From: Bacillales bacterium UBA3946
GTDB taxonomy: Bacteria > Bacillota_I > Bacilli_A > ML615J-28 > CAG-698
Length of the DNA stretch: 64,000 nucleotides
Direction of reading: 5' to 3'
Assembly: GCA_002385575.1 (NCBI GenBank)
Contig: DGDS01000002.1
Location: 29,371-93,370 of the forward strand
In this document: piece after piece, positions 1 through 64,000 of the stretch
Numbering within the stretch: the first letter of the stretch is position 1
How the letters are laid out: every line of letters starts with the position of its first letter
Notes under the pieces: generated by a model
Database searches by the model: none
Told to the model about the DNA's origin: nothing
Seen by the model: only the letters and a program-made list of their open reading frames with translations
Translations under genes and position numbers: made by a program

Positions 1-1020
1 GACGTCTTGTCAAAGGTGGAAACGGCCATCGCCGTCTCCAGCCGTAACGCCGGCTATTCGGGGGATATCAAGACGGAATGGGATTTCGAAAAAAAGAAAA
101 TCAAAGTTGTCGAGTATAAGTATGTTGTCGATAAGATCGATCCGGAAGGCCCGGCGCGCGGGCAGATTCTGCTGGAAGAAGCGCAAGCACTGAAACCGAA
201 AGTCAAGGTCGGCAGCGAGATCAGGACGGAAATCAACCTGAACTCCTTCAGCCGGAAGGCCGCCTCGATTTTCAAGCAAAGCCTGCTGAGCGGCTTGAAG
301 GAACTGGAAAGGGAGTACGCGTACCAGTACTTCTCCGAGAAAGTCGGTGAAGTCATCAATGCGACCGTGATCGACTATAACAACGGCTTCGTGACTTTCC
401 ACATCGGAAAGAACACCGTTGCGACGATGCCGGACAAGGAAGGCCTGCCGGGAGAAAGTTTCGAACCCGGCGAAGTTAAGAAGGTCTATATCACGAAGGT
501 CGAGAAAACCACGAAAGGCCCGAAGGTCTTTTTGACGCGCGTCAACCGCGAAATCGTCAAACGGCTCTTCGAATTGGTCATCCCCGAGGTCCACGACGGG
601 TCCGTGGAGATCATGGGCATCGCCCGCGACCCCGGCGACCGGACGAAGATCGGCGTCGTTTCCCTTCAGGAAAACGTCGACCCGATCGGCGCCTGCGTCG
701 GTCAGGGCGGATTGCGCATCAAGGAAATCAACCGGCTGCTGAACAACGAGAAAATCGACATCTTTATCTGGCGGGACAATTCCGTTGATCTGATCGCCGA
801 GGCGTTGCTTCCGGCGCAATCGTTAAGTGTGATCACCGACGAGAAAAAGAAACAGGCGACGGTGATTGTGGCCGACGACCAGTATTCCCTCGCCATCGGC
901 AAGAAAGGACAGAACGCCCGTCTGGCGGCCTACGCCATCGGCTGGAAGATCGACATCAAGAAACTATCGGACGCTACCAAGGAAGGCATCGAATTCACAT
1001 ATAACGTCAAACGAAATTAG
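1..1020 (+). CDS. nusA: Transcription termination/antitermination factor NusA (5'-truncated by window edge; S1 and KH domains present)
   Basis: Translation aligns to NusA from about residue 20 onward (YITKVEKTTKGP, SLAIGKKGQNARLAA KH motifs). The frame is open from nt 1. It is followed by the conserved ylxR-ylxQ-infB order. Confidence 0.9.
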   Translation, partial: DVLSKVETAIAVSSRNAGYSGDIKTEWDFEKKKIKVVEYKYVVDKIDPEGPARGQILLEEAQALKPKVKVGSEIRTEINLNSFSRKAASIFKQSLLSGLKELEREYAYQYFSEKVGEVINATVIDYNNGFVTFHIGKNTVATMPDKEGLPGESFEPGEVKKVYITKVEKTTKGPKVFLTRVNREIVKRLFELVIPEVHDGSVEIMGIARDPGDRTKIGVVSLQENVDPIGACVGQGGLRIKEINRLLNNEKIDIFIWRDNSVDLIAEALLPAQSLSVITDEKKKQATVIVADDQYSLAIGKKGQNARLAAYAIGWKIDIKKLSDATKEGIEFTYNVKRN

Positions 1021-1308
1021 GTGTTGCTTATGAAACAAAAGAAAATACCCATCAGGCAATGCGTGGCGACCAATGACCGCTACCCGAAAAAGGAGATGTT
1101 CAGGATCGTGCGCACGCAGGATGGCAGTGTCGAAATCGACCCCACGGGCAAGCTCCGCGGCCGCGGCGCTTATCTGTCCCGGCAAAAGGAAGCGATTCTG
1201 AGGGCGAAAAAGACCAGGGTCCTGGACAAACACCTCGGAGTGAATGTTCCTCCCGAACTTTATGACCGCCTGCTGCGGTTGCTGAAGGAGGACAATGAAC
1301 AGGAGTAA
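1021..1308 (+). CDS. ylxR: YlxR/DUF448 RNA-binding protein
   Basis: 95-aa basic protein with a C-x-x-x-R motif (IRQCVATNDRYPKKEMFRIV), sitting in the conserved slot between nusA and infB. Confidence 0.8.
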   Translation: MLLMKQKKIPIRQCVATNDRYPKKEMFRIVRTQDGSVEIDPTGKLRGRGAYLSRQKEAILRAKKTRVLDKHLGVNVPPELYDRLLRLLKEDNEQE

Positions 1309-1609
1309 GGTCCTCGGTTATCTGGGTCTCGCCCGCAGGGCCAATCGATTGATTGCCGGTAGCGACGCCGCTTTATGGGCGCTGTCGCAGGGAAAGGCGC
1401 GGCTGGTCTTCATCGCAAGCGACGCCGCCCGCAACACCGTAAACAAGTTCGCGAACAAATGCCATGCCAGCAATGTGCCGATGATAAATGAATATTCAAG
1501 CGAAGAATTGTCCAAGGCGATCGGCAAAACCCTTTGCAAGGTCCTTACGGTCACCGACCGGGGGTTTTCCCAGGCGATCCTCGGACAGTTAAATGGAGGT
1601 ATTAAATGA
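1295..1609 (+). CDS. ylxQ: Ribosomal protein L7Ae-like protein (YlxQ)
   Basis: 104-aa L7Ae-family sequence (RLIAGSDAALWAL...VFIASDAA). It overlaps the ylxR stop and the infB start, as in Bacillus. Confidence 0.75.
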   Translation: MNRSKVLGYLGLARRANRLIAGSDAALWALSQGKARLVFIASDAARNTVNKFANKCHASNVPMINEYSSEELSKAIGKTLCKVLTVTDRGFSQAILGQLNGGIK

Positions 1610-3978
1610 AAGTTAGGGAAATTCTCGAGATAATTCAGGTTCCGGAAGCAGAATTATTGACAAAATTGGAGAACGTCGGAATCACAGCCGATCTGGATAC
1701 CGACATCGCCAACGACATCGTCAAGAAACTAAGCAAGGTATATAAGGTCGACATCAAGGCGGAAGCGCGGAAACAGGCCGCGGCCGCCGCAGCTAAGGAC
1801 CAGCCGGCGGTTCCGGAAGAAAAGAAAGAAGCTGCGCCGGCGCCGGAAAAACCAGCGAAAAAGCCCAGGGAACCACAAAAGCCGAAACCCAAGCAGCAAC
1901 CGGCCGGGCAGCCGCCGAAACAACCGGCGCCTACCAAAAAAACCGAGCCGGCCAAACCAAAACAAGTCGAGCCCGGGAAGAAAGGCGAGCCGGATAAGGG
2001 CAAGAAGCCCGCAGAACAGCGGAAAGCCGAACCGCCGAAAGCGCCCCGGCCGCAACAACCCGCGAAAAAGCCGGCGGATACCGAGGAACCTGAAATCGAG
2101 TTAACCAGAGTATATGACGATAAATACAACGAATACGAAAAAGAAGCCCGGGTACACGTACGCCTAAAAAATGTCAAGAAGCGCTCGAAAAAGTCGGGTC
2201 AGCGCCAGGCAAACATCCACATCCACAGCGATAACGTTCTCTATTACATCCCGGGAATGACCGTCGCCCAAATCGCTGACGCGATCAAGGTCGGCGTCGG
2301 CGACCTCGTCCGTAAACTCGTCATGATGGGATTCATGGTGAGCGCCACGCAGGCGATCGACCGCGATCTGGTCGAACTGCTTGCTGAGGAATTCTACTTC
2401 GTCCTGAAAGACAAGGCCGAGGAAGACATCACCAAATTCGAAAACATCAAGATCGATGATCCGGAGGACGCGCTTGAGGAAAGGGCGCCGATCGTCACGA
2501 TCATGGGTCATGTCGACCACGGGAAGACGACGCTTCTGGACACGATCAGGAACACCAAGGTCGCCGCAAGCGAAATGGGCGGAATCACCCAACACATCGG
2601 CGCATACCAGGTCAAGAAGAACGGACGATACATTACTTTCATCGACACTCCGGGCCACGCCGCTTTCACAGAAATGCGGGCGCGGGGCGCGATGGTGACC
2701 GATATCGTGGTTTTGGTCGTGGCGGCCGATGATGGCGTCATGCCCCAGACCAAGGAAGCGATCGATCACGCGCGCGCAGCCAAGGTGCCGATCATCGTGG
2801 CGATCAATAAGATCGACAAGCCCAACGTCAATCCCGACCGCATCAAGCAGGAACTGAGCGAATACGACCTGCTCCCTGAAGAATGGGGCGGGAAAACGAT
2901 CTACGTCCACATTTCGGCGTTGACCGGACAGGGCGTCGACGATCTGCTGGAAATGATCCTGCTTACCGCCGATATGGAAAACTTCCGCGCCAATCCCAAC
3001 CGCCTTGGCATGGGAACCGTGATCGAAGCGAAACTCGACCGCGGCCGCGGTCCGGTCGCGACCCTGCTCGTCAAGAACGGCACGATCAAGATTGGCGACC
3101 CGATCGTCGTGGGCAACACCTACGGGAAGATCCGAGCGATGCAGGATGAGACACGGGCGAAACTGAAATCGGCCGGACCTTCGAAGGCGGTCGAGATCAC
3201 AGGTTTGAACGCCGTCCCGCAGGCCGGCGACCAGTTCATGGTCTTCGAAGACGAGAAGACGGTCCGCCTGATTGCCGAGGAACGGGCGAAACGCGCGTTT
3301 GAAAAAGAAATGGGCGTCGGGAAGCCGATCCAGCTGGCGAACCTTTTCGACAACCTCGGCCAGACCGCCAAGGAATTAAACCTGATCATCAAGGGCGACG
3401 TCCACGGTTCAATCGAGGCGCTTCAGGGCGCTTTGGAGAAAATCAATGTTGAGGGCGTCAAGGTCAACGTCGTTCGAGCCAGCGTCGGCGGCGTGACCGA
3501 AAACGACATCAACCTCGCCGTCGCCTCGAAGGCGGTCATCATTGCCTTCAACGTCCGCGCCGCGGCGCAGATCAGCGAATACGCCAAGGAAAAAGAAATC
3601 GAGATCCGCTATTACAATATCATTTATAAACTGCTCGAAGACATTGAGGCCGCCCTTACCGGGATGCTCGAACCGGTCTTTGAGGAGAAGATCGTCGGCC
3701 AGGCCGAGGTCCGCGATACCTTCAAGGCCTCGAAACTGGGGACGATCGCCGGTTGCTACGTTACCGACGGCCTGATCGGCCGGAACAACGATGTCCGGCT
3801 CATCCGCGATTCGATCGTGGTTTTCGAAGGCAAAATCGCCTCGCTGCGTCGTTTCAAGGACGATGTCCGGGAAGTGAAAGCCGGGTATGAATGCGGGATT
3901 CTGATCGAAAACTATAACGACATCAAAGTCGGCGACATCATCGAAGCCTACGTAATGGAAAAAGTAAAGCGGGTGTGA
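1606..3978 (+). CDS. infB: Translation initiation factor IF-2
   Basis: 790 aa with a G domain ([21 protein letters not shown]) and a K/P/E-rich N-terminal linker. GGAGG RBS at about 1593. Confidence 0.95.
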
Positions 3979-4322
3979 ACATGAGCTATAAGCAGGAAAG
4001 GTTGGAAAAAATCATCGAGAGGGAGCTGGGCAACATCATCCTTTCGGAAGTCAGGGACGAACGGCTGAAGTTCGTTACCATCACGAAAGTGACGCTGACG
4101 AACGATTATTCCTACGCGACCGTTCATTTCCGCGTCCTCGGCAACGAAAGGCAGATTGAGGCGACCTCGCAGACTTTCGAAGAGGCGAAAGGTTATATCA
4201 AGACCCTCCTCAGCAAGAAGATCAAGATGCGCAAAGTCCCGGAACTGCGTTTCAAATACGATACCTCGCTGGAGTACGGAAACCGTATCGAGCAAATCCT
4301 CAAGAATCTGGACAATCAGTAA
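3975..4322 (+). CDS. rbfA: Ribosome-binding factor A
   Basis: 115-aa RbfA-like sequence directly after infB. An alternative ATG start lies at 3981. Confidence 0.85.
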   Translation: MNMSYKQERLEKIIERELGNIILSEVRDERLKFVTITKVTLTNDYSYATVHFRVLGNERQIEATSQTFEEAKGYIKTLLSKKIKMRKVPELRFKYDTSLEYGNRIEQILKNLDNQ

Positions 4323-4334
4323 CCGGTCGGGACC

Positions 4335-6074
4335 ATGACGAGGCTGCAGGAAAAACTGAACTCCTTGCCGAAAAAGCCTGGCTGCTATCTGATGTACAAC
4401 CAGGCGCGGGAGATCATCTACGTCGGCAAGGCCAAAAACCTCTTCAACCGCGTAAAATCATATTTTACCGGCGTTCACGACGCCAAAACGACGAAACTGG
4501 TCGAAAACATCGCCGATTTCGAATACATCATCACCTCGTCGGAAAAGGAAGCGTTCATCCTCGAGATGAACCTGATCAAGAAACATAACCCGAAATACAA
4601 CATCATGTTCACCGACGATAAAAAATATCCTTATATCGCGATTGGATCCGACCAGTACCCGCGGCTGTATTACACGCGTGACATCAAGAAAAAGGGGAAG
4701 TACTTCGGCCCTTATCCGCACGCGGCCGCCGCGAAGGAAATCGTCGAACTGCTGAACCGGATCTATCCGCTGCGCAAGTGCCGCATCATTCCGAAGAAGG
4801 AATGTCTTTATTATCATCTCGGGCAATGCCTGGCCCCCTGCATCAACGAGGTTTCCGAAGAAGAATACCAGATGATGCTGGATGAGATTGCCGTCTTTCT
4901 TAACGGCAACTCCAAAGCATTGGAGCAGAAACTTGATAGTAAGATGCGCCTGGCGGCGGACAATCTGCAGTTTGAGAAAGCGCTCGAATACCGGCAGATG
5001 CTCGAAAGTCTGAAAACGGTCGCCGAGAAACAAGTGATGGAAATGAGGATCAAGGATACCGATGTATTTTCTTATCATTGCGATGGGCAGTACGTCGGCA
5101 TCCAGGTCTTCCACATCCGCAGTGAGAAAACGATCGGCAGCGACGATTACCTGTTCGAACTGATGGGCGAACCGGAAGAGATCTTCATCAATTTCATCGG
5201 CCAGTTTTACATTACCCATAACAACCCCCTTCCCCGGGAGATCCTGCTGCCGCCGGTGGACCTTTCTGGCCTTGACGAGGAAATAAGGAACCGGATCGTC
5301 ATCCCCAAACGCGGGCAGAAGAAAAAATACGTCGACCTGGTGACGGAAAACGCCCGGGAAAAGTTAGCGCAGCTTTTGAAAATCAGGAAGAAGAAACTGG
5401 AGAAGACGCTCGGCGCCGTAAACGAACTGAGCGAACTTTTGGGCATCAAGCCGCCCCTTTACATCGAGGCGTTCGATGTTTCCAACATTCAGGGATCGTA
5501 CTCCGTCGGCGCGATGGTCGCCTATCTTGACGGCGCCCCTTCCCGCAAAAATTATCGCAAGTATCGGATCAAGACGGTCAGCGGCGCCGACGACGTCCAC
5601 TCGATGTATGAAATCGTCACCCGGCGATACCGGCGGTTACGCGACGAGGGCGCGCGCCTGCCCGACCTCGTCATCGTCGACGGCGGCCGGCCACAGGTGG
5701 ACAGCGCCGAAAGGGCTCTCACCGCCCTGGAACTTGAGATCCCCGTTCTCGGTCTCGGCAAGGATGACCGTCATCGGACGTCGTATCTGGTGTTCAGGGG
5801 CGGGGAAATCCATCCCGACAAAAAGTCCAATGCGTTTTTCTTCCTGGAAAACCTTCAGGACGAAGTGCATCGCTTCGCCATCACTTTTTACCGGCAGACC
5901 CATTCCCGCGCCGTCCTGGCGTCGAAACTGGATGCGATCAAAGGCATCGGCAAGGTCCGGAAGAAGCAGATCCTCGCGCTTCTGAAGGAAGCCGATCGCG
6001 AGAATCTTGAAAGCCGGTTGAAAGAACTGCATCTTACCGACGAACAAATACAAGAAATAAAAAAAGTGGTGTAG
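4335..6074 (+). CDS. uvrC: Excinuclease ABC subunit C
   Basis: N-terminal GIY-YIG domain (GCYLMYN...IYVGKAKNL), a UvrBC-interaction region and a C-terminal RNase H-like/HhH region. 579 aa. Confidence 0.9.
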   Translation: MTRLQEKLNSLPKKPGCYLMYNQAREIIYVGKAKNLFNRVKSYFTGVHDAKTTKLVENIADFEYIITSSEKEAFILEMNLIKKHNPKYNIMFTDDKKYPYIAIGSDQYPRLYYTRDIKKKGKYFGPYPHAAAAKEIVELLNRIYPLRKCRIIPKKECLYYHLGQCLAPCINEVSEEEYQMMLDEIAVFLNGNSKALEQKLDSKMRLAADNLQFEKALEYRQMLESLKTVAEKQVMEMRIKDTDVFSYHCDGQYVGIQVFHIRSEKTIGSDDYLFELMGEPEEIFINFIGQFYITHNNPLPREILLPPVDLSGLDEEIRNRIVIPKRGQKKKYVDLVTENAREKLAQLLKIRKKKLEKTLGAVNELSELLGIKPPLYIEAFDVSNIQGSYSVGAMVAYLDGAPSRKNYRKYRIKTVSGADDVHSMYEIVTRRYRRLRDEGARLPDLVIVDGGRPQVDSAERALTALELEIPVLGLGKDDRHRTSYLVFRGGEIHPDKKSNAFFFLENLQDEVHRFAITFYRQTHSRAVLASKLDAIKGIGKVRKKQILALLKEADRENLESRLKELHLTDEQIQEIKKVV

Positions 6075-6076
6075 TG

Positions 6077-6103
6077 ACCTCCTATTCCTTTCTGCATATT
6101 ATA
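6077..6103 (+). promoter_or_regulatory. Putative sigma-K-type promoter for gerE (AC-16 nt-CATATTATA)
   Basis: Seen in sequence: AC at about 6077 and CATATTATA at about 6095-6103, with a GGAGG RBS at about 6118 and ATG at 6130. The Bacillus sigma-K consensus is AC-16/17-CATAnnnTA, and gerE is sigma-K dependent in B. subtilis. Confidence 0.45.
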
Positions 6104-6129
6104 ATAATGGATAATATAGGAGGGATAGC

Positions 6130-6348
6130 ATGTATGCACAAAAATTTCTAACAAACCGGGAAAGAGAAATATTCAAACTATTGATTGCCAACTATGACAC
6201 GACAGAAATCGCGGAAAAACTGAAGATCAGCGAGAAAACTGTTAGAAACCATATATCCAACGTCATTCAGAAACTGGGCGTTAAGGGACGCAGTCAAGCC
6301 ATATTGGAATTAATCCGGATCAAAGAATTATCGCTTGATAATAAATAA
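6130..6348 (+). CDS. gerE: Sporulation transcription regulator GerE (LuxR/FixJ-type HTH, 72 aa)
   Basis: Near-identity to the B. subtilis GerE core: TNREREIFKLL...ISEKTVRNHISN..QKLGVKGRSQAILELIRIKEL. Confidence 0.85.
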   Translation: MYAQKFLTNREREIFKLLIANYDTTEIAEKLKISEKTVRNHISNVIQKLGVKGRSQAILELIRIKELSLDNK

Positions 6349-7213
6349 CGAAAGGATTAGCATGAAAGTTTACGGTAAAATCGTCAAGACGCTTCCCAAG
6401 GAAAGGATCATCAAGGTTCTAGGACAAAACAAGATCCACTATTTATACATGTCGCGGAAGTTCTTCAAGGATTTCGGACCATATTTTTATTACAACCCCT
6501 ATGTCTTCGTCAACGTCAGCGCCGAGAAAAAGCAGTTCGGGGATTACCACTGCCAGGAAATCGATTCCTTCAACAAGATCGTGCAAAGCACCAAGCGCGA
6601 AAAAATCGTATATTACAACCTGGACGCAATCAAGAAAGGGGTAAGGAACCTCCTGCTCAACACCAAAAACAAGATGTTTCTGGACCTGGAGTATTCCCTT
6701 CCCCCGTATTACCAGACGTTCAACCACGTCGCCGAGATCGTGCAGTACGGAATCGTTATCGAAGACGAGAACGGAAACATCGTTTTCGAGGACGGCGCCC
6801 TGGTGAAGCCCCAAAAAAAATACGCCCTGAACCGGCGCACGTTGAAATTCATCAACAGGAAAGCGGAGGATTTCGACAACGCCTGCACGTACGGCGAGTT
6901 TTACAACCTGATCAAGTGGTGCATCGCCAAGTACGACGTGAAGATCATCGCCTGGGGGCGGAATGACATCCTTGCCCTGGAAAACTCCTTCAAGATCAAC
7001 CGCATCAACGACCTTGACATCAGGAACCGTTATGTCAACTTCATGCAGGTCATTAAAAACTATTACAACATCAAAACCGACCTTGGTCTTTTTAACACCT
7101 ACCAGGAAATAAGCGGTGTCGTCATGGAGCCGCAGAAACACGACGCCCTTGAGGACGCGATGCTCGTGCGGGAGATTTACCGGATCTTCAAAGAAAAGGT
7201 CTTGAGCGAATGA
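6335..7213 (+). CDS. DEDDh 3'-5' exonuclease, KapD-like, with an unrecognised ~105-aa N-terminal extension
   Basis: Exo I FLDLEYS, Exo II IAWGRNDILAL, Exo III HDALEDAML. The whole C-terminal domain is co-linear with B. subtilis KapD. The start overlaps the gerE stop by 14 nt, which implies translational coupling. Confidence 0.7.
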   Translation: MIINNERISMKVYGKIVKTLPKERIIKVLGQNKIHYLYMSRKFFKDFGPYFYYNPYVFVNVSAEKKQFGDYHCQEIDSFNKIVQSTKREKIVYYNLDAIKKGVRNLLLNTKNKMFLDLEYSLPPYYQTFNHVAEIVQYGIVIEDENGNIVFEDGALVKPQKKYALNRRTLKFINRKAEDFDNACTYGEFYNLIKWCIAKYDVKIIAWGRNDILALENSFKINRINDLDIRNRYVNFMQVIKNYYNIKTDLGLFNTYQEISGVVMEPQKHDALEDAMLVREIYRIFKEKVLSE

Positions 7214-7230
7214 CTTACCGTAACAAGAGT

Positions 7231-7270
7231 AAAAAAACAGTCAAGTTCAAAAGCGAACTTGACTGTTTTT
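7231..7270. terminator. Bidirectional rho-independent terminator between the KapD-like gene and rnj
   Basis: 12-bp perfect stem ACAGTCAAGTTC/GAACTTGACTGT, flanked by an A-run on one side and a T-run on the other. Confidence 0.7.
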
Positions 7271-8963
7271 AATAATTCATGATAACCGGGATGATCATCG
7301 GCCGTTTTTCCGTTTTCTCGTAAATGTAGTTGCCCAGTTCATGGGTGATAATGTTGTTCAGGTAGTTGGCGTGGAACCGTTTGGTGGAACGGAAATAGTC
7401 GTTGTAGATCTGTTCGGCGCGGCTTTCGATCTCGGACAGCAGCGCTTCCGAATCCTTCAGGTATATGAAGCCGCGGCTAACGACGTTGGGTTTCTTCGTC
7501 AGTTTCCGGTTCTTCGCCGTAAAGACGATCGCGACCATCCCGTCGTCAGAAAGGATCTTCCGCTCCTTGATGACGGTGTTGTCGATGTCAAAACGGTCGG
7601 AATCGATATAAATGCTTCCCGACTGGACGGCGTAATGGGAGAACACCTTGTTCTCGCTGAAGGTCAGAACTTCGCCGTTGTCGAGGATGTGGCAATTTTC
7701 CGGAGCGACCCCGGTCTCCACGGCCAGCTGGGCGTGGCGCTTGAGCATCGAGTAGAGCCCGTGGATTGGCATGAAATGTTTCGGTTTGGTGAGCGAAAGC
7801 ATGATCATCAATTCGGTCTCGCCGGCGTGTCCCGAGGTATGGGTGTCGGTGAGCGGACTGTTGACGATGACGTTGCATCCGGCTTTGTAAAGCTTATTGA
7901 TGATCCGGTTGATCGCCTCCTGGTTGCCCGGGATCGGGGAAGAGGAAAAGACGATCGTGTCGCCGGGGATGATCTTGATATGGCTGTGGCTCCCGTCGGC
8001 GATCCGCGACAGCGCCGCCAAAGGTTCGCCCTGGGAACCGGTGCTGAGGACGGTGATCTCGTTAGGCGGAAGGTTTTTAAACTCCTTCACCGTCACAAAC
8101 GTCCCGCGGGGTGCGTTGATGTACTTGTATTTCTGACTCACGGCGATCGTTTTTTCCATGCTCCGTCCGAAGACGATGACCTTGCGATTGTGCGCGATGC
8201 TGGCGTCGACGATTTGCTTGACGCGGTGAACGTTGGAGGCAAAGGTCGAGATGATGATCCGCCCGCTGATGTTGCCGAAGATGGTTTTGATGCTTTCGCC
8301 GATCTTTTTTTCCGAGGAGGAAAACTTGCTGATGTGGGCGTTCGTCGAATCGGAAAGCAGACACAACACTCCCGCTTCGGCGTAACGGGTCAGCTTGCCG
8401 TAGTCGGCGTGTTCGGTGAGTGGGTTGAAATCGAATTTGAAATCCCCGGTGTGGAGGATGTATCCCAAGCGCGTCTTGATGGCGATGCCCGAGGAATCGG
8501 GGATGCTGTGGACGGTGCGGAAAAACGACACCTCGAAGTTTTTGAATTTATAAATGGAGTCGTTGTCGTATTCGATAATGTTGATCGGGATATTGCTGAA
8601 TTCGGCCATCTTGATCTTGATGAGATTCACGGCAAGCCCGCTTGCGTAGACGGCCGGAATCTTCACATCGCGCAAAAGGTAGGGGATGCCGCCGATGTGG
8701 TCCTCGTGTCCGTGGGTTATGAAAAGGCCGACGATTTTGTCTTCGTTGTTTTTCAGGTAGGTGTAATCGGGGATGATGTAGTCGACCCCGTAGTTGTTGT
8801 CGGGAAACATGATGCCGGAATCGATGATGATGATCTCATCCTCGCATTCGATGACGTACATGTTTTTCCCGATTTCGTCGAGACCGCCCAACGCGAAAAC
8901 CTTGATATTGTCATCGTTGAAACGCTCGATGATCGGGCGGCTTTTTTTCGTGTTTCTATTCAT
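7269..8963 (-). CDS. rnj: Ribonuclease J (metallo-beta-lactamase/beta-CASP RNase)
   Basis: HGHEDHIGG motif and beta-CASP and C-terminal domains. The likely start is ATG at 8963 (MNRNTKK, with an AAGGAG RBS) rather than the ORF-track start at 9035. Confidence 0.9.
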   Translation of the reverse strand: MNRNTKKSRPIIERFNDDNIKVFALGGLDEIGKNMYVIECEDEIIIIDSGIMFPDNNYGVDYIIPDYTYLKNNEDKIVGLFITHGHEDHIGGIPYLLRDVKIPAVYASGLAVNLIKIKMAEFSNIPINIIEYDNDSIYKFKNFEVSFFRTVHSIPDSSGIAIKTRLGYILHTGDFKFDFNPLTEHADYGKLTRYAEAGVLCLLSDSTNAHISKFSSSEKKIGESIKTIFGNISGRIIISTFASNVHRVKQIVDASIAHNRKVIVFGRSMEKTIAVSQKYKYINAPRGTFVTVKEFKNLPPNEITVLSTGSQGEPLAALSRIADGSHSHIKIIPGDTIVFSSSPIPGNQEAINRIINKLYKAGCNVIVNSPLTDTHTSGHAGETELMIMLSLTKPKHFMPIHGLYSMLKRHAQLAVETGVAPENCHILDNGEVLTFSENKVFSHYAVQSGSIYIDSDRFDIDNTVIKERKILSDDGMVAIVFTAKNRKLTKKPNVVSRGFIYLKDSEALLSEIESRAEQIYNDYFRSTKRFHANYLNNIITHELGNYIYEKTEKRPMIIPVIMNY

Positions 8964-9065
8964 TTTCCTTATCTCCTTAAACAAAAAGTGATGGTTTGCC
9001 GGAAAAGTTGTTTTTCCAAGCGGATTGTGATACAATTCAATCTGGATTTAGAAAGCGAGTAGGAT

Positions 9066-9830
9066 ATGCTGTTTTTATTTGATATCGATGGGACGTTATT
9101 TGACAATCAAAACCGCATCGTGCCGGATTCGACCATCAAGGCGCTGCGCGAACTGAAGAAAAACCACCAGATCGGGATCGCCACCGGACGGGCCGGATTC
9201 ATGCTTTACGCGGTAGAGGAAATCGTCGACCTGGTCGACTATTTCGTTTTGATCAACGGTCAAATTGTGAAAGCCGGGGATAAGACGATTTTTTCGGAGC
9301 CGATCGATACCGGTTTGATCGCTGCGCTCGTAAAAGACTTTGAAAAATTCAACCTGGCGTATGGTTTCGAAGGGGAAAAGGACGAGGCCATCAGCCGGGT
9401 CGACGACAACGTCGTCGATTCTTTCGCGGTCCTGGACTTGCATTTACCGCCGGTGAATAAAAACTATTTCCGGGAGCGGGAGGTGTACCAGGTCTGGGTT
9501 TTCTGCACGCCGGAGATGGCTGATGAACTCAGACGCGCGCACCCTTACTTCCAATTCATCCGCTGGTTTGATCGCGGTTATGACGTCTTGCCCGTCACCG
9601 CTTCGAAGGGCGCGGCTGTGAAAAGGTTGATAAATCATCTTGGAATCGATGCAAGCGACGTCGTTGCTTTTGGCGACGGCGATAACGATTACGAGATGAT
9701 CGCGGAAGCCGGCATCGGCATCGCGATGGGAAACGCCTCGGAAAAAGTAAAGGCCGTGGCCGATTACGTGACTGCTCCCGTGGATGCGGACGGCTTGTAC
9801 AAGGCTCTGAAACATTTTAAATTCATTTAA
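9066..9830 (+). CDS. HAD-superfamily Cof-type phosphatase
   Basis: Motif I FLFDIDGTL, a motif II Thr, and motif IV GDGDND. Confidence 0.8.
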   Translation: MLFLFDIDGTLFDNQNRIVPDSTIKALRELKKNHQIGIATGRAGFMLYAVEEIVDLVDYFVLINGQIVKAGDKTIFSEPIDTGLIAALVKDFEKFNLAYGFEGEKDEAISRVDDNVVDSFAVLDLHLPPVNKNYFREREVYQVWVFCTPEMADELRRAHPYFQFIRWFDRGYDVLPVTASKGAAVKRLINHLGIDASDVVAFGDGDNDYEMIAEAGIGIAMGNASEKVKAVADYVTAPVDADGLYKALKHFKFI

Positions 9831-9866
9831 CGCGCGATTAGTCAATTCTCGACCCGGATCCGGGGT

Positions 9867-10568
9867 ATGATGGAAGCGGTGAGGTGGAAGAACATGATAC
9901 CGATTATTCTGTTGGTCGGCCTGTTGGCCATAACCTACATCCTTCTGTATTATAAAATCGACGCGAAAGTCGTTTTCGCCCTCAAAGTGGTGACGAGCCT
10001 GGGTTTTATCCTGCTCGGTCTTTATGCCTTAAAGCACAGCGACGGTAAATATCCGGCGCTGGTAATTTCAGGCCTGGTAGCAGGGTTTACGGGAGATGTC
10101 GTTCTCGGTTTGCGTAGGATCGATGCGAAGCGGAAAACGAAGTATTTCATCGCCGGCATTGCCCTGTTTTTTACGGGACACTTCTTTTACGCGGCAGCCT
10201 TTCTGCTTTTGTCGTCGCACAGGATTTACATGGATGTTCTTGGGACGGCGGGGATCTCCGCCGTATTTATTATAGCAATGAACCTCAGCGACGTCAAATG
10301 CGGTAAACTGAAATACCTGAATTGCGCTTACGTCCTGCCCCTGTCCTTTCTGGTGGCGGTCACGGGGTTAAACCTGATCTTCGATCATAACCGGATCAAT
10401 GCGATTTTGTTCAGCGGTGCTTTGACCTTCGCTGTATCCGATATCCTGCTTTACCTGCTCTACTTCGGCGGGATGGGCGAAAGTCTTTCCCGGAAGCTGA
10501 AGTCGTTTAACATCGCGACGTATTACCTGGCGCAGACGCTGTTCGCGGCCAGCATATATTATTTATAA
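9867..10568 (+). CDS. YhhN-family (lysoplasmalogenase-like) integral membrane protein
   Basis: Multiple TM helices and the YhhN motifs FTGDVVLGL and FFTGHFFY. Confidence 0.55.
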   Translation: MMEAVRWKNMIPIILLVGLLAITYILLYYKIDAKVVFALKVVTSLGFILLGLYALKHSDGKYPALVISGLVAGFTGDVVLGLRRIDAKRKTKYFIAGIALFFTGHFFYAAAFLLLSSHRIYMDVLGTAGISAVFIIAMNLSDVKCGKLKYLNCAYVLPLSFLVAVTGLNLIFDHNRINAILFSGALTFAVSDILLYLLYFGGMGESLSRKLKSFNIATYYLAQTLFAASIYYL

Positions 10569-10596
10569 AAAGGCGAACGTTTCGCCTTTTTATTGT
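10569..10596. terminator. Bidirectional terminator between the YhhN gene and def
   Basis: Hairpin AAAGGCGAACGTTTCGCCTTTTT with flanking A and T tracts. Confidence 0.6.
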
Positions 10597-11180
10597 TCCC
10601 CGTTGTTTTTCGCAAAAGTAAGACAGCTGCTGTTGTCTTCGATGAAAAACGGATTGGCCTTGTCGATATGGTCGTAAAACAGGATTCCGAAAAGATGGTC
10701 GTATTCGTGCTGGAAGATGACGGCGATCAGGTTTTCCAGTTTCAGAACCTCTTCATGGGCCGTTTTCGTCTCGAAATCATAAAGCCAGGTTCTGGCTTTG
10801 ATCCGCTTGTAACGGTGGACGTAGCCGGAGACGTTCCGGTCGACGGAAAGGCAGCCCTCGCCGTCGGGAAGGTAGATCTTCTCTTCCGAGTGGGAGATGA
10901 TTTTCGGGTTGATGACGGCGTAATGATGGGTGTTGCCGTTCTCGTCTTCGGCGAGGATGACGAATATTTTTTTAAAGACGCCGATTTGCGGGGCCGCGAG
11001 GCCGTAGGCCGGGCGGAGTCCGTACTTCTCGACTTTCTCCGGGTCATATCCATTCACGATATACTCGTTTATTTTTTCGATGCTCGCGATGTCCTCGGCG
11101 GACAACGGCAGCTCGACCGGTTCGGACTTGTTTCTGAGGATCGGGTTGTCGTCTTTGATGATGTCTTCGTATAGCAGCAT
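10590..11180 (-). CDS. def: Peptide deformylase
   Basis: Motifs GLAAPQIG, EGCLS and HEYDHL. Confidence 0.9.
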   Translation of the reverse strand: MLLYEDIIKDDNPILRNKSEPVELPLSAEDIASIEKINEYIVNGYDPEKVEKYGLRPAYGLAAPQIGVFKKIFVILAEDENGNTHHYAVINPKIISHSEEKIYLPDGEGCLSVDRNVSGYVHRYKRIKARTWLYDFETKTAHEEVLKLENLIAVIFQHEYDHLFGILFYDHIDKANPFFIEDNSSCLTFAKNNGEQ

Positions 11181-11285
11181 ATCCTGTACCCTTTATTCTA
11201 TTTTTATTAATTATACCATATTTTATACCACATTTTCAAACGGTACGCAAATAAAAAAAGGAGTATGAAAACTCCCTTTCTTCAC

Positions 11286-11420
11286 TTAGAATCTTCCGAC
11301 AGCGGCTGACCCGATAATCACCAATAAAATGAACAATACAAGGACAAGCGCATATCCGTAACCGCATCCCCAACCGCTAGTCACCGGATATCCGCAGCCT
11401 AATCCATATGATCCGTACAT
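11286..11420 (-). CDS. YjcZ-family small sporulation protein (44 aa). It is not in the ORF track because it is shorter than 60 aa.
   Basis: Hand translation: MYGSYGLGCGYPVTSGWGCGYGYALVLVLFILLVIIGSAAVGRF. It has a Gly/Tyr-rich N-terminus and a hydrophobic tail typical of YjcZ-like peptides. An AGGAGG RBS lies upstream, the upstream -10 region reads CATATACTA (sigma-K-like), and the downstream hairpin GGAGT..ACTCC plus T-run forms a terminator on the minus strand. Confidence 0.5.
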   Translation of the reverse strand: MYGSYGLGCGYPVTSGWGCGYGYALVLVLFILLVIIGSAAVGRF

Positions 11421-11563
11421 TAATTTGTACCTCCTTCCTTTTTATTCACTTTAGTATATGAACGGTATTTTTCAATCACCAGTGTAATAACCTAAATCTG
11501 TTCATTTTCTCGCCAGATATGGTAAAATAATGACGGTGATTGAACGCGCCCCGGCGACCTTCC

Positions 11564-11860
11564 CTACATCGGGTAATCTTCTGGGATGTGCTCGTCTTCG
11601 ACAATCGAATAATCAGAAGTGTCGCGGATTCGCAAATAATTCTCGATTCTGATGATTCTTTTCGCCAGGTTGTTTATCCTTCTCCGGTTCTCCATGATTT
11701 CCATCTGCAGCCGGTTGCTCTGGATCTCGGGATACATCGAACTCATGTTCGGATCGGACATCATCGGGGGAGACTGCGGATAAGGCGAGGGCATGGGGCC
11801 GAATCTTGGGTCATAAGCGTTATGCGTATAGAAACGTTGATGCGCTTTCCTGTTGAACAT
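11564..11860 (-). CDS. Hypothetical Pro/Met/Ser-rich protein with a C-terminal coiled coil, possibly a spore coat protein
   Basis: 98-aa ORF with a GGAGG RBS. A sigma-K-type motif lies upstream (AC-17-CATATTATA, plus-strand coordinates about 11881-11908). The overlapping plus-strand ORF 11540-11878 is judged spurious. Confidence 0.45.
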   Translation of the reverse strand: MFNRKAHQRFYTHNAYDPRFGPMPSPYPQSPPMMSDPNMSSMYPEIQSNRLQMEIMENRRRINNLAKRIIRIENYLRIRDTSDYSIVEDEHIPEDYPM

Positions 11861-11930
11861 CGGAACCTCCTTTTCTAGTTTATAATATGGCGCAAGCGCT
11901 TAAAATGTGAGTTAATTATGGTGATGTTGC

Positions 11931-12647
11931 ATGCGACTGGATAAATTTTTATCATACGCCCTGGGCGTCAGCAGGAGCGATGCCCGGAAGATCATTGCTT
12001 CCGGCCGGGTACAGGTGGGAGAACGGACGATTTTGAAAGGCGACTATTACATCGATGAGAACCGGGATGAAATCCGGCATGACGGCATGCTCCTTAGGTA
12101 TCGGCGATTCGTGTACCTGATGGTGAACAAACCGCGCGGTTATGTGACTGCGACGCATGACGCGCTTCATCCCGCGGTAACGGAGCTGGCTGGGGAGTAT
12201 GCGAAATACGGTCTGTTCATGGCGGGAAGGCTGGACATCGACACCGAGGGTTTCGTCCTGCTGACCAATGACGGCCGCCTCGCCCACGCCATCACCCGTC
12301 CGCTGAACCGCTGCCTGAAGAAATACTATCTGGAAACTGAAGAAGGATTCACGGAAGACGACGTTCGCTATTGCCGGGAAGGCCTGGTGATCCGCGATGG
12401 GAAAGGCAGCTTGGTGACGACGCTTCCGGCGGAACTGGAAATCGTCAACGGAAACGCGGCCTATCTGACCATATACGAAGGCAAGTACCACCAAATCAAG
12501 CAAATGTGCCATCTTCTCGGCAAGACCCTGAGACGGCTTGTGCGTGTGCAGATCGGTCCGATCCCTCTTGATCCCGCATTAAAGCCCGGGGAGTATCGCG
12601 AACTGACGGATGCGGAAATCAACAAACTGAAAAATCAATTCACATAA
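11931..12647 (+). CDS. rsuA: 16S rRNA pseudouridine synthase (RsuA family; S4 domain + PseudoU_synth_2)
   Basis: MRLDKFLS...S4 domain, then the GRLDIDTEGFVLLTNDG catalytic motif. Confidence 0.85.
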   Translation: MRLDKFLSYALGVSRSDARKIIASGRVQVGERTILKGDYYIDENRDEIRHDGMLLRYRRFVYLMVNKPRGYVTATHDALHPAVTELAGEYAKYGLFMAGRLDIDTEGFVLLTNDGRLAHAITRPLNRCLKKYYLETEEGFTEDDVRYCREGLVIRDGKGSLVTTLPAELEIVNGNAAYLTIYEGKYHQIKQMCHLLGKTLRRLVRVQIGPIPLDPALKPGEYRELTDAEINKLKNQFT

Positions 12648-12685
12648 TTCCGGAAAGCGAATAAATTATATTGAGGGGGTGCTGT

Positions 12686-13057
12686 ATGCAATCAAAGATG
12701 GATGAGTTTCGCGAGTTCGTAAGAAGGCATCCGAAAATCCGCGACGAGGTCCGGGCGGGAAGACGCACCTGGCAGAACATCTACGAGGAATGGGTGATTT
12801 ATGGCGAGGATGACGCCCAGTGGTATGATTACCGCGAAGAGCCGCAGACCGGAAATCCCGTCGGCGGAAACAATATCTCCCTGAACGTCGACTCCATCAG
12901 GAACATCATCGGCTATATCCAGAAAATTGATCCTGACAAACTAAACCGCACGCTCAACTCCATTCAGAAAGTAATCCAGATCGCGCAGACTTTCGGTTCC
13001 CGGCAAACGCACCGGACGCCGTATATAACCTCTCCCTACAACGATTGGTGGGATTGA
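12686..13057 (+). CDS. ylbD: YlbD-like putative spore coat protein
   Basis: FREFVRRHPKIRDEVRAGRRTWQNIYEEWVIYGEDD is co-linear with the B. subtilis YlbD N-terminus. ATG at 12686 with a GAGGGGG RBS (the ORF track begins at 12671). Confidence 0.55.
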   Translation: MQSKMDEFREFVRRHPKIRDEVRAGRRTWQNIYEEWVIYGEDDAQWYDYREEPQTGNPVGGNNISLNVDSIRNIIGYIQKIDPDKLNRTLNSIQKVIQIAQTFGSRQTHRTPYITSPYNDWWD

Positions 13058-13058
13058 G

Positions 13059-13289
13059 TTGCGCGATGAGATAATCGAGAAGTTATATAATAACGAACAG
13101 TACCTGGATTACCTGCGCCGCCACCCAAAATGGTATTATTATCTGGATCTGGACCCAGGCTATTTCAAGGAATTTGAACGGGTCGTGAAAAAGGCGCTGA
13201 AGCTTACGACCTACGACAAACTCGAAGCGATAAAAAGACAAGTCAACTTCGCGAGCGCGATGATCAATTATTTCACCAGTTCCAGATAA
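13059..13289 (+). CDS. ylbE: YlbE-like small protein
   Basis: 76 aa, TTG start overlapping the ylbD stop, adjacent to ylbD as in Bacillus (LRRHPKWYYYL). Confidence 0.4.
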   Translation: MRDEIIEKLYNNEQYLDYLRRHPKWYYYLDLDPGYFKEFERVVKKALKLTTYDKLEAIKRQVNFASAMINYFTSSR

Positions 13290-13308
13290 TTTTATGTATT
13301 TGCATTTA

Positions 13309-13355
13309 TCTGTCAAGTATTTTTACTTGACAGATTTTTTATTCGGTGGTAAAAT
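13309..13355 (+). promoter_or_regulatory. Terminator hairpin for ylbE with an overlapping sigma-A promoter for rpsP
   Basis: Perfect 11-bp inverted repeat TCTGTCAAGTA-tttt-TACTTGACAGA followed by a T6 run. The downstream arm carries TTGACA, followed by a 17-nt spacer and TGgTAAAAT. Confidence 0.6.
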
Positions 13356-13381
13356 ATATAGGAATTTAAGGAGGTTTATTT

Positions 13382-13657
13382 ATGGCAGTTAAATTAAGAT
13401 TGCAAAGATTCGGTTCCAAGAAAAGACCCTATTACCGGGTTGTGGCCACGGACTCGCGCAACCCGCGCGACGGCCGGTTCATCGAGATCATCGGCATTTA
13501 CCAACCGATCGAGAAGGATACCCTTCGCATCGATGAAGAAAAGGCCCTCGCCTGGTTAAGCAAAGGGGCGCAACCCACGGACACGGTCAAGTCATTGTTC
13601 CGTAAAGTCGGGATCAACGAGAAATTCATGAAGCAAAAAGCAGGTATCAAGGAATGA
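13382..13657 (+). CDS. rpsP: 30S ribosomal protein S16
   Basis: [26 protein letters not shown]... is a canonical S16 N-terminus. Confidence 0.95.
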
Positions 13658-13905
13658 ACGAACTCAACTACGAAAAATTCATTGCTGATTTAGCCGCGCC
13701 GCTGATTCGTTATCCCCAGGAGATGATCGTCAAGAAGTTCGCGGAAGACGATAATAAGATCGTCATCCACGTCATGGTCAATCCCGAGGATATCGGGCGG
13801 ATCATCGGCAAGCAAGGCCGGATCATCAACTCGATCCGGACCATTGCCCAGGCCTGCGCCGCCAAAAACGGCAAGCGGATTGAAATATCGGTCGATTCGT
13901 TCTAG
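13654..13905 (+). CDS. ylqC: KH-domain RNA-binding protein (YlqC family)
   Basis: GxxG KH motif [16 protein letters not shown], in the conserved position after rpsP. Confidence 0.8.
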
Positions 13906-13999
13906 TTTCAACACGATTAAGAAAGGCAAAGGAGTGTGTTAACGTGGCAAGGATAATTATTAGGGGATTAAGTTGTAACCACACTTCCGCTCATTCATC

Positions 14000-16456
14000 A
14001 TGAAATGCTTCCGGAAGCAGTATTATCTAAAAAACGTCGCCTCAAGCAGCATCATCCGGAAAATCGAATTTGATATCAGCCGCGTGTTCAAAAACGGCGC
14101 GATAAAGATCAACCCGGACAACAACGTCATGATGGTCGAGTTCAAGAATTGCGAGAGCATCGAGGAAGACATCGCGTTGATCATGGAAACCATTAAGAAA
14201 GTGGACGACGATATCATCATCGAGGAAAAAGAAATAAAGCCGACATACCGGAAGGTGTTATTGCTTGAAAACCTCGACTGCGCCAACTGCGCCGCCAAGA
14301 TCGAACGGATCGCCAAGCGGACTTTTGACCATGAAATGATCGTCGTCGATTTCGCCTCGACCCGGTTCATCATCGAGACGTCCGACAAGGAACTGGTCGA
14401 AAATCTCCTGGAAAGGGTCCAGGCGATCGCGCGCAGCGTCGATGTCGATATCAAGGTGAGCGAATTCACCAAGAATAAGCCGGTGTTTGAGCGCGGCATC
14501 AAGATCGACAAGGGAAGAAAAACCTATTTCATCGTCGGTTTTGCCATCTTCCTGTTTGGATTCATCCTGAAGACCGTCCTGCGCCGGTTTGAAATCAAGG
14601 AATATCTGATCTACACGATCATCTATGTCACTTATGTGACCGGATATATCCTGCTGGCTGGCGACATCCTCTACGGCGCCTTTAAGAACATCCAATCGGG
14701 GCGCATCTTCGACGAGAAGTTCCTGATGTCGATGGCGACGATCATCGCCTTCGCCGTCGGTTATTACGACGAGGCGGTCTTCATCATGATCTTCTACCGC
14801 ATCGGCGAGCTTTGCCAGCAATACGCGGTCAACTATTCGCGCCGGTCGATCGCCAAACTGATCGACATCCAGCCGCAGAAAGCCGCGCTTTATATGAATG
14901 ACGAGATCGTTGAAGTCGATCCGGCGGAAATCGTCGTCGGCGACGTGATCTTCGTGCGTCCCGGCGAACGCATCCCCCTGGACGGTGTGATCATCGAAGG
15001 TGAGGGCACGCTTGACGTTTCGGCCCTGACCGGCGAAAGCATCCACCGCGATGTGTCCGTCGACGACGAGGTCTTCTCGGGTGCGATCAACGTCGACGGG
15101 AACCTGAGCATCCGCGTCACCAGGCCGTACAAAGATTCGATGGTGGCGAAAATCCTCAATCTCGTCGAAAACGCGAGCAGCCTGAAATCGAAATCGGAAA
15201 ACTTCATTTCGAAATTCGCCCGTTATTATACGCCAACGATTGTTGCGCTCGCCTTCATCATCGCGATCACGTTGCCGTTTATCAATCCGTCGCTTTCGCT
15301 CGGCTGGGAAAACGGCTTCAAGCACTCGATTAAGATCGCTTTGATCTTCCTGGTCGTTTCCTGTCCCTGCGCTCTGGTCATCTCGATTCCCCTCGGTTTC
15401 TTCGGCGGGATCGGTGGCGCCAGCCGGCAGGGCATCCTCGTGAAGGGAAGCAACTACCTCGAAACGCTGAATGCGGTCGAATACTTCGTTTTCGATAAGA
15501 CCGGAACGCTCACAAATGGCCACTTTACTCTCGACAAGATCGTCACCTTCGGCGCTTACGATGAGGATAAGATTCTGGAATTGGCGGCGCACGCCGAATT
15601 CAACTCCACCCATCCGATTGCGAAGGCGATCATCGACGCCTACGGCGCCGACAACGTTTCCGTGCAAAGGATCAAGTTCCAGCGCTTTGCGGTCGGGACT
15701 GGTGTAAACAACAAGGTCGACCACTATGATGTCCACGTCGGCCGTGCCGAATACCTGAGGGAAAACGGCATTGCCGTCACCGAGATCATGGCCGCCGGCA
15801 ACCGCGTATATGTGGCCATCAACAGCAAGGTCGAAGGCTGCCTGATCATCAAGGACAACATCAAGGAAAACGCTGCGACGGCGATCGCGGCGCTGCGCGA
15901 CGTCGGCATCAAACGGACGTTCATGTTGACGGGCGACAGCGAACTCATTGCCGAGGATGTCAGCGCCCAGGTCGGGATCGACGAGTATTATGCGAACATG
16001 ACGCCAATCGACAAGGTGGACAAGGTGCTCGAGCTTAAACACGAACTCAGCAAGTCCGGCGAAAAAATCGCTTACGTCGGCGACGGGATCAATGACGCTC
16101 CCGTATTAAGCAGCGCCGACGTCGGGATTGCCATGGGCGGTTTGGGCAGCGACGCCGCGATCGAAGTAGCGGACATCGTTTTGATGACCGATGATTTGAG
16201 TAAGCTCGCGACTGCGAAAAGGATCGCGAAAAAAACGCGGCGTATCGTCATTCAGAATATCTGCCTCGCCCTGATCGTGAAAGCCACGGTCCTGTTGCTG
16301 GCGTTGCTCGAGCCGTTCATCAACGATTCCGTTTTCGCCTTCATCCTTGACTTTTTGATTTACGAGGCGCTGTTTGCCGATGTCGGCGTTTCCCTGATCG
16401 CAATCCTGAACTCGTTACGGGCGATGCGGCTGAACAAAAATAACTTGCGAGGTTGA
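14000..16456 (+). CDS. Heavy-metal (Cd/Zn/Co-type, P1B) translocating P-type ATPase, CadA-like, with a degenerate N-terminal HMA-like domain plus a CANC HMA domain
   Basis: CPC motif (SCPCALV), DKTGTLT, GDGINDAP, the CadA-type metal-binding motif DCANCAAKIE, and HP in the N-domain. The start codon is uncertain (no clear RBS at 14000). Confidence 0.85.
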   Translation: MKCFRKQYYLKNVASSSIIRKIEFDISRVFKNGAIKINPDNNVMMVEFKNCESIEEDIALIMETIKKVDDDIIIEEKEIKPTYRKVLLLENLDCANCAAKIERIAKRTFDHEMIVVDFASTRFIIETSDKELVENLLERVQAIARSVDVDIKVSEFTKNKPVFERGIKIDKGRKTYFIVGFAIFLFGFILKTVLRRFEIKEYLIYTIIYVTYVTGYILLAGDILYGAFKNIQSGRIFDEKFLMSMATIIAFAVGYYDEAVFIMIFYRIGELCQQYAVNYSRRSIAKLIDIQPQKAALYMNDEIVEVDPAEIVVGDVIFVRPGERIPLDGVIIEGEGTLDVSALTGESIHRDVSVDDEVFSGAINVDGNLSIRVTRPYKDSMVAKILNLVENASSLKSKSENFISKFARYYTPTIVALAFIIAITLPFINPSLSLGWENGFKHSIKIALIFLVVSCPCALVISIPLGFFGGIGGASRQGILVKGSNYLETLNAVEYFVFDKTGTLTNGHFTLDKIVTFGAYDEDKILELAAHAEFNSTHPIAKAIIDAYGADNVSVQRIKFQRFAVGTGVNNKVDHYDVHVGRAEYLRENGIAVTEIMAAGNRVYVAINSKVEGCLIIKDNIKENAATAIAALRDVGIKRTFMLTGDSELIAEDVSAQVGIDEYYANMTPIDKVDKVLELKHELSKSGEKIAYVGDGINDAPVLSSADVGIAMGGLGSDAAIEVADIVLMTDDLSKLATAKRIAKKTRRIVIQNICLALIVKATVLLLALLEPFINDSVFAFILDFLIYEALFADVGVSLIAILNSLRAMRLNKNNLRG

Positions 16457-16459
16457 AAA

Positions 16460-16966
16460 ATGGATTATGTTTATGTCGGAACGATTGTCGGCACCCACGG
16501 CATCAGGGGTGAAGTCAAGGTAAGATCCAATTCCGATTTCAAAGCGGAAAGGTTCAGAAAGAACAACACCCTGTATGTCAGGCGCCAGGGCGAGATGGTC
16601 GAAATCGTCATCGACTCGCACCGGACGCACAAGGATTTCGACTTAATAACATTTAATCATCTGACCAATATCAACGACGTCCTCGATTATGTCAACTGCG
16701 ACCTTTATATCCATAAGGACCAGTTGCGGAAACTGGCGGCGGACGAGTATTATTATCACGAACTGGTCGGCCTGACCGTATGTGATGAAGACGGGATTAA
16801 AATCGGCGTGGTCGCCGACGTCACCGAGTATCCCCAGGGCGCGATGCTGGTCGTAGACAAGCCTGATGGCGGACAAGCGCTGATCCCCTTTGTTTCCGCT
16901 TTCGTTAAAAGCGTCGATCTGGAAAAGCGCCTGATCACGATAACGCCGATCGAGGGATTGTTATGA
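16460..16966 (+). CDS. rimM: 16S rRNA processing protein RimM
   Basis: N-terminal GTIVGTHGIRGEVKV and a PRC barrel. Confidence 0.9.
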   Translation: MDYVYVGTIVGTHGIRGEVKVRSNSDFKAERFRKNNTLYVRRQGEMVEIVIDSHRTHKDFDLITFNHLTNINDVLDYVNCDLYIHKDQLRKLAADEYYYHELVGLTVCDEDGIKIGVVADVTEYPQGAMLVVDKPDGGQALIPFVSAFVKSVDLEKRLITITPIEGLL

Positions 16967-17691
16967 TCATCGACATCCTCACCCTCTTTCCCGAAATGTT
17001 TTCGGGACTGAACGCCTCGATCGTGAAAAGGGCTATTGAAAAGGGTCTCGTGGAAATCAGGATCCACGATTTCCGCGCCTATTCGCTCGATAAGAACAAA
17101 CGCGTGGACGACTACTCTTACGGCGGCGGGGCGGGGATGATCATATCGCTCCAGCCGATCGTCGACTGCCTGCGCGCGATTGAAAACCACGGGCAGGCGC
17201 GCAAGATCCTGACATCGCCAGCGGGGAAGGTCTATGACCAGAGCAAGGCGATTGAACTTGCGGGTCTCGAACACATCATCATCGTCTGCGGTCACTACGA
17301 AGGCATCGACGACAGGATCCATGATTATGTCGACGAGTCTCTGTCGATCGGGGATTACATCCTGACGGGCGGGGAAATCGCCGCCATGGCGATCGTCGAC
17401 AGCGTCGTTCGCCTCATCCCCGGCGCACTCGGCAACGAGGAGTCGCACCTTGACGAGAGTTTTTCCGACCAGCTGCTGGAGTTTCCCCAGTATACCAGGC
17501 CGCCGGAATTTGAGGGCCGCGCGGTGCCGGAAGTGCTGCTTTCGGGCGACCACGAGAAGGTGCGGCGTTACCGCCGTTTCAAGTCGCTCGAGCGGACTTA
17601 CCACAACCGGCCCGACCTTCTGGAAAAAGCGAAGCTGTCTCCCGAGGACTTGTCGTTCCTGGAGAAAATAAAGCGTGGTGAGGACTTTTGA
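16963..17691 (+). CDS. trmD: tRNA (guanine37-N1)-methyltransferase
   Basis: MIIDILTLFPEMF... and the SPOUT knot motifs. Confidence 0.9.
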   Translation: MIIDILTLFPEMFSGLNASIVKRAIEKGLVEIRIHDFRAYSLDKNKRVDDYSYGGGAGMIISLQPIVDCLRAIENHGQARKILTSPAGKVYDQSKAIELAGLEHIIIVCGHYEGIDDRIHDYVDESLSIGDYILTGGEIAAMAIVDSVVRLIPGALGNEESHLDESFSDQLLEFPQYTRPPEFEGRAVPEVLLSGDHEKVRRYRRFKSLERTYHNRPDLLEKAKLSPEDLSFLEKIKRGEDF

Positions 17692-18146
17692 GAATACGGT
17701 CCATCCTGATTCTGATCATGATGTTGCTCCTGCTTTCGGCATGCGGCCGGACGAAGGGAAAAGTCTATGAAGATGCGGACATCGCGGAATTCGATAAAGT
17801 CCTGATGCGCGTCGGCGACGGAAAAACCAAGGCGTATGACCTGCGTTCTTACGATGATTGCGTTGCCGGCCGGATTCCCGGGTTTTTCTGTATGCGGACG
17901 ATGCGCGATGGAAAGGAGCGGACCGTTGAGGAAATCGCGGCCGATCTGATCCTTTTGCTCGGGAAGAAATACAACCATCTGATAATCGTTGTCGATTACG
18001 ACGGAACGGACGCGCGCCGTTTCGCCGAGATCATGAACGCCTCCGGCTATTACAACATTCATTATTTCGCCGGCGGCTATGACCGTTATGTGGCGCTTAA
18101 GGGCGACGATTTCGTGCCCGAAACAGGCGGATGCGACGGTTGTTAA
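17688..18146 (+). CDS. Rhodanese-like-domain lipoprotein, predicted catalytically inactive (Asp in place of the active-site Cys)
   Basis: TTG start overlapping the trmD stop. Signal peptide with a lipobox (LLSAC). Rhodanese motifs DLRSYDD...GRIPG are present, but the active-site loop reads YDGTDARR. Confidence 0.55.
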   Translation: MRIRSILILIMMLLLLSACGRTKGKVYEDADIAEFDKVLMRVGDGKTKAYDLRSYDDCVAGRIPGFFCMRTMRDGKERTVEEIAADLILLLGKKYNHLIIVVDYDGTDARRFAEIMNASGYYNIHYFAGGYDRYVALKGDDFVPETGGCDGC

Positions 18147-18189
18147 AAAAATACTTGCCAAAAAGCGCTGATTAATATATAATATTCAA

Positions 18190-18250
18190 GTGCATGATAC
18201 AAAAAAAGGTATTCCGCTGCACGGGATGCATGAATACCGGTTATAAGGAG
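18190..18250 (+). promoter_or_regulatory. Candidate L19 ribosomal-protein leader (structured 5'UTR) with sigma-A promoter
   Basis: TTGCCA-17-TATAAT at about 18160-18190. Nested stems GGTATTC...GAATACC enclose TGCACGGGATGCA, immediately upstream of the rplS RBS. L19 leaders are known in Firmicutes. Confidence 0.4.
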
Positions 18251-18260
18251 CGTGAAAAAA

Positions 18261-18608
18261 ATGAGCCAACAATTAATATCCGAGATTACCAACGAGTACA
18301 TGCGTAAATCGCTGCCTGATTTCCGTCCCGGCGACACCGTCAAGGTTCACGTGAAAATCGTCGAAGGCAACCGCGAACGGATCCAGGTATTCGAGGGTTT
18401 GGTTATTAAAAGACGCGGCGGCGGAATCAGCGAGACGTTCACCGTTCGGAAGAATTCCTATGGCATCGGCGTCGAGAGAACTTTCCCCGTGCATTCCCCC
18501 AGGATTGCCGAAATCGAAGTCGTAAGACAAGGGAAAGTCCGTCGGGCGAAGCTTAACTACATCCGTAAGTTATCCGCCAAGGCCGCCAGAATTAAAGAAA
18601 GAAGATAA
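18261..18608 (+). CDS. rplS: 50S ribosomal protein L19
   Basis: Canonical L19 sequence. AAGGAG RBS with ATG at 18261. A strong terminator hairpin lies at 18611-18650. Confidence 0.95.
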
Positions 18609-18610
18609 CG

Positions 18611-18650
18611 AAAGGCAGCGGGATCCGCTTTGGATCCGCTGCCTTTTTTC
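18611..18650 (+). terminator. Rho-independent terminator after rplS
   Basis: AAAGGCAGCGGATCC..GGATCCGCTGCCTTTTTTC. Confidence 0.8.
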
Positions 18651-18721
18651 ATTATTTCGTTGCGAAATAGCCGATTTGCTGGTATGATATAGGTATTATA
18701 ATATTGGAGGTATTTCAGAAT

Positions 18722-19939
18722 ATGGAAAGATTGGAAAAATACGCCCGGCTGTTGGTCGAGGTCGGTATCAATGTCCAGGAAGGACAAACGGTGGTGATCA
18801 ACGCCCCGGTGGAATGCAAGGACTTTGCCCGGTTGTTGGTCGAAGCGGCCTATAAGAAAGGTGCCGGCCAGGTGATCATGCGCTGGAACGACGAAATCGT
18901 CCAGAAGTATTTCTACACGTACGCGAGCGACGAAACCCTGCAGGAAGTCCCCGAATACATTGTTTCCCAGGCCCGGTACTTCATCGAAAAAAACGCCGCC
19001 ATCATCACAGTCGCGGCACCGACCCCAGGATTGCTCAAGGATATCGATCCGCGGAAGATCCAGCTTTTCACGGTGGCGTCGAGTCAGAAACTTGATTTTT
19101 ACCGCGAACACATGATGGGCAACGGTGCCCAGTGGTGCGTCGCCTCTTATCCGACGAAAGAATGGGCGGAAAAAGTGTTTTCCGACGAGGGCGCGTTTGA
19201 CCGCCTTCTCGACGCAATTCTTTCCGCTTCGCGCGTCCAGGCCGACAACGATCCGGTCGCGGAATGGCAAGCGCATATCGAAAACCTGGCCCGCCGGAAC
19301 AAGATCCTCAACGATTATGATTTCGAATCGCTTCATTTTGAAAACTCCCTGGGCACCGATTTGACCGTCGGGCTTGCCGAAGGCCATATCTGGGCCGGCG
19401 GCGGCGAAGTGGCGAAAAACGGCGTGGCTTTCGCCCCGAACATCCCGACCGAGGAAACATTCACGATGCCGCACAAGTACCGGGTGAACGGGAAGGTGGT
19501 TGCCACCAAACCCCTCAACTACAACGGCAAGCTGATCGAGGACTTCTACCTGGTCTTCAAAGACGGCAAGGTCGTTGAATATGACGCCGGCAAGGAAAAA
19601 GAATCATTGAAGAACCTGCTGGAAATCGATGAAGGCAGTTCATATCTTGGCGAAGTCGCCCTGATTCCCTTTGATTCGCCGATCGCCAACACCGGCATCC
19701 TCTTTTACAATACCCTCTTTGACGAAAATGCTTCCTGCCACCTGGCGCTTGGCTGCGCTTATCCGATGAACCTCAAGGGAAGCGAGGAGATGACGGAAGA
19801 AGAGATGAAGGCCAAAGGATACAACAAGTCGATGACCCACGAGGACTTCATGTTTGGCAGCGCCGATATGAAGATCACCGGCACGACGCACGACGGTAAA
19901 AAAGTTGTGATCTTCAAGGACGGCAATTTCGTTTTCTAA
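18722..19939 (+). CDS. ampS: Aminopeptidase AmpS/PepS (peptidase family M29)
   Basis: Full-length M29 thermophilic-aminopeptidase-like sequence. GGAGG RBS and ATG at 18722. Confidence 0.8.
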   Translation: MERLEKYARLLVEVGINVQEGQTVVINAPVECKDFARLLVEAAYKKGAGQVIMRWNDEIVQKYFYTYASDETLQEVPEYIVSQARYFIEKNAAIITVAAPTPGLLKDIDPRKIQLFTVASSQKLDFYREHMMGNGAQWCVASYPTKEWAEKVFSDEGAFDRLLDAILSASRVQADNDPVAEWQAHIENLARRNKILNDYDFESLHFENSLGTDLTVGLAEGHIWAGGGEVAKNGVAFAPNIPTEETFTMPHKYRVNGKVVATKPLNYNGKLIEDFYLVFKDGKVVEYDAGKEKESLKNLLEIDEGSSYLGEVALIPFDSPIANTGILFYNTLFDENASCHLALGCAYPMNLKGSEEMTEEEMKAKGYNKSMTHEDFMFGSADMKITGTTHDGKKVVIFKDGNFVF

Positions 19940-20080
19940 AAACAGAAAAATTAAGGTGAAGCTAAAAGGCTTTGCCTTTTTGTTTTGTCATGACATATTG
20001 AGGATTCATGCAATAGGGTTACCCGCTTTTTTGTGTTGCCCAATTTTGTCTTCTTTCATACTATAATACGAGGTGAAAAA

Positions 20081-21346
20081 GTGGAGAAATTCCATTTAAT
20101 CGGCATCAAGGGAACGGGGATGTCCGCCCTGGCGGGAATCCTGAAGGATCTGGGACATGTCGTCACGGGGAGCGACGTTGCGGAGGATTTCTTTACCGCC
20201 AAGAAACTCAAGGCGAAGAAAATCAGGACGCTGCCGTTTTCCGAAGCCAATATCCGTCCCGGTAAGACATATATCGCGAGCAGTTGTTATCGGGACGATC
20301 ATGTCGAAGTCGCCGCCGTGAAAAACCAGGGGCTCCCTTTTTATTACTACCATGAATTCATCGAAAGTTTTTTTACCGCACCGAAAATCGGCGTTTCCGG
20401 AACCCATGGGAAGACGACGACCACAAGCCTGATCGCGAAGTTCTTCGAGGATCGGAAGGTAACGTATCTGATCGGGGATGGGACGGGAAAGGGAACCAAG
20501 GACGCGGAATATTTCATATTCGAAGCCTGCGAATATCGCAACCATCTTTTGCAATACCGGTGTGATTACCTGGTCATCAACAATATCGATTTCGACCACC
20601 CGGACTTTTTCCAATCGATCGACGCGGTGCTTGCAACTTTTCAAAAGGCGGCGGATAATTCCCGGCACCTGATCATCAACGCCGACGACGAGCATTGCGC
20701 GAAGATCGCGCACCCCGATAAAACGACCTTCGGCATGAACGAAGCCGATGTCCGCGGCCGGATCATCGAGGAACACAGGGCAGGATATATCCTGGAAGCG
20801 GATGTTAAGGGAGAAAAATACGAGTACTATCTTCCGTTTGCCGGGACGCACATGATTTACAATTTCCTCGCGGCCCTGACCGTCTGTTACCTGCACGGGA
20901 TTGATTTGCCGTCGCTTCAGGATAAACTGCTCGATTACCAGCGGCCTTCCCGGCGCATGGAGGAGTACTTCTATTACGACAACGTCATCATCGACGATTA
21001 TGCCCATCATCCGCGGGAAATCAAGATGTGCCTGGACGCCATCCGGCAAAGCTACCCGGACAAGGAAATCGTCGTCATCTTCCAGCCCCATACCTACAGC
21101 CGCACCATGCAAATGAAAAAAGCATTCCGGGAAGCCCTGTCCGGGGTCAAACTATATCTTGCCAGGACGTTTTCCTCAAAGCGGGAAGCCGAGAACCGGC
21201 ACCTTGAGACCGCCGTCTTCCGTATTTTTCCCGGGGCGAAAAGGTTCCATGAGAAAAGCTTGCGGGAAATCCGAAAACTCCGCAATTCGGTGATACTGTT
21301 CCTGGGCGCCGGAAACATTGACAAATATATCAAACAATTGTTATGA
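20081..21346 (+). CDS. murC: UDP-N-acetylmuramate--L-alanine ligase
   Basis: HLIGIKGTGMSALA P-loop and Mur ligase domains. GTG start at 20081, preceded by a TATAAT box and an AGGTGA RBS. Confidence 0.9.
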   Translation: MEKFHLIGIKGTGMSALAGILKDLGHVVTGSDVAEDFFTAKKLKAKKIRTLPFSEANIRPGKTYIASSCYRDDHVEVAAVKNQGLPFYYYHEFIESFFTAPKIGVSGTHGKTTTTSLIAKFFEDRKVTYLIGDGTGKGTKDAEYFIFEACEYRNHLLQYRCDYLVINNIDFDHPDFFQSIDAVLATFQKAADNSRHLIINADDEHCAKIAHPDKTTFGMNEADVRGRIIEEHRAGYILEADVKGEKYEYYLPFAGTHMIYNFLAALTVCYLHGIDLPSLQDKLLDYQRPSRRMEEYFYYDNVIIDDYAHHPREIKMCLDAIRQSYPDKEIVVIFQPHTYSRTMQMKKAFREALSGVKLYLARTFSSKREAENRHLETAVFRIFPGAKRFHEKSLREIRKLRNSVILFLGAGNIDKYIKQLL

Positions 21347-21401
21347 AAATACTTGCAATTATTTTCATTGTATGATAATATTATTATAATAGTGAAAAGA
21401 G

Positions 21402-22412
21402 GTGAAAAAGATGAATCAAGTGAAAATTTATGACATCGCAGGTGCTGCCGGAGTAAGCTTGGCCACCGTTTCCCGTGTTCTTAATCACCCGGAAAAGGTC
21501 AAGGAATCAACGCGGGCGCGGGTTTTAAAGATCATCAAGGAAAAAGGATACAAACCCAACGCCAACGCCCGTGGTCTGGCAAGCAGACGCTCAACAACCG
21601 TCGCGATTGTTGTGCCGCGGATAACGAGAGCATCAGTAGCGGAAATGATTCAGGGCATTGATGACAGCGCAAAGAAATACGGTTACACCCTTCGCTTGTT
21701 CATCGGCGCCGACACCGATTTGCAACGGGATCTGTGGGGTGACGTCATCGCCTCCAGCGTAGATGGCATCCTGTTCATGAACGACGAGATGACGCCCGAG
21801 ACGTACAACCTGTTACAGAAAACCCCTGTTCCCGTGGTCTTTGTTAACGCCATATCGCAAACGTCAAAGTATGCCAGCGTGGTAATCGAGTATGAAAAAT
21901 GCGCATACGAAATCACCAAGGAAATGATCAGGCGCGGAAACAAAAAGATCCTCTTCATCTCAACCGAGCACAAGTACACCGTGAATGATCTGAAGCAGAA
22001 GGGTTATGAAAGGGCGATGCGCGAGCATAACCTGACGCCCGACATCATCTATTCCAGCGGCGACTTGAACATCAACGAGAAGGACTTCTCCGACTACCTC
22101 GACAAGAAAGTGCCGGAAGTCGCCATGGCGGTCCGCGACTCCATGGCCATATCCTTCATGAACCTCGCCATCAAGAAAGGACACAAGGTTCCCGACGACG
22201 TGCAGGTAATCGGTTTCCAGAACACGCGTTACGCCGTCCTGGCCAATCCGAAGCTGACCTGCGTCGAGATCCCCATTTATGAAATCGGGACCAAGGCGAT
22301 GTCGTTTTTGACCGAATTGATGAAGCAAAACGGCGAAGGCCAGAAATTACAAAAAGAGTATCCGAACATTTACGTGCCCTATCAGATTATTTGGCGCGAA
22401 TCAACGAAATAA
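21402..22412 (+). CDS. LacI-family transcriptional regulator, CcpA-like
   Basis: HTH IYDIAGAAGVSLATVSRVLN plus a periplasmic-binding-fold domain. It is co-linear with CcpA to the C-terminal ...RESTK, and ccpA lies near tyrS/murC in Bacillus. Confidence 0.6.
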   Translation: MKKMNQVKIYDIAGAAGVSLATVSRVLNHPEKVKESTRARVLKIIKEKGYKPNANARGLASRRSTTVAIVVPRITRASVAEMIQGIDDSAKKYGYTLRLFIGADTDLQRDLWGDVIASSVDGILFMNDEMTPETYNLLQKTPVPVVFVNAISQTSKYASVVIEYEKCAYEITKEMIRRGNKKILFISTEHKYTVNDLKQKGYERAMREHNLTPDIIYSSGDLNINEKDFSDYLDKKVPEVAMAVRDSMAISFMNLAIKKGHKVPDDVQVIGFQNTRYAVLANPKLTCVEIPIYEIGTKAMSFLTELMKQNGEGQKLQKEYPNIYVPYQIIWRESTK

Positions 22413-22462
22413 TAAAAAGAATATCCTTAGATCACATCTAAGGATGTTCTTAATCTAGGAGG

Positions 22463-23731
22463 ATGGAAATGACTTTATTGGAAGAGCTTAAGTGGCGCGG
22501 ACTCATTTACGACATCATCAACGAAGAAGAATTGGCGAAACGGCTAGCGGAAAAACCGGTCACGCTTTACTGCGGTTTTGATCCAACGGCTGAAAGCATG
22601 CATATCGGCTCGCTATTGCCGATTGTGACGCTGTTGCGCTTCCTCAAGGCCGGACACCGCGTCATCGTTTTGATCGGCGGGGGGACGGGTTTGATCGGCG
22701 ATCCGAGCGGGAAAAAGAGCGCCCGAACGATGAACGACGTGGAGACCGTCAGACAATGGGTTGACGCCTTCCGCAAGCAATTTTCGCGTTTCTTTAATTT
22801 TGACAATAAAACCTGCTTCCTGAAAAACAACTACGAGTGGCTGGGCGAGATGAAGGCCATCGACATGTGGCGCGATTATGGCCAGCACTTCAACATCAAC
22901 ATCATGCTGGCGAAGGAATCGGTCAAGTCCCGGTTGGAGACCGGTCTCACATATCTTGAATTCTCCTACATGGTGATGCAAAGCATCGATTTCCTCCATA
23001 TGTACCTTGACCCCGAACTGCATTGCGAACTGCAGATCGGCGGCCAGGACCAATGGGGAAACATCACTGCCGGCATCGATCTGATCAGGAAGATCGCCGG
23101 CCCACAGGCCCAGGCCTTCGGTCTGACCGTTCCGCTCATCACCAAGAGCGACGGCACCAAATTCGGAAAAACCGAATCGGGAACGGTCTGGCTGGACGAG
23201 AACCTGACTACTCCCTATGAATTGTATCAGTTTCTTATCAACACGGCCGACGCTGATGTAATCAGGTTTTTGAAATACTATACCTTCCTGAGCAAGGAAG
23301 AAATCGAAAACCTGGCAGAAAAGGTGCAGACCGAGCCGCATTTGCGGGAGGCGCAACGCGCCCTGGCCCGCGAGGTCATGCTGCTCGTACACGGCGAGGA
23401 AGCCTACAAGCAGGCCGTCAGGGTTTCCGAATCGCTCTTCAGCGGCAACATCAAATCCCTTGACGTGAAGGATATCGCGATGGGCTTCAAGGACGTTCCG
23501 TCCGTTGCCGTCAACGGCGATATCAACATCGTCGAGGCGCTCGTCGCCGTTAACGCCGCCTCAAGCAAGCGGGCGGCGCGCGAGTTCATCGCCAACGGCG
23601 CCGTCAGCGTCAACGGCGACATCGTCCGGGACATCGATTACGTCGTGAAGGCCGATGAAGCGTTCGGCTCCATTTACTCCGTGATTAGGCGCGGGAAGAA
23701 AAACTACTTCCTGATCAGACACCAGAAATAA
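22463..23731 (+). CDS. tyrS: Tyrosyl-tRNA synthetase
   Basis: HIGS motif (MHIGSLLP), KFGKT (the KMSKS equivalent) and a C-terminal S4 domain. No T-box leader, because the upstream gap is only about 50 nt. Confidence 0.9.
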   Translation: MEMTLLEELKWRGLIYDIINEEELAKRLAEKPVTLYCGFDPTAESMHIGSLLPIVTLLRFLKAGHRVIVLIGGGTGLIGDPSGKKSARTMNDVETVRQWVDAFRKQFSRFFNFDNKTCFLKNNYEWLGEMKAIDMWRDYGQHFNINIMLAKESVKSRLETGLTYLEFSYMVMQSIDFLHMYLDPELHCELQIGGQDQWGNITAGIDLIRKIAGPQAQAFGLTVPLITKSDGTKFGKTESGTVWLDENLTTPYELYQFLINTADADVIRFLKYYTFLSKEEIENLAEKVQTEPHLREAQRALAREVMLLVHGEEAYKQAVRVSESLFSGNIKSLDVKDIAMGFKDVPSVAVNGDINIVEALVAVNAASSKRAAREFIANGAVSVNGDIVRDIDYVVKADEAFGSIYSVIRRGKKNYFLIRHQK

Positions 23732-23736
23732 CGCAA

Positions 23737-23770
23737 AAAGAAAAAGGTGATTCACTCACCTTTTTTTATT
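23737..23770. terminator. Bidirectional terminator between the convergent tyrS and trpS
   Basis: AAAAAGGTGATTCACTCACCTTTTTTT. Confidence 0.7.
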
Positions 23771-24767
23771 GCCGGCGGGTCAGGCCGACTTTTTGGTACA
23801 CTTCCCTGATTTTCTTGCCGGCGACTTCCCTGGCGTATTCGCGACCGGCGTCGAGGATTTCGTCGAGCTTCCCGGAAGCGATGATTTCATTGTATCTTTC
23901 CTGGATGGCGCCGACTGTTTGGACGACGATTTCGGCTAGATCGCCTTTGAAGGCGCCGTAGCTACCGGAAGCGTATTTTTGCTCGATTTCCTTATAGGAA
24001 AGACCCGTCAGGGCCGAATAGATGGTCATGAGGTTCGAGATGCCCGGTTTTTTCGCCTTGTTGTAGTGGATCTTGTTCTCAGAATCGGTGACGGCGCTCT
24101 TGATCTTCTTTCTGATGGAGTCAAGCGGCTCGAGGAGGAAGATGCAGCCGCGGTTGTTCGCTTCCGACTTATCCATCTTCTTGGTCGGATCCTGCAGATC
24201 CATGATTCGCGCTCCGGTCTCGGTCATCAATACGTCGGGGACGACGAAGGTCTCGCCATAGCGGTTATTGAAGCGCTCGGCAAGGTTGCGGGCAAGTTCC
24301 AGGTGCTGTTTCTGGTCTTCGCCGACGGGAACGTAGTTTGCATCGTAAAGCAATATGTCGGCAGCCATCAGCGCCGGGTAATTGAAGAGGGCGACCGGGA
24401 TTCCGCCCTTTTGTTTTTTCGCCTTGTCCTTATATTGCGTCATCCGCTCCAATTCGCCCATGTAAGCAAGCGACTGAAGCACGTAGCACAATTCTGCGTG
24501 CTCCGGGACTTCGGATTGGACGAAAAATGACGCGTTATCCATCGTCACTCCGCACGCCAGATACAGCGCCGCGACGATCCTTATATTTTTGCGCAGTTCT
24601 TCGACGTCGTGCGGAACGGTGATGGCGTGCAGGTCGGCGACGAAGAACACGAAATGATAGTCCTTCATTTCTTTTTGCAGGCGCGAGAAATTCCTGAGCG
24701 CGCCGATATAATTACCCAGGGTCGGGATTCCGGACGGTTTGACCCCCGATAACACCACTTTTTTCAT
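23766..24767 (-). CDS. trpS: Tryptophanyl-tRNA synthetase
   Basis: Co-linear with B. subtilis TrpS (PSGIPTLGNYIGA..., KMDKSE). The promoter TTGACA-17-TATAAT lies on the minus strand at about 24840-24870, with a short leader and no T-box. Confidence 0.9.
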   Translation of the reverse strand: MKKVVLSGVKPSGIPTLGNYIGALRNFSRLQKEMKDYHFVFFVADLHAITVPHDVEELRKNIRIVAALYLACGVTMDNASFFVQSEVPEHAELCYVLQSLAYMGELERMTQYKDKAKKQKGGIPVALFNYPALMAADILLYDANYVPVGEDQKQHLELARNLAERFNNRYGETFVVPDVLMTETGARIMDLQDPTKKMDKSEANNRGCIFLLEPLDSIRKKIKSAVTDSENKIHYNKAKKPGISNLMTIYSALTGLSYKEIEQKYASGSYGAFKGDLAEIVVQTVGAIQERYNEIIASGKLDEILDAGREYAREVAGKKIREVYQKVGLTRRQ

Positions 24768-25020
24768 AAACAGGCCTCTATTACTCCTCTGGTACGGTTG
24801 TTAGTCGTGTATTTACAATATATTATAATCGATGGCGGGGTTGTTGTCAAACTTTTATTTGCAATCGACAGTGAAAGCGTTTAACAAGTGATTTTAGGGC
24901 GTTCGAAACGCAATATAAAACGCTTACAAAAAAAATTCTTCTTGACATTGCATATATAAGTTATTATAATAATATAAAAACCTTCACAGGATAATAAAAA
25001 AGGGAGGAAAAAAAGAAGTC

Positions 25021-28000
25021 ATGAAAAAGCTTTTTGGCGTATTTATGCTGCTTGTTGCCGCATTCGCCTTATACGCTTGCGATGATAAAGCAGGCGATGA
25101 CGAATTCAGCGGCGTGCTTATCGAAGGCCGAAGCCATTTTCTTCTGACTGACGAAGGCGTCGAGTTAGAAGCAAAATTGATTGGCAGCGATGAAAATGTG
25201 GAATTCACTTGGAAATCATCTGATACAAGTGTTTTGGAAGTTGCCCCAAAGGAGGACGGCGACAATACAGATACCTCGATCGGTGTCGTGAAGCCGAAGA
25301 AACTTGGGAAAGCGAAGTTGACAGTAACAGTAAAAGGCAAGAAAAACCTGCAAGGGTTCCTCAATGTTGAGGTTAAAGAGGAACTGGTAAAACCCGAAAA
25401 GGTAGTGCTGTACTACTTAGGCGGATACGAAGCATTCCTCGATTCCGAAGTCCCGTTTGCGGCTAAGGTCTATCCCGAAGGAGCAGACCCGCAGATTTAC
25501 TGGGAAACGTCCGACGAAGTGAGTGCTCCCATCCAGGCGCAGGGCTTGTCGGTATTGTCTTCGTTCATGCTGGATAACAGCATTAACTGGTCTTTCGCGA
25601 AGATCACGGGTAAGATTACCGGTGAAGTAACCGTGACGGCCTATGCCGCCGGCGCCGAAGTGTTCCCGGATCCGGAAGATGCCGAGAAACCTTTGGTTGT
25701 TGAGGCTTCGGTTGATGTCAACATTCTCAGCCATATTGACGTCGAAGGCGATTCCGAAATCAAAGTTGGCGGTACTGCCCAATTATCAGCGACCGTCAAC
25801 AACACAATAGAATATAAAAACGAAATCACCTGGTCTTCTTCCGACGCGACGGTAGCCAGCGTTGATGCGAACGGTCTTGTCACTGCGAAAAAGATTGGAA
25901 AAGCCGTCATCACGGCTTCAGCGCCGGCGAGATTTGGCTCCGGCACGAAATCGGTGTTGTATCCGATCGAAGTTTTGACGGAGTATGATGCTGATGAATT
26001 GGCCGGCGGCGCGGAAGGCATCAGGGTAAGCTTCAAGTATGCCAGCGCCGAAGTCAAAGCCAAGATCCTGGCCGCTCTCGAAAGACATTTGATTAACAGA
26101 GGCGCCAGTATTCCTGTCATCAACAACAGTGGCGTGGTCGTTTATTCCGAACGCGTAACGTTACCGACGGAGAAATATGTCCCGTTGATGGGCTTTGGCG
26201 CGTTGTACGGTGAATTGGCCGACAACGACGTTGAACACCCGTATCGCACGTATACAACGGCCGACCCGAAGACCTTCAACCATCTGATGTATAAAGACTC
26301 CATCGAGTCTGACATGTTGAGCCTGATCGAGTTGTCGTTGTTCTCGTTCGAATTTGTCGACAGTGATGATAACGGCTTATACGACAGTTATGCATTGCTC
26401 CCGTCTGCAGCAGCGAAGTTTGCCGAACCGGTTGAATTTAATGAAGAAACCGGTGAATGGGAAGTCATCGAAGACTTCGATTATGACAACGACGCTGCCG
26501 AAGCCTGGAAGATCACGTTGCGCGACAACCTGTTCTGGGTTGACAATAACGGACACCAGCAAGGACAGATTACGGCCGAAGACTTCGTCTATACCTATCA
26601 GATGGCGCTTGACCCCGTGCAACAGAACTCCCGCGCGAACTACTTCTACAGCGCAGCCGGTCTGCCGATTAAGAACGCTGAGGCCTATTACAAGCAATGG
26701 GACGATAAGAAGACCCCCCATGCTCCAGCCAAGGGTCTTGCGGACGGCAATTACGAGTATGTCAAGTGGAGCGAAGTTGGCGTTCACAAGGTTGACGATC
26801 TTGCGTTCGTCCTTGAATTGAGCCAGGCTTATCAGCAATGGGATATCCATTACAACACGAGCGGCTTCCTCTTCAGCCCGGTTTACAAACCGTTGTTCGA
26901 AGCTGGGTTTGGTAATGATCCCAACCGCAAGTCGACCAACTATGGCTCAGCGCTTGATAAGTTCATGAGCAGTGGTCCGTACTATCTGTCTTATCGCGAG
27001 ACTGAGAAAGAGTACAGATTCACGAAGAACCAGCACTATACCTACAACGAAGGCTGCCCGGAAATGACGCCTGCGGCGATCAAGTACACGATCGTTAAAG
27101 ACGCCAATGCGGCGATTGAGCTCTTTGAAAAAGATCAATTGGATTCCGTGAGCATTCCGGCAACCCACTATGACCAATATAAGAACCATGCGGGCTTGAA
27201 GAAGGCCCCGGGTGCCACTTCGTTCCGTTTCACCGTTAACCGTATGACGCAGGCCGAGTCGGATCTGTTATTCGGTATCGGTGCTTGGAAAGTGAAACCC
27301 ATTCTCCAGGAAGATGATTTCATGTGGGCGCTCTACTTTGCAATGGACCGCAACGAAATCGAGAACATCAGTAAGACCTATACGCCCGAACAATTCTACT
27401 TCACACAGGCGTACGTCGTCGACCCGAAAGCTGGTGAAGCGTACCGCGATACTGATGCCGGTAAGCAAGTTGGCGTAGGAATCTTCAAAGACGACGTCAA
27501 CCTGAGTACCGAAACCTTAGGCGTGAACAAAGAATTGGCAACTAGCTACTATGTCAAAGCTCTTGACAGCATGATTGCGAAAGGCGTGATTACCGAAGGT
27601 ACGGCGAGCAAGAAGACGGTCATCGAAGTCGAGATCGCGGCGTTCGATAGCGTCACTTGGACCAACATCATTGAATACCTTGCGGAAGACATGGCTGCGA
27701 CATTCAATGCTCAGACCAAATATCCGAACATTGAAATCAAGTTCATCCCCTCTCCGCAACCCGGTATGAACGTCTACTATGAGAAGCAGATGAAAGGCCG
27801 TTTCGACCTTGCGCTTGCTGGTATCTCCGGCGGTCTGCTTGACCCGATTGGCTTCATGGAATGCTTCTGCGATGACAACCGCAGCGGTCTGATGCTGAGC
27901 TGGGGCTTCAATTCTCACATCCCGGCAATCCTGATCGATCTTGACTTGGATGGCGACGGTAAGAATGACGGACCGAAGTACTGGTCGTTTGATGCCCTGT

Positions 28001-28065
28001 ATTCGGCTTGCGCCGGATCGGTCTTCGTCAAGATGGGCGTCGAAGCTGAAGAACCCAAAGCTTAG
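25021..28065 (+). CDS. Giant lipoprotein: N-terminal Ig-like (Big_2-type) domains fused to an Opp/Dpp-family (cluster C, SBP_bac_5) solute-binding domain
   Basis: Lipobox LYAC|D. Three segments of about 90 aa with Big_2-like signatures (KLGKAKLTVTV, GEVTVTAYAAG, KIGKAVITASA), followed by a roughly 680-aa SBP_bac_5-like domain. First gene of the ABC operon, with a TTGACA-16-TATAAT promoter at about 24943-24970. Confidence 0.7.
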   Translation: MKKLFGVFMLLVAAFALYACDDKAGDDEFSGVLIEGRSHFLLTDEGVELEAKLIGSDENVEFTWKSSDTSVLEVAPKEDGDNTDTSIGVVKPKKLGKAKLTVTVKGKKNLQGFLNVEVKEELVKPEKVVLYYLGGYEAFLDSEVPFAAKVYPEGADPQIYWETSDEVSAPIQAQGLSVLSSFMLDNSINWSFAKITGKITGEVTVTAYAAGAEVFPDPEDAEKPLVVEASVDVNILSHIDVEGDSEIKVGGTAQLSATVNNTIEYKNEITWSSSDATVASVDANGLVTAKKIGKAVITASAPARFGSGTKSVLYPIEVLTEYDADELAGGAEGIRVSFKYASAEVKAKILAALERHLINRGASIPVINNSGVVVYSERVTLPTEKYVPLMGFGALYGELADNDVEHPYRTYTTADPKTFNHLMYKDSIESDMLSLIELSLFSFEFVDSDDNGLYDSYALLPSAAAKFAEPVEFNEETGEWEVIEDFDYDNDAAEAWKITLRDNLFWVDNNGHQQGQITAEDFVYTYQMALDPVQQNSRANYFYSAAGLPIKNAEAYYKQWDDKKTPHAPAKGLADGNYEYVKWSEVGVHKVDDLAFVLELSQAYQQWDIHYNTSGFLFSPVYKPLFEAGFGNDPNRKSTNYGSALDKFMSSGPYYLSYRETEKEYRFTKNQHYTYNEGCPEMTPAAIKYTIVKDANAAIELFEKDQLDSVSIPATHYDQYKNHAGLKKAPGATSFRFTVNRMTQAESDLLFGIGAWKVKPILQEDDFMWALYFAMDRNEIENISKTYTPEQFYFTQAYVVDPKAGEAYRDTDAGKQVGVGIFKDDVNLSTETLGVNKELATSYYVKALDSMIAKGVITEGTASKKTVIEVEIAAFDSVTWTNIIEYLAEDMAATFNAQTKYPNIEIKFIPSPQPGMNVYYEKQMKGRFDLALAGISGGLLDPIGFMECFCDDNRSGLMLSWGFNSHIPAILIDLDLDGDGKNDGPKYWSFDALYSACAGSVFVKMGVEAEEPKA

Positions 28066-28107
28066 AAATAAGCATAGCGGTAATCAAAGAAAGTGATGAA
28101 TAAATTA

Positions 28108-28150
28108 ACGGGCCAACAAAACTATTTTGTTGGCTCGTTATTTTACAGGA
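28108..28150 (+). terminator. Intra-operon attenuator hairpin after the SBP gene
   Basis: GGGCCAACAAAACTATTTTGTTGGCTCG followed by TTATTTT. This is a typical partial terminator that gives SBP excess over the permeases. Confidence 0.55.
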
Positions 28151-28157
28151 GGAATTC

Positions 28158-29102
28158 ATGATCAATTATATTCTTAAAAGGCTTGTCCTGGTCTTCATTA
28201 CCCTATTCATCATTTTGACGTTGTCCTTCTTCCTCATAAAATTATTACCGGACAATACCGAGATGAGTTATTTAATGCAGGAGATGACGCCCGATGACTA
28301 TCGGTTGATGAGACAAAGGTGGGGCTATGACCAACCGTTGTTTGTCCAGTATTTTTATTGGTTGAAAAACATCATTCTGCATTGGGACTGGGGCGTTTCA
28401 ACGCATAAGAGAATAGGAGTTAATACTTTTACCATATTAACGGAAAAATTACCGATTACGATAAGATTGAATCTGATATCGCTTGTTTTTTCAATTCCGT
28501 TGGGGCTGTTGTTCGGAATCGTGGCCGCCTTAAGAAAAAACAAGCCGATCGATTATATAATCTCCGTTTTCGTAATCTTGTTCATATCCATACCTTCATT
28601 CGTTATCGTAACGGTGCTGATGCTGAATGCCGCGGATATGGGACTGCCGATCCAGTATCGACCTAGCGACCAGGTCACGATGAAGGATATGGTAATACCG
28701 GTGCTTTCGTTATCATTCGGCCCGATTGCCACGTTGACGCGTTACACGCGGGCTGAGTTAACGGAAGTGCTGACATCTGACTTTATCCTGCTGGCTCGGA
28801 CAAAAGGCCTTAACCGTTTCCACTCGACGGTAAGACACGCGTTGCGTAACTCGATGGTTCCCCTGGTACCGATCATCATCGGGAACTTTATCGGCATTTT
28901 GTTCGGGTCGCTGGTCATCGAACGCGTTTACGGCGTTCCCGGGGTTGCCGGCATATTGATTGAAGCAATCGACATCAAGGACTATAACCTGACGATGACG
29001 GCCCTGGCTTTCTACACGATAATCGGGTTGATCGCGACTTTGATCGTCGACATGACTTACGGCATCGTCGATCCGCGAATCAGAATGGGGAGTAGAAAAT
29101 GA
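28158..29102 (+). CDS. Oligopeptide ABC transporter permease (OppB/DppB-like)
   Basis: 6-TM BPD_transp_1 fold, 314 aa. Confidence 0.8.
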   Translation: MINYILKRLVLVFITLFIILTLSFFLIKLLPDNTEMSYLMQEMTPDDYRLMRQRWGYDQPLFVQYFYWLKNIILHWDWGVSTHKRIGVNTFTILTEKLPITIRLNLISLVFSIPLGLLFGIVAALRKNKPIDYIISVFVILFISIPSFVIVTVLMLNAADMGLPIQYRPSDQVTMKDMVIPVLSLSFGPIATLTRYTRAELTEVLTSDFILLARTKGLNRFHSTVRHALRNSMVPLVPIIIGNFIGILFGSLVIERVYGVPGVAGILIEAIDIKDYNLTMTALAFYTIIGLIATLIVDMTYGIVDPRIRMGSRK

Positions 29103-30433
29103 TGAACGAATACAAACACATCGACGCCAGCAAATTTGAATTCGTCCAAATGGACGTCAAGATTTTCGATAAGAAATTCGAGACTAAAGCCATTGGGTAT
29201 TTTGGTGACGCCGTTCGCCGGTTTGTCCGTAACAAATCGAGCGTGATGGGGTTCGTCATTCTCGTGCTGATCATTATCATGTCGATTATCGGTCCGTACA
29301 TCGGCGGTCACGGCGTTCATAAGCAGCACATGCATTATGACCAATTGCCAGCAAAGATTCCCCTGTTGGAGAAGATCGGCGTTACGAACGGGACACGTAA
29401 ATATGAAAACCAGAACGTCCAGTACATCAAGAGTTTCTACGAAGTCGATCCCGCTGACCCGGATTTCAAAAATTACTTTTTCAAGGAATGCATCACTTGG
29501 CAGTCCGGAAAACGCCGGGTCCGGCAAGGTAACGTAGAAGTTGATGTTGTCGATTTTACCTATGATGTATATAAACATAAATCCCTTCCCTATATCAGCG
29601 GTTGGATAGGCAAAACCAAATACGATGAGTTGACGGCGAAGGGAGCGATAATCGGCGATCCCATCAAAGTCAACTTGTCCCATCCCGAGTTTCCCCAATA
29701 TGTCGTGCAAATAGATCCGCTTAAGGAATACGGGTTCAAAAGCTCGGAAAGCATATACTTCCTTTTTGGAACCGACCAATTGGGCCGTGATATGTGGTCC
29801 AGGGTTTGGAGTGGTACCAGGGTTTCGCTTTTGATCGGATTGTTCGTTGCCCTGGTCACGATCACGGTCGGGGTAATTTACGGTTCGATCTCCGGATATT
29901 ACGGCGGAACGATTGATCTGGTAATGCAAAGGTTCGCCGAAATCCTTAGCGGAATTCCATGGATCGCGATCATGACGCTGGTCGTGCTGTACCTGGGAGC
30001 GAACCTGTTCTCTATCGCCCTGGCATTGGTTTTGACCAGCTGGATAGGAACATCCAACATGGTGCGATCGCAATTTTATCGATATAAAGGACGGGAATAC
30101 GTCCTGGCGGCGCGGACGCTGGGCGCCAAGGACCGCCGGCTGATCTTCAAACACATCCTTCCCAACGCCCTGGGACCGATCGTTACCTCCTCGGTGCTGA
30201 TCATCCCCAGCGCGATTTTCTCGGAATCGATGATCTCCTACCTGGGTTTGGGTATCAGTAAAGGTGTTTCCATTGGTAAACTCCTTGCTGACGGTCAGGC
30301 GGTAGGTATAACGACATATCCCTACCTGACGATCTTCCCCGCGATCATTATCTCCCTGCTGATGATATCCTTCAACTTATTCGGAAACGGGTTGCGCGAC
30401 GCGCTCAATCCTTCCCTGAGAGGAGTTGAATAA
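29099..30433 (+). CDS. Oligopeptide ABC transporter permease (OppC/DppC-like) with a long extracytoplasmic N-terminal loop
   Basis: 444 aa. A single N-terminal TM is followed by a roughly 180-aa loop and then an OppC-type permease core. Confidence 0.8.
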   Translation: MMNEYKHIDASKFEFVQMDVKIFDKKFETKAIGYFGDAVRRFVRNKSSVMGFVILVLIIIMSIIGPYIGGHGVHKQHMHYDQLPAKIPLLEKIGVTNGTRKYENQNVQYIKSFYEVDPADPDFKNYFFKECITWQSGKRRVRQGNVEVDVVDFTYDVYKHKSLPYISGWIGKTKYDELTAKGAIIGDPIKVNLSHPEFPQYVVQIDPLKEYGFKSSESIYFLFGTDQLGRDMWSRVWSGTRVSLLIGLFVALVTITVGVIYGSISGYYGGTIDLVMQRFAEILSGIPWIAIMTLVVLYLGANLFSIALALVLTSWIGTSNMVRSQFYRYKGREYVLAARTLGAKDRRLIFKHILPNALGPIVTSSVLIIPSAIFSESMISYLGLGISKGVSIGKLLADGQAVGITTYPYLTIFPAIIISLLMISFNLFGNGLRDALNPSLRGVE

Positions 30434-31481
30434 GATGCAACTGCCAGAAGATGTGATCCTTCGCGTTGAAGATTTGACGGTATCCTTCCGCACTCCCGAC
30501 GGCCTCGTGCGCGCGGTCCGCGGTGTAAACTTCGACCTCAAGCGCGGCGAGACTCTCTGCATCGTCGGCGAATCAGGAAGCGGTAAATCGGTCACGAGCC
30601 GGGCGATCATGGGCATCCTCGCCGGAAACGCCATTATCGAAGGCGGACATATTTATTATCGCGATTACGACCTGGTCCAGGTCAAGGAAAAAGACTTTCA
30701 TAAACTGCGGGGATCGATGATCGGGATGATCTTCCAGGACCCGCTGTCCAGCTTGAACCCGATCATGAAGATCGGCAAGCAAATCACCGAAGCGCTGATT
30801 CTTAAGAACAAGATGACGAGGGCGGAAGCGAAAGCCCGCGCCCTCGAACTGATGCGCGAGGTCGGCATTCCCGAACCGGAAAAAAGGTTCCATCAGTATC
30901 CGTTTCATTTTTCCGGCGGAATGCGTCAGCGCATCGTCATCGCCATCGCTTTGGCCATGAATCCGGAGATTCTGATTTGCGACGAGCCGACGACCGCGCT
31001 GGACGTCACGATCCAGGCGCAGATCCTCGACCTGATCAACGAACTCAAGCACAACCGCGGCTTGTCGATCATCTTCATCACCCATGACCTGGGTGTCGTC
31101 GCCAACATGGCGGACCGGATCGCCGTTATGTATGCCGGAAAAATCGTCGAATACGGGAAGTCGGAAGAAGTGTTCTATGACTGCCGGCATCCGTACACAT
31201 GGGCGCTTTTGGAGAGCATGCCGGCTTTGGAGAAAACCAAGGGCCAGCTTAATGCCATTCCCGGAACGCCGCCCAACATGCTCTTCCCGCCGAAAGGCGA
31301 CGCGTTCGCGCCTCGGAACCGTTACGCAATGAAGATCGATTTCGAGGAGGAACCGCCGTTTTTCAAGGTTTCCGACACGCATTACGCGGCCACGTGGCTT
31401 TTGCATCCCGACGCGCCAAAAGTCGAATCACCGATTAAGGGCCGTTATTTCATAAGCAAGGGGGCGAAATCCAATGACTGA
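30426..31481 (+). CDS. Oligopeptide ABC transporter ATP-binding protein (OppD-like)
   Basis: Walker A GESGSGKS, LSGGMRQR signature, Walker B ILICDEPTTALD, and an oligopeptide-type C-terminal domain. Confidence 0.9.
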   Translation: MNKMQLPEDVILRVEDLTVSFRTPDGLVRAVRGVNFDLKRGETLCIVGESGSGKSVTSRAIMGILAGNAIIEGGHIYYRDYDLVQVKEKDFHKLRGSMIGMIFQDPLSSLNPIMKIGKQITEALILKNKMTRAEAKARALELMREVGIPEPEKRFHQYPFHFSGGMRQRIVIAIALAMNPEILICDEPTTALDVTIQAQILDLINELKHNRGLSIIFITHDLGVVANMADRIAVMYAGKIVEYGKSEEVFYDCRHPYTWALLESMPALEKTKGQLNAIPGTPPNMLFPPKGDAFAPRNRYAMKIDFEEEPPFFKVSDTHYAATWLLHPDAPKVESPIKGRYFISKGAKSND

Positions 31482-32646
31482 GCCGAGAGAAAAGATCCTT
31501 GAACTGAAAAACGTCCGCCTGTATTTTTCGAGCGGTTTCGGGAAAAGAAAAGTCGTCGTCAAAGCGGTGCACAACATCAGCTTCGACGTATACAAGGGCG
31601 AGGTTTTCGGACTCGTGGGCGAGTCGGGGTGCGGTAAAACCACCACCGGCCGCGCGATAATCAAACTGTACAATTTGACCGATGGTCAGATATATTTTAA
31701 AAGCCGTCTCATCAGCGAAGGCAACCGCGGTAAGAATCTTGAAATCAAACGACTGAGAAAAGAAATCAGGGATAAAAAGAAAGAAACCGCCAATGTGATT
31801 GCCGAGTTGAAGGGCGAAGGAGAAATGGCCAACGTTGAGAAAATCAATACGGAAATCAACGAGGCAAAAGCGGAACTGAACAGGTTTATTGCCGAACAGA
31901 AGCAAAAGATTGCCCATCTGCGTCGGCTTAAAGCCGCGACCAGACGCGCAAACGTCCGCGATTCGAAGTTGATGTCGAAAATGCAGATGATTTTCCAGGA
32001 TCCGATCGATTCCCTCAACCCTCGTATGACGGTTAAGGAAATCATATCCGAAGGTTTGATTATCAACGGTATTAAGGATAAGGAGTTCATTGAACAGGAA
32101 GTCAACCGAGTTTTGGAATTGGTCGGACTGCTTCCCGATCATGCGAACCGTTATCCGCACGAATTCAGCGGCGGCCAGCGGCAGCGCATCGGGATCGCCC
32201 GCGCCCTGGTCGTCAATCCGGAAATGATCATCGCCGATGAACCGATCAGCGCCCTCGACGTTTCCATTCAGGCGCAGATCATCAACCTGCTGAATGAATT
32301 ACGGAAAAAATTCGGCTTGACGATCTTGTTCATCGCCCATAACCTGTCGGTGGTCAAATTCTTCTGCGACCGGATCGCCGTCATGTATTATGGGCGCGTC
32401 GTGGAAATCGCCGATTCCGAGGAGTTGTTTAAACATCCCCTGCATCCTTATACCAAGGCGCTTTTATCGGCGGTGCCGCTGCCCGATCCCGATTACGAAA
32501 AAACCCGGAAACGGATCGCTTATAATCCCTCGCTCCGCAAATTCACCGTCGATAAACCGAAAATGGTTGAGATTTATCCCGGACATTTCGTATATGCAAG
32601 CGAGGAAGAGGTTAAGGCTTATCGCAAAGAATTGAAACTAGAGTAA
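31474..32646 (+). CDS. Oligopeptide ABC transporter ATP-binding protein (OppF-like) with a ~95-aa charged coiled-coil insertion between Walker A and the Q-loop
   Basis: Walker A GESGCGKTT, FSGGQRQR, and Walker B IIADEPISALD. The K/E-rich insertion lies at about nt 31690-31970. Confidence 0.85.
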   Translation: MTEPREKILELKNVRLYFSSGFGKRKVVVKAVHNISFDVYKGEVFGLVGESGCGKTTTGRAIIKLYNLTDGQIYFKSRLISEGNRGKNLEIKRLRKEIRDKKKETANVIAELKGEGEMANVEKINTEINEAKAELNRFIAEQKQKIAHLRRLKAATRRANVRDSKLMSKMQMIFQDPIDSLNPRMTVKEIISEGLIINGIKDKEFIEQEVNRVLELVGLLPDHANRYPHEFSGGQRQRIGIARALVVNPEMIIADEPISALDVSIQAQIINLLNELRKKFGLTILFIAHNLSVVKFFCDRIAVMYYGRVVEIADSEELFKHPLHPYTKALLSAVPLPDPDYEKTRKRIAYNPSLRKFTVDKPKMVEIYPGHFVYASEEEVKAYRKELKLE

Positions 32647-32662
32647 GAACCGGTGATCTTAC

Positions 32663-33232
32663 ATGTACCGTTATAAAAAATATTCTGAGGAACAGATGTT
32701 TTTGAAGATCGCGATTCTCGTCATGGGAGGCATAGCCTTCCTGTTGGGCTTCGCGCGGGCGCTGAAACTGGGAATCGAGTATATGATCCAGGAAGGCCAG
32801 AACCCGTTGTTCGTGCCGATAACCGATTATTTTACCGGCTTCAATCTGGCCTTCAACGTTCCCACGGGCAAGGTAGGATACCAGCATTACGTCCCGATGG
32901 CGACGGTCAGTTATCTTACCCCGTTGGTATTCAGCGTTTTACCGATGATCAAGATAAAAAAGGTACCGCGCTACATTCCGTACTTTATCGCCGCCGTGGT
33001 TCTAATCATCATCCCGATATTTTATGTTATCAAACTTCAGGAAGCCATCGGCGATTTGGAGCGGATCATCGAGATTGATTCGCTTCTCATCGGTAAGAAA
33101 TATCGCAATCTCCAAATCGAGGTTCAAACCGAGGCGATCATGCACGCCGCCTTGACGGTCATTACCGGGTTCCTCAGTATTGCCGCCGGGGTACTGGCAT
33201 TACTGACGCGCGAACGGAGAGTTCGGAAATGA
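32663..33232 (+). CDS. Hypothetical integral membrane protein
   Basis: 189 aa with four predicted TM helices and no recognised motif. Confidence 0.4.
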   Translation: MYRYKKYSEEQMFLKIAILVMGGIAFLLGFARALKLGIEYMIQEGQNPLFVPITDYFTGFNLAFNVPTGKVGYQHYVPMATVSYLTPLVFSVLPMIKIKKVPRYIPYFIAAVVLIIIPIFYVIKLQEAIGDLERIIEIDSLLIGKKYRNLQIEVQTEAIMHAALTVITGFLSIAAGVLALLTRERRVRK

Positions 33233-33597
33233 CGAAATGGATTGTTCCCAATGTAATCGCTTTGTTGATATTCGCTTTCCTTGTGTTGCTTTTGAAGGAT
33301 AAGCCCATGCTTTACGAGGGCACTTTCTTAGTCGATGCCTTTGTAATCACCGGGTTTTTCATCTGGCTGGGGGCGGGCATCGTCTTCATCGATCAGGAAG
33401 GCGTCTTTGACATCGCGATTTACGGGTTAAAAAGGATCGTTCGTCTTTTCAAAAAAAGCGTTGACGACGACTTTCCCGATTCTTATTACGATTACAGTGA
33501 AGGACGGAAAAGCCGTAAACGCGTCACTTTGTACCCGACCCTGATCGTCGGGACGGTATATGTCCTCGTCGGCATCATCATCTATTTGGTTCAATGA
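33229..33597 (+). CDS. Small membrane protein (DUF3899-like)
   Basis: 122 aa, TM-loop-TM pattern, overlapping the upstream stop. Confidence 0.4.
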   Translation: MTKWIVPNVIALLIFAFLVLLLKDKPMLYEGTFLVDAFVITGFFIWLGAGIVFIDQEGVFDIAIYGLKRIVRLFKKSVDDDFPDSYYDYSEGRKSRKRVTLYPTLIVGTVYVLVGIIIYLVQ

Positions 33598-33711
33598 TAG
33601 AGAAAAAAGTGTATTCATAAGGATACACTTTTTTTTACTTTATCAGATAAAATATTTACATCAAGGCAAAAAAATGCTAAAATATTTGTGAACAGAAAGG
33701 GAATGGTGAAA

Positions 33712-34152
33712 ATGATTAAATTGTATACTTCACCCAGTTGTTCTTCATGCCGAAAGGTTAAAAAGTATTTTGAGAAGTATAACATCAAATACGAGGAAAA
33801 AAACATCTTCACGTCCCCCATTTCCCGCGAAGATATTTTTAAAATGCTTGTGAAGAGCGAGAACGGATTTGAGGACATCATTTCCACGCGCTCGAAAGTC
33901 TTTAAGGAAAAGGGCGTCAGCCTCTATGATATGAAAACCCAGGACTTGATCGATTTTATCATCAAAAATCCGAGCGTCCTGAAAAGGCCGATCATCGTCA
34001 CCGACTATGAAATCCAGGTCGGGTATAACGATGACGACATCGAGTTGTTTTTACCGCCGGAAGTAAGGGATCTGGATTGTGAGCACTGCTTCAAACCACA
34101 CGAGCCGAATGAGGAATGCGATTACGTTAAAAGCATAAAGTTTTCAAAATAA
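33712..34152 (+). CDS. spx: Spx/ArsC-family global redox regulator with an atypical Cys/His-containing C-terminal tail
   Basis: CSSC redox motif, ISTRSKVF, RPIIV and QVGYNDDDIELFLP are co-linear with B. subtilis Spx. The tail DLDCEHCFKPHEPNEECDY replaces the canonical ...LAN degradation tail. Start is ATG at 33712. Confidence 0.8.
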   Translation: MIKLYTSPSCSSCRKVKKYFEKYNIKYEEKNIFTSPISREDIFKMLVKSENGFEDIISTRSKVFKEKGVSLYDMKTQDLIDFIIKNPSVLKRPIIVTDYEIQVGYNDDDIELFLPPEVRDLDCEHCFKPHEPNEECDYVKSIKFSK

Positions 34153-34178
34153 AATCGGACTTCAAGAGTCCGATTTTT
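34145..34178. terminator. Bidirectional terminator between spx and the CYTH gene
   Basis: AAAATCGGACTTCAAGAGTCCGATTTTTATTT. Confidence 0.7.
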
Positions 34179-34181
34179 ATT

Positions 34182-34745
34182 TCAGTGCATTTTCTTGTAC
34201 GCCTTGAAGGCGCGTTTTATTTTTTTCTCGGTCTTTTTGTATTGTAATTCGAATTCGCTAATCAGTTTCACGAATTCCCGCAGATTGTGCGAGCTCGTCT
34301 CGTATATCAGCTCATAATCGGTTTGGCCAAGATATTGGCTTTTATCAATATATAAAATGCCGTTTTTATATGCAAAAAACAATCTTAAAGTGGAAAGGCT
34401 GAGAAAGTTGAAAATCTTTTGATCACCGATCAAAGGAATCAACTCGTTATATATCTCGCCTTCCGGGACCATTCCCGTTTCCCGGATTTCCTCGAAGGTT
34501 TCCTTGGTTATTGGCAGTTGGAATTCCTGGAGATTATAGCCTTTCTTCTTTTTAAAAACAAGGGTAAAGTCGTCGCGCTCCTTAACCCGGAGCGAGGCGT
34601 CGAGCGCCTTTAAGGAAAATCTCTTGGTATCGAAATAATGGTTGGTCTGCATATCCATTCGATTGCCCTTGAATTTTTCCATCAGGCGGTTATATTCTTC
34701 TTCGGTTAATAGTGTTCTGAATTCTACCAGATTTCCTATTTGCAT
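34182..34745 (-). CDS. yjbK: CYTH-domain (triphosphate tunnel metalloenzyme) protein, YjbK-like
   Basis: CYTH fold with acidic/basic tunnel residues. It is divergent from the alarmone-synthetase/ppnK pair, as in the B. subtilis yjbK-yjbM-ppnK region. Confidence 0.6.
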   Translation of the reverse strand: MQIGNLVEFRTLLTEEEYNRLMEKFKGNRMDMQTNHYFDTKRFSLKALDASLRVKERDDFTLVFKKKKGYNLQEFQLPITKETFEEIRETGMVPEGEIYNELIPLIGDQKIFNFLSLSTLRLFFAYKNGILYIDKSQYLGQTDYELIYETSSHNLREFVKLISEFELQYKKTEKKIKRAFKAYKKMH

Positions 34746-34976
34746 GTTATCCTCCGGATCATAATTCTTGCATTAATATATTATACATAATAATTTATAA
34801 AATGCAAGTATTGCGAAATAAAAGCGGGTTTATTATATTATTGTCTTTTTTGCGAATAAATACAATTTATCTACCGAAATATCAAAACCATTATTTTCAA
34901 TAATTAACCTTGAGAAACACGCGAAATCAAGGTATAATATATCTGGGCGTATAATCCGTCCCGGAAAGGTTGGTAT

Positions 34977-35657
34977 ATGGTTAACGAAAATCGCTTTTGG
35001 CATGCGTTTCTCTTGCCGTATGAGTTGGCAGTCAGCGGTTTCATTATCAAACTCGAGTCGCTCCGGAAAGAATTCTTGTTTAAAAAGGTCAACAATCCGA
35101 TTGAGAGCATTTCCGGACGCGTGAAGACGGTAAGCAGTATACTGGAAAAAGCGGAACGGTTGGGGATTGATTTTCATAATATTGCCGAGGGAATATATGA
35201 TATCGCCGGCATTCGCATCATATGCAAGTACCAGCAGGATGTATACAAGGTTTATGAATTACTGAAAGCGCGGAAAGACATCGAGATCTTTCTTGTCAAG
35301 GATTATATTAAAGACCCCAAGCCAAGCGGGTATCGCTCATTGCACTTGATAACAAAATACGAGGTCGAGATGGTCGACGGACGGGTCCCGATCAACATCG
35401 AGTTCCAGATCCGGACTTACGCGATGCATTTGTGGGCGTCGATCGAACACTCATTGAAATACAAGTATTACCGGAACATCCCGGAAGAGATCAAGGAGCG
35501 CCTGCTCGCCGCCTCGAAGGTCACGGCTCAGCTGGATGAAGAGATGGCGGGGATCAGGCAGTCGATCGACGAGATCATCGTGGATAAGGTCCGGCCGGAG
35601 GAGTACGAACTGGACAACATCGGGTTGTTACTGGATAATATCAACAAAAGGTGGTAA
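34977..35657 (+). CDS. Small alarmone synthetase (RelQ/RelP-type GTP pyrophosphokinase, YjbM-like)
   Basis: RelA/SpoT synthetase-domain motifs (DIAGIRIIC, GYRSLHL, EFQIRT), 226 aa, single domain. Confidence 0.8.
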   Translation: MVNENRFWHAFLLPYELAVSGFIIKLESLRKEFLFKKVNNPIESISGRVKTVSSILEKAERLGIDFHNIAEGIYDIAGIRIICKYQQDVYKVYELLKARKDIEIFLVKDYIKDPKPSGYRSLHLITKYEVEMVDGRVPINIEFQIRTYAMHLWASIEHSLKYKYYRNIPEEIKERLLAASKVTAQLDEEMAGIRQSIDEIIVDKVRPEEYELDNIGLLLDNINKRW

Positions 35658-35658
35658 C

Positions 35659-36405
35659 ATGAAATACGCCTGTTACGGTAAATGCGTGAATATCGAGTTC
35701 CCTTTCGTTCGCGACGATGAAGCCCCGGACGTGGTGTTTTCCTTTGGCGGCGACGGGACGATGCTTGGCGCGATCCATAAATACGAACAGCGCCTCGACA
35801 TAACGCGATTCATTGGCATCAATACCGGGAAACTGGGTTTCTATACCGATTTCGATATCGGCGAGGTCGGGGAAATCTTCCGGATGCTTTCCGAAGGTGA
35901 TTTCGATTTGTTCGAACTTAACCTGATGGAGTATCGGCTTGCCGGCGCAAATGATGTCAAAACCGGAATCGTCATAAACGATCTGGCGTTGATAAATCCG
36001 ATCAACACGCAAATCATGGACATATACATCAACGGGAAGTTTTTCGAAACGATCCGGGGAACGGGGGTCCTGATCTCACCGCCGGGCGGGAGCACCGCCT
36101 ATAACAAATCGCTGGGCGGAAGCATCATCGATCCAACGATCAAGGCGATCCAGTTGACCGAGGCGGCGCCGATCAGTAACCGCGTCTACCGGAGTCTGGC
36201 TTCGCCATTGGTTTTATCGCAAGCGGCGGATATCGAACTGCACCCGCATTGCGCCCGCAACCTCTATGTGACGGTAGATGGTGAAATGCTTGATTGCGCT
36301 GATTTGAAAACAATATCGGCGCGGCTTTCCGAACGGACCGCGACCTTCATCGTCAAGAAGGAAACGAGTTTCTTCGACCGGGTAAAAAGAGCCTTCATAG
36401 AATGA
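35659..36405 (+). CDS. ppnK: NAD kinase
   Basis: GGDGT motif and an NE/DGxxxxT region. ATG at 35659, four nucleotides after the upstream stop. Confidence 0.9.
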   Translation: MKYACYGKCVNIEFPFVRDDEAPDVVFSFGGDGTMLGAIHKYEQRLDITRFIGINTGKLGFYTDFDIGEVGEIFRMLSEGDFDLFELNLMEYRLAGANDVKTGIVINDLALINPINTQIMDIYINGKFFETIRGTGVLISPPGGSTAYNKSLGGSIIDPTIKAIQLTEAAPISNRVYRSLASPLVLSQAADIELHPHCARNLYVTVDGEMLDCADLKTISARLSERTATFIVKKETSFFDRVKRAFIE

Positions 36406-36408
36406 AAA

Positions 36409-36438
36409 AAAGGGATTGAATCGCAATCCCTATTTTTT
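36409..36438. terminator. Bidirectional terminator between ppnK and clpP
   Basis: AAAAAAGGGATTGAATCGCAATCCCTATTTTTTTT. Confidence 0.75.
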
Positions 36439-37023
36439 TTGCGGCTCCTTTTCCAGAATCGCATCGATTATTCCGTACTCCAGGGCTTCCTCGGCGAACA
36501 TGTAATTGTCGCGATCGGTGTCGTTGTTGATTTGCTCGATGCTCTTGCCGGTATATTTCGCAAGCAGTTTGTTCAGTCTTTCCCTGGTCCGCACGATATG
36601 CTTCGCCGCAATCTGGATTTCCGTGGCCTGCCCCTGGGCGCCGCCCAGCGGCTGGTGGATCAGGATCTCGCTGTTGGGCAGAGCGAAGCGTTTGCCTTTC
36701 TCGCCGCTTGCGAGGATGAAGGCCGCCATCGACGCCGCCAGCCCGATGCAGATTGTCGAAACCGGGGGCGCGATCAGACGCATCGTGTCGTGGATGGCCA
36801 TGCCGGCCGTCACCGATCCGCCGATCGAGTTGATGTAAAGGTAAATCTCCTTTTCGCTGTCCTCGGCGGCCAGAAACAACAACTGTGCGACGATGCTATT
36901 GGCCAGCGAATCCTGGATCTCGCCGCAGAGCAGGATGATCCGGTCTTTCAGTAACCGGGAGTAAATATCATAAGAACGTTCTCCGAACGAAGTTCGTTCG
37001 ATGACAATCGGTGTGTAGTACAT
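36430..37023 (-). CDS. clpP: ATP-dependent Clp protease proteolytic subunit
   Basis: Canonical ClpP sequence (RIILLCGEI..., catalytic Ser in GGSVTAG and catalytic His). Confidence 0.95.
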
Positions 37024-37175
37024 GGTCGTATCTCCTTTTAAAGTATTTTACAATAATAATATATCAAAGTCAAATTATATTTTCGGATATTTTGTCTATA
37101 AATTCTCTAAATAAGCAAACGCACATGCCAAAAAGACCCGGATTCGTATAATATAGTAAAGAAGGAGGGAAAGAT

Positions 37176-37556
37176 ATGAACTGCTTTGTAAGACCGCCGC
37201 TCATCCACAGGACCGTAAGTGATTTCCACCAAGTTTTTTGCGAGGAACAACCCATCATATGCGAACACGTGAACCGTATATTCAATCATCACATCAAGCG
37301 CAACCGTTTCATCCCCCGGCAATTATGCTGCGAATTCAATGACTGCTGCGTGGAAAACATCGGTTGCTGCCCGAATATGCCGTTTGCCGGAATCCAACCA
37401 TTATTCGGCGAACCGCAGTTTGCTGATATGGCGGGAATACCCGGACCGCAGGTCGGGCCGCAATACACCGGTATGGAAGGAATGGCCGGCCCGCAGACCG
37501 GGATGCCGGCGTTTGACATGCCCCAAAGCCAATTTCGTAAAAGCCGCCGGCTTTAA
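37176..37556 (+). CDS. CotD-like inner spore coat protein (Cys/His-rich N-terminus, Pro/Gly/Met-rich repeats)
   Basis: 126 aa with HH/CC-rich motifs (CCEFNDCCVENIGCCPNMP) and repeated GxPGPQ/MEGMAGPQ units. Resembles the CotD family. Confidence 0.45.
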   Translation: MNCFVRPPLIHRTVSDFHQVFCEEQPIICEHVNRIFNHHIKRNRFIPRQLCCEFNDCCVENIGCCPNMPFAGIQPLFGEPQFADMAGIPGPQVGPQYTGMEGMAGPQTGMPAFDMPQSQFRKSRRL

Positions 37557-37597
37557 TCAAAACAGGATAGCTCCGCAAGGGGCTATTTTGTGTAGGA

Positions 37598-37632
37598 ACT
37601 TGTAAGAACCTGTAATGGGTTCTTTTTTTTGA
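37598..37632 (+). terminator. Terminator after the cotD-like gene
   Basis: GTAAGAACCTGTAATGGGTTCTTTTTTTT. Confidence 0.6.
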
Positions 37633-37670
37633 ACTTATTCCTATACTACCTCAAAACTTATGACATCAGT

Positions 37671-38062
37671 TCAGATCGTAATGAAGTTGTCTTTAAAAAC
37701 AAAATGGACAACCGCCAAAACGTTATAATTTCCTTTATCAAGATCGGTAATCACTTCTCTACGCGTAATTTCAGCATTCCTTTTTAAAACTGATTCTACG
37801 GCAAGGGAGATAAAAGTCAGATCCGGTTGTTGGCCTTCCTGATAAACAAAGATCTTAATTAAAGTAGAGATATCCGTTGATCCTGAGTATTTGATTTTCA
37901 GGTTTCTATGGCTCAGATTCTTTAAATCTACGCTAATAACGATTTCTTGTCCTGCGATAGAGTTAGGTTAAAATCACTTTCTTTCAACGTGACAGTTCTG
38001 CACCCAGCCAACAAAACAAATAATAAAGAAAGAATAAATAAACGATACACACTTTTAAACAT
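37671..38062 (-). pseudogene. Lipoprotein gene disrupted by a -1 frameshift (or a sequencing error) near an A-run
   Basis: Hand translation of the minus strand: ATG at about 38062 gives MFKSVYRLFILSLLFVLLAGC|RTVTLKESDFNLTLSQDKKSLLA, then a stop at about 37928. The -1 frame continues open for 86 more codons (IVISVDLKNLSHRN...FVFKDNFITI, stop at about 37671). Restoring one A in GACAAGAAATCG gives a 130-aa lipoprotein. No ORF of 60 aa or more is listed here in the ORF track, which is consistent with disruption. Confidence 0.45.
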
Positions 38063-38261
38063 ATCACAACTCCTGCATATAGCATTTATTACCACATAGT
38101 AATAAATAACTTTTTATCCATTATATCATAAATGAGTTTTTATGCATAATATCATATGATATGCTTACATACATAATGCGAGAGTTAGTTATCATTTAAT
38201 TTCCAGCGAAAACGATAATATGTGCTTGCGAAAAAGTTGAATAGGTGATATAATTAACAAA

Positions 38262-38500
38262 AATACCAAAGCGATGATGAAGAAGGGAGTAATGGCGCTC
38301 TTTTTGCTCCAGGGAATTGGGACCGCGACTGGAAGTCCCATGCAAAACTCGTCATGAAATTCGTCTTCGGAGCGGTTCTAGACAAACCCGCAGAAATGCG
38401 TTATCAAGATTGAGGGCAACATTTTTTTATGTTGAACTAAGGTGGTACCGCGGAGATTCCGTCCTTAACGTGAACGTTAAGGACTTTTTATTTTTCTAGG
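38262..38500 (+). promoter_or_regulatory. T-box riboswitch leader (Phe specifier UUC) regulating pheS-pheT
   Basis: Promoter TTGCGA-17-TATAAT at about 38226-38254. Stem I region with GAAATTCG (UUC codon). Conserved T-box sequence AACTAAGGTGGTACCGCGG at about 38437-38455. Terminator GTCCTTAACG-tgaa-CGTTAAGGAC followed by TTTTTATTTTT directly before the pheS RBS. Confidence 0.8.
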
Positions 38501-38508
38501 AGGTTGTT

Positions 38509-39531
38509 ATGGAAAAACAGTTGGACGCCTTAAAGGATGAATTAAGGCAAGCGCTGGCCGGCGTCGAAAACATGAACCAGTTGAACGAGACCAAGGCCAG
38601 GTATCTGGGGAAGAAAAGCCCGCTGCAGGATCTGATGAAACTGATGCCGGGACTGGATGTCGAGGAAAGAAAGAATCTCGGCCGACAGGTGAACGAGTTT
38701 AAAAACTACGCCGGGGAATTGATCGCGAAAAAGGCGCGGGAACTGCAGGAATTGAAAGTGCGAGAGCAGCTGGAAAAAGATGCGATCGACATTACCCTGC
38801 CCGGCAAGGCCTTTTCCATCGGCCGCCGGCACCTGCTTGACCAGACCTGGGAGGAACTCGAAGACATCTTTATCGGCCTGGGGTTCCAGATTGCCGAGGG
38901 TCCGGAAATCGAACTTGACTTGTATAACTTTGAAATGCTTAACACCCCCAAGGGACACCCGGCGCGGGACATGCAGGACTCGTTCTACATTGACGAGAAC
39001 AACCTGCTCAGGACCCAGACTTCCCCGGTGCAGATCAGGACGTTGATTGCGGCGAAGGGAGATCCGGTAAAGATCGTCTGTCCCGGCAAGGTCTACCGCC
39101 GCGACAACGACGATGCCACCCATTCGCACCAGTTCATGCAATTGGAGGGGCTCGTCGTGGATAAAAACATCACGATGGCCGATTTAAAGGGAACGCTGCG
39201 GCTTCTTATGCGGAAATTATTCGGCGACCGGTTGGAAATCCGGTTCCGTCCGTCGTTCTTCCCGTTCACCGAACCGAGCGTCGAAGTCGAGGTCACATGC
39301 TTCAAGTGCTATGGTAAAGGTTGTCCTTTGTGCAAGCACAGTGGCTGGATCGAATTGCTCGGAGCGGGCATGGTCCATCCCAACGTTTTAAGAGGGACCG
39401 GCTACGACCCGAAGATTTATCAGGGATTTGCTTTCGGCATGGGCATCGAACGCGTCGTGATGTTCCGCCACGGCATTGACGATATCAGGCTCCTGTACGG
39501 CAACGATCCGCGCTTCTTGGAGCAGTTTTAG
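38509..39531 (+). CDS. pheS: Phenylalanyl-tRNA synthetase alpha subunit
   Basis: Class II aaRS motifs (FRPSFFPFTEPS, GMGIERV). A zinc-ribbon-like CFKCYGKGCPLC insert is present. Confidence 0.95.
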   Translation: MEKQLDALKDELRQALAGVENMNQLNETKARYLGKKSPLQDLMKLMPGLDVEERKNLGRQVNEFKNYAGELIAKKARELQELKVREQLEKDAIDITLPGKAFSIGRRHLLDQTWEELEDIFIGLGFQIAEGPEIELDLYNFEMLNTPKGHPARDMQDSFYIDENNLLRTQTSPVQIRTLIAAKGDPVKIVCPGKVYRRDNDDATHSHQFMQLEGLVVDKNITMADLKGTLRLLMRKLFGDRLEIRFRPSFFPFTEPSVEVEVTCFKCYGKGCPLCKHSGWIELLGAGMVHPNVLRGTGYDPKIYQGFAFGMGIERVVMFRHGIDDIRLLYGNDPRFLEQF

Positions 39532-39540
39532 GAGGATGCG

Positions 39541-41928
39541 ATGAAAGTAAAGTTAGAATGGCTTAACGAACTGGTCGACATATCCGATATCAATGAGGAA
39601 GACTTGATAAAGGCGTTATCGCTTTATTCCATCGAAGTGGAAGGAAACCATAAAGTGCTCTCCGGCACCAACCTAGTCGTCGGACATGTCCTTTCGGCGG
39701 AACGGATCAAGGATTCCGACCATCTGAGCGCCTGCCGCGTCGATGTCGGTAGCGAGGTTTTGCCGATCGTGTGCGGCGCGCCGAATGTCCGTGCGGGGCA
39801 GTATGTCATCGTCGCCAAGGAAGGCGCGGAACTGCCGGGCGAACTAAAAATCAAACGGGCGAAAATCCGGGGCGAAGAGTCCCAGGGAATGATCTGCTCG
39901 CTTGAGGAACTGGGACTGGAAAAGAAATACGTTCCCGAAGAATACCAGAACGGCATCTATTATTTCAAAGATGAAGTCGAAGTCGGCAGCGATCCCTTGA
40001 AGGCGTTGAACCTTGCTGACACCGTGATCGAACTCGGGGTCACGCCCAACCGCGGCGACCTGCTCAGCATGCTCGGCGTCGCGATCGAGATCAGCGCCGT
40101 CTATGACCGGCCGTTCCGGATGCCCGCTTATAACGTCAACTATATCAAAGAAGAATGCGCCGATTACGTAACGATCAAAAGCGAGACGCCCGGCTGCATC
40201 GGTTATTACGCGCAGGTCTTTAAAAACGTCGAGATCAAGCCGTCGCCATGGTGGCTGATCTCTCGGCTCATCGCTTTCGGGATCAGACCGATAAACAACG
40301 TCGTCGACATCACCAACTACATTCTCGCCTTGTTCGGTCAGCCCCTGCACGCCTTCGATTATGACAAACTTGGCAAGCAGATCACAGTCCGGAACGCCCT
40401 TCCCGGTGAGACGATCACCACGCTCGACGGGGAGGAACGTAAACTCGTTCCCGCCGACCTGCTCATAACCGACGGGAAACGGCCCGTCGCCCTGGCCGGG
40501 GTCATGGGCGGACTCGACACGGAGATCACGGCGGAAACGAAAAACATCGTCCTCGAGGCCGCGGTATTTGATCCGATGTCCGTAAGCAGGACGTCAAGGC
40601 GCCTCGGCCTGATCAGTGAGTCGTCGATGCGCTTTGAAAAAGGCGTCGACATAAACCGGACGAAAATCGCCGTCGATTACGCCGCCTACCTGTTCCAAAC
40701 CCTGGCGGGCGCGGAAGTATTGAAAAACCCGGTGTATGTGGGCGTGGACAAGCCGGAACCGGTCCGGATCGAGATTAACGCTGACGAAGTGAACAAACTG
40801 CTGGGCACGTCGATCACCGACGCCGAGATCAAGGATATCTGCCGGCGGTTGAAATTCTCCGTCAACGGCAGTTCCATCGGGATTCCCAGCCGCCGTCCCG
40901 ACATCAGGATCAAAGAGGACCTGATCGAGGAAATCGGCCGGCTTCACGGTTATGACAAGATGCCATCGACGATCCCGGTCCTTCCCTCCATCGGTTATCT
41001 CACCGATAAGCAAAAAGCGCGCCGGGAAATCAAGAACATCCTGACCGGGCTCGGCTTTAACCAGCTGATAACTTATACCCTCGGCGGCGAGGAAAACGTC
41101 GGAATGTTTGCGAAACTCGTTCCCGACCAAAGGAAAACGGTCGAATTGATCAACCCGATCACTTCCGCCCGTAAGTTTCTACGCACTTCGCTTTTACCGG
41201 GACTGATTGAAAACGCCCGTTATTGCGCCGCGCACAAGATCAAGGATCTGGCCATTTTCGAACTCGGAAAAATCTTTTACAAAACCGATAAGTATTACGA
41301 GCCGGAACACCTGGCGCTCTTGATGACCGGGAAGTATGCGGGGACGCTTTGGCAGAAGAAAGAGGAAAAAGCCAACTTCTATCTGCTCAAAGGCATCTGC
41401 GAGTTGTTGTTCACAAAACTCAGGATGAACGTCGAATTCAAGCCGGTGGACAACGAAAACAATGAATTGCATCCGTGCCGGAGCGCCTACCTTTATAATG
41501 GGGACGAAATCATCGGCTTTATCGGCGCCCTGCACCCGCAATTCGCCGCCGCCTGCGATCTTGAGGACGTGTATGTTTGCGAGCTTGACGTGAGCGCCGC
41601 GCTCGAACGCAAAAAAACGGCGGTCACATACAAACCGTTCCACCGTTATCCCGCAGTCGAACGCGATATCGCAGTCATCGTTTCCCGCGGGGTTTCTGCT
41701 GGGGCGTTGGTGGCGACCGTTAAACAAAGCGCAAACAAGTACCTTCGCAAGGTCGATATCTTCGACGTTTACGCCGGGGAAAACCTCGGCGCGAACGCGA
41801 AATCGGTGGGAATAAAAATGGTGTTTTCCGCCGATTACGTCTTGACTGACGCGGAAATCAACCGTATGGTCGAAAAGATCGTAAAAAGCCTGGAAACCAA
41901 TCATCAGGCGAAATTAAGAGTCGAATAA
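39541..41928 (+). CDS. pheT: Phenylalanyl-tRNA synthetase beta subunit
   Basis: 795 aa with tRNA-binding, B3/4, B5 and FDX-ACB domains. Confidence 0.95.
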   Translation: MKVKLEWLNELVDISDINEEDLIKALSLYSIEVEGNHKVLSGTNLVVGHVLSAERIKDSDHLSACRVDVGSEVLPIVCGAPNVRAGQYVIVAKEGAELPGELKIKRAKIRGEESQGMICSLEELGLEKKYVPEEYQNGIYYFKDEVEVGSDPLKALNLADTVIELGVTPNRGDLLSMLGVAIEISAVYDRPFRMPAYNVNYIKEECADYVTIKSETPGCIGYYAQVFKNVEIKPSPWWLISRLIAFGIRPINNVVDITNYILALFGQPLHAFDYDKLGKQITVRNALPGETITTLDGEERKLVPADLLITDGKRPVALAGVMGGLDTEITAETKNIVLEAAVFDPMSVSRTSRRLGLISESSMRFEKGVDINRTKIAVDYAAYLFQTLAGAEVLKNPVYVGVDKPEPVRIEINADEVNKLLGTSITDAEIKDICRRLKFSVNGSSIGIPSRRPDIRIKEDLIEEIGRLHGYDKMPSTIPVLPSIGYLTDKQKARREIKNILTGLGFNQLITYTLGGEENVGMFAKLVPDQRKTVELINPITSARKFLRTSLLPGLIENARYCAAHKIKDLAIFELGKIFYKTDKYYEPEHLALLMTGKYAGTLWQKKEEKANFYLLKGICELLFTKLRMNVEFKPVDNENNELHPCRSAYLYNGDEIIGFIGALHPQFAAACDLEDVYVCELDVSAALERKKTAVTYKPFHRYPAVERDIAVIVSRGVSAGALVATVKQSANKYLRKVDIFDVYAGENLGANAKSVGIKMVFSADYVLTDAEINRMVEKIVKSLETNHQAKLRVE

Positions 41929-41933
41929 ACAAA

Positions 41934-41963
41934 AACACTTCACCGCGCCGGTGAAGTGTTTTA
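41934..41963. terminator. Bidirectional terminator between pheT and ispH
   Basis: AACACTTCACCGCGCCGGTGAAGTGTTTTAT. Confidence 0.75.
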
Positions 41964-42836
41964 TCTTGCCTTGAGAGATGCGATCACGTTATCGATGATC
42001 GTTTCCGGAGTTGAGGCCCCGGCGGTCACGCCGATTGTTTCGTAACCGGAAAAATCATACTTGTCAAGGTCGGATTCATCCTCGATCTGGATTGCCTTGA
42101 TCCCGTTTTTCTCTGCCGTTTCCTCAAGCATCCGGGTGTTGTTGCTGAGGGGGTCGCCGACGACGATGAGCAAATCGATTTCCCCTTTTTGGGCGATTAC
42201 GGCTTCCTGACGTCGGCGCGTGGCGTCACAAACTTCATCAACAAGTTCAAGCTGAGGAATCTTCAAACGCATTTTTTCATGCAGACGCCGGACTTCGTTG
42301 TAGGACATCGTCGTCTGGTTGGTGAGAACCGCCTTTCCCGCATATGCCGGAAGAGCTTTGATGTCATCAGCACCGGTCACGAGAATGATAGCGGGAGATA
42401 TCCCCAGCACGCCTTCGGTCTCGGGATGGTTTTTCTTCCCGTAATAATAGACGGCATAGCCCTGATATAGTTTTTCCTTGACGAGCGCGTGGGTCTTTTC
42501 GACGCAGGCGCAGGTGGCGTCGATGATGTTCAGGCCCTTTTCCCGCGCCCGGGATTTGATTTTGTCGCTGGCGCCGTGGGCGGTAATGATGATCGTGCCC
42601 TCTTCGATTTGTTCGAGCATTACATCCCGCGATAGTCCGTCCAGAACGATGATGCCCTTTTCCTGAAAGGCGCGGACGACGTGCTTGTTATGGACGATGT
42701 TGCCGAGCATGTATATGGGCTTTATCGTGTTCTCATCCGCCAGAGCCCGCTCAACGATCCTGATGGCGCGGACGACGCCCCCGCAGAAACCATGCGGTTG
42801 GATTGTCACTATTCTCATGCGCTTCACCGTTATCAT
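41961..42836 (-). CDS. ispH: 4-hydroxy-3-methylbut-2-enyl diphosphate reductase (IspH/LytB)
   Basis: PHGFCGGV [4Fe-4S] Cys motif and conserved His/Glu residues. The start may instead be the internal Met (MRIVTI, at about 42818). Confidence 0.9.
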   Translation of the reverse strand: MITVKRMRIVTIQPHGFCGGVVRAIRIVERALADENTIKPIYMLGNIVHNKHVVRAFQEKGIIVLDGLSRDVMLEQIEEGTIIITAHGASDKIKSRAREKGLNIIDATCACVEKTHALVKEKLYQGYAVYYYGKKNHPETEGVLGISPAIILVTGADDIKALPAYAGKAVLTNQTTMSYNEVRRLHEKMRLKIPQLELVDEVCDATRRRQEAVIAQKGEIDLLIVVGDPLSNNTRMLEETAEKNGIKAIQIEDESDLDKYDFSGYETIGVTAGASTPETIIDNVIASLKAR

Positions 42837-42914
42837 TATAACATATTATCAACCTGGCTGGAAATATAATGACATTTTGATAATGGTTATGGTATAATAA
42901 TACGAAAGGAGATT

Positions 42915-43793
42915 ATGATGCATTCGATAAGAAACGAGTATTTGACGGCGACGATAAAGTCAACGGGCGCCGAGTTGATCTCGCTTAAGAGCGCGAAGGG
43001 AATCGAGTACATCTGGCAGCGGGATCCGCGCTACTGGTCCCGATCTGCGCCGATCCTGTTTCCGATCGTCGGCAACCTCCGCGATAAACAAACCGTGATC
43101 AAGGGGAAAACCTATCATATGAACATCCATGGCTTTCTCCGCGATATGCCGTTTGAAGTGTTGTGTCAAAAAGAAAACGAAATCAGCCTGGTAAATACCT
43201 ATACCAATGACACCCTAAGTCTCTACCCGTATAAATACAAGGTCATCGTAACCTACACCCTGATGCAAAACACGCTGCGCACGAAAATCAACGTCGTCAA
43301 TGAATATGAGGAATTGCTGCCGTTCAACCTTGGCGGCCATCCCGCCTTCAATTGCCCGCTATATCCGGGCGAGGATTTTTCCGACTACACCATCCATTTC
43401 GCGCACGCCGAGACGTTTTCTTCGCCCAAGGTGGAAAGCAACGGCACCCTGAACTTCGACGTCGCCGCCTGTTCGTATCACAACCTGAAAAAACTGCAAC
43501 TTGATTACGGGCTGTTCGCCATTGACACGCTCATCATTCCGCGCGTCAAATCGAAAAAAGTGAAACTTCTGAACAAAAAAGACAAGGGGATTGTGTTTTC
43601 CTTTCCTCAGTTCATTACTTTCGCCGTGTGGTCGCCCCCCGGGAAACAGGCTCCCTTCGTGTGCCTCGAGCCGTGGATCGGTCATGGCGACCGGCATAAC
43701 GCCGATAATGATTTCATGAAAAAAGATAATCTGATCACGTTGAAGACCCTCGAGGAATTCAGCGCGCATTACGATATTGAAACAATAGAATAA
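42915..43793 (+). CDS. Aldose 1-epimerase-family protein (galactose mutarotase-like, YihR-type)
   Basis: HGF and GGHPAFN motifs and a beta-sandwich fold pattern. Confidence 0.65.
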   Translation: MMHSIRNEYLTATIKSTGAELISLKSAKGIEYIWQRDPRYWSRSAPILFPIVGNLRDKQTVIKGKTYHMNIHGFLRDMPFEVLCQKENEISLVNTYTNDTLSLYPYKYKVIVTYTLMQNTLRTKINVVNEYEELLPFNLGGHPAFNCPLYPGEDFSDYTIHFAHAETFSSPKVESNGTLNFDVAACSYHNLKKLQLDYGLFAIDTLIIPRVKSKKVKLLNKKDKGIVFSFPQFITFAVWSPPGKQAPFVCLEPWIGHGDRHNADNDFMKKDNLITLKTLEEFSAHYDIETIE

Positions 43794-43803
43794 GGAGGTT
43801 ATC

Positions 43804-44361
43804 ATGGTATCAAGTAACGATTTTAAAACCGGCATCACCATCGAATACGACGGCAATATCTATCAGGTTCTTGAATTCCAGCATGTCAAGCCGGGAAAGG
43901 GGCAGGCGTTCGTTCGGACGAAACTGAAGAACCTGCGGACCGGGGCGACAATCGATTATACTTTCAACGCCGATGAAAAAATCAACCGCGCCGTCATCGA
44001 AAAAAGAAAGGTCCAGTATCTTTATGACGATGGCACGAATCTGGCGTTCATGGACATGGAGACCTACGAGCAGTTCGACATCCCCCGGGAGCGGCTGGAG
44101 TTTGAAAGGAACTTCCTACTCGAGGGCGGTCAGGCTACGATCATCGATTACCAGGGCGAGATCCTGGGCGTCCAGTTACCGGAAAAAGTGACGCTCGAGG
44201 TCGTCGAGTGCGCCCCCGGCGTGAAAGGCAATACCGCTGCCAACGCCACCAAGGATGCGATCCTGGAAACCGGTTGGCGGGTCATGGTCCCGCTCTTCAT
44301 CGAAGTCGGCGATAAGATCATCGTCAGCACCTTCGACGGAAAATACCATTCCCGCGCGTAA
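43804..44361 (+). CDS. efp: Elongation factor P
   Basis: Canonical EF-P sequence (KPGKGQAFVRTKLKNL, with the conserved Lys in the loop). Confidence 0.95.
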   Translation: MVSSNDFKTGITIEYDGNIYQVLEFQHVKPGKGQAFVRTKLKNLRTGATIDYTFNADEKINRAVIEKRKVQYLYDDGTNLAFMDMETYEQFDIPRERLEFERNFLLEGGQATIIDYQGEILGVQLPEKVTLEVVECAPGVKGNTAANATKDAILETGWRVMVPLFIEVGDKIIVSTFDGKYHSRA

Positions 44362-44375
44362 GGCGGTGACCGCTC

Positions 44376-45146
44376 GTGATCTTATGTATTGACATCGGTA
44401 ACACCAATATCGTCACCGGTTTGTTAGACGATAATCGCAAACTGCTGGGGAGTTTCCGCATCCACACCAACGCCCAACAGACCGCCGATGAGTATGGTGT
44501 GAAACTGGTGGAGATCTTCCGGTTTTACGGCTACGACTACCAGCTGTTGAGCGGGGTCATCATCGCGAGCGTCGTCCCCGAACTCGACCACGTCTTCGAG
44601 CAGACGATCAAGAAATACCTTGGCATAACGCCGCTTTTCGTCGGTCCCGGCATCAAAACGGGAATCAAGGTGAAGATCGACCAACCCCGGCAATTGGGTG
44701 CCGATATTCTGGTGGGAATCGTTGGCGGCTATGCCAAGTACGGCGCGCCGCTGCTTGTGATCGACATGGGCACGGCGATCAAGTTCTTTTACCTGAACGA
44801 AGATAAGGAACTTCTGGGCGGGATCATCGCCCCGGGCATTTCCACGTCATTCGACAGCCTTGTCTCCAAGGCCTCGAAACTCGAAGGTGTTAAGATCGAC
44901 GTTCCGCCCCACATTATCGGCAGGGACACCGCGACCTCGATCCAGAGCGCGATGATCCACGGCACTGCCGCGATGATCGACGGCATCATCAAAAAGATCA
45001 GGAAGGAAATGAATGTCGACTTCCGCATCGTCATCACCGGCGGCGAGGCGCGCATCATCACTCCCTTCCTTGAGGAAAAGGTCACCTACGATGAGAACCT
45101 GATCCTCGACGGTCTTATCGAACTGTATGCAAAAAACAAATCCTAG
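44376..45146 (+). CDS. coaX: Type III pantothenate kinase
   Basis: ILCIDIGNTN ASKHA-fold N-terminus. 256 aa. Confidence 0.9.
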   Translation: MILCIDIGNTNIVTGLLDDNRKLLGSFRIHTNAQQTADEYGVKLVEIFRFYGYDYQLLSGVIIASVVPELDHVFEQTIKKYLGITPLFVGPGIKTGIKVKIDQPRQLGADILVGIVGGYAKYGAPLLVIDMGTAIKFFYLNEDKELLGGIIAPGISTSFDSLVSKASKLEGVKIDVPPHIIGRDTATSIQSAMIHGTAAMIDGIIKKIRKEMNVDFRIVITGGEARIITPFLEEKVTYDENLILDGLIELYAKNKS

Positions 45147-45172
45147 TATGAAAACATCACCCCGTTCATATA

Positions 45173-45529
45173 ATGATAAGGGTGATGTTTTTGCTTAAAG
45201 ATAATGGTCCGTTGATGTTTATTAACACGGTCAGCACTCAGGTAAACGAAGTCCCGCATCAAAAGATCTTCGACAGCCGGACACAGAAAGTGCGGAACAT
45301 CAAAACGAAGTCGAAGCTGGAATTCCTGGAGGATAGGAAACTGAATAATATCATCGAGATGTATCAGAAAAACCGGCCCGTTCTCTGCAATATCATATGT
45401 GAGGGAGAAGAGATCATCGGCATTCCCTTTAAAAAGACCGACCGCATACTTTATGTAAAAATCGATGAAGAAAGCGTCGAGAAAATATATCTACACAATA
45501 TCACCGATATTGTTATAATCAGGTTTTAA
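45173..45529 (+). CDS. Hypothetical small protein, possibly YolD-like. The start is uncertain because the first codons lie in a terminator stem.
   Basis: The C-terminal pattern ICEGEEIIGIPFKKTDRILYVKIDEESVEKIYLHNITDIVII resembles YolD-like proteins. The 11-bp stem AAACATCACCC/GGGTGATGTTT at 45158-45198 overlaps the annotated start. Confidence 0.25.
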   Translation: MIRVMFLLKDNGPLMFINTVSTQVNEVPHQKIFDSRTQKVRNIKTKSKLEFLEDRKLNNIIEMYQKNRPVLCNIICEGEEIIGIPFKKTDRILYVKIDEESVEKIYLHNITDIVIIRF

Positions 45530-45930
45530 TAGGGTTTACATCTTTTTTTACATTCTTCGCAGCAGATCGGCTCGAAGCACTGCAGCCCGCAGACGCAGCA
45601 AAGATTCAGAATCGCGGTATGATTCGTGCAGACTAATTTCGGCCCGCACTGCTTGAGAATCCTGAGCGTGACGCAGTCGCCCCTCAGTTCCTCAATCCGG
45701 AACACGTTCGAGGTTTCGGTCGTTTCCGGAATTTCCACCGTGAACGCCGTCCCGTTGCACAGATAGAAAGTAACGGGCCGCGTGTTGAACAGTTTCTTCG
45801 TTAGAGGGCTGTCGCAACCCTCGCATTCGTCTTCAAGGATTGCTTCCTTCTGCAGCTGGTCGATTTTCAGCACGATGTCATGGATGCAGTTTTTGCAGGT
45901 GGGGAAGGATGAACATTTTTCTCGAAGCAT
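45526..45930 (-). CDS. CotZ/CotY-family cysteine-rich spore coat (crust) protein
   Basis: Co-linear with B. subtilis CotZ: C..IVLKIDQLQKEAILEDECEGC, FRIEELRGDCVTLRIL, and a C-terminal Cys cluster. A sigma-K-type promoter lies upstream. Confidence 0.65.
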   Translation of the reverse strand: MLREKCSSFPTCKNCIHDIVLKIDQLQKEAILEDECEGCDSPLTKKLFNTRPVTFYLCNGTAFTVEIPETTETSNVFRIEELRGDCVTLRILKQCGPKLVCTNHTAILNLCCVCGLQCFEPICCEECKKRCKPY

Positions 45931-45951
45931 TTATTCACCTCACTTTCAGTA

Positions 45952-45979
45952 TAGGATATGAAAGGGGGCGGATAATTGT
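45952..45979 (-). promoter_or_regulatory. Putative sigma-K-type promoter for the cotZ-like gene (AC-17-CATATCCTA)
   Basis: Minus-strand reading ACaattatccgccccctttCATATCCTA, followed by an AGTGAGGTG RBS and ATG at 45930. Confidence 0.4.
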
Positions 45980-46010
45980 ATGGTTTTATGTCATTCAATT
46001 GACGAAGGCA

Positions 46011-46040
46011 TGGTAATAAAAAAACCGGTTCGACCGGTTT
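46011..46040 (-). terminator. Terminator of uppP (minus strand)
   Basis: AAAAAACCGGTTCGACCGGTTTTTTAT. Confidence 0.7.
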
Positions 46041-46041
46041 T

Positions 46042-46881
46042 TTATAATACGCCCGTTGCCACGAGCGCCATGACGATGATGGAAACCGCGAGGCAGTAAT
46101 AGCCGAAGTATTTGAGGTTGCGGTTCTTGATGAGTTTGAAGAACAGCCACAGGGCGAAATACGTCGCGACCAGGCTGATAATGAAGGCGCCGATGTAACC
46201 GGGGATAAAGATCGATCCGCCGCTGCCGTGTTTGGCCAGATCATAGACGCCAATTGCGGCGGCCCCAACGCTTGCGGGGATGTACATCATGAAGGAAAAG
46301 CGGAAGGCCTTATCAAGCTTTACTTTGTTGGTGACGCCGAAGGCGGTGGTAACGCCGGAGCGGCTGATGCCCGGCAGCAGGCCGATCACCTGCGCGCCCC
46401 CCATCAACAGGCTGTCCTTCAGGGTGATCTCTTCCCGATCCGCCTGCGGGGCGATGCTGTGCGTGTACAAAAGCAAGCTGCCGGTTATAAAGAGGCAGAT
46501 GCCGACGCATACTATATTGGTGTAATAGACATCAAGATCCAGCAACTTGATGACGATACCGGCGACGCCCGCCGGAATGGTCGCGATTATGACATAGAGC
46601 AGGAAACGAAAATCTTTTTTGCGTTCCTTGTCTTTTTTGAACAAATACCGCCAACTGCCGGTAACGATTTCCCCGATCAGGCTCCGGTAATAGAATATGA
46701 TCGCGAAGAGCGAAGCAAAATTGGTGATAATCTGAAAATTGTTCATGTCGGAATCGGCCAGGATTTTCCCGAAGACGGAATTCAGGATAACCATGTGTCC
46801 GCTTGAGGAAACCGGCAGCGGTTCGGTCAGACCCTGGATCAACCCCAACGCCAGGTATTTTAAGAATTCGATAATGTCCAT
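46042..46881 (-). CDS. uppP: Undecaprenyl-diphosphate phosphatase (BacA/UppP)
   Basis: N-terminus GLIQGLTEPLPVSSSGH, an 8-TM pattern, and the PGxSRSG motif (PGISRSG). Confidence 0.9.
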   Translation of the reverse strand: MDIIEFLKYLALGLIQGLTEPLPVSSSGHMVILNSVFGKILADSDMNNFQIITNFASLFAIIFYYRSLIGEIVTGSWRYLFKKDKERKKDFRFLLYVIIATIPAGVAGIVIKLLDLDVYYTNIVCVGICLFITGSLLLYTHSIAPQADREEITLKDSLLMGGAQVIGLLPGISRSGVTTAFGVTNKVKLDKAFRFSFMMYIPASVGAAAIGVYDLAKHGSGGSIFIPGYIGAFIISLVATYFALWLFFKLIKNRNLKYFGYYCLAVSIIVMALVATGVL

Positions 46882-46998
46882 AGCTCACCTTTTTCGTATT
46901 GCCCACATTATAACACGAAGAAAACAATTTGTAAATGTCTTAACAAACCAATGAAAACATGCTATAATAAAGTAAATAACAAAGAAGGAGTTTCCATT

Positions 46999-47391
46999 AT
47001 GATATTTGCGATTACGGTAGATGACTGGACGCTCATTATCCTCGCGATCTGCGTGTTGCCGATAATGGCGCTCATCGTTTATGCGTTGGTAATGACACTG
47101 ATAAAAAAGAGACAACAAGCCGAGGTCCGCGCCAAGGAGATCGCGGCGACCGAGGACGACACGCAGAAGGAATTGTTCCTGCGCCTTTATGGGGGCGCGG
47201 ATAATATCGAGAGCGTCTCAAGGGAATTAAGCCGGATCAGCGTCCGTGTCAAGGATATCGACAAGGTCCTGGTCGAGGAATTAAAGGAAACGGGAGCGAA
47301 AGGCATTTTGCTGGTAAACGACATCGTGAAATGTAATTTTGGCGACCGGGCCGCTTACATTTTCCGGTTGCTGGATAAGGAAACGGAATGA
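46999..47391 (+). CDS. Membrane-anchored protein with a degenerate PTS EIIB(Glc)-like domain lacking the phospho-Cys
   Basis: N-terminal TM helix. The domain LYGGADNIESVSRELSRISVRVKD...GAKGILLV parallels the EIIB motif ...NI..V..C.TRLR... but has Ser/Arg where the Cys should be. AAGGAG RBS. Confidence 0.45.
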   Translation: MIFAITVDDWTLIILAICVLPIMALIVYALVMTLIKKRQQAEVRAKEIAATEDDTQKELFLRLYGGADNIESVSRELSRISVRVKDIDKVLVEELKETGAKGILLVNDIVKCNFGDRAAYIFRLLDKETE

Positions 47392-49361
47392 AAGATATCA
47401 AAAAAGCGCTGGCGACGCTTAGGGTTCTGGCGGTCGAGCAAGTCGATAAAGCCAAATCCGGGCATCCCGGGATGGCCCTGGGCGCGGCGCCGATTGTTTT
47501 TACGCTTTACACCCGAATCATGAATGTTTTTCCCGATGCTGATCGCTGGATCAACCGCGACCGCTTCGTCCTGGCGGCCGGCCACGGCTCCGCCCTTTTA
47601 TATGCGGTTTTGCATTTGTCCGGATACGGCGTCGGAATTGACGATTTAAAGAATTTCCGGCAGTTTGACAGCATCACTCCCGGCCACCCTGAGTACGGCC
47701 TGACGCCCGGCGTCGATTCCACCAGCGGTCCGCTCGGACAGGGAATCTCGATCGGGGTCGGGATGGCGATCGCAGAAGAATACCTGCGCGCCCGTTTCAA
47801 TAAGGAAGGGCTGCCCCTGATCGATCACTATATCTACGTCCTGTGCGGCGACGGCGATATGCAGGAGGGAGTGACGCAGGAAGCGCTCAGCCTCGCCGGT
47901 CACTTACGGCTGTCGCGGCTCATCGTCCTGTATGATTCAAACGACATCCAGCTGGACGGGCCGGTAAAGGATACCACCACGGAGGATACCGCCGGTAAGA
48001 TGCGGGCAATGGGGTGGAATTACCTCTTTGTTCCCGACGGCGAGGATATCGGCGCCATCGAAGCCGCCATCACGCAAGCGAAAACGAGCGACCGGCCGAC
48101 ACTCATCGAGGTTAAAACGATCATCGGCGTCGGCTCGAGCGTGGCGGGATCCCATAAAGCCCATGGCAGTCCGCTGCCTTCGGAAGATGTGAAACGAATG
48201 CGGGCGGAACTCGGCGGCGAACCGTTCACAATCGAACCGGAAGTATACGAACACTTCCGCGCGGCAGTCTATGAACGGGGACGGAAGCTCTATCAGGAAT
48301 GGGAAAAAATAAAGGATGCCTACCAGAAAGAATATCCCGAGGAATACGAAACGTTTGTTTCAATCTTAAATGATGATTTCAAGATTGATTATCAGAAAAT
48401 CCTCAACGTAACCGCGGAAGAGGTAAAGGCGACGCGCGATTATGGCGGGGAAGCGATCGCCGTGATCGGAAAAATCCACGCCGGTTTGATCGGCGGCGCG
48501 GCCGACCTGTCCTCCTCGACGAAAATCAAAGGGTCATCCGGTAATTTCGAACCAAACAACCGTACGGGTCGGAACATCAACTTTGGCGTCCGCGAACACG
48601 CCATGGCCGCGATATGCAACGGTCTTGCCCTCCATCAACTACGCCCGGTCAGTAGCACGTTTTTCGTGTTTACCGATTATATGAAACCGGCGCTGCGGTT
48701 GGCGGCGTTGATGCATTTGCCGGTGGTCCATGTCTTTTCGCACGATTCGCTCGCGGTCGGCGAGGACGGGCCGACGCACCAGCCTGTCGAGCATCTGACG
48801 ATGCTAAGAAGCATTCCCAACCTGACGACGATCCGTCCGGCCGACGGGTATGAGACCGCGCTGGCGATGCGCTACGCGATGGAAAACAAAGACGGCCCGA
48901 CGGCGATCGTCCTGACCAGGCAGACCGTTTCCAATGTTGCCGCTTCCGTCGATTATCCTTCCTTCAAAAAGGGCGGTTATGTGCTTGCCCGCGAGGAAAA
49001 GAAAATCGACGGGATCATCATGGCGTCGGGATCGGAGGTGCAGCTTGCCCTTCAGGCGCAGGTCCAACTGCGCGAGCGCGGTTATGACGTCCGCGTCGTC
49101 AGCATGCCCAGCCTCGACCTTTTCGCTAAACAAAGCGCCGCGTATCAAAAAGAAGTGTTGCCGAGCGAAATCAAGGTCCGAGTGGCGGTGGAAATGAGCG
49201 AGGGCGCCCACTGGTACCGGTTCATCGGATCTGAAGGGGCTTTGCTTAACATCAACCGCTTCGGTGCGAGCGCGCCCGGGAAACAGGTCATCGCCGCTTA
49301 TGGTTTCACCGCCGCGCATGTCGTAGAGGAATTCATTCGCGTAATAAATAAAAAAAGCTAG
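47388..49361 (+). CDS. tkt: Transketolase
   Basis: TPP-binding motifs (GHPG, GDGDMQEG), 657 aa. Confidence 0.95.
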   Translation: MKDIKKALATLRVLAVEQVDKAKSGHPGMALGAAPIVFTLYTRIMNVFPDADRWINRDRFVLAAGHGSALLYAVLHLSGYGVGIDDLKNFRQFDSITPGHPEYGLTPGVDSTSGPLGQGISIGVGMAIAEEYLRARFNKEGLPLIDHYIYVLCGDGDMQEGVTQEALSLAGHLRLSRLIVLYDSNDIQLDGPVKDTTTEDTAGKMRAMGWNYLFVPDGEDIGAIEAAITQAKTSDRPTLIEVKTIIGVGSSVAGSHKAHGSPLPSEDVKRMRAELGGEPFTIEPEVYEHFRAAVYERGRKLYQEWEKIKDAYQKEYPEEYETFVSILNDDFKIDYQKILNVTAEEVKATRDYGGEAIAVIGKIHAGLIGGAADLSSSTKIKGSSGNFEPNNRTGRNINFGVREHAMAAICNGLALHQLRPVSSTFFVFTDYMKPALRLAALMHLPVVHVFSHDSLAVGEDGPTHQPVEHLTMLRSIPNLTTIRPADGYETALAMRYAMENKDGPTAIVLTRQTVSNVAASVDYPSFKKGGYVLAREEKKIDGIIMASGSEVQLALQAQVQLRERGYDVRVVSMPSLDLFAKQSAAYQKEVLPSEIKVRVAVEMSEGAHWYRFIGSEGALLNINRFGASAPGKQVIAAYGFTAAHVVEEFIRVINKKS

Positions 49362-49382
49362 ACGGTTTCTAGCTTTTTTCTT
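49352..49382. terminator. Bidirectional terminator between tkt and sspI
   Basis: AAAAAAAGCTAGACGGTTTCTAGCTTTTTTC. Confidence 0.7.
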
Positions 49383-49384
49383 AA

Positions 49385-49591
49385 TCAACTGATGTTTGAA
49401 GTAATCGTCTGGACGATGTGGTTTCGTTCATCCTCGCCGACGCTGTTCCAATAGATCTCGAACAGCGCCCCCAGACCCGGGAGGACTTTTTCTTCCCTGA
49501 TGTTGATCGCGTCGACGATCGTGCTTTTGACGTCCTCGAACGAGGAATTGTTCAGATTGTTTTTCACTGCCTGTCTGATATCAATGTTCAT
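49385..49591 (-). CDS. sspI: Small acid-soluble spore protein I
   Basis: 68 aa, co-linear with B. subtilis SspI (IRQAVKNNL...EDVKSTIVDAI..REEKVLPGLGALFEIYW). Confidence 0.7.
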   Translation of the reverse strand: MNIDIRQAVKNNLNNSSFEDVKSTIVDAINIREEKVLPGLGALFEIYWNSVGEDERNHIVQTITSNIS

Positions 49592-49674
49592 ATTGTTGCT
49601 CCTTTTTATATTTTTGCTATGTTATTTTTCCCCATATAATGATATACTATACATCGAAGAAAACAGGTGATTTT

Positions 49675-51018
49675 ATGAACTTTTTACAACCATTGAAGAA
49701 ATACGAACAGGAATTGATCGAGGATTTGCGCGGACTTCTGGCATGCAAAAGCGTGCTGGAGGAAAACCCGGATGATCCGGAAGCGCCCTTCGGCATTGGT
49801 TTGCGTCAAAGCCTTGATTATGTGTTGAAACTGGGCGCCCGTTACGGCTTTGAGACCCTCAACGTCGACAATATCGCCGGCCATATCGAGTACGGCGAAG
49901 GGGAGGAGATCATCGGCGTGCTGTGCCATGTGGACGTGGTACCTGCCGACGGTAAGTGGGATTATCCGCCGTTTACGGGAACGGTCGTAAACGGCCGGAT
50001 TTACGGCCGCGGCGCCGTCGACGACAAAGGTCCGACGATTAGCAGCCTTTACGCGCTGCGCTTGCTCAAGGACGCAGGAATCGTTCCCAAGAAAAAGATT
50101 CGGTTGATCATCGGCACCGACGAGGAAAGCCACTGGCGCGGTATCAGCAGATACCTGCAGGTGTGTCCAATGCCCGATTTCGGGTTTTCTCCGGACGCCG
50201 ATTTCCCCCTGATCTACGGGGAAAAAGGAATCCTCCAGATAAAGTTGTCCGCAACGCGGGGATCAAACCTTACCCTGAAAAGCGGAAGCCGGTACAACGT
50301 CGTTCCGGCGGAGGCGGAAGCGCGAAACGCGGACGGACTGGAAAAGGAGTTTTTGGACCATCTTAAGGAAAACGACCTGGCCGGCGCTGCCCAGGATGGC
50401 GTTTTGACGTTGCACGGACTTAGCGCCCACGCGATGGAACCCGAGAGAGGCGTTAACGCGGCCGCTAAGATGGCCCGCTTCCTCGCTGGCCGTACGGATA
50501 ACGATTTGCTCCGGTTCGTAAACGACGTGTTGGGCGACTCACGCCTGAAAAAGGCCGGATTTGCTTTTACTGACCCTGAGATGAAGGATCTGACGTGTAA
50601 CCTGGGGATCTTGGAAATCAACGAAAAAGGCGGTTTTGTCTGCCTTGATTTCCGTTACCCGATCCGCTGGGACAAAGACGGCTTCCTTAAGGAATTTTTC
50701 AATCTCGCCGCAAGTTACAACCTGACTGCGGAAATCACCACGCATAAACCAGTCCACTATATCGACAAGGACGACCCCGACATAAAGAAAATGCATGAGG
50801 CCTATGTCAAATACACCGGCGACACAGAGTCGCCCCTTAAGACCATCGGCGGCGGAACTTACGCCCGCGCGCTGCGCAAGGGCGTGGCATTCGGCATCCA
50901 CTTCCCGGGAAACGAGGACGTTGTCCATCAAGCCAACGAATACATCGCGATCAAGGACCTGCTCACAGCGACGGCGATTTACGCCGAGGCGCTGTATCGG
51001 CTTACCTGTGAGGAATGA
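49675..51018 (+). CDS. M20-family dipeptidase (PepV/Sapep-like)
   Basis: HVDVVP and GAVDDKG motifs, an M20 dimerisation/lid domain, about 448 aa from the ATG at 49675. Confidence 0.75.
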   Translation: MNFLQPLKKYEQELIEDLRGLLACKSVLEENPDDPEAPFGIGLRQSLDYVLKLGARYGFETLNVDNIAGHIEYGEGEEIIGVLCHVDVVPADGKWDYPPFTGTVVNGRIYGRGAVDDKGPTISSLYALRLLKDAGIVPKKKIRLIIGTDEESHWRGISRYLQVCPMPDFGFSPDADFPLIYGEKGILQIKLSATRGSNLTLKSGSRYNVVPAEAEARNADGLEKEFLDHLKENDLAGAAQDGVLTLHGLSAHAMEPERGVNAAAKMARFLAGRTDNDLLRFVNDVLGDSRLKKAGFAFTDPEMKDLTCNLGILEINEKGGFVCLDFRYPIRWDKDGFLKEFFNLAASYNLTAEITTHKPVHYIDKDDPDIKKMHEAYVKYTGDTESPLKTIGGGTYARALRKGVAFGIHFPGNEDVVHQANEYIAIKDLLTATAIYAEALYRLTCEE

Positions 51019-51668
51019 GACTCAGACAGATCAAGGATGCCGATTTGAAACTCCGGGATTATCCGCAGTTTGTCGTTTTTAACCCGGAGAAGCACCAGGG
51101 CCGCTGGTCGTCCCTTTTCCCCGCGCCCAATCCGCTGCATCTGGAGATCGGGATGGGGAAAGGCAAGTTCATCATCGAGCAGGCGATGCGCCATAATGAT
51201 GTGAACTTCATCGGGTGCGAACTTTCCGCCACCATCACCCTGAAAGCGGCGCGTAAGGTCGCCGCGGTTAATCCGCCGAATCTGAAACTGATCAATTGCC
51301 CGGCGCAGGATCTTGAGAAAATATTCGCCGCCGGCGAAATAACGAAAATATATCTTAATTTTAGCGATCCCTGGCCAAAAAACCGCCACGAGAAGCGGCG
51401 TCTTACAAGCGATTATTTTCTGAACGCTTACTGGCTGCTTTTGGCGTCGGATGGTGAGATCGAGTTTAAGACCGACAATCCTGAATTTTACGCGTACAGC
51501 CTGGTTCAATTCAACAATCATCGTTTCCGTTTTCTTGAGGCCAGCCTCGACCTGCACAATAGCGGTCGGGAAGACCTTATCATGACCGAATACGAGGAAA
51601 GGTTCGCGCAAAACAACCAAAAAATCTATTATCTGAAGGTGAAAAAATGGACATCAGAAAGAGAATGA
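51015..51668 (+). CDS. trmB: tRNA (guanine46-N7)-methyltransferase
   Basis: SAM-binding EIGMGKG, FSDPWPK and a conserved C-terminal region. Confidence 0.9.
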   Translation: MRLRQIKDADLKLRDYPQFVVFNPEKHQGRWSSLFPAPNPLHLEIGMGKGKFIIEQAMRHNDVNFIGCELSATITLKAARKVAAVNPPNLKLINCPAQDLEKIFAAGEITKIYLNFSDPWPKNRHEKRRLTSDYFLNAYWLLLASDGEIEFKTDNPEFYAYSLVQFNNHRFRFLEASLDLHNSGREDLIMTEYEERFAQNNQKIYYLKVKKWTSERE

Positions 51669-52726
51669 GCATTTACGAAGATTTGGTCAACCTGGACGGC
51701 ATTTCCGGGTTTGAAGGAAGCGTCCGCGATTACATGCGCCGGGAGATCAAAAAAGTCACGGACAACATCATCCGCGACAAGCTAGGCAGCATTTTCGGCG
51801 TCATGACCGGGAAGGAACGTCCAGTGATCATGATCGCCGGGCACATGGACGAAGTTGGAGCCATGGTCACGGAAATCACGGAAAAAGGCTTCATAAAAAT
51901 GATTCCCATCGGCGGCGTCAACCCGGAAACGATGATATCGCAGAATGTGGCCATCACTGTTGGAAAAGGCAAAAAGATCCGCGGCGTCGTTGGCGCCATC
52001 CCCCCGCACATCAACCGCGGTTCGGAACAGCCGCCCGCCCCGTCCTTTGAGAAACTCCTCATCGACGTTGGCGCCGATTCGCGTGAACAAGCCAGGGAAA
52101 TGGGGATTGAAGTCGGCCAGATGATCACGTTTGTGAATCAGTACTATATTACTGAAGACGGGAAGAAAATCGTTTCGAAGGCCTGGGACAACCGTTTCGG
52201 CTGCGGGATGGCATTGGAGATCCTTCAGGAAATCAAGGACATTTCCCATCCGAACACGGTCGTGGCGGGGGCTACCGTCCAGGAGGAAGTCGGACTCCGC
52301 GGCGCGTACACCGCTTCCCAGACGGTCAAATCGGACTTGTTTATCGCCATCGACGTTTCCCCGGTCGGCGACTTTCTCGACAAGAGCCATCCGCGGGCGT
52401 TTGGAAAATTGGGCGGCGGCTTTTTAGTCCGTTTTTACGACCCGATAAACATCATGAATCCGGCCGTGAAACGGTATTTTGAGGATCTTGCGGAGAAGAA
52501 TAACATTCCGTTCCAGCAGTTCCTTTCGATGGGCGGAACGGATGCCGGCGCGGCTCAGTATGCGGGCGGCGGGGCCTTTTCCGTAACCGTCGGGTTGCCC
52601 GGACGCTATATCCATTCCACGGCCGCGATGATCCACATCGACGACGTGGAGGCGGTCAAGGCGATGCTTTTGGCCGTGATCAAGGATTTCGATTTGAATC
52701 GCCTTGAGGAACTGCGGAATGCGTAA
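51647..52726 (+). CDS. M42-family aminopeptidase (YsdC/FrvX-like)
   Basis: M42 glutamyl-aminopeptidase fold (GHMDEVG, metal-binding D/E/H pattern), 359 aa. Confidence 0.8.
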   Translation: MDIRKRMSIYEDLVNLDGISGFEGSVRDYMRREIKKVTDNIIRDKLGSIFGVMTGKERPVIMIAGHMDEVGAMVTEITEKGFIKMIPIGGVNPETMISQNVAITVGKGKKIRGVVGAIPPHINRGSEQPPAPSFEKLLIDVGADSREQAREMGIEVGQMITFVNQYYITEDGKKIVSKAWDNRFGCGMALEILQEIKDISHPNTVVAGATVQEEVGLRGAYTASQTVKSDLFIAIDVSPVGDFLDKSHPRAFGKLGGGFLVRFYDPINIMNPAVKRYFEDLAEKNNIPFQQFLSMGGTDAGAAQYAGGGAFSVTVGLPGRYIHSTAAMIHIDDVEAVKAMLLAVIKDFDLNRLEELRNA

Positions 52727-53225
52727 GTGTTATCTCGGTTCCCTGAACAAGGCGAAACTTGCGGCGGTGCGCGCGGTCCTCAACGATTTCGATGTCATCG
52801 GCGTCGCCGTCGATAACGGCGTCGGGAACCAGCCACTTTCCGACGCGGAAACGATTCAGGGAGCCTATAACCGCGCCATTCAAATGCCGGCGGACGGATT
52901 GCGTCTCGGCCTTGAGGCGGGCGTGCAACTCCATGGCGAGCGGTTGTTCCTCGTCAACTGGGGCGTCCTCATCGACGAGGATGGGGAAACATATTATGCC
53001 GGCGGGACGCGGATCCCCCTGCCGGATTTCATCAAGGAGGAACTGCTCGCGGGGAAACGGGAATTGTCGGAGATCATGAACGAATACCTGCATACCCGCG
53101 ACATCAACCAGAAGGAAGGCGCCATCGGCCATTTCACTGCATCGGTGGTGAAACGCGCGGACATCTTCACGCATATCGTGAAACTGCTATATGGACAATA
53201 TTTAAAAAGGAGGAGCGATAAATGA
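52719..53225 (+). CDS. Inosine/xanthosine triphosphatase (YjjX/DUF84 family)
   Basis: Co-linear with E. coli YjjX, including the KEGAIGHFT motif. The ATG at 52719 overlaps the upstream stop. Confidence 0.65.
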   Translation: MRKCYLGSLNKAKLAAVRAVLNDFDVIGVAVDNGVGNQPLSDAETIQGAYNRAIQMPADGLRLGLEAGVQLHGERLFLVNWGVLIDEDGETYYAGGTRIPLPDFIKEELLAGKRELSEIMNEYLHTRDINQKEGAIGHFTASVVKRADIFTHIVKLLYGQYLKRRSDK

Positions 53226-53773
53226 AAGGATTAATCATTCTCGCCAATGGTTTTGAGGACACGGAAGCGATCATGACAATCGACATCCTGCGACGGGCGA
53301 AACTGTCGCTGACCGTGGCCTCCGTAAGCGACGAACTGGAAGTGAAGTCCCAGTCGGGACTGCCTGTGAAGGCGGAAGTCGCGCTGAAGGAAGTCAACGA
53401 CCAGCTTTATGATTTCCTAGTCATTCCGGGCGGAAGGGCGGTCCGGGAAGTTCTCGAGCATAACAAGAAAGTCCTGACTCTCATCGACAAATTCGTCCTG
53501 GGGGAGAAACTTGTGGCGGCGATTTGCGCGGCGCCCTCACTTCTCGGCAAACGCGGACATTTCAAAGGGCAAACCTACACATGTTTCCCCGGCTTTGAGA
53601 AAGACATTACGGAAGGAAAACATCTCGGGAAAAAGGGCGTGGTCCGGAGCGGAAAATTTATCACCGCTCGCGCCATGGGGTATACGGCGGCGTTTGCCTA
53701 TGAAATCGTCGAATTTTTGCTCAGCAAGGAAGCGCGAGTCAAAGTAGAGAAAAACTGCAACGGTGAACTGTAA
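53222..53773 (+). CDS. DJ-1/PfpI-family protein
   Basis: Class I glutamine-amidotransferase-like fold with a nucleophile elbow (AAICAAP). Confidence 0.8.
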   Translation: MKGLIILANGFEDTEAIMTIDILRRAKLSLTVASVSDELEVKSQSGLPVKAEVALKEVNDQLYDFLVIPGGRAVREVLEHNKKVLTLIDKFVLGEKLVAAICAAPSLLGKRGHFKGQTYTCFPGFEKDITEGKHLGKKGVVRSGKFITARAMGYTAAFAYEIVEFLLSKEARVKVEKNCNGEL

Positions 53774-53838
53774 GAATCAGATTTTTTGCAGTTTTTCCTT
53801 TTATCTTCATATAATAATGAAGCGGGAGGTGTTGTTCC

Positions 53839-54669
53839 ATGAAGATCAACATCGTTTTCGAGGGCGGCGGAATCAAGGGCATCGCTTATATCGGGGTGCT
53901 GAAATTTTTGGAGGAACGGGGCATTCTGGTATATCAGATCGGCGGCACGAGCGTCGGTGCGATTATCGCGGCGCTCATCGCCATCGGATACAATTCCGCC
54001 GAGCTGATAGAATTGATCTCCAACTTCGATTTTTCCATCCTCAAGCATTTTGGGAAAGAAGGTCGGATGCGCGGTCTCATCGACTCGGTGAAAGGAATCG
54101 GTATTTATTCGCTTCAGGATTTTGAGAATTACATGCAAACGCTGGCTCAGGCGAAAAACAAGACGAAGTTTCTGGATGTGAAACACGGGGAGGATTACTT
54201 ATTGAAAATGGTCGCCACCGAATGGGTGACGAAAAGGAAGGTAATCATTCCCGATGATCTGAAATATTTCAATATCAATCCCGATTCGTTCCCGATCGCC
54301 AAGGCGGCGACGATGTCGGCGAGCATCCCGATCTTTTACCGCTACTACCCAATCGACAAATACCGTTTCCTTGACGGTGGGATCGTGAGCAATTTTCCTA
54401 TCGACCTGTTTGCCGGAAGCAACCTGTTGACCTTGGGATTCCGCGTCAACGAGAAACTCGTCGACCGGAACAAGGCGGTAAAGATGTACCGCCGGAAAGT
54501 GTTCAAGATCGATCAGGAGATCGATTACGGCAATCATGAGATTATCAACATCGACACGTTCAAACTCCGCGCCGTCGATTACCGGCGGGGTCTGGCGTAC
54601 AAGGACCAATTGATCGCGTCCGGTTACGAAAGTATCAAAAAGTATTTTTATGAGAAAATGGTCAATTGA
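53839..54669 (+). CDS. Patatin-like phospholipase
   Basis: Oxyanion GGGIKG, GTSVGA (the GxSxG catalytic Ser) and DGG (the catalytic Asp). Confidence 0.85.
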   Translation: MKINIVFEGGGIKGIAYIGVLKFLEERGILVYQIGGTSVGAIIAALIAIGYNSAELIELISNFDFSILKHFGKEGRMRGLIDSVKGIGIYSLQDFENYMQTLAQAKNKTKFLDVKHGEDYLLKMVATEWVTKRKVIIPDDLKYFNINPDSFPIAKAATMSASIPIFYRYYPIDKYRFLDGGIVSNFPIDLFAGSNLLTLGFRVNEKLVDRNKAVKMYRRKVFKIDQEIDYGNHEIINIDTFKLRAVDYRRGLAYKDQLIASGYESIKKYFYEKMVN

Positions 54670-54692
54670 AACCTTATTTTCCCGATTAACCA

Positions 54693-54722
54693 ATAAAGCC
54701 GTTTTCGGCTTTATTTTTTTAA
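54693..54722 (+). terminator. Terminator after the patatin gene
   Basis: AATAAAGCCGTTTTCGGCTTTATTTTTTT. Confidence 0.7.
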
Positions 54723-54806
54723 ATCCTTGCAAAAATTGATAATTTTGTTATAATCATAGAAAAACCAAAAATTGACTTGTGGAGTTATGCCGCGGAAGGA
54801 GAAATA

Positions 54807-55835
54807 ATGAAGGAATTATATAATGCTTTATATGAAAGAATCAACGGTCTCGATTTTTCCCGCTTATGGCCTGGTTTCAAATCGTTCCGGTTCGCGCTTT
54901 ATGACGATGAAAAGGTATTGCTGGGCGAAGAGGTTTTTGCGAAAGACGAGCGTTTCATCGGCAATACCGCGATCATGTATGGCGATGAGTTTTTGGCGAT
55001 CTGGGACGTAAGTCTCAGCCCCGTTAGCGATCCGGACATCTTCGCCGTGAAGATCATCCACGAGATGTTCCACGCCTTTCAAAGGCAAAGCGGTGAAACG
55101 CGTTGGGCGAACGAACTTAGCGGCCTGAAATATGCTTACGCTTCCGACAACCTTACCATTAAGCATCGGGAGAACATACTTCTACTGGCGGCTTACGATG
55201 GATTCGCGCCGGAAAAACTGGACGAGTTTTTCTCCTTGAGAAAGTTGAGACGGGAAAAGTATGCGTCTGAAGTCGAATATGAGACAAGAATTGAAACGAT
55301 CGAAGGTCTCGCCAATTATGTGGAACTGATGGCCCTGTGCCAATTAAGCCCCGATAAATATGAAAAGGCAGTCGCGGAAATTAAGGATGAAATCGGCAAG
55401 GTCTCCAACCTGATTCCGATAAGGAAGGTTTGTTATTACACCGGAGCCCTGCTTTTGATCATTTGCTCAGAAAACGGAATTCCATTTGCCCATAAGATCG
55501 GCGCCGAGGAAAAAACGTTTTACGAACTGGTTGCAAAAGACGTGGCGGCGGGCGGAATAAGCCTTGAGATGAATGCGGAAATCGAATCACTGATCAAAAA
55601 ATATCATGACGAAAACGAGAAATTGATTCACGATTTCATCGCTTCTCATCCCTGTCGTCTGGAAGGAAAATATCCGCTGCGCGGCCTTGACCCGATGAAT
55701 ACCATTAAGTTCGGGGAATACCTTTATTGCAAGCATTTTATCTCTTATTCCGATGCCGGCGCGCTGCAATTTGTTAAGCAACCGTGCGTGGTAAAAGTGG
55801 ATGAACAGTTCAACATCCTCGCTTTATATTGTTAG
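54807..55835 (+). CDS. Hypothetical protein with an HExxH...E zinc-metallopeptidase-like motif
   Basis: IHEMFHAF followed about 60 aa later by ETIEGLANYVE. No family is recognised. GGAAGGAG RBS, ATG at 54807. Its own promoter is TTGCAA-16-TGtTATAAT. Confidence 0.5.
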   Translation: MKELYNALYERINGLDFSRLWPGFKSFRFALYDDEKVLLGEEVFAKDERFIGNTAIMYGDEFLAIWDVSLSPVSDPDIFAVKIIHEMFHAFQRQSGETRWANELSGLKYAYASDNLTIKHRENILLLAAYDGFAPEKLDEFFSLRKLRREKYASEVEYETRIETIEGLANYVELMALCQLSPDKYEKAVAEIKDEIGKVSNLIPIRKVCYYTGALLLIICSENGIPFAHKIGAEEKTFYELVAKDVAAGGISLEMNAEIESLIKKYHDENEKLIHDFIASHPCRLEGKYPLRGLDPMNTIKFGEYLYCKHFISYSDAGALQFVKQPCVVKVDEQFNILALYC

Positions 55836-55991
55836 TACGAGCGACCCATAAAATAGGAAAACAGAACGAAATAGCGGGTTTTAATGGATAATATACTCAC
55901 AGAGACAATATCTAACGAAAAATGTAATTGTCCTTGAAGAAAACCCGCATTTATGTTAAAATAATTATGATAATAAAATCAGTGAAATGCG

Positions 55992-58900
55992 GTGAAAGAT
56001 ATGGATAACAAAACCGAAAAACAAGGTTCGGATTTGTTGGTTGAAAACGAGAAGAAAGAAAGCAGCAGCGTGAAAGCCGCCAAAACGGGAACCACGAAAA
56101 AATCCGGCACCACAGAGACTAAGCGGAAAAACGTCTCCGCGCTCGAGGTCTTGGCGAAAAAGGAGACCATTAAATTAACGGAAGATAAAAAATCCGAAAC
56201 CGCCGTTGAATCTGCCACTGATGCCCTGCCCGCTGATAAAGATACAAAGAAAATTACGAGATATTACGATACCCCGATCCTGCAAGGCCTGACTACGGAA
56301 CAGGTAGAGGAAAGGATCAGGGACAATCTTGTCAACCGCGTGACCGACCGGCAAGGCAAATCGATACTCAAGATCATCCTTACCAACACCTTCACCTTCT
56401 TCAACATGCTTTATCTTACAATCACGATTATCTTCGCAGTGTTGAAGAGTTACGAGAATCTGTTCTTTCTGGCCACCATCATCCCCAACTATTTGATCGG
56501 GTTGTTCCAGGAAATCAAGGCCAAGCTGCTTGTCGACAAATTATCGTTGATGTCGGCCCCGACGACGACCGTCATCCGCAACGGCGAGAAAGTCGAAATT
56601 CCAGTCAACGAGGTCGTCCTTGACGACATCGTGTTTTACACGCCGGGCAAGCAGATCTGCGCCGACAGCATCATCCTCGAGGGCACCGTCGAAGTCAACG
56701 AATCGCTTTTGACCGGCGAGTCCGACGCGATTGTGAAAAATCCCAGCAGCGAGTTGTTCTCCGGAAGCTTCATCATCAGCGGCGCCGCCGTGGCCCGGAT
56801 CGATAAAATCGGCAAGGACAATTACATCGAAAAATTGGCCAAGGACGCCCAGGTATATCAGAAGCCGAAATCGCAGTTGTTGCGGTCGCTTAATATTATC
56901 ATCAAATTCGTCTCCATCATCATCCTGCCGTTGGCCGTGTTGACATACATTACGACGACCAACGGGATGCCGAGGGACTTCCTCTCGGTCTTGAGCCGCG
57001 ACGGCCTGATCAGAGCCGGAAGTTCCGTACTCGCAATGATTCCGGCCGGATTGTTCCTGTTGACGAGCGTTTCGCTCTTCTACGGCGTCATCCGGCTCAG
57101 CAACCGCAAGACACTCGTTCAGGAATTGTACTGCATCGAGATGCTCGCGCGGGCCAACGTCCTATGTCTGGATAAGACCGGAACGATCACCGACGGCACG
57201 ATGCGGGTGTTCGATTGCATCGAACTTAAGAATTACACGGACTACACGATTCGCGAGATCATCGGCTCGATGATGAATGCCTTCCAAGAAACGAATCCGA
57301 CGTCGGAAGCGCTGATCCGCTTCTTCGACAAGAACAATGTTTTGGAACCGACGCGGGTGATTCCGTTCTCGTCCAAACGCAAATACAGCGCCGTCGTTTT
57401 CGGCGAGCAGGGCACGTTTTATCTCGGTGCGCCCGAGTTCGTACTGAGTCAGTATTATGAAACCGTCAAAGCGCGGGTCGAAAGATTCGCAAGCGAGGGC
57501 GGTCGCGTGCTTGTCCTCGGACATGTTCCCACCCAGGTCAAGAGTGAGGACATCCCCCGCAATGTCAAACCCCTGGCCCTGATCGTCCTTCATGACCATA
57601 TTCGCGAGGACGCGGCCGACACGATCGACTTCTTCAAACAAAACAGCGTCGACATCAAGATCATCTCCGGCGACAATCCCGTGACGGTATCGCAGATCGC
57701 TGCGCGCGTCGGCGTCGAGGGAGCGGAGCGCTATGTCAGCCTCGCCGGCAAAAGCGACGACGAGGTCCGCGAGATCGTGTTCGATTACACGGTCTTCGGC
57801 CGGGTCAGCCCCCAACAGAAAAGGATCATTGTGCAGGCACTTAAGGAACATGGAAAAACGGTGGCGATGACGGGAGACGGCGTGAACGACATCCTCGCTT
57901 TGAAAGAAGCCGATTGCAGCATCGCCATGGCTTCCGGTAGCGACGCTGTTCGATACGCTTCGCATCTTGTCCTTGTGAATTCTACTTTCGCGAGCATGCC
58001 CGAGGTCGTCATCGAAGGCCGGCGCGTCATCAACAATATCCAGAAAACCTCGACGCTCTTCCTCGTGAAGACGATGTTCGCGATCCTGCTCACGATCATG
58101 TATATCATCCTGGGAATGCAGAACGGACCGATCAGCATCACTTATCCGTTCACAGCAAAGCACTTGTACATGATCGAGTGGTTCGTGCTCGGATTCCCGT
58201 CGATCTACCTGGCGCTGCAGCGTAACCGTTCGATCGTCAAGGGCAAGTTCCTGTCGAACGTCATCAAATCGACGTTACCGGGGGCGCTCACGATCGTGAT
58301 ATTGCACTTGATCCTAAGCCTTTTGCGCATTACCCCGGGATTTGAGTCGCTCCAGCACAACAACGCCGTGTATACGACGATCGCGACGGTGGTGACGACG
58401 GCGGTCATGTTGTTCGTCCTCTTCCAGATGTCGCAGCCGTTTAACTGGGCAAGGAGGACTATCTTTACCGCGATGGTGCTCGGCTGCATCCTGATGGGAT
58501 TTAACTTACTGCCGATCAAGTTCGCAAAACTCGACCTGAGTTATTATCGAAACATCGACGAACTTTCCAAAGAAATAATCCTAGAGGTTAACAACTATAA
58601 CCACTGGTCCCTCAACGGGAAGGCGACGCCGGTGCGGGCGATAGCCAAACCGGAAGTTGTTAATCTACATAACGAGACTTATCTTACTCCCAACATAACG
58701 ATCAGCGGCGATTATCACTGGTGCCTTAACGGCGTGAAGACGTCGCTGAGCGCCTTCGAGGTCAACCGCCTCGAACTCGACGTTATCGAAAAGTACTGGT
58801 ACGTCAACGGGCAGAAGATGAGCGTCAAGGCGTTCCGGGTGCCTGGGATTACCTATACGACCGCGGCTGCGGGTTACCGCAGACCGGAAATCACGATCAT

Positions 58901-59426
58901 CGATAACCATTGGGTCATTGACGGGCATCCGACCAGCATCCACAGCAGCGTCGACGAATTGATCCTGACGGTCTCCGGCGGATTTTGGTGGCTGAACAGC
59001 CGCGAAACCACGGCAAAGGCTGAGAAACTGCCCCTTAACCCGGACGAATACGAGATTCCGATCGTGGTCATCAAGGACGGTTATTTTGTCATCAACGACG
59101 TCAAGACCGACATCCCGGCCGGCATTGGCGACCAGATCAACCTGGCGGTCGATGTGGACGGTTACTGGACGATCAACGGCGTGAAGACCGCCATCAAGGC
59201 ACGCAAGGTCACCGACGGTGACGGCGTTACCAATTATGTGGAACCGACCCTATCCATCAGCCGGGACGGCTACTGGCAGTTAAACAGCGTCAAGACCGGC
59301 GTCAAGGCCGAGGGTGCGTTGATGGTCAAGGAGATTCTCATCACCTTGCTCATGGTGCAATTGATACTTCCGCTGATGTATCTGCTTTCCAAGACCTTTA
59401 AAAAAATGAGTATCGCCCCAGAATAA
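55992..59426 (+). CDS. Cation-transporting P-type ATPase (P2-like core) with a K-rich disordered N-terminus and a C-terminal tandem-repeat domain plus an extra terminal TM helix
   Basis: DKTGTIT, SGDN and GDGVNDILALKEAD motifs. The TM4 motif reads IPAGL rather than PEGL. About 10 TM segments, then eight 27-38-aa repeats (58590-59330), then a final hydrophobic helix. Confidence 0.8.
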   Translation: MKDMDNKTEKQGSDLLVENEKKESSSVKAAKTGTTKKSGTTETKRKNVSALEVLAKKETIKLTEDKKSETAVESATDALPADKDTKKITRYYDTPILQGLTTEQVEERIRDNLVNRVTDRQGKSILKIILTNTFTFFNMLYLTITIIFAVLKSYENLFFLATIIPNYLIGLFQEIKAKLLVDKLSLMSAPTTTVIRNGEKVEIPVNEVVLDDIVFYTPGKQICADSIILEGTVEVNESLLTGESDAIVKNPSSELFSGSFIISGAAVARIDKIGKDNYIEKLAKDAQVYQKPKSQLLRSLNIIIKFVSIIILPLAVLTYITTTNGMPRDFLSVLSRDGLIRAGSSVLAMIPAGLFLLTSVSLFYGVIRLSNRKTLVQELYCIEMLARANVLCLDKTGTITDGTMRVFDCIELKNYTDYTIREIIGSMMNAFQETNPTSEALIRFFDKNNVLEPTRVIPFSSKRKYSAVVFGEQGTFYLGAPEFVLSQYYETVKARVERFASEGGRVLVLGHVPTQVKSEDIPRNVKPLALIVLHDHIREDAADTIDFFKQNSVDIKIISGDNPVTVSQIAARVGVEGAERYVSLAGKSDDEVREIVFDYTVFGRVSPQQKRIIVQALKEHGKTVAMTGDGVNDILALKEADCSIAMASGSDAVRYASHLVLVNSTFASMPEVVIEGRRVINNIQKTSTLFLVKTMFAILLTIMYIILGMQNGPISITYPFTAKHLYMIEWFVLGFPSIYLALQRNRSIVKGKFLSNVIKSTLPGALTIVILHLILSLLRITPGFESLQHNNAVYTTIATVVTTAVMLFVLFQMSQPFNWARRTIFTAMVLGCILMGFNLLPIKFAKLDLSYYRNIDELSKEIILEVNNYNHWSLNGKATPVRAIAKPEVVNLHNETYLTPNITISGDYHWCLNGVKTSLSAFEVNRLELDVIEKYWYVNGQKMSVKAFRVPGITYTTAAAGYRRPEITIIDNHWVIDGHPTSIHSSVDELILTVSGGFWWLNSRETTAKAEKLPLNPDEYEIPIVVIKDGYFVINDVKTDIPAGIGDQINLAVDVDGYWTINGVKTAIKARKVTDGDGVTNYVEPTLSISRDGYWQLNSVKTGVKAEGALMVKEILITLLMVQLILPLMYLLSKTFKKMSIAPE
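58590..59330 (+). repeat. Eight tandem, degenerate ~30-aa protein-coding repeats inside the ATPase gene. Consensus ..[TI][LI]x[IV]..DG[YFH]Wx[LIV][ND][GS]xKTx[ILV]KA
   Basis: HWSLNGKAT, HWCLNGVKTSLSA, YWYVNGQKMSVKA, HWVIDGHPTSIHS, FWWLNSRETTAKA, YFVINDVKTDIPA, YWTINGVKTAIKA, YWQLNSVKTGVKA. Confidence 0.7.
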
Positions 59427-59439
59427 TTCTTTACATATT

Positions 59440-59522
59440 GTTGATAATGTAGTATAATATCTTGGCTAATATAAACCAGTCCTTGCTTCGTATGAAGCCA
59501 ATAGACCATAAGGAGGTGCACA
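59440..59522 (+). promoter_or_regulatory. rpsF promoter and candidate S6 leader structure
   Basis: TTACAT-16-TATAAT, followed by nested stems (TTGGCT...AGCCAA enclosing GCTTCGTATGAAGC) directly upstream of the RBS. S6:S18-binding leaders are known upstream of rpsF in Firmicutes. Confidence 0.35.
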
Positions 59523-59807
59523 ATGAGAAAATACGAAGGCATGTTTATCGTTCGCCCAGATTTAGACGAGGAAAGCTATAAGGCTTTGATCGCCGATATC
59601 GAGAAATTGTTCGCCGATTTCGGAAGCAAAGTCACATCCGTCGACGTTTGGGGAATGAAAGAAATGGTGTATGAAATCCAGGACTTTAAAAAAGGCTATT
59701 ACGTCGTTTTTAAAGCCGAAGCCACGCCCGAAGCCGTGTCGGAATATGACCGTATCTGCAAGATCCGTGAGGACATCATCCGGCATATCATCGTTAAGGA
59801 GCAGTGA
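59523..59807 (+). CDS. rpsF: 30S ribosomal protein S6
   Basis: MRKYEGMFIVRPDL... is canonical. Confidence 0.95.
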   Translation: MRKYEGMFIVRPDLDEESYKALIADIEKLFADFGSKVTSVDVWGMKEMVYEIQDFKKGYYVVFKAEATPEAVSEYDRICKIREDIIRHIIVKEQ

Positions 59808-59814
59808 TTGACAG

Positions 59815-60309
59815 GTGAATAAAGTCATGTTGGTCGGCCGGCTGACCAGGGATCCGGAATTACGGCGGACAGCCAGCGACATCCCCTATGTTTTATTCAC
59901 GGTCGCCGTGAATCGCACGTATGCCAACCGGTCCGGAGAGCGGCAGGCCGATTTCATCAACTGCGTGGTCTGGCGCACCCAGGCCGAGAACCTGGCCCGC
60001 TACCAGCGCAAAGGCAACCTGGTCGGCATCGAAGGTTCGCTGCAGACACGCAGTTATGATGACGCCAACGGCGTTCGCCGGAACGTCACCGAGGTCGTTT
60101 GTGATAACATCCAGTTCCTTGAGCCGAAATCGGCCCGTGGCGGCGATTATCCCGAGTATGGTGACGTAAGCCCGTACGACGTTCCGGACGATTACCGGCA
60201 TTATGAGAAAGACGTTTATAGTAAAGAGAATAACAAAAAAGAAGAAAAGAGTCCGTTTGAAGACATCAAGAGCGATTTTAATGTCTCCAACGACGATTTG
60301 CCATTTTAA
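59815..60309 (+). CDS. ssb: Single-stranded DNA-binding protein
   Basis: OB fold (MNKVMLVGRLTRDPELR), and a C-terminal acidic tail ending DDLPF. Confidence 0.95.
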   Translation: MNKVMLVGRLTRDPELRRTASDIPYVLFTVAVNRTYANRSGERQADFINCVVWRTQAENLARYQRKGNLVGIEGSLQTRSYDDANGVRRNVTEVVCDNIQFLEPKSARGGDYPEYGDVSPYDVPDDYRHYEKDVYSKENNKKEEKSPFEDIKSDFNVSNDDLPF

Positions 60310-60324
60310 GGAGGTTAGAACAAT

Positions 60325-60546
60325 ATGTCAGGTTTTCGCAGGCGGAAGAAAGTCTGTTATTTTACCGAGAACAAGATAGAGCATATCGATTGGAAGGATT
60401 ACGAATTGCTGAGACGATTCGTTTCCGACCGCGGTAAAATTCTCCCGCGTCGTGTCACCGGCACCAAGGCCAAGTACCAAAGACAATTGGCGACGGCCAT
60501 CAAGAGGGCGCGGCATATGGCATTATTGCCGTTTGTCAAGGAATAA
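60325..60546 (+). CDS. rpsR: 30S ribosomal protein S18
   Basis: RRKKVCYFT...ILPRRVTG...[10 protein letters not shown] is canonical. Confidence 0.95.
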
Positions 60547-60557
60547 AGAATAACGAA

Positions 60558-60586
60558 ACCATAGTCATCTATGGTTTTTTCATTAT
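60558..60586 (+). terminator. Terminator after rpsR
   Basis: AAACCATAGTCATCTATGGTTTTTTC. Confidence 0.7.
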
Positions 60587-60600
60587 ACAGAGGAGAGAAT

Positions 60601-62550
60601 ATGAAAAGAAGAATATGGAGTTTCATCGCCCTGATATTGATGACGGTTTTCTGCATCAGCTGCGTTGACGACGAGCGGAAGACGATCGTCATCACGGAAA
60701 CGAGCGTGCAGGTTATAGTCGGGGATACGTATGAACTTACCTGCCGCCTGAACGGTATCGAAGCCGACGAACTTGAGTATGAATTCAGCGTCGATGGAAT
60801 CGTCGCGATTGAAGGCTTCACGATCGAGGGTCTGGCCCCGGGGACGACAATCCTGACCATCAGGCATAACGCTGACGATAAAATTTTCGATACGGTAACG
60901 ATCGAGGTCACAGGCGCGCCCAGCGTCGCCTTCACCGCGGCGGAATTGATCCTCAAGGTCGGCGAACGCAAGAGCCTCCCGATAACCTATGCAAATATCG
61001 ACTCTTTCGAAGAACTCGGCTTCACGGTAAGCGCAGAGGGAATCGTGACGCTTGACGAGGAGGACATTATCGGGGAAGCGCCCGGAGAAGTCGAAATTAC
61101 TGCCTATTATCTTTTCGACAATTCCGTTGCCGCGACCCTTAAGGTAAAGGTCGAAGCGGAAAAACGGATTTCCTTCTCCATCGAACGGTTGGAGTTGGAA
61201 GCAGGCGAAAGCGCGGAGTTACCCTTGGTGACCGAGGGTATCTCCGACTTATCGGAAATTGCGTTTTCCTTCACTACGGAAGGAATCGCGCTTCTGGAGC
61301 AACGGACCGTGACCGGAATCAATCCGGGGGAGACCGCGCTTACGGTCAGACTTATAGCCGATGAAGACGTGGCCGCGGAAATCACGATTCTCGTCAAACC
61401 CCGTTCTTACACGGTAAACGATCCGGAATACTGGATCGAGCACCTTAGCCCGGAATATGATCCGGACGAAGTGATCATGACGCCCGCGCAGATCGCCCTT
61501 TATAATCAAAACATCTATAACAATACCTCCGCCACGAAGGTCGTGAATCCGCTTGCTTATCCGACGACGATCTCGGGCACGGAAGTAAGACAGAAGATCG
61601 AGACGTACAACGGTCTGATTGATCAATACCAGGTCTTCGACGACAGTCATTATTTGAGCCAGAATGAAAAAACAACGATTAAGAATAATCGCGCCCTTGA
61701 ACAAATTCCGGCGACGGTTACGGTTCGCTATGGGATCATCACCGAGTTCGCGGCGGTGCGCAGTTTCCCGACGAATTGCATAGCCGGCTCCTATAGCCAG
61801 GACCGTTTCCAGGAAACCGGTCTGAACGTAGGCGAAGGAGTCGCGGTTTATCACGTAACCGCAGACGGTCAATGGTTCTTCGTCCAGGCGATGAATTACT
61901 TCGGCTGGGTTGAAGCAGGCAAGATCGGGTTGTGCTCCCGGGAAATGCTTCTTTCCTTCATCGATTCGGAACAGTTCATCGTCGTGACCGCCGATACGCT
62001 TAACATCGATGGGCGGATCGTCCGGATGGGTCAGGCGCTTCCGTATGTTACTAAAAATGATCAGGAATACCAGGTGCAGATGCCGCGGCGGGACGCGGCC
62101 GGAAATCTCGTCCTTCACCAGATAGCAGTCGCGCGCGACGATGAAAAAGTGCATGACGGCTATCTGCCGTACACGCTGCGCAACGTCTTTATTCAGGCGT
62201 TTAAAATGCTTGGCATTCCTTATAGTTGGGGAGATAATTATGTTTACGGACGCGACTGCTCCTCGACGCAGAACGCCGTCTACGCCTGTTTCGGGTTCAA
62301 AATGCCGCGCAACACCTCCCAGCAAAGATCGATTCCCCAGTACGCGGTGACCATGAATATCAACGAAAGTTACATCAAGAACAACCTGCGTCCCGGCGCC
62401 TTGATTTTCTCGAGCGGCCATGTGATGATGTATATCGGCGATGACGACCAGGGCAACGCCTACATTTATCACAATACCTCACCGAAATGCAAGGTTCAGA
62501 AATTCCGGGAATACAGTTCCCAGATCATCGCATACCTGCGATTGTATTAA
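60601..62550 (+). CDS. Lipoprotein with N-terminal Ig-like (Big_2-type) domains, an SH3b-like region and a C-terminal NlpC/P60 cysteine peptidase domain
   Basis: Lipobox FCISC. Catalytic triad context DCSSTQ...GHVMMYIGDD...IYHN. It occupies the yybS position between rpsR and gdpP. Confidence 0.75.
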   Translation: MKRRIWSFIALILMTVFCISCVDDERKTIVITETSVQVIVGDTYELTCRLNGIEADELEYEFSVDGIVAIEGFTIEGLAPGTTILTIRHNADDKIFDTVTIEVTGAPSVAFTAAELILKVGERKSLPITYANIDSFEELGFTVSAEGIVTLDEEDIIGEAPGEVEITAYYLFDNSVAATLKVKVEAEKRISFSIERLELEAGESAELPLVTEGISDLSEIAFSFTTEGIALLEQRTVTGINPGETALTVRLIADEDVAAEITILVKPRSYTVNDPEYWIEHLSPEYDPDEVIMTPAQIALYNQNIYNNTSATKVVNPLAYPTTISGTEVRQKIETYNGLIDQYQVFDDSHYLSQNEKTTIKNNRALEQIPATVTVRYGIITEFAAVRSFPTNCIAGSYSQDRFQETGLNVGEGVAVYHVTADGQWFFVQAMNYFGWVEAGKIGLCSREMLLSFIDSEQFIVVTADTLNIDGRIVRMGQALPYVTKNDQEYQVQMPRRDAAGNLVLHQIAVARDDEKVHDGYLPYTLRNVFIQAFKMLGIPYSWGDNYVYGRDCSSTQNAVYACFGFKMPRNTSQQRSIPQYAVTMNINESYIKNNLRPGALIFSSGHVMMYIGDDDQGNAYIYHNTSPKCKVQKFREYSSQIIAYLRLY

Positions 62551-62581
62551 AAAACCATAGTCAAAAACTATGGTTTTTTTA
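62551..62581 (+). terminator. Terminator after the P60 lipoprotein gene. It is near-identical in sequence to the terminator after rpsR.
   Basis: AAAAACCATAGTCAAAAACTATGGTTTTTTT. Confidence 0.7.
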
Positions 62582-62678
62582 TGATAAATATCGGTATCAT
62601 GTTTATTTTTACCCGGTAATTATTTTATTTTTTAATTTAATTGTGTTATAATAGTTATATGAATTTGCGGTGATTATC

Positions 62679-64000
62679 ATGAAAAAGAAACTGCCAGTGC
62701 AAAGAATCGTCTTCGTTTTACTCCTGATCGCGATCTTTTTCTTTATCTACTCGATGAGCGGCGAAGACGTGCACGTATCAATCTCATATATATCACTTTC
62801 CGTCATCGTCGCTTCCCTGACGTATTTTTACATGTTCGCCCGGGGACGGCGGAACATCAAAAAACTGCGCTGGCTGGAGAACCGCCTGAAACTGTGGAAC
62901 CTGATTTCCTATCGGGTGAAAAAAGCCGGCGAGTATGCCTTCAACCATCTCCCCGTCGGTATCGTCATATACAACGAGGACAAGGTCATCGAATGGGCGA
63001 ACGCCTACGCGAAGGAAATATTCATGAGCCCGCTCGTCGAACGGAAGATCGAAATCATCAATCCGGAACTGCTGGAGAAGATCAACGCGGAAGTTAATTT
63101 CGAGATCACCATCTACGGTCGGAATTATCGCTGCAGCGTGATCGGCGATCATAACATCCTGTATTTGCTGGACCAGACCGATCTCAAGGACCTCCAGCAG
63201 AAATACCGGCGTTCGCTTCTGGCCGTCGGGTTTTTAAACCTCGACAACCTCGATACCGCCCTAGCAGCTTTGGATCCGCAGGAACGGGCGATGCAGATGA
63301 GCAACCTGATCGGCCTTTTGAGCGACTGGAGCAACAAACACGACATCTATCTGCGCGGTTTAAGCGAAGCGCGGTATTTGTTATTCATGACGTTTTCGCA
63401 ATTAAACGAACTGATCGATAACAAGTTCACCATCCTTGACGATATCCAGAATTACTGTCAGAAGGAAGATTTGCGGATAACGGCGTCGCTGGGCATCGCC
63501 TGCCGCGATGACGGGATCACCAAGTTGGTGGAACTGGCCGAGGAACAACTGGAGTTGGCGCTTAACCGCGGCGGTAACCAGGGCGTCGTTTTGATCGACA
63601 ACCAGGTCAATTACTTCGGGGCGAAAACGACCTCGATCGAGACCAGGTCGCCGGTCTTCGTACGCGTGAAGGCGGAAATGCTTGCGGACATGATCAGGAA
63701 CGCGGGCAACGTCCTCATCATGGCGCACAAGGACCTGGACGCCGACGCATTCGGTTCCTGTCTTGCCGTGTATAAGATCGCGACTGCCTTGAAAAAAGAA
63801 GCGAAGATCGTCTTCGACGCGGAATCGGTCGACGAGACGATCAGCGTGATTTATAACCTCATCCAGAAGGAACACATCAATATCCTTGATTACTTCATCG
63901 CGCCGCGGAAAGCGGTCGAAAGCCTTAACAACCGTACCCTGCTGGTCATCGTCGACTGCCAGTACCAGACGCTGCTGACGAGCGAGAAACTATACAAACT
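62679..64000 (+). CDS. gdpP: Cyclic-di-AMP phosphodiesterase GdpP (YybT), 3'-truncated by the window edge. It is not in the ORF track because it has no in-window stop.
   Basis: Hand translation from ATG 62679 (MKKKLPVQRIVFVLLLIAIFFFIY...) shows two N-terminal TM helices, a PAS-like region, a degenerate GGDEF region, and the start of a DHH domain (LIMAHKDLDADAFGS). TGtTATAAT promoter at about 62641. Conserved position downstream of rpsF-ssb-rpsR. Confidence 0.75.
   Translation, partial: MKKKLPVQRIVFVLLLIAIFFFIYSMSGEDVHVSISYISLSVIVASLTYFYMFARGRRNIKKLRWLENRLKLWNLISYRVKKAGEYAFNHLPVGIVIYNEDKVIEWANAYAKEIFMSPLVERKIEIINPELLEKINAEVNFEITIYGRNYRCSVIGDHNILYLLDQTDLKDLQQKYRRSLLAVGFLNLDNLDTALAALDPQERAMQMSNLIGLLSDWSNKHDIYLRGLSEARYLLFMTFSQLNELIDNKFTILDDIQNYCQKEDLRITASLGIACRDDGITKLVELAEEQLELALNRGGNQGVVLIDNQVNYFGAKTTSIETRSPVFVRVKAEMLADMIRNAGNVLIMAHKDLDADAFGSCLAVYKIATALKKEAKIVFDAESVDETISVIYNLIQKEHINILDYFIAPRKAVESLNNRTLLVIVDCQYQTLLTSEKLYK

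Follow-up and report, generated by a model that had tools for sequence, protein, structure and literature searches.

The window, i.e., the whole 64-kb stretch of DNA that was analysed, carries uvrC, gerE and a gene for a DEDDh-type 3'-5' exonuclease in this order on the plus strand, and rnj follows in the opposite orientation. For both gerE and the exonuclease ORF, conserved homologues number in the hundreds to thousands. Coordinates of the genes and of the signals around them are listed in Table 1.

Table 1. Features of the uvrC-gerE-exonuclease region (positions counted from the first letter of the window).
Feature	Position	Strand	Description
uvrC	4335..6074	+	Pfam GIY-YIG, UVR and UvrC_RNaseH; final gene of the housekeeping array nusA-ylxR-L7Ae-infB-rbfA-uvrC
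Putative sigma-K-type gerE promoter	6074..6103	+	-35 GTGACC, 16-nt spacer, -10 CATATTATA (6095-6103); pattern match
Inverted repeat	6078-6085 / 6116-6123	+	CCTCCTAT / ATAGGAGG; read directly from the sequence
gerE	6130..6348	+	72-aa stand-alone LuxR-type HTH protein; SD AGGAGGG at 6118-6124
Exonuclease RBS	6350..6356	+	GAAAGGA, inside the 13-nt gerE-exonuclease spacer; read from the sequence
Exonuclease residues 1-100	6362..6661	+	Predicted OB fold, then linker helix (87-100)
Exonuclease residues 101-283 and stop	6662..7213	+	ERI-1/3'hExo/KapD-type DEDDh 3'-5' exonuclease domain
Bidirectional intrinsic terminator	7233..7270	.	-23.1 kcal/mol, z = -7.1; shared with convergent rnj
rnj (RNase J)	7269..8963	-	Pfam RNase_J_b_CASP and RNase_J_C; public gene call of 564 aa; convergent neighbour

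Both its sequence and its position identify the ORF at 6130-6348 as a genuine orthologue of GerE, in line with the identity proposed in the earlier note. Residues 7-59 of its product are covered by Pfam GerE (PF00196, 1.1e-19), and a receiver domain is absent. When compared with PDB, the product scored 91.8 bits (9e-26) against 6jqs, which was deposited as a 'DNA-binding response regulator' and is presumably the GerE of Paenisporosarcina, and 81.7 bits (1.4e-22) against 1fse, GerE of B. subtilis, while other LuxR-type proteins reached 43.4 bits at most. Both the B. subtilis protein and the 75-aa protein of 6jqs are likewise stand-alone HTH proteins of about 72-75 aa, and the recognition region is nearly identical in them and in the window protein (ISEKTVRNHISN..QKLGVKGRSQA). 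Identity with Bacillus GerE is 64% over 67 aa. In relatives with a UvrC of just 61-81% identity, gerE is still 91-99% identical. As in Bacillus, uvrC precedes the gene and has the same orientation. The Bacillus order is uvrC-lysC-yslB-sdhCAB-ysmA-gerE with 6.2 kb between uvrC and gerE, and that of Geobacillus is uvrC-yslB-sdhCAB-gerE with a gap of 4.3 kb; in the window the distance is 55 nt, and gerE follows uvrC directly, without the sdh and lysC genes between them. The next gene after gerE also differs, being ysmB in Bacillus and the nuclease gene, at 13 nt, in the window. The gerE gene of Bacillus is reported to be monocistronic.

Upstream of gerE, the motif AC-N16-CATATTATA was recognized at 6077-6103 by pattern matching, with AC at 6077-6078. 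The element CATAnnnTA precedes gerE in each of the 27 distinct loci, 24-40 nt before the start codon, and AC stands 16 or 17 nt from it in 21 of these regions. In Bacillus (GTCACC-N17-CATATGATA) and Geobacillus (GTCACC-N16-CATACGATA), gerE has a promoter of the same architecture as in the window, GT(C/G)ACC-N16/17-CATAnnATA, only the leader of the window gene is short, with about 26 nt from the -10 element to the ATG. In B. subtilis the gerE promoter is sigma-K dependent. This likeness, together with conservation across diverged loci, bears out the sigma-K-type promoter suggested previously; sigma-K dependence itself is a reading of the sequence. A weak sigma-A promoter is an alternative reading of the same region, with GTGACC-17-TATTAT matching at 9 of 12 positions. 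The pattern AC-N16/17-CATAnnnTA is not enriched in the 64-kb window as a whole, where three matches were observed and 3.9 are expected, so the signal consists in the placement of the matches and not in their number: each ends 21-27 nt upstream of a start codon, and the genes behind them are gerE, a CotZ-like gene and a 98-aa ORF.

The inverted repeat that spans 6078-6123 might, speculatively, form an anti-SD:SD hairpin solely in RNA reading through from uvrC, with the -10 element in the loop. Its duplex energy is -15.3 kcal/mol (p = 0.04), and across the 27 loci the anti-SD duplex has a mean z of -1.48, with p < 0.05 in 11 of them. As a strong structure the hairpin was rejected, because the single-sequence fold is unexceptional (z = -0.64) and just the cross-locus duplex test is suggestive.

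The exonuclease gene starts with ATG at 6362, 13 nt past the gerE stop codon, and encodes a protein of 283 aa up to 7213. The earlier note had described a 292-aa protein overlapping gerE by 14 nt and translationally coupled to it. That version begins with TTG at 6335, which is merely the first in-frame start of the mechanically delimited ORF, and it was rejected because all homologues in the alignment begin at a conserved MK(V/I)YGK, a Shine-Dalgarno sequence precedes the ATG, and public gene calls give 283 aa. This RBS is conserved in relatives with spacers of 11-20 nt. As there is no overlap, coupling through it has to be given up as well. The spacer is too short to hold a promoter, and a scan of 5900-7213, i.e., from uvrC to the end of the exonuclease gene, found no terminator-like site on the plus strand. 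The bidirectional terminator noted earlier behind the exonuclease gene was recovered as a very stable hairpin, called as a terminator on the minus strand by the scan and consisting of a core stem followed by TTTTT on the plus strand. From this sequence layout, the nuclease gene probably shares a late mother-cell transcript with gerE. Such co-transcription is not universal, as some relatives with gerE have spacers of 58-82 nt and sigma-A-like promoters preceding the nuclease gene.

For the N-terminal part of the exonuclease, said before to match nothing recognizable, an OB fold is predicted, a type of domain that binds single-stranded nucleic acids. Strands are predicted at residues 2-11, 16-20, 25-29, 47-59 and 62-76 and a helix at 32-44, so that the helix separates strands 3 and 4 of a five-stranded beta-barrel, as in the OB layout, and the domain resembles SSB, PriB and RPA. 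None of 14 family members gave a Pfam match for this domain at E < 0.01, and a profile search with it recovered solely proteins of OB/DEDDh architecture. This family occurs only in Izemoplasmatales, Acholeplasmatales-like and related reduced Bacilli.

The C-terminal part has an ERI-1/3'hExo-like fold and an intact DEDDh active site, as D108, E110, D202, H260 and D265 are invariant in the alignment of 25 homologues. Residues 102-277 matched the NCBIfam KapD model PRK07748 (207 positions), which is the sole NCBIfam match of the window protein, with 57.1 bits against an equivalog cut-off of 169 bits. KapD is the best curated match for all 25 family members, with 2.3e-23 as the best E-value; the comparison was made with the curated model. 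The domain is thus KapD-like, in agreement with the earlier description, and the protein is at most a putative KapD orthologue, since the score lies below the equivalog cut-off and an extra domain is present. With 283 aa and the OB domain, the window protein is not a single-domain KapD of about 205 aa.

KapD of B. subtilis is a spore-crust 3'-exoribonuclease that binds CotY and destabilises sigK mRNA, and kapD is activated by GerE under sigma K (PMC11736430). Besides the ERI-1-type DEDDh domain, the two systems share a link to GerE, in B. subtilis through activation of kapD and in the window through the position of the nuclease gene behind gerE and a sigma-K-type promoter, and a CotY/CotZ-family gene is found in the window, CotY being the partner of KapD. 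They differ in gene linkage: the window gene is attached to gerE and uvrC, while kapD is unlinked, and no exonuclease gene was found within 10 kb of gerE in Bacillus, which agrees with the earlier note. The activation of kapD by GerE in B. subtilis (PMC11736430) makes the linkage in the window more meaningful. The eukaryotic ERI-1/3'hExo proteins (PDB 1w0h, 1zbu) carry SAP as the accessory domain instead of an OB fold, and the bacterial protein of the window is just 14-18% identical to them. An OB fold on a 3'-5' exonuclease is known in Bacilli from YhaM of B. subtilis, in which the catalytic domain is an unrelated HD domain. By analogy with KapD and ERI-1, RNA is the more likely substrate of the window nuclease, and the OB domain may grip a single-stranded 3' tail and feed it into the DEDDh site.

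Among the 77 species-level loci that include upstream DNA, the gerE-exonuclease pair is present in 26. Loci with gerE occur on both sides of the root of the tree, and at least about nine changes of state are required, from which it follows that the order uvrC-gerE-exonuclease is ancestral to the clade and gerE was lost about nine times. The nuclease is retained in all lineages without gerE, which sets it apart from KapD. In two collinear relatives of this kind that were examined, YjcZ, YlbD, YlbE and a small gene are absent too, and one of them is also without the SASP gene. The earlier proposal of a sporulation-specific nuclease does not agree with this distribution, and retention in asporogenous lineages points to a core role of the enzyme outside sporulation.

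An alternative reading places the nuclease in DNA repair as a partner of UvrC, where it would act as an OB-fold 3'-5' ssDNA exonuclease and digest either the damaged strand after incision or the oligonucleotide that is excised, with gerE merely lodged in a repair operon. For this, uvrC is the upstream neighbour of the exonuclease gene in every related locus covering upstream DNA, the loci without gerE have gaps between the two genes as small as 5-11 nt, or overlaps of 4-10 nt, and the OB domain has its likeness to SSB, PriB and RPA. A precedent exists in mycobacterial Cho-like GIY-YIG nucleases fused to an epsilon-type 3' exonuclease (PMC1564403), where a UvrC-type nuclease is likewise associated with a DEDDh 3' exonuclease; in the window, by contrast, the genes are separate, the nuclease is KapD/ERI-1-like and not epsilon-like, and gerE stood ancestrally between them. 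This ancestral order marks the tight uvrC-nuclease junctions, which differ in sequence between clades, as secondary deletion scars. Furthermore, KapD, ERI-1 and ERI2, the closest proteins in sequence and structure, are RNases, and in many Izemoplasmatales loci the nuclease gene has a TGnTATAAT promoter of its own behind uvrC. Taken together, a dedicated repair function is improbable.

The host had been implied to be a member of Bacillales; it is labelled 'Acholeplasmataceae bacterium' at NCBI, and its lineage is that of small-genome Bacilli, with related contigs up to 1.5-1.8 Mb. Such a reduced-genome host also distinguishes the gene from Bacillus gerE. Sporulation genes found in the window are a CotZ-like gene at 45526-45930 (PF10612), YlbD_coat, YlbE and a YjcZ-family gene, the last with a score above its cut-off, and murC-like and NlpC/P60 genes are present as well. 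YjcZ, YlbD and YlbE lie near every gerE-containing locus examined on that side and a SASP gene lies near one; locus L001 ends short of YlbD and YlbE, and the window itself supplies both. Within the 64-kb window, none of sigK, spo0A and the spo stage genes was observed. The host appears to keep a late mother-cell sporulation regulon. A generic LuxR solo in a wall-less, non-sporulating mycoplasma-like host was rejected as an explanation of the small ORF, because of its GerE-specific similarity, position and promoter and because of the murC-like, NlpC/P60, CotZ-like and YjcZ genes.

We favour, as a whole and with a probability of about 0.55, the reading that the nuclease of the uvrC-gerE-exonuclease array is produced alongside GerE at a late stage in the mother cell, and that it also has a vegetative housekeeping role. 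The sigma-K-type promoter would give transcripts spanning gerE and the nuclease gene, and with both genes on such transcripts the nuclease would be made with GerE at that late stage. The linkage could then be a hard-wiring in cis of what in B. subtilis is activation of an unlinked kapD by GerE. In the window lineage, housekeeping expression may come from uvrC read-through. This second role is suggested by the roughly nine losses of gerE, all of which left the nuclease in place, either tightly coupled to uvrC or with its own TGnTATAAT promoter, and by the loss of neighbouring sporulation genes in the two relatives examined.

The adjacency of the two genes could also be a functionless by-product of genome reduction, in which loss of lysC, yslB, sdhCAB and ysmA, and of genes after gerE, put a housekeeping nuclease beside gerE, and sigma-K read-through into it is incidental. 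The gene order infB-rbfA-uvrC-...-rnj-def-rluB-rpsP is conserved across the whole region regardless of function, the nuclease outlives each loss of gerE, and sigma-A-like promoters precede it in some lineages that keep gerE, all of which fits this explanation. It is nonetheless rather unlikely, as gerE and the nuclease gene stay together in all 27 distinct loci with gerE, even where upstream or downstream neighbours are rearranged, and coincidence is hard to accept for a nuclease whose closest curated family in 25 of 25 members is KapD, the product of a GerE-activated gene in B. subtilis (PMC11736430).

A more far-reaching variant of the favoured reading, which we consider doubtful, is that late mother-cell gene expression is held back by an ancient brake of two parts, GerE and a KapD-type nuclease, with transcription as the target of GerE and mRNA, such as that of sigK, as the target of the nuclease. 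The pairing would be older than the divergence of Bacillaceae from the reduced-genome Bacilli and would have been fused into one sigma-K operon in the latter, with the OB domain as a substitute of this clade for control by substrate or partner. After sporulation was lost, the nuclease would have been recruited repeatedly to a vegetative RNA or DNA role beside uvrC.

A piece of the terminal sporulation circuit, gerE with its Bacillus-like promoter, thus survives in genomes filed as Acholeplasmataceae or 'Bacilli bacterium'. The physical attachment of a KapD-type gene to gerE suggests that the GerE-KapD connection is old. The OB-fold/DEDDh nuclease, kept through at least about nine independent losses of gerE, makes a good candidate core enzyme of RNA or DNA processing in these organisms. 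The gerE promoter motif offers a simple handle for the late mother-cell regulon in uncultured lineages, and in the window it already flags the CotZ-like gene and the 98-aa gene of unknown function.

In the automatic annotation at IMG, the pair is named as a GerE-type regulator and KapD. A search with Rfam gave nothing near the gerE locus, and its sole match in the window is a T-box at 38265-38469.

By sequence and by position, the 72-aa regulator encoded downstream of uvrC is GerE, as the earlier note had read it. It matches the Pfam family GerE (PF00196) at 1.1e-19. Its best matches among all solved structures are 6jqs (75 aa, 9e-26; entry title "DNA-binding response regulator"), which we take to be Paenisporosarcina GerE, and then B. 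subtilis GerE 1fse (1.4e-22), with the next LuxR-type domain at only 43 bits. Over 67 residues it shares 64% identity with a Bacillus GerE, with hardly any change in the recognition region. Its position was compared with the true gerE loci of Bacillus and Geobacillus. The gene order is trxA-uvrC-lysC-yslB-sdhCAB-ysmA-gerE-ysmB-racE-gerM-rph in a B. subtilis-group genome (single strand except yslB) and uvrC-yslB-sdhCAB-gerE in Geobacillus. The uvrC-gerE adjacency is this order minus the intervening metabolic genes, so the window gerE is also a positional orthologue. The family is already known, and the IMG name of the protein is already "LuxR family transcriptional regulator of spore coat protein".

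Features of the window, with positions and strands
Feature	Position	Strand	Remarks
uvrC	4335-6074	+	upstream neighbour of gerE
gerE promoter	6074-6103		sigma-K type
Inverted repeat, arm CCTCCTAT	6078-6085	+	8 bp
Inverted repeat, arm ATAGGAGG	6116-6123	+	8 bp
gerE (72-aa ORF)	6130-6348	+	
GAAAGGA	6350-6356		SD-like
Nuclease gene	6362-7213	+	283 aa
Hairpin	7233-7270		terminator
RNase J gene	from 7269	-	convergent on nuclease gene
YjcZ-family sporulation gene	11286-11420	-	44 aa; TIGR01732, above cut-off
98-aa ORF with promoter	11564-11908	-	proline-, methionine-, tyrosine-rich (MFNRKAHQRFYTHNAYDPRFGPMPSPYPQSPPMM...)
YlbD_coat (PF14071) and YlbE-like gene pair	12671-13289	+	between rluB and rpsP
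murC-like ligase	20033-21346	+	319 bits, just under equivalog cut-off of 335
T-box leader	38265-38469	+	Rfam RF00230, 105 bits; upstream of pheS-pheT
CotZ/CotY-family gene, promoter included	45526-45979	-	134-aa cysteine-rich product; PF10612, 31 bits (cut-off 24)
SH3b-NlpC/P60 hydrolase	60571-62550	+	

The sigma-K consensus is AC, 16-17 nt and CATAnnnTA, and B. subtilis transcribes gerE from a promoter that depends on sigma K. The sigma-K logo was described by Eichenberger et al. 2004 (PMC517825). The window gerE promoter is GTGACC-N16-CATATTATA, compared with GTCACC-N17-CATATGATA in the Bacillus gerE promoter region and GTCACC-N16-CATACGATA in that of Geobacillus. In 27 distinct gerE-upstream sequences of related loci, from genomes with UvrC only about 45-80% identical to that of the window, CATAnnnTA is always present 24-40 nt 5' of the gerE start codon, with its middle three bases variable. 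AC lies exactly 16 or 17 nt 5' of CATA in 21 of them. Judged from sequence, the pattern of the window and these loci is the sigma-K consensus, and the shared Bacillus/Geobacillus architecture bears out the sigma-K-type promoter first proposed. A weak sigma-A promoter (9/12 matches) is an alternative reading, but it leaves the invariant CA unexplained. Across the whole 64-kb window the sigma-K-type pattern is not above chance, with three matches versus 3.9 expected. All three are intergenic and correctly oriented, with 21-27 nt between their ends and a start codon; the genes behind them are gerE, the CotZ-like gene, and the 98-aa proline/methionine-rich ORF.

The gerE leader also has an inverted repeat with complementary arms. 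Arm ATAGGAGG contains the gerE SD, CCTCCTAT is the pyrimidine tract upstream of the -10 element, and the loop that separates them holds the -10 element. RNA begun at the sigma-K-type promoter would be missing the upstream arm, which uvrC read-through RNA would carry; speculatively, a hairpin on the latter could block GerE translation in vegetative cells. Arm-arm duplex energies in the 27 loci are on average below shuffled controls (mean z = -1.48), with p < 0.05 in 11 of them, a modest cross-locus support. The window's own leader fold is unexceptional (z = -0.64).

The nuclease gene had been described as overlapping gerE. Its mechanical ORF indeed opens at TTG 6335, a start ruled out by the conserved N-terminus, public gene calls and the SD-like GAAAGGA. 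The alignment of 25 homologues starts at the conserved MK(V/I)YGK, public calls give 283 aa, and GAAAGGA precedes ATG 6362; the overlap is thus replaced by a 13-nt gap. The terminator reported after the nuclease gene was read correctly. Its hairpin has -23.1 kcal/mol (z = -7.1) and stands between a run of A and a run of T. No terminator-like site was found on the + strand between uvrC and this hairpin. Since the spacer is also too short for a promoter, transcripts from the gerE promoter would run on, and any of them would almost certainly have to enter the nuclease gene. Late in the mother cell, the nuclease would be made alongside GerE. The kapD gene of B. subtilis is unlinked and is activated by GerE under sigma K; its product, a 3'-exoribonuclease, binds CotY and destabilises sigK mRNA (PMC11736430). 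In the window the nuclease gene is instead attached to gerE, which looks like a cis version of the GerE-kapD link. In the B. subtilis crust, KapD partners with CotY. The CotY/Z-family gene of the window, with the same promoter type, is 39 kb away.

The KapD-like domain was recognized correctly. The window nuclease has zero Pfam matches, and RNase_T (PF00929) is matched by 19/25 family members. Its sole NCBIfam match is the KapD equivalog model (residues 102-277), with 57 bits versus a cut-off of 169; this model is matched by all 25 members, and the IMG name is already "sporulation inhibitor KapD". Residues D108, E110, D202, H260, and D265, the catalytic ones, are invariant in the 25 homologues. 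AlphaFold2 models the protein with pLDDT 91 and pTM 0.83. The N-terminus, once thought to match nothing known, is a predicted OB fold, with the topology beta1-3, helix, beta4-5 when residues 1-103 are modelled alone (pLDDT 83, >89 across residues 1-70). The conserved basic and aromatic residues K6, R15, Y41, Y47, F49, F70, and K72 would fit single-strand binding. A profile search of this domain in 1.84 billion proteins revealed only 86 cluster representatives. All full-length matches are 276-310 aa with the domain N-terminal, and because each has the same layout, the domain is private to this architecture. Both the OB-DEDDh nuclease and the gerE-nuclease operon are of known kinds, each in a new variant.

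In all related loci that include upstream DNA, uvrC is upstream of the nuclease gene, and 26 of 77 species-level loci have gerE in between. GerE is markedly conserved, being 91-99% identical where UvrC is 61-81% and the nuclease 61-87% identical. In a neighbour-joining tree of 79 nuclease sequences (midpoint root), gerE presence is patchy, with at least 10 state changes by parsimony, or about nine discounting locus L026, whose upstream DNA is hidden by a contig edge. Loci with gerE are on both sides of the root, and Candidatus Bathyoplasma, which has gerE, is placed among Izemoplasmatales. From this distribution and the Bacillus outgroup, the ancestral order is uvrC-gerE-nuclease, and loci without gerE arose by repeated deletion. 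The pairing is ancestral, common within its clade, and already auto-annotated. In L090, a related locus with gerE, FakA-like, MCRA and TetR genes, three unrelated genes, are inserted between rbfA and uvrC (4933-7756). The uvrC-gerE-nuclease unit is intact there and is the most stable unit of the region.

The def-rpsP side was examined in the gerE-carrying window with its JGI copy L001 and in loci L002-L004, L089, and L090. YjcZ, a small minus-strand gene, YlbD_coat, and YlbE are between def and rpsP in every one; L001 ends short of YlbD and YlbE, and the window supplies both. In L089, an alpha/beta-type SASP gene (PF00269; 487-702, +) adjoins thiI. The collinear gerE-less loci L087 and L088 are without all the genes named between def and rpsP, and the L087 interval matching the SASP position has no SASP gene. 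As these sporulation genes are gone with gerE, gerE belongs to a co-lost sporulation set and the nuclease does not.

The nuclease, earlier bound to sporulation, outlives it and is not sporulation-specific, because gerE-less lineages keep its gene. In some of them it follows uvrC at 5-11 nt or overlaps with it, and in others it is behind its own TGnTATAAT promoter, e.g., tatgttataat in Izemoplasmatales. An extended -10 T(A/G)TG(N)TATAAT is conserved in their 28-30-nt uvrC-nuclease spacers (L057, L062-L064, L066, L069, L071, L077, L081, L084), a sequence that gives the nuclease its own putative vegetative-type promoter. In the window lineage, as no terminator intervenes, vegetative expression would come from uvrC read-through. 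KapD and ERI-1 point to RNA as the substrate. A DNA-repair role is a less probable alternative: linkage to uvrC and the predicted SSB-like OB fold would fit it, and mycobacterial Cho-epsilon fusions (PMC1564403) are a precedent, but the ancestral gerE between uvrC and the nuclease gene weakens it.

The host is not a Bacillus: the NCBI proteins HHZ17845.1 (regulator) and HHZ17844.1 (nuclease) are labelled "Acholeplasmataceae bacterium". Nuclease homologues come only from MAGs and isolates labelled Acholeplasmatales, Izemoplasmatales, Mollicutes, Mycoplasmatota, "Bacilli bacterium", Coprobacillus CAG:698, Liberiplasma and similar, except for a few MAGs whose labels are evidently stray, e.g., Bacteroidales and Staphylococcaceae. 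For these orders, Field, Bowerman and Hugenholtz (2024; PMC10868615) predicted a mixture of sporulating, intermediate, and non-sporulating species that arose through many independent losses. Despite its label, the host probably has peptidoglycan, given the murC-like ligase and the NlpC/P60 hydrolase. The CotZ-like gene has a perfect sigma-K-type promoter, AC-N17-CATATCCTA, ending 22 nt before its ATG. The YjcZ-family gene is preceded by CATATACTA without AC at sigma-K spacing. The 98-aa ORF gave no family match; its promoter, AC-N17-CATATTATA, ends 21 nt before the start. A small gene is at its position in relatives with gerE and absent in those without. The 98-aa product may be a coat protein.

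Follow-up and report, generated by a model that had tools for sequence, protein, structure and literature searches.

The locus studied here raises the question of whether an oligopeptide permease (Opp) operon in which three of the five proteins carry unusual extra regions encodes a specialised transporter or the general peptide importer of its host. The original prediction had favoured a specialised or surface-tethered system for peptides or cell-wall fragments, rather than the housekeeping Opp. The window, that is, the whole stretch of DNA analysed, comprises 64,000 nucleotides, and the reading proposed below rests on the Opp genes within it; a second, plainer Opp may be present in the rest of the genome. 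We consider it probable that this ABC importer is the housekeeping system for general oligopeptide uptake in an uncultured and probably walled lineage of class Bacilli, with structural additions that are typical of its clade.

Organization of the operon

The ORF check confirmed five co-oriented genes on the forward strand, between positions 25021 and 32646. The first gene (25021 to 28065) encodes an OppA-type substrate-binding lipoprotein (SBP) of 1014 aa and is followed by oppB (28158 to 29102), whose product is a permease of normal size (314 aa) with a BPD_transp_1 domain, and by oppC (29099 to 30433), encoding a permease of 444 aa with OppC_N at residues 34-84 and BPD_transp_1 at 258-441. 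The ATPase genes oppD (30426 to 31481; 351 aa, with TTG as the start codon) and oppF (31474 to 32646; 390 aa) complete the set, and Pfam assigned ABC_tran and oligo_HPY domains to both products. A motif scan revealed a promoter-like site on the same strand (24942 to 24970; TTGACA, a 17-nt spacer and TATAAT) that matches the sigma-70 consensus at 12 of 12 positions and precedes the SBP start codon by about 50 nt; the ribosome-binding site GGGAGG is found at about 25003 (forward strand). The SBP belongs to family 5 (SBP_bac_5, 94 bits against a cutoff of 32, residues 490-953), OppC_N is present on the second of the two BPD_transp_1 permeases, and the catalytic motifs of both oligo_HPY-tailed ATPases are intact. 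The operon is thus the canonical Opp set of a family-5 SBP lipoprotein, OppB, OppC and two catalytically intact ATPases, as had been predicted, and oligopeptides would be the substrate transported.

A 16-bp stem-loop followed by a U-rich tail (28106 to 28140, forward strand) separates the SBP gene from oppB. The hairpin noticed originally is well supported by folding (dG of −29.5 kcal/mol, z-score of −6.2, with 0 of 200 shuffled sequences folding as well), and a stem-loop with a T-rich tail, differing in sequence, lies between the corresponding genes in every one of the nine related loci (9/9). We read it as a partial intrinsic terminator or an mRNA-stabilising hairpin, and it may lead to an excess of SBP transcript relative to that of the membrane components.

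The substrate-binding lipoprotein

The signal peptide of the SBP (25021 to 25080, forward strand) ends in a lipobox, MKKLFGVFMLLVAAFALYA-C20 (..FALYA-C20), which identifies the protein as a bacterial lipoprotein; L17 and C20 do not vary among 15 homologues, and of 151 family members, 134 have a lipobox-like N-terminus. An atypical feature of the lipobox is the Tyr at position −2. In the AlphaFold2 (AF2) model, residues 30-320 form three all-beta domains with pLDDT values mostly between 70 and 92, and Foldseek related this region to the tandem Ig arrays of NUP210, invasin, filamin Ig3-5, cadherins and S-layer proteins. D1 (residues 31-119; 25111 to 25377) is Ig-like according to AF2 and Foldseek, with a sub-threshold Big_2 match (E of 0.023, 15 bits against a cutoff of 22.8). 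D2 (residues 127-236; 25399 to 25728) is modelled by AF2 as a beta-sandwich with a low-confidence loop at about 167-187, and the Pfam search of the N-terminal domains gave no match to it, Big_2 included. D3 (residues 239-319; 25735 to 25977), supported by both Pfam and AF2, is a bona fide Big_2 domain (PF02368; residues 247-301, 47-48 bits against the same cutoff, E-values of 1.2e-12 and 2.4e-12 in two Pfam runs). Big_2 domains are typical of adhesins too. All these features lie on the forward strand. The lipid anchor and the Ig-like stalk that had been proposed are therefore borne out by C20 and by the AF2 model, and the three domains are Ig-like by predicted fold, while the description of all of them as Big_2-like holds by sequence for D3 only.

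The expected SBP_bac_5 fold follows as a divergent OppA-type module (family 5, cluster C) of about 685 aa (26008 to 28062, forward strand), recognised by Pfam, profile and Foldseek searches. In profile searches against the PDB it matched OppA 6npo (7e-22), DppE (1.8e-21), OppA 8are (8.5e-19) and MppA (1.6e-14), its fold neighbours in Foldseek were AliD, AmiA and AliB, with pneumococcal AmiA/AliA-D as the best, and a sequence search with the module retrieved 815 representatives at E≤1e-3. The best PDB match by single-sequence search was PrgZ (E of 1e-4), the module being remote to any characterised SBP, and much of residues 330-1014 had a pLDDT below 50, with the binding pocket poorly modelled. 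The SBP appears to be a peptide-type binder, nearest to OppA/DppE/MppA by profile and to AmiA/Ali by fold.

The stretch between the Cys and the module varies within the family, in which Big_2 arrays, Flg_new and Bact_surface_Ig-like domains, T/S/P/D-rich linkers of very different lengths and, in some relatives, apparently coiled-coil-like sequence are found. Since relatives place unrelated modules at the same position, the stalk would be a spacer rather than a ligand-binding element. The three Ig-like domains could form a rigid stalk that holds the binding module about 10 nm from its lipid anchor, so that the SBP can work at a distance from the membrane.

Elaborations of OppC and OppF

The long extracellular loop attributed to OppC was confirmed: 135 aa separate the conserved P88 and G224, and there is no hydrophobic segment between residues 73 and 236. 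AF2 modelled the protein with a pLDDT of 82.8 and a pTM of 0.75, and placed a folded extracytoplasmic alpha/beta domain between TM1 and TM2 (residues ~89-225; 29363 to 29773, forward strand). The maltose transporter MalFGK2 (2r6g) was among the fold matches of the transmembrane domain. The ectodomain has no counterpart in any solved Opp/Dpp permease and most likely serves as a docking platform for the oversized SBP, in the manner of the MalF P2 loop.

In OppF, 118 aa lie between the end of Walker A and the Q-loop. The corresponding figure is 48 for the OppD of the window, which has canonical spacing and no insertion, and 40-49 for fused homologues of canonical type, leaving a net insertion of about 75 aa (residues ~85-160; 31726 to 31953, forward strand), shorter than the ~95 aa first estimated; its K/E-rich character and its location had been described correctly. 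The K/E/R-rich segment is 43% charged, lacks proline entirely and contains two heptad-patterned stretches separated by KGEGEM. None of the catalytic motifs of OppF (Walker A, Q-loop, signature, Walker B and H-loop) is disrupted. The insertion is present in about 114 of the best 120 OppF homologues, including those of Izemoplasmatales, with conserved length and poorly conserved sequence. It probably forms a two-helix hairpin projecting from the peripheral beta-subdomain. Residues 6-81 and 199-383 of OppF align with positions 2-73 and 462-648 of the 649-position MMSYN1_0168 model, which locates the insertion at the same site as the much larger one of Mycoplasma mycoides OppF. It may be the Mollicutes-type NBD insertion in shortened form, with a possible structural or regulatory role.

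Distribution and genomic context

Nine MAG genomes, with the labels Bacilli, Mollicutes or Acholeplasmatales, share the five-gene architecture; in them, the SBP ranges from 993 to 1136 aa, OppC from 443 to 622 aa and OppF from 390 to 434 aa. The genomes nearest to that of the host are MAGs with the labels Bacilli bacterium, uncultured Mollicutes or Acholeplasmatales DTU067, and the nearest named relatives of the host lineage carry the labels Mollicutes, Acholeplasmatales or Izemoplasmatales, the order-level taxonomy being that of the records. In Izemoplasmatales, the SBP is at least 729 aa long, the OppC loop 148 aa and the OppF spacing 214. The SBP stalk, the OppC domain and the OppF insertion co-occur and are conserved across the clade; in this uncultured branch of Bacilli, related to Mollicutes, they are the rule. 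The OppF insertion had been regarded as typical of Mollicutes and not of Bacillales. The Mollicutes site stands, but the insertion is not out of place, because the host is not one of the Bacillales, according to the labels of the closest MAGs and the best matches of OppD and OppF, which in NCBIfam are the M. mycoides MMSYN1 models.

The gene order at the locus is trpS-opp-spx-CYTH-relQ (RelA_SpoT)-ppnK (NAD kinase), which we take to match the housekeeping (ancestral) opp position of B. subtilis and Listeria. In B. subtilis, oppA is BSU11430 (PMC3064580). A small DUF3899 membrane protein detected by Pfam (33229 to 33597, forward strand) adjoins the operon in 9 of 9 related loci. The window also contains a MurC-like ligase 3.7 kb upstream of the operon (319 bits for MurC and 107 for Mpl), an NlpC/P60-SH3 hydrolase and the peptidases PepV and M29. 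The host has MurC and probably a cell wall.

Function of the importer

Given that the extras are the norm for the branch, the operon is better regarded as an ordinary Opp variant than as a special-purpose transporter. The proposal that it is not the housekeeping Opp is not supported, given the clade-wide occurrence of the elaborations, the trpS-opp-spx locus and the permeases, whose best models are S. aureus Opp3B and Opp3C, although both scores are below the equivalog cutoffs (NCBIfam; 240 against 480 and 347 against 450, respectively). In the general importer, peptides would be captured outside the cell by the lipid-anchored SBP, which would then dock on OppBC. OppD and OppF would power import by hydrolysing ATP, and the imported peptides could be degraded by cytoplasmic peptidases, for example the PepV and M29 enzymes encoded nearby.

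An unlikely alternative, though the one that survives best, is a dual-function adhesin and transporter in which the Ig domains bind host or particle surfaces and transport is secondary. Mycoplasma hominis OppA (P100) is a precedent, being a multifunctional protein that combines cytoadhesion with ecto-ATPase activity (PMC3179953). Big_2 and other Ig-like domains are typical of intimin and invasin, and the Flg_new and Bact_surface_Ig-like domains of SBP relatives point in the same direction. However, a regex search of the 1014-aa SBP found no Walker A motif ([AG]x4GK[ST]), so that the ecto-ATPase feature is absent; the replacement of the N-terminal module by low-complexity or coiled-coil-like sequence in relatives fits a spacer better, and a complete, intact transporter is conserved alongside the SBP.

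Slightly less credible is a dedicated importer for muropeptide recycling, like E. coli MppA-OppBCDF or B. subtilis DppE, with the stalk setting the SBP within the wall. Peptidoglycan is probable in the host, given the MurC-like ligase and the NlpC/P60-SH3 hydrolase, and both MppA and DppE, a binder of murein tripeptide, are among the profile matches. Nevertheless, OppA 6npo scores about as well as DppE, and these two, together with OppA 8are, outperform MppA, so that the SBP is no closer to murein-peptide binders than to generic OppA. The neighbouring Mur ligase is MurC and not Mpl, the operon contains no ldcA-, ampG- or nagZ-type genes, and the SBP family and its architecture are kept in Izemoplasmatales, which are not known to have a wall. 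The idea of cell-wall-fragment uptake is thus not supported. Least likely of all is an importer of signalling peptides (quorum-sensing pheromones) rather than nutrients, like PrgZ or the Ami/Ali systems, since the PrgZ and AmiA/AliA-D matches that suggest it reflect similarities shared by OppA-type SBPs of Gram-positive bacteria at large, neither an RRNPP-type regulator nor a pheromone gene was found adjoining the operon, and known pheromone uptake runs through the general Opp permease anyway.

Comparison with known systems

The NBD motifs of the window align with those of the solved E. coli OppBCDF (8z21) and DppABCDF (8z1v-8z1z) and M. tuberculosis OppABCD (8j5q), all of which lack the OppC ectodomain, the OppF insertion and the stalked SBP. 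The P2 domain of MalF, which docks the binding protein in MalFGK2 of E. coli, offers a functional analogy only: there, too, one permease of a type I importer carries a sizeable folded domain on the extracytoplasmic side, but in a different loop and a different permease family, with no detectable homology.

Among cultured organisms, the closest match is a five-gene Opp-like operon of Paenibacillus thiaminolyticus (L011/L012), located outside a trpS-spx neighbourhood. Its OppC is 43-44% identical over the full length and has a loop of intermediate size (67 aa), and its SBP is related to the SBP module described here (27% identity, E of 2e-36), but that SBP has 594 aa and no Ig stalk, and the OppF has 317 aa and a spacing of 44, without the insertion.

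With the Opp of Mollicutes (M. mycoides/JCVI-syn3A MMSYN1_0165-0169; M. hominis P100) the operon shares an oversized SBP lipoprotein, although all five proteins fall below the NCBIfam equivalog cutoffs (MMSYN1_0165-0168, ABC_Mplas_LP): 506 against 740 for OppD, 410 against 800 for OppF, 120 against 350 for OppB, 210 against 370 for OppC and 22.6 against 100 for the SBP. The MMSYN1_0168 model has an expansion of about 350 positions at the site of the OppF insertion, which is far shorter here and gave no match in a sequence similarity search, and the OppD of the window lacks the roughly 226 additional positions that the MMSYN1_0167 OppD model shows between 70 and 297. The gene order of syn3A also differs (oppB..oppA; PMC6609329), P100 carries an ecto-ATPase Walker motif that the SBP does not, and the host here, with its MurC, probably has a wall.

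The housekeeping OppABCDF of Bacilli (B. subtilis Spo0K/Opp, Listeria Opp, S. aureus Opp3 and L. lactis Opp) has in common with the operon the oppA-B-C-D-F order, the lipoprotein family-5 SBP, the OppC_N and BPD_transp_1 permeases, the oligo_HPY-tailed ATPases and, presumably, the neighbourhood of trpS, spx, CYTH, RelQ and NAD kinase. The operon studied here differs in its SBP, which is about 1.8 times as large and combines a stalk of three Ig-like domains with a highly divergent binding module, and in the OppC ectodomain of about 135 aa and the OppF insertion of about 75 aa. What is new in the present operon is this set of uncharacterised structural elaborations, carried by what is probably the lineage-typical housekeeping Opp.

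Organization of the operon

The operon (25021-32646) is made up of five ORFs, all in one orientation, namely the SBP gene (25021-28065, 1014 aa), oppB (28158-29102, 314 aa), oppC (29099-30433, 444 aa), oppD (30426-31481, 351 aa, with a TTG start codon) and oppF (31474-32646, 390 aa), all on the plus strand, the last four of which abut or overlap one another. A complete Opp-type ABC importer was identified by Pfam and NCBIfam: SBP_bac_5 was found in the SBP, BPD_transp_1 in both OppB and OppC, with OppC_N in addition in the latter, and ABC_tran together with oligo_HPY in both OppD and OppF. Domains and ORF coordinates thus agree on the substrate-binding protein, two permeases and two ATPases of the original prediction. 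A perfect match to the promoter TTGACA-17-TATAAT was located by pattern scan at 24942-24970, and no second copy paralogous to the operon was found elsewhere within the 64-kb window.

The substrate-binding protein

The SBP starts with a signal peptide with a terminal lipobox, L17 and C20 being invariant among 15 homologues. In the AF2 model, which was built on a 15-sequence alignment, the binding module was poorly modelled and residues 30-320 were confident (pLDDT mostly 70-92, except for a loop at ~167-187). These residues form three all-beta domains (31-119, 127-236 and 239-319), and the Foldseek matches of the region were tandem Ig-like arrays, i.e., NUP210, invasin, filamin Ig3-5, cadherins and S-layer proteins. 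With Pfam, Big_2 was significant in the third domain alone, sub-threshold in the first and without match in the second. Therefore, the three N-terminal Ig-like domains that had been proposed are borne out by structure, while their assignment to Big_2 holds by sequence for the third only.

The binding module (~685 aa) is very divergent, its best PDB match in a single-sequence search being PrgZ with an E-value of 1e-4. A profile of the 15 sequences matched OppA-type proteins of the PDB at 7e-22, followed by DppE, OppA and MppA, and the Foldseek matches of the C-terminal part were the pneumococcal oligopeptide binders AliD, AmiA, AliB and AliC. Pfam, profile search and Foldseek consequently agree on the SBP_bac_5-type module that was expected.

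When only the binding module was used as query in an exhaustive HMMER search, with representatives clustered at 50%, a family of 815 representatives was obtained, 139 of them at E<=1e-30. Total length ranged from ~650 to 2672 aa and the offset of the binding module was highly variable. The few named members, some from Izemoplasmatales, are all MAG proteins. A lipoprotein-type signal was present at the start of 134 of 151 members, and the interval between the Cys and the module was occupied by Ig arrays, apparent coiled-coil-like sequence or T/S/P/D-rich low-complexity linkers, a natural series of spacers from ~100 to >1000 residues. Sampled members carried up to 4 Big_2 domains, Flg_new repeats, Bact_surface_Ig-like, Big_3 or fn3. 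Since the type of stalk module is swappable while its position and variable length are kept, the N-terminal part of the SBP would fit better as a spacer or stalk than as a specific ligand-binding domain. In this regard, an M. hominis-like role as adhesin and ecto-ATPase was considered. The absence of a Walker A motif from the SBP rules out the ecto-ATPase function, and the interchangeability of the stalk modules among relatives speaks against a dedicated adhesin; the Ig domains may have an adhesive side-function. In three giant members of the family, P0376 (2672 aa), P0410 (2106 aa) and P0483 (2488 aa), the binding module lies mid-protein amid Flg_new and Bact_surface_Ig-like repeats, with long stretches without domain assignment.

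The OppC ectodomain

The interval between the conserved residues P88 and G224 of OppC comprises 135 aa, without any hydrophobic segment inside it. The same interval measures 123-230 aa in relatives of the clade and 63-68 aa in the homologues of Paenibacillus, Alkaliphilus and Tissierella. The AF2 model (75 sequences; pLDDT 82.8, pTM 0.75) placed a folded alpha/beta domain with pLDDT of 84-94 between TM1 (46-68) and TM2 (232-268), for which Pfam gave no significant match. Given that OppC and DppC have an N-in topology in their structures, this loop would be extracytoplasmic. The long extracellular loop predicted for OppC is therefore retained, now as a confidently modelled folded domain, which is absent in every solved homologue.

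The OppF insertion

All catalytic motifs are intact in OppD and OppF. Residues 28-73 and 165-339 of OppF align onto contiguous NBD parts of M. tuberculosis OppD. Counted from where Walker A ends, the distance to the Q-loop is 118 aa in OppF, compared with 48 in the OppD of the window and 40-49 in canonical fused homologues; therefore, the net insertion is ~75 aa (residues ~85-160). The coiled-coil insertion of ~95 aa proposed earlier is thus correctly sited and overestimated in size. Its sequence is 43% charged and contains no proline, with heptad-patterned stretches at 88-112 and 115-150 separated by KGEGEM, a pattern from which we infer a probable antiparallel helical hairpin; Pfam returned only compositional, coiled-coil-type matches to it (E ~0.01). 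The insertion was present in ~114 of the best 120 homologues, among which the spacing was mostly 108-132, with a few at 183-184. Across homologues its length is conserved and its sequence is not.

The best NCBIfam matches of OppD and OppF were the Mycoplasma mycoides/JCVI-syn models, under their cutoffs. In piecewise scans, OppF residues 6-81 mapped to positions 2-73 of the 649-position OppF model (MMSYN1_0168) and residues 199-383 to positions 462-648; therefore, Mycoplasma OppF has an expansion of ~350 positions at the same site. To our knowledge, the function of the insertions in Mollicutes Opp ATPases has never been explained.

The host lineage

The relatives of the SBP come from MAGs labelled Bacilli bacterium, uncultured Mollicutes bacterium, Acholeplasmatales bacterium DTU067 and 'Staphylococcus sp. 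CAG:324'. All nine related loci had the identical five-gene order, with an SBP of 993-1136 aa, an OppC of 443-622 aa and an inserted OppF of 390-434 aa. The OppF insertion had been regarded as typical of Mollicutes and out of place in Bacillales. Its Mollicutes-like site stands; the surprise does not, since the assignment of the host was wrong and a Mollicutes-like OppF is expected for its lineage. The host appears to be walled, judging from a MurC-like ligase (20033-21346, plus strand; 319 bits, just below the cutoff of 335, and only 107 bits for Mpl) and an SH3b-NlpC/P60 hydrolase (60571-62550, plus strand) encoded in the window. The presence of peptidoglycan genes beside Mollicutes-like Opp ATPases bears on where wall loss happened along this branch.

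The intergenic hairpin

Between the SBP gene and oppB there is a 16-bp stem-loop (28106-28140; dG -29.5 kcal/mol, z -6.2), far stabler than shuffled sequence and followed 3' by a U-rich tail and then by the oppB ribosome-binding site. The pattern scan placed it on the minus strand because it is palindromic and T-rich on both sides; as there is no convergent gene, it is the plus strand on which it should be read. All related loci carried a stem-loop with a T-rich tail at the same intergenic site, with sequences of at least three unrelated types, and the maintenance of position despite unrelated sequences argues for function. In ABC operons in which the SBP gene comes first, such elements are usually read as causing partial termination or 3' stabilisation, leading to an excess of SBP mRNA. 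The hairpin may act likewise, through either route, to yield a surplus of SBP transcript. Hence, the hairpin said to follow the SBP gene is stable and conserved in position, and its action as an attenuator is a putative one.

Genomic neighbourhood and likely substrate

Upstream of the operon lies trpS (23766-24767, minus strand). The downstream flank (33688-37023) contains spx (ArsC family), a CYTH gene (minus strand), a RelA_SpoT small alarmone synthetase gene, an NAD kinase gene and clpP (minus strand), and in the window no mecA-like gene was seen in the interval from spx to the CYTH gene. In the related loci, spx was found 3' of oppF in eight of nine and trpS nearby in five of nine. These flanking genes resemble what we take to be the yjb region of B. 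subtilis, of which the order is presumably trpS-oppABCDF-yjbB-yjbC-spx ... yjbK (CYTH)-yjbM (relQ)-ppnKA; that of Listeria is, we assume, trpS-opp-spxA1-mecA. If these orders are right, the operon occupies the place of the ancestral housekeeping Opp and is its orthologue by position. In B. subtilis, oppA is BSU11430 (PMC3064580). The best permease models, S. aureus Opp3B and Opp3C (NCBIfam), agree with the housekeeping reading, and the PepV and M29 peptidases encoded in the window are at least compatible with it. The homologous Opp of JCVI-syn3A is a quasi-essential peptide supply route (PMC6609329). In attention to the above, the operon is best read as the ordinary Opp of its lineage, a surface-tethered peptide importer and not a specialised add-on. 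From the earlier proposal of a specialised or surface-tethered system, the tethering is kept, while the specialisation finds no support in the neighbourhood or the permease models.

Pheromone import found no specific support. The uptake of cell-wall fragments for the recycling of muropeptides is improbable, given that the SBP is no nearer to MppA than to OppA, the neighbouring ligase is MurC-like and not Mpl, and the SBP family persists in Izemoplasmatales; recycling based on Mpl was rejected on account of the ligase.

Two small membrane ORFs lie between oppF and spx. One encodes a DUF3899 membrane protein (33229-33597, plus strand, 122 aa), whose gene is a neighbour of the operon in each of the nine related loci, being located 3' of oppF in the window and in loci L001 and L002 and directly 5' of the SBP gene in L003-L009. 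Because the linkage persists despite rearrangement, this protein may be functionally tied to the transporter. The other, a predicted membrane ORF of 189 aa without Pfam or NCBIfam family match (32663-33232, plus strand), starts 17 nt past the oppF stop and may be co-transcribed with the operon; it is kept in the two closest loci only.

Elsewhere in the window, a T-box leader (38265-38469, plus strand; 105 bits, exceeding the Rfam gathering score) lies directly 5' of pheS (38509-39531, tRNA-synt_2d) and a 795-aa ORF which is probably pheT. An ORF of 573 aa (7341-9062, plus strand), without Pfam or NCBIfam match, is almost wholly overlapped by one of 588 aa (7269-9035, minus strand). Two P-type ATPases are encoded at 14000-16456 and 55992-59426, both on the plus strand; the latter is unusually long (1144 aa), with its E1-E2 and hydrolase domains confined to ~187-641 and the C-terminal ~500 aa without domain assignment.

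Comparison with known Opp systems

In many Firmicutes and Mollicutes, Opp is the main route of nitrogen and amino-acid supply, and also a route of signalling. In the searched literature, nothing on point was found for Ig-domain OppA, Big_2 with SBP_bac_5, an OppC extracellular domain or Mollicutes OppF insertions; the architecture is uncharacterised there, yet widespread in metagenomic data. It must be noted that nothing is overturned, as both the transporter type and the likely substrate class are ordinary. As a tentative and rather improbable proposal, the stalk of the SBP, the ectodomain of OppC and the hairpin of OppF could have co-evolved as one package, which would set this type I ABC importer apart as an architectural class of its own. 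In such an importer a rigid Ig stalk, variable in length, would hold the binding module far from the membrane, a dedicated permease ectodomain would receive the module, and the 75-aa OppF hairpin would be a minimal, tractable form of the giant Mollicutes insertions, with a specific regulatory or assembly role. Apart from this proposal, the OppF insertion is a short version of that of the Mollicutes ATPases and could show what the NBD insertions of Mollicutes do. Likewise, in bacteria with a wall and a single membrane, the way in which a tethered binding protein gets to its permease and docks there could be studied with this system as a tractable model, the solved Opp/Dpp structures being compact proteobacterial and mycobacterial forms only.

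The five-gene operon of Paenibacillus thiaminolyticus has an OppF without insertion, an OppC loop of 67 aa and an SBP of 594 aa. Its comparison with the nine loci and the Izemoplasmatales operon indicates that the three elaborations co-occur along the branch towards Mollicutes. In the Izemoplasmatales operon the spacing is 214 in OppF and a canonical 48 in OppD, which ruled out the insertion between Walker A and the Q-loop that was expected in its OppD. This OppD (4806-6476 of L013/L014) has 556 aa; given its spacing, the extra ~200 aa must be outside that interval, probably C-terminal. This differs from the Mycoplasma OppD model, which has an expansion of ~226 positions at the site equivalent to that of OppF, where the OppD of the window has none.

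Follow-up and report, generated by a model that had tools for sequence, protein, structure and literature searches.

The 64,000-nucleotide stretch of DNA analyzed here (the window) contains a gene for a P-type cation pump with ten predicted membrane helices, belonging to the CtpE (“P6”, FUPA23) lineage. Judged by alignment and structural modeling, its eight degenerate repeats form an insertion in the loop that joins TM9 to TM10 on the outer side of the membrane; in other respects the pump is ordinary. The resulting outer domain is probably a built-in accessory domain that stabilizes or positions the pump in the envelope. We put the chances of this reading, taken as a whole, at somewhat better than even.

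The gene and its pump core

The gene and the parts of its product that precede the insertion, along with a promoter-like site, are as follows.

55934..55962, + strand: promoter-like site TTGAAG-17-TAAAAT with TG, ∼30 nt 5' of the start (by consensus scan only)
55992..59426, + strand: whole P-type ATPase gene, 1144 aa from GTG, open reading frame intact
55992..56276, + strand: Lys-rich cytoplasmic N-terminal tail, residues 1-95, predicted to be disordered
56277..58529, + strand: pump core, residues 96-846, comprising the A, P, and N domains and TM1-TM9 (Pfam, NCBIfam, homology)
57171..57185, + strand: DKTGT phosphorylation motif, residues 394-398 (motif scan)

The likelier start is the ATG at 56001, located 8 nt downstream of a GGTGA sequence, which would yield a 1141-aa protein; the database protein P0001 is 100% identical to this form. 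An Rfam scan of positions 55600 to 56100 detected no riboswitch, nor any other upstream element that might point to the substrate of the pump. The Lys-rich N-terminus of ∼95 residues described in the earlier note has pLDDT values below 50 over residues 1-48 and 61-85 of the AlphaFold model, consistent with disorder, and is present in short homologs as well.

The same continuous architecture is found in ∼85 database clusters (1122 to 1212 aa) from independent NCBI, JGI, ENA, and Logan assemblies. It is therefore extremely improbable that two open reading frames, a pump and a separate repeat protein, were joined here by a sequencing or assembly error, the outcome that the earlier note had named as fatal to its claim; the gene is a single reading frame with no frameshift. 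Such a split is also at odds with the last helix being TM10 of the pump itself, as splitting would leave a nine-helix pump.

The core carries the motifs that define the P-type ATPase superfamily (HAD-IC), namely TGES of the actuator domain at 241, DKTGT at 394, and the hinge motif GDGVND at 628, together with SGDN at 559, and matches the Pfam domains E1-E2_ATPase, Hydrolase, and Cation_ATPase_N as well as NCBIfam TIGR01494 (224.3 bits versus a cut-off of 62.3), so the complete pump core first noticed through its motifs is upheld. The AF2 model has the ten helices of the type II topology, with TM4 broken at P351, and hydropathy agrees; the nine helices upstream of the insertion span residues 125-150, 154-187, 295-323, 336-371, 666-709, 722-742, 753-780, 791-813, and 819-836. 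None of the specific NCBIfam families scores above its cut-off for the pump, and the Ca2+ pump models fall far below theirs (TIGR01116, 168 versus 703; TIGR01522, 186 versus 798). The best match among solved structures is LMCA1 (PDB 6zhf/9euq; E = 5e-52), a weaker match than that to the CtpE-type homolog described next; by sequence the pump is thus nearer to CtpE-type pumps than to the P1-P5 families.

The assignment to CtpE draws on sequence similarity and database names, with a Nocardia homolog, not the characterized mycobacterial CtpE, as the reference. This Nocardia “cation-transporting ATPase E” is collinear with the pump and 35% identical to it over 760 aa (E = 2e-154). A search seeded with it retrieved Nocardia proteins only and bore out the name, and JGI gives the same KEGG-style name to the pump's own homologs. 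In a genome-collection scan with full alignment, the relatives among the matches listed are 33 to 49% identical, and their family range, again among the matches listed, agrees with that published for CtpE/P6 (PMC5615198, PMC10654040). CtpE/P6 is the newest and least understood family of P-type pumps, and its mechanism of Ca2+ import is an open question (PMC10654040).

An insertion between TM9 and TM10

The C-terminal part of the protein comprises the following segments.

58446..58517, + strand: TM9, approximately residues 819-842; the cytoplasmic loop before it, NWARR, is rich in Arg
58530..59324, + strand: insertion of ∼265 aa in the exoplasmic TM9-TM10 loop, residues 847-1111 (alignment with short orthologs)
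59325..59423, + strand: TM10, residues 1112-1138, with a short cytoplasmic tail rich in Lys; homologous to the final helix in the short forms

The earlier note had described the repeats as a C-terminal fusion ending in an extra, eleventh helix. Hydropathy and the AlphaFold model place nine helices upstream of the repeats, and the full-length model has ten, with a beta domain between helices 9 and 10. The terminal helix and its KK tail align, residue by residue, with the final helix in repeat-free homologs of 844 to 912 aa. Because this last helix corresponds to TM10 of the short orthologs, the repeats are best described as an insertion in the TM9-TM10 loop, which is 8 to 10 residues long in the short positional orthologs, and the eleventh helix is rejected. 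The charges fit the positive-inside rule (NWARR before TM9, SKTFKK after TM10). What stands of the original description is an unusual repeat module on a complete pump; its predicted placement outside keeps contact with the envelope among the candidate roles.

The repeat modules and their family

The insertion consists of four tandem modules of ∼62 aa, each made of two three-stranded hairpin units.

58572..58766, + strand: repeat module 1, residues 861-925, two hairpin units
58767..58958, + strand: repeat module 2, residues 926-989
58959..59135, + strand: repeat module 3, residues 990-1048
59136..59321, + strand: repeat module 4, residues 1049-1110

The eight W-x-[LIV]-[ND]-[GS]-x-x-T cores are found at residues 872, 910, 936, 974, 999, 1032, 1059, and 1095, with the pattern xLxLxV..GYWxINGxxTxxKA..P in unit A and EYxxPxITI..GYWxLNGxxTxIxA in unit B. 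A repeat HMM from which the query and its three nearest relatives were left out reaches 234.5 bits, versus at most 13.1 bits for 1000 shuffled sequences, and an HMM built solely from non-ATPase proteins finds all eight units at 93.6 bits (at most 9.0 for shuffles), placing the eightfold repetition reported earlier far beyond chance. The insertion is predicted to be all-beta (pLDDT 84.7 in the AF2 model) and is acidic, with a pI of 5.3 (4.1 to 5.3 in 17 of 17 homologs). Its conserved residues (W, T, A, P, and N) look structural, and the insertion alignments contain no conserved metal-binding cluster and no pocket-like conserved residues.

The repeat, which the earlier note could not recognize, turns out to be a hairpin repeat of the DUF4988 type. 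The unit profile matches at least 873 representative proteins at E ≤ 1e-3; ∼140 of the best 149 of these 873 matches are not pumps, and among 144 of the best matches, 116 have hydrophobic N-termini and 134 have Gly-X-Y runs. These repeat proteins match Pfam DUF4988 with E-values down to 1e-29, alongside LRR_5, Flg_new, GDPD, Trypsin_2, and Collagen, and the pump-derived profile matches DUF4988 proteins with E-values down to 1e-75. On the pump itself, DUF4988 (PF16378) scores 15.9 bits against a gathering score of 30 (E = 0.011, residues 1049-1102), and the insertion alone matches nothing else in Pfam and NCBIfam; the pump copies are too divergent for the Pfam threshold. Elsewhere, the repeat, which is partly covered by DUF4988, occurs in secreted proteins and lipoproteins, where it usually alternates with collagen-like Gly-X-Y spacers. 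These comparisons indicate that the units of the pump are homologous to the canonical PTIxISxDGYWxINGxKTxxKA repeat of such proteins.

Searching PDB sequences with the unit profile gave one marginal match, residues 211-233 of the phage 80alpha protein FibU (E = 0.11), and no solved structure for the repeat was found there; this part of FibU is an unmodelled region (PMC7048315). In the literature searched, the repeat came up solely through DUF4988 proteins described as surface antigens of Bacteroides, and we found no report of such a domain or repeat on a pump. Accordingly, no well-described Pfam repeat already known from P-type ATPases, which would have accounted for the module, came to light; DUF4988 is not itself well described. 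A choline-binding or other known wall-binding repeat was rejected, as the insertion matches no such family in Pfam or NCBIfam. The present analysis provides the first anatomical description of a surface-protein repeat that is very common, and predicts its structure with confidence.

The ion-binding site

Three features of the membrane domain bear on the bound ion.

57039..57053, + strand: TM4 motif I-P-A-G-L, residues 350-354, with Ala352 in place of the Glu of PEGL
58068..58070, + strand: Lys693 in TM5, invariant in 113 of 113 sampled family members
58176..58178, + strand: Glu729 in TM6, aligned with the first Asn of FINLVND in LMCA1

A (V/I)PEGL motif in TM4 is the defining trait of CtpE/P6 (PMC5615198, PMC10654040). 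The pump sequence contains no PEGL; its TM4 reads IPAGL, as noticed earlier, and Ala352 is conserved both in its clade and in its nearest short homologs. In TM6, Glu729 occupies the position of the LMCA1 Asn that corresponds to SERCA Asn796. Among 113 phylogenetically non-independent family members, the residues at this position and in TM4 change together (TM4 Glu-to-Ala with TM6 Ser/Gly-to-Glu). Leu733-Gly734 fall at the Asn-Asp positions of LMCA1, where 104 of the 113 members have IG or LG. The TM6 Asp is absent in the family sample, in agreement with CtpE/P6, where a hydrophobic residue replaces this Asp of the Ca2+ efflux pumps (PMC10654040). The P2A ligands, Glu in TM4 and Asn/Asp in TM6, are likewise absent, their places being taken by Ala352 and by Leu-Gly.

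The ion site is thus remodeled, not emptied, its carboxylate having moved from TM4 (Ala352) to TM6 (Glu729). The absence of the TM4 Glu remarked on in the earlier note stands in the alignment with LMCA1; the non-canonical substrate suggested there does not follow, because the loss is compensated by the invariant, co-varying Glu729. The co-varying swap points to the residues that may form the binding site in CtpE/P6.

Origin and maintenance of the insertion

In a tree based on the core alone, all long forms (insertions of 264 to 279 aa) fall into one clade, no member of which has lost the insertion, and long and short forms occupy the same genomic site, DJ-1 - patatin - [pump] - rpsF-ssb-rpsR. 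The insertion had a single origin, in place, within one sub-lineage of uncultured Bacilli (the long forms carry the submitters' labels “Bacilli bacterium,” “Acholeplasmatales,” and “Acholeplasmataceae”). The insertion has a dN/dS of 0.082, compared with 0.025 for the core and 0.31 for the N-terminal tail (the tail relative to P0002), and its four-module plan persists even where identity within it falls to ∼35%; it is maintained at constant length under purifying selection. A related but degenerate variant is found in the same loop in MAGs of another lineage, Anaeroplasmataceae. The neighborhoods of long and short forms contain no conserved partner gene beside the pump. Positional orthologs with and without the 265-aa outer domain represent a clean natural pair for studying what the domain contributes.

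Possible roles of the outer domain

Several roles other than that of an accessory domain have to be weighed. The domain might bind a polymer of the cell wall, teichoic acid, or spore envelope and so anchor the pump or set its location, with the septum or forespore as examples, but have no effect on transport. The repeat is characteristic of proteins displayed at the surface and of adhesin-like proteins with LRR_5 and Flg_new domains, and the host carries wall genes (Mur ligase, BacA, NlpC/P60-SH3) along with an SSPI gene and a CotZ-like reading frame, which hint at spore formation in its lineage. Further, the integrity of the envelope is affected in M. smegmatis when CtpE is lost, and S. pneumoniae shows a genetic interaction between ctpE and cozEa (PMC5615198, PMC11371651). 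However, the insertion matches no known wall-binding family in Pfam and NCBIfam, and in surface proteins the repeat resembles a stalk between a lipid anchor and a functional domain, not a binding module. In addition, the related insertion occurs in Anaeroplasmataceae, a family regarded as wall-less, and such tethering is, on the whole, unlikely.

Distinctly less probable is a sensory or regulatory gate, in which a ligand or envelope signal received by the outer domain would switch the pump through TM10. Accessory subunits that contact TM10 do modulate animal pumps (PMC6127144), and, as is often true of modules that face a ligand, the domain evolves more rapidly than the core. The lack of conserved pocket-like residues in the alignments and of a conserved gene adjoining the pump argues against it, and TM9 and TM10 are the least mobile helices of the P-type cycle, as seen in SERCA structures. 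Slightly more doubtful still is a tolerated passenger, a surface-protein cassette that landed in a permissive loop and plays no part in pump function: the TM9-TM10 loop is short, peripheral, and variable in P-type pumps, and the different, degenerate insertion in another lineage makes it seem tolerant of insertions, but the dN/dS of ∼0.08, the preservation of length (264 to 279 aa) and of the intact four-module plan across insertions only ∼35% identical, and the absence of any loss within the clade speak against such neutrality.

Under the favored reading, the accessory domain would lie next to TM10 on the outside of the membrane. Its strong acidity may also let it collect the transported divalent cation at the pump's outer mouth, although extracytoplasmic domains of Firmicutes are commonly acidic; because TM9 and TM10 are peripheral in P-type pumps and distant from the ion path, it is uncertain whether the domain acts directly at the mouth. 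The most likely activity, by analogy with CtpE of mycobacteria, would be Ca2+ uptake. To our knowledge, bacterial P-type pumps have been treated as bare membrane machines, with outside domains occurring only as separate subunits of animal pumps. A bolder version, which we hold tentatively and with low confidence, is that this pump would be the first among P-type ATPases to carry an outside accessory domain in its own chain, a bacterial, single-chain equivalent of the beta-subunit or neuroplastin arrangement, made from a hairpin repeat of surface proteins with a fold absent from the PDB; that the domain captures the cation and hands it over to an importing pump in which the carboxylate of the binding site has shifted from TM4 to TM6; and that the same loop was perhaps colonized more than once, as in the Anaeroplasmataceae variant.

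Comparison with known systems

Like the animal pumps with accessory subunits (the beta-subunit of Na,K- and H,K-ATPases, neuroplastin or basigin of PMCA, and CDC50 of P4 ATPases), this pump would have a sizeable outside domain by TM10 (and, in the animal pumps, TM7); the contacts of neuroplastin are with TM10 and the TM8-9 linker, those of the Na,K-ATPase beta-subunit with TM7 and TM10 (PMC6127144). Unlike those subunits, which are separate polypeptides with a membrane helix of their own, the pump would achieve this arrangement within one chain, and their Ig-like or other folds have no sequence or fold relationship to its domain. Functional equivalence is put forward here as a hypothesis, by analogy.

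With CtpE/P6, represented by the Ca2+ uptake pumps of M. smegmatis and M. tuberculosis, the pump shares the ten-helix P2-like topology and the TM5 Lys that is invariant across the family sample; it differs in having IPAGL instead of VPEGL in TM4, a Glu in TM6, the 265-aa outside domain in the TM9-TM10 loop, and the Lys-rich N-terminal tail of ∼95 aa. The P2A Ca2+-ATPases (SERCA, Listeria LMCA1) have the same set of A, P, and N domains and ten helices, whereas at their site II, in SERCA numbering, Glu309 is replaced by Ala, Asp800 by Gly, and the residue at the Asn796 position by Glu.

The insertion and the DUF4988-type repeats of Bacteroidota and Firmicutes surface proteins share the core [ITV]-x-[IV]-x(2,4)-G-[YF]-W-x-[IL]-[ND]-G-x-x-T-x-x-[KR]-A, an HMM relationship detectable in both directions, and a (predicted) extracytoplasmic location. 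In the surface proteins, the repeats sit between collagen-like, presumably trimeric, segments that are absent from the pump, and their behavior may not transfer to it. In contrast to those proteins, the pump insertion has no Gly-X-Y spacers, alternates two unit subtypes, and is placed between two membrane helices, not after a signal or lipoprotein peptide.

Architecture of the pump

The pump gene (55992-59426, + strand) is an uninterrupted reading frame, in which the more likely translation start is the ATG at 56001, eight bases 3' of a GGTGA; the resulting 1141-aa product is 100% identical to the pump's own database entry, P0001. Its Pfam matches are E1-E2_ATPase, Hydrolase, and Cation_ATPase_N, and the generic P-type model TIGR01494 is the only NCBIfam model to exceed its cut-off. 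The core motifs listed in the earlier note were all found in place, with IPAGL in TM4 and no PEGL in the protein, and the N-terminal ~95 residues are Lys-rich, as it had said, and also predicted to be disordered. No riboswitch could be recognized upstream of the gene.

Features of the pump gene and protein (modules from the alignment of long homologues)
55934-55962: promoter-like site upstream of the gene
Residue 241: TGES
Residues 350-354: IPAGL, in TM4
Residue 394: DKTGT
Residue 559: SGDN
Residue 628: GDGVND
Residues 861-925: repeat module 1
Residues 926-989: repeat module 2
Residues 990-1048: repeat module 3
Residues 1049-1110: repeat module 4

The same note had described the repeats as a C-terminal fusion followed by an extra, eleventh helix. 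Short homologues (844-912 aa, with core identity of 56-63% to this pump) end in TM9, an 8-10-residue loop, the last helix, and a 'KKLRI'-type tail. In the alignment, the terminal helix and tail of the pump studied here (ILITLLMVQLILPLMYLLSKTFKKMSIAPE) match that final helix, and its repeats fall wholly within the preceding loop. The AlphaFold model of the full-length protein (pLDDT 69.4) contains ten helices, nine before the beta region (861-1105) and one after it (1112-1138), a layout with which the hydropathy is consistent. The alignment, the model, and the hydropathy rule out a fusion with an eleventh helix: the repeats interrupt the TM9-TM10 loop, and the terminal helix is the equivalent of TM10. 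An assembly artefact was excluded as the origin of this architecture. Because the charges obey the positive-inside rule ('NWARR' ahead of TM9, 'KTFKK' past TM10), the loop must face outward; to our knowledge, it does so in all type-II P-type pumps. Given ten helices, an outward loop, and repeats inside it, the repeat region is therefore an exoplasmic TM9-TM10 insertion.

The repeat and its relatives

Eight degenerate repeats had been claimed, and eight W-x-[LIV]-[ND]-[GS]-x-x-T cores were located, at residues 872, 910, 936, 974, 999, 1032, 1059, and 1095. They are not a product of chance: an HMM of homologues, built without the pump and its three closest relatives, scored the region at 234.5 bits (top score of 1000 shuffles, 13.1), and an HMM made from non-pump proteins only recovered each of the eight units where expected, with 93.6 bits versus ≤9.0. 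Alignment of 24 non-redundant long homologues resolves the insertion into four tandem modules of ~62 residues, each of two units, with the consensus sequences 'xLxLxV..GYWxINGxxTxxKA..P' (unit A) and 'EYxxPxITI..GYWxLNGxxTxIxA' (unit B). A confident model of the insertion alone (mean pLDDT 84.7) consists entirely of beta structure, each unit having three strands; no solved structures resembling this model were found. The residues conserved throughout the clade (W, T, A, P, N, and one E) look fold-determining rather than like a catalytic or metal-binding cluster. All 17 homologues tested have an acidic insertion (pI 4.1-5.3).

A search of 1.84 billion representative proteins with the pump-module profile returned 873 matches at E≤1e-3 and 258 at E≤1e-10. 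Only a handful of the 149 best hits examined were pumps or pump fragments; the 144 non-pump hits among them frequently contain a hydrophobic N-terminus (116), a lipobox-like motif (61), and Gly-X-Y runs (134), and their canonical unit is 'TPTIxISxDGYWxINGxKTxxKAxGxDG'. Pfam DUF4988 (PF16378) matches these non-pump proteins over profile positions ~63-142, at up to 1e-29, and they also carry LRR_5, Flg_new, GDPD, Trypsin_2, Collagen, and further extracytoplasmic domains. On the strength of these matches and associated domains, the repeat, previously noted as unrecognized, is a widespread surface-protein module that is catalogued though uncharacterized. The pump copies reach 15.9 bits against DUF4988, under the Pfam threshold of 30, and differ from the canonical repeats as a divergent subtype devoid of the collagen-like, presumably trimeric spacers that flank the latter. 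Among PDB sequences, only FibU of phage 80alpha has a hint of the motif, located directly behind a collagen-like stretch in a region without density. In the literature, DUF4988 was found only where it turns up among Bacteroides surface antigens.

Pump family and ion-binding site

The best solved relative of the pump is the Listeria Ca2+ pump LMCA1 (E 5e-52). Far closer to it are actinobacterial proteins named 'cation-transporting ATPase E' (E 2e-154; 35% identical across 760 collinear residues), a name that JGI also uses for the homologues of this pump. Members of the family were found in genomes of Clostridia, Bacilli, Coriobacteriia, Saccharibacteria, and many Actinomycetota, in agreement with the published range of CtpE, a Ca2+ uptake pump and the proposed founder of the 'P6' ATPases (PMC5615198, PMC10654040). 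In 113 family members, the TM5 Lys (K693) is invariant, and Ile/Leu-Gly stands in TM6 where Ca2+ efflux pumps have Asn-Asp, in line with the published description of P6.

Positions 352 in TM4 (E, A, S, or Q) and 729 in TM6 (S/G, E, E/D, or N, respectively) co-vary in these CtpE-like pumps.

Pairing of TM4 and TM6 residues among 113 family members (counts are not phylogenetically independent)
TM4 P-E-G: position 729 non-acidic (S/G/T/A/N) in 55 of 55
TM4 P-A-G: position 729 Glu in 41 of 41
TM4 P-S-G: position 729 Glu or Asp in 5 of 7

In LMCA1, the counterpart of position 729 is the first Asn of 'FINLVND', a residue that we take to be SERCA Asn796. Because P-A-G pairs with Glu729 and P-E-G with a non-acidic residue, the ion-site carboxylate appears to have shifted from TM4 to TM6. 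The TM4 Glu is indeed missing, as had been pointed out, but the site would be remodeled rather than emptied. The swap is common to short and long forms and is therefore unrelated to the insertion; positions 352, 693, and 729 may mark the binding site throughout the P6 family.

Origin of the insertion

In a neighbor-joining tree of the core alone, all long forms (insertions of 264-279 aa) fall into one clade, with the short forms outside it. Long forms (the window and the relatives' loci L081, L083, and L085) share one genomic site with short forms (loci L087 and L088), namely DJ-1/PfpI - patatin - [pump] - rpsF - ssb - rpsR; the two are therefore positional orthologues, and the long form acquired its insertion in place. 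The insertion is clearly constrained: comparison with P0002, the closest relative, gave it a dN/dS of 0.082, with 0.025 for the core and 0.31 for the N-terminal tail, values that are approximate because synonymous sites are near saturation.

The TM9-TM10 loop of a more distant CtpE-like pump (locus L001, 45% identical) also contains an insertion, but a different one of ~380 aa (about ORF residues 846-1235), with degenerate copies of the hairpin motif (17.8 bits, E 1.4e-7). Its source is labeled 'uncultured Mollicutes bacterium' / 'Mollicutes UMGS268', and the matching MAG proteins P0390-P0401 are labeled Anaeroplasmataceae. The loop may have been colonized a second time, or the insertion may be old and have been lost from the short forms.

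Host and gene neighborhood

Genes for a Mur ligase, BacA/UppP, and an NlpC/P60-SH3 hydrolase lie in the window together with the two spore-related ORFs listed below, which suggests that the host is a walled, possibly spore-forming member of Bacilli. Submitters labeled related MAGs 'Bacilli bacterium' or 'Acholeplasmatales'; although some bear the latter name, these two ORFs suggest an endospore-forming lineage. The HExxH ORF between the patatin and pump genes has no Pfam match, is absent from the syntenic spot in L081, L085, L087, and L088, and lies in a region of local GC 0.44 (about 0.52 nearby); it has the look of a gene inserted in this lineage specifically, possibly one for a metallopeptidase.

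Other features of the window
14000-16456, +: second P-type ATPase (818 aa; E1-E2_ATPase, Hydrolase), no part of the finding on the repeat-bearing pump
25021-28065, +: family-5 solute-binding lipoprotein, unusually long (1014 aa), with an inserted Big_2 domain
28158-32646: ORFs 3' of the lipoprotein that look ABC transporter-like
38265-38469, +: T-box leader (Rfam RF00230, 105 bits)
38509-39531 and 39541-41928: ORFs directly 3' of the leader that look pheS/pheT-like
45526-45930, -: CotZ-like spore-coat ORF, weak match
49385-49591, -: SSPI-like small acid-soluble spore protein ORF; syntenic genes of relatives match Pfam SSPI
54777-55835, +: HExxH ORF (352 aa, HEMFH)
62670 to beyond the window end: copy of the GdpP-L9 ORF

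The last of these is an ~810-aa ORF in relatives (L085, 12699-15134; L083, 16431-18860; L087, from 12658), an apparent fusion of the c-di-AMP phosphodiesterase GdpP with ribosomal protein L9 (PAS_GdpP, GGDEF_GdpP, DHH, DHHA1, and Ribosomal_L9_N/C domains).

Possible role of the outer domain

The protein is a CtpE-like ten-helix pump that carries a conserved, constrained, acidic beta-repeat domain outside, between TM9 and TM10. What the earlier note had observed is real, although its fusion is an insertion, its unrecognized repeat is catalogued, and the ion site whose Glu it found missing appears remodeled rather than emptied. No publication was found that describes a P-type pump whose outside domain is part of its own chain. 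The long-form clade is narrow, and we infer the role of its outer domain: an envelope tether, a sensor, and a tolerated passenger are rivals to our preferred reading. As a built-in accessory domain, which is that reading, it would stabilize the pump or position it in the envelope, and it may gather the divalent cation at the pump's outer mouth. The repeat domain would lie beside TM10, which is where the outside domains of the Na,K-ATPase beta subunit and of PMCA neuroplastin are placed (PMC6127144).
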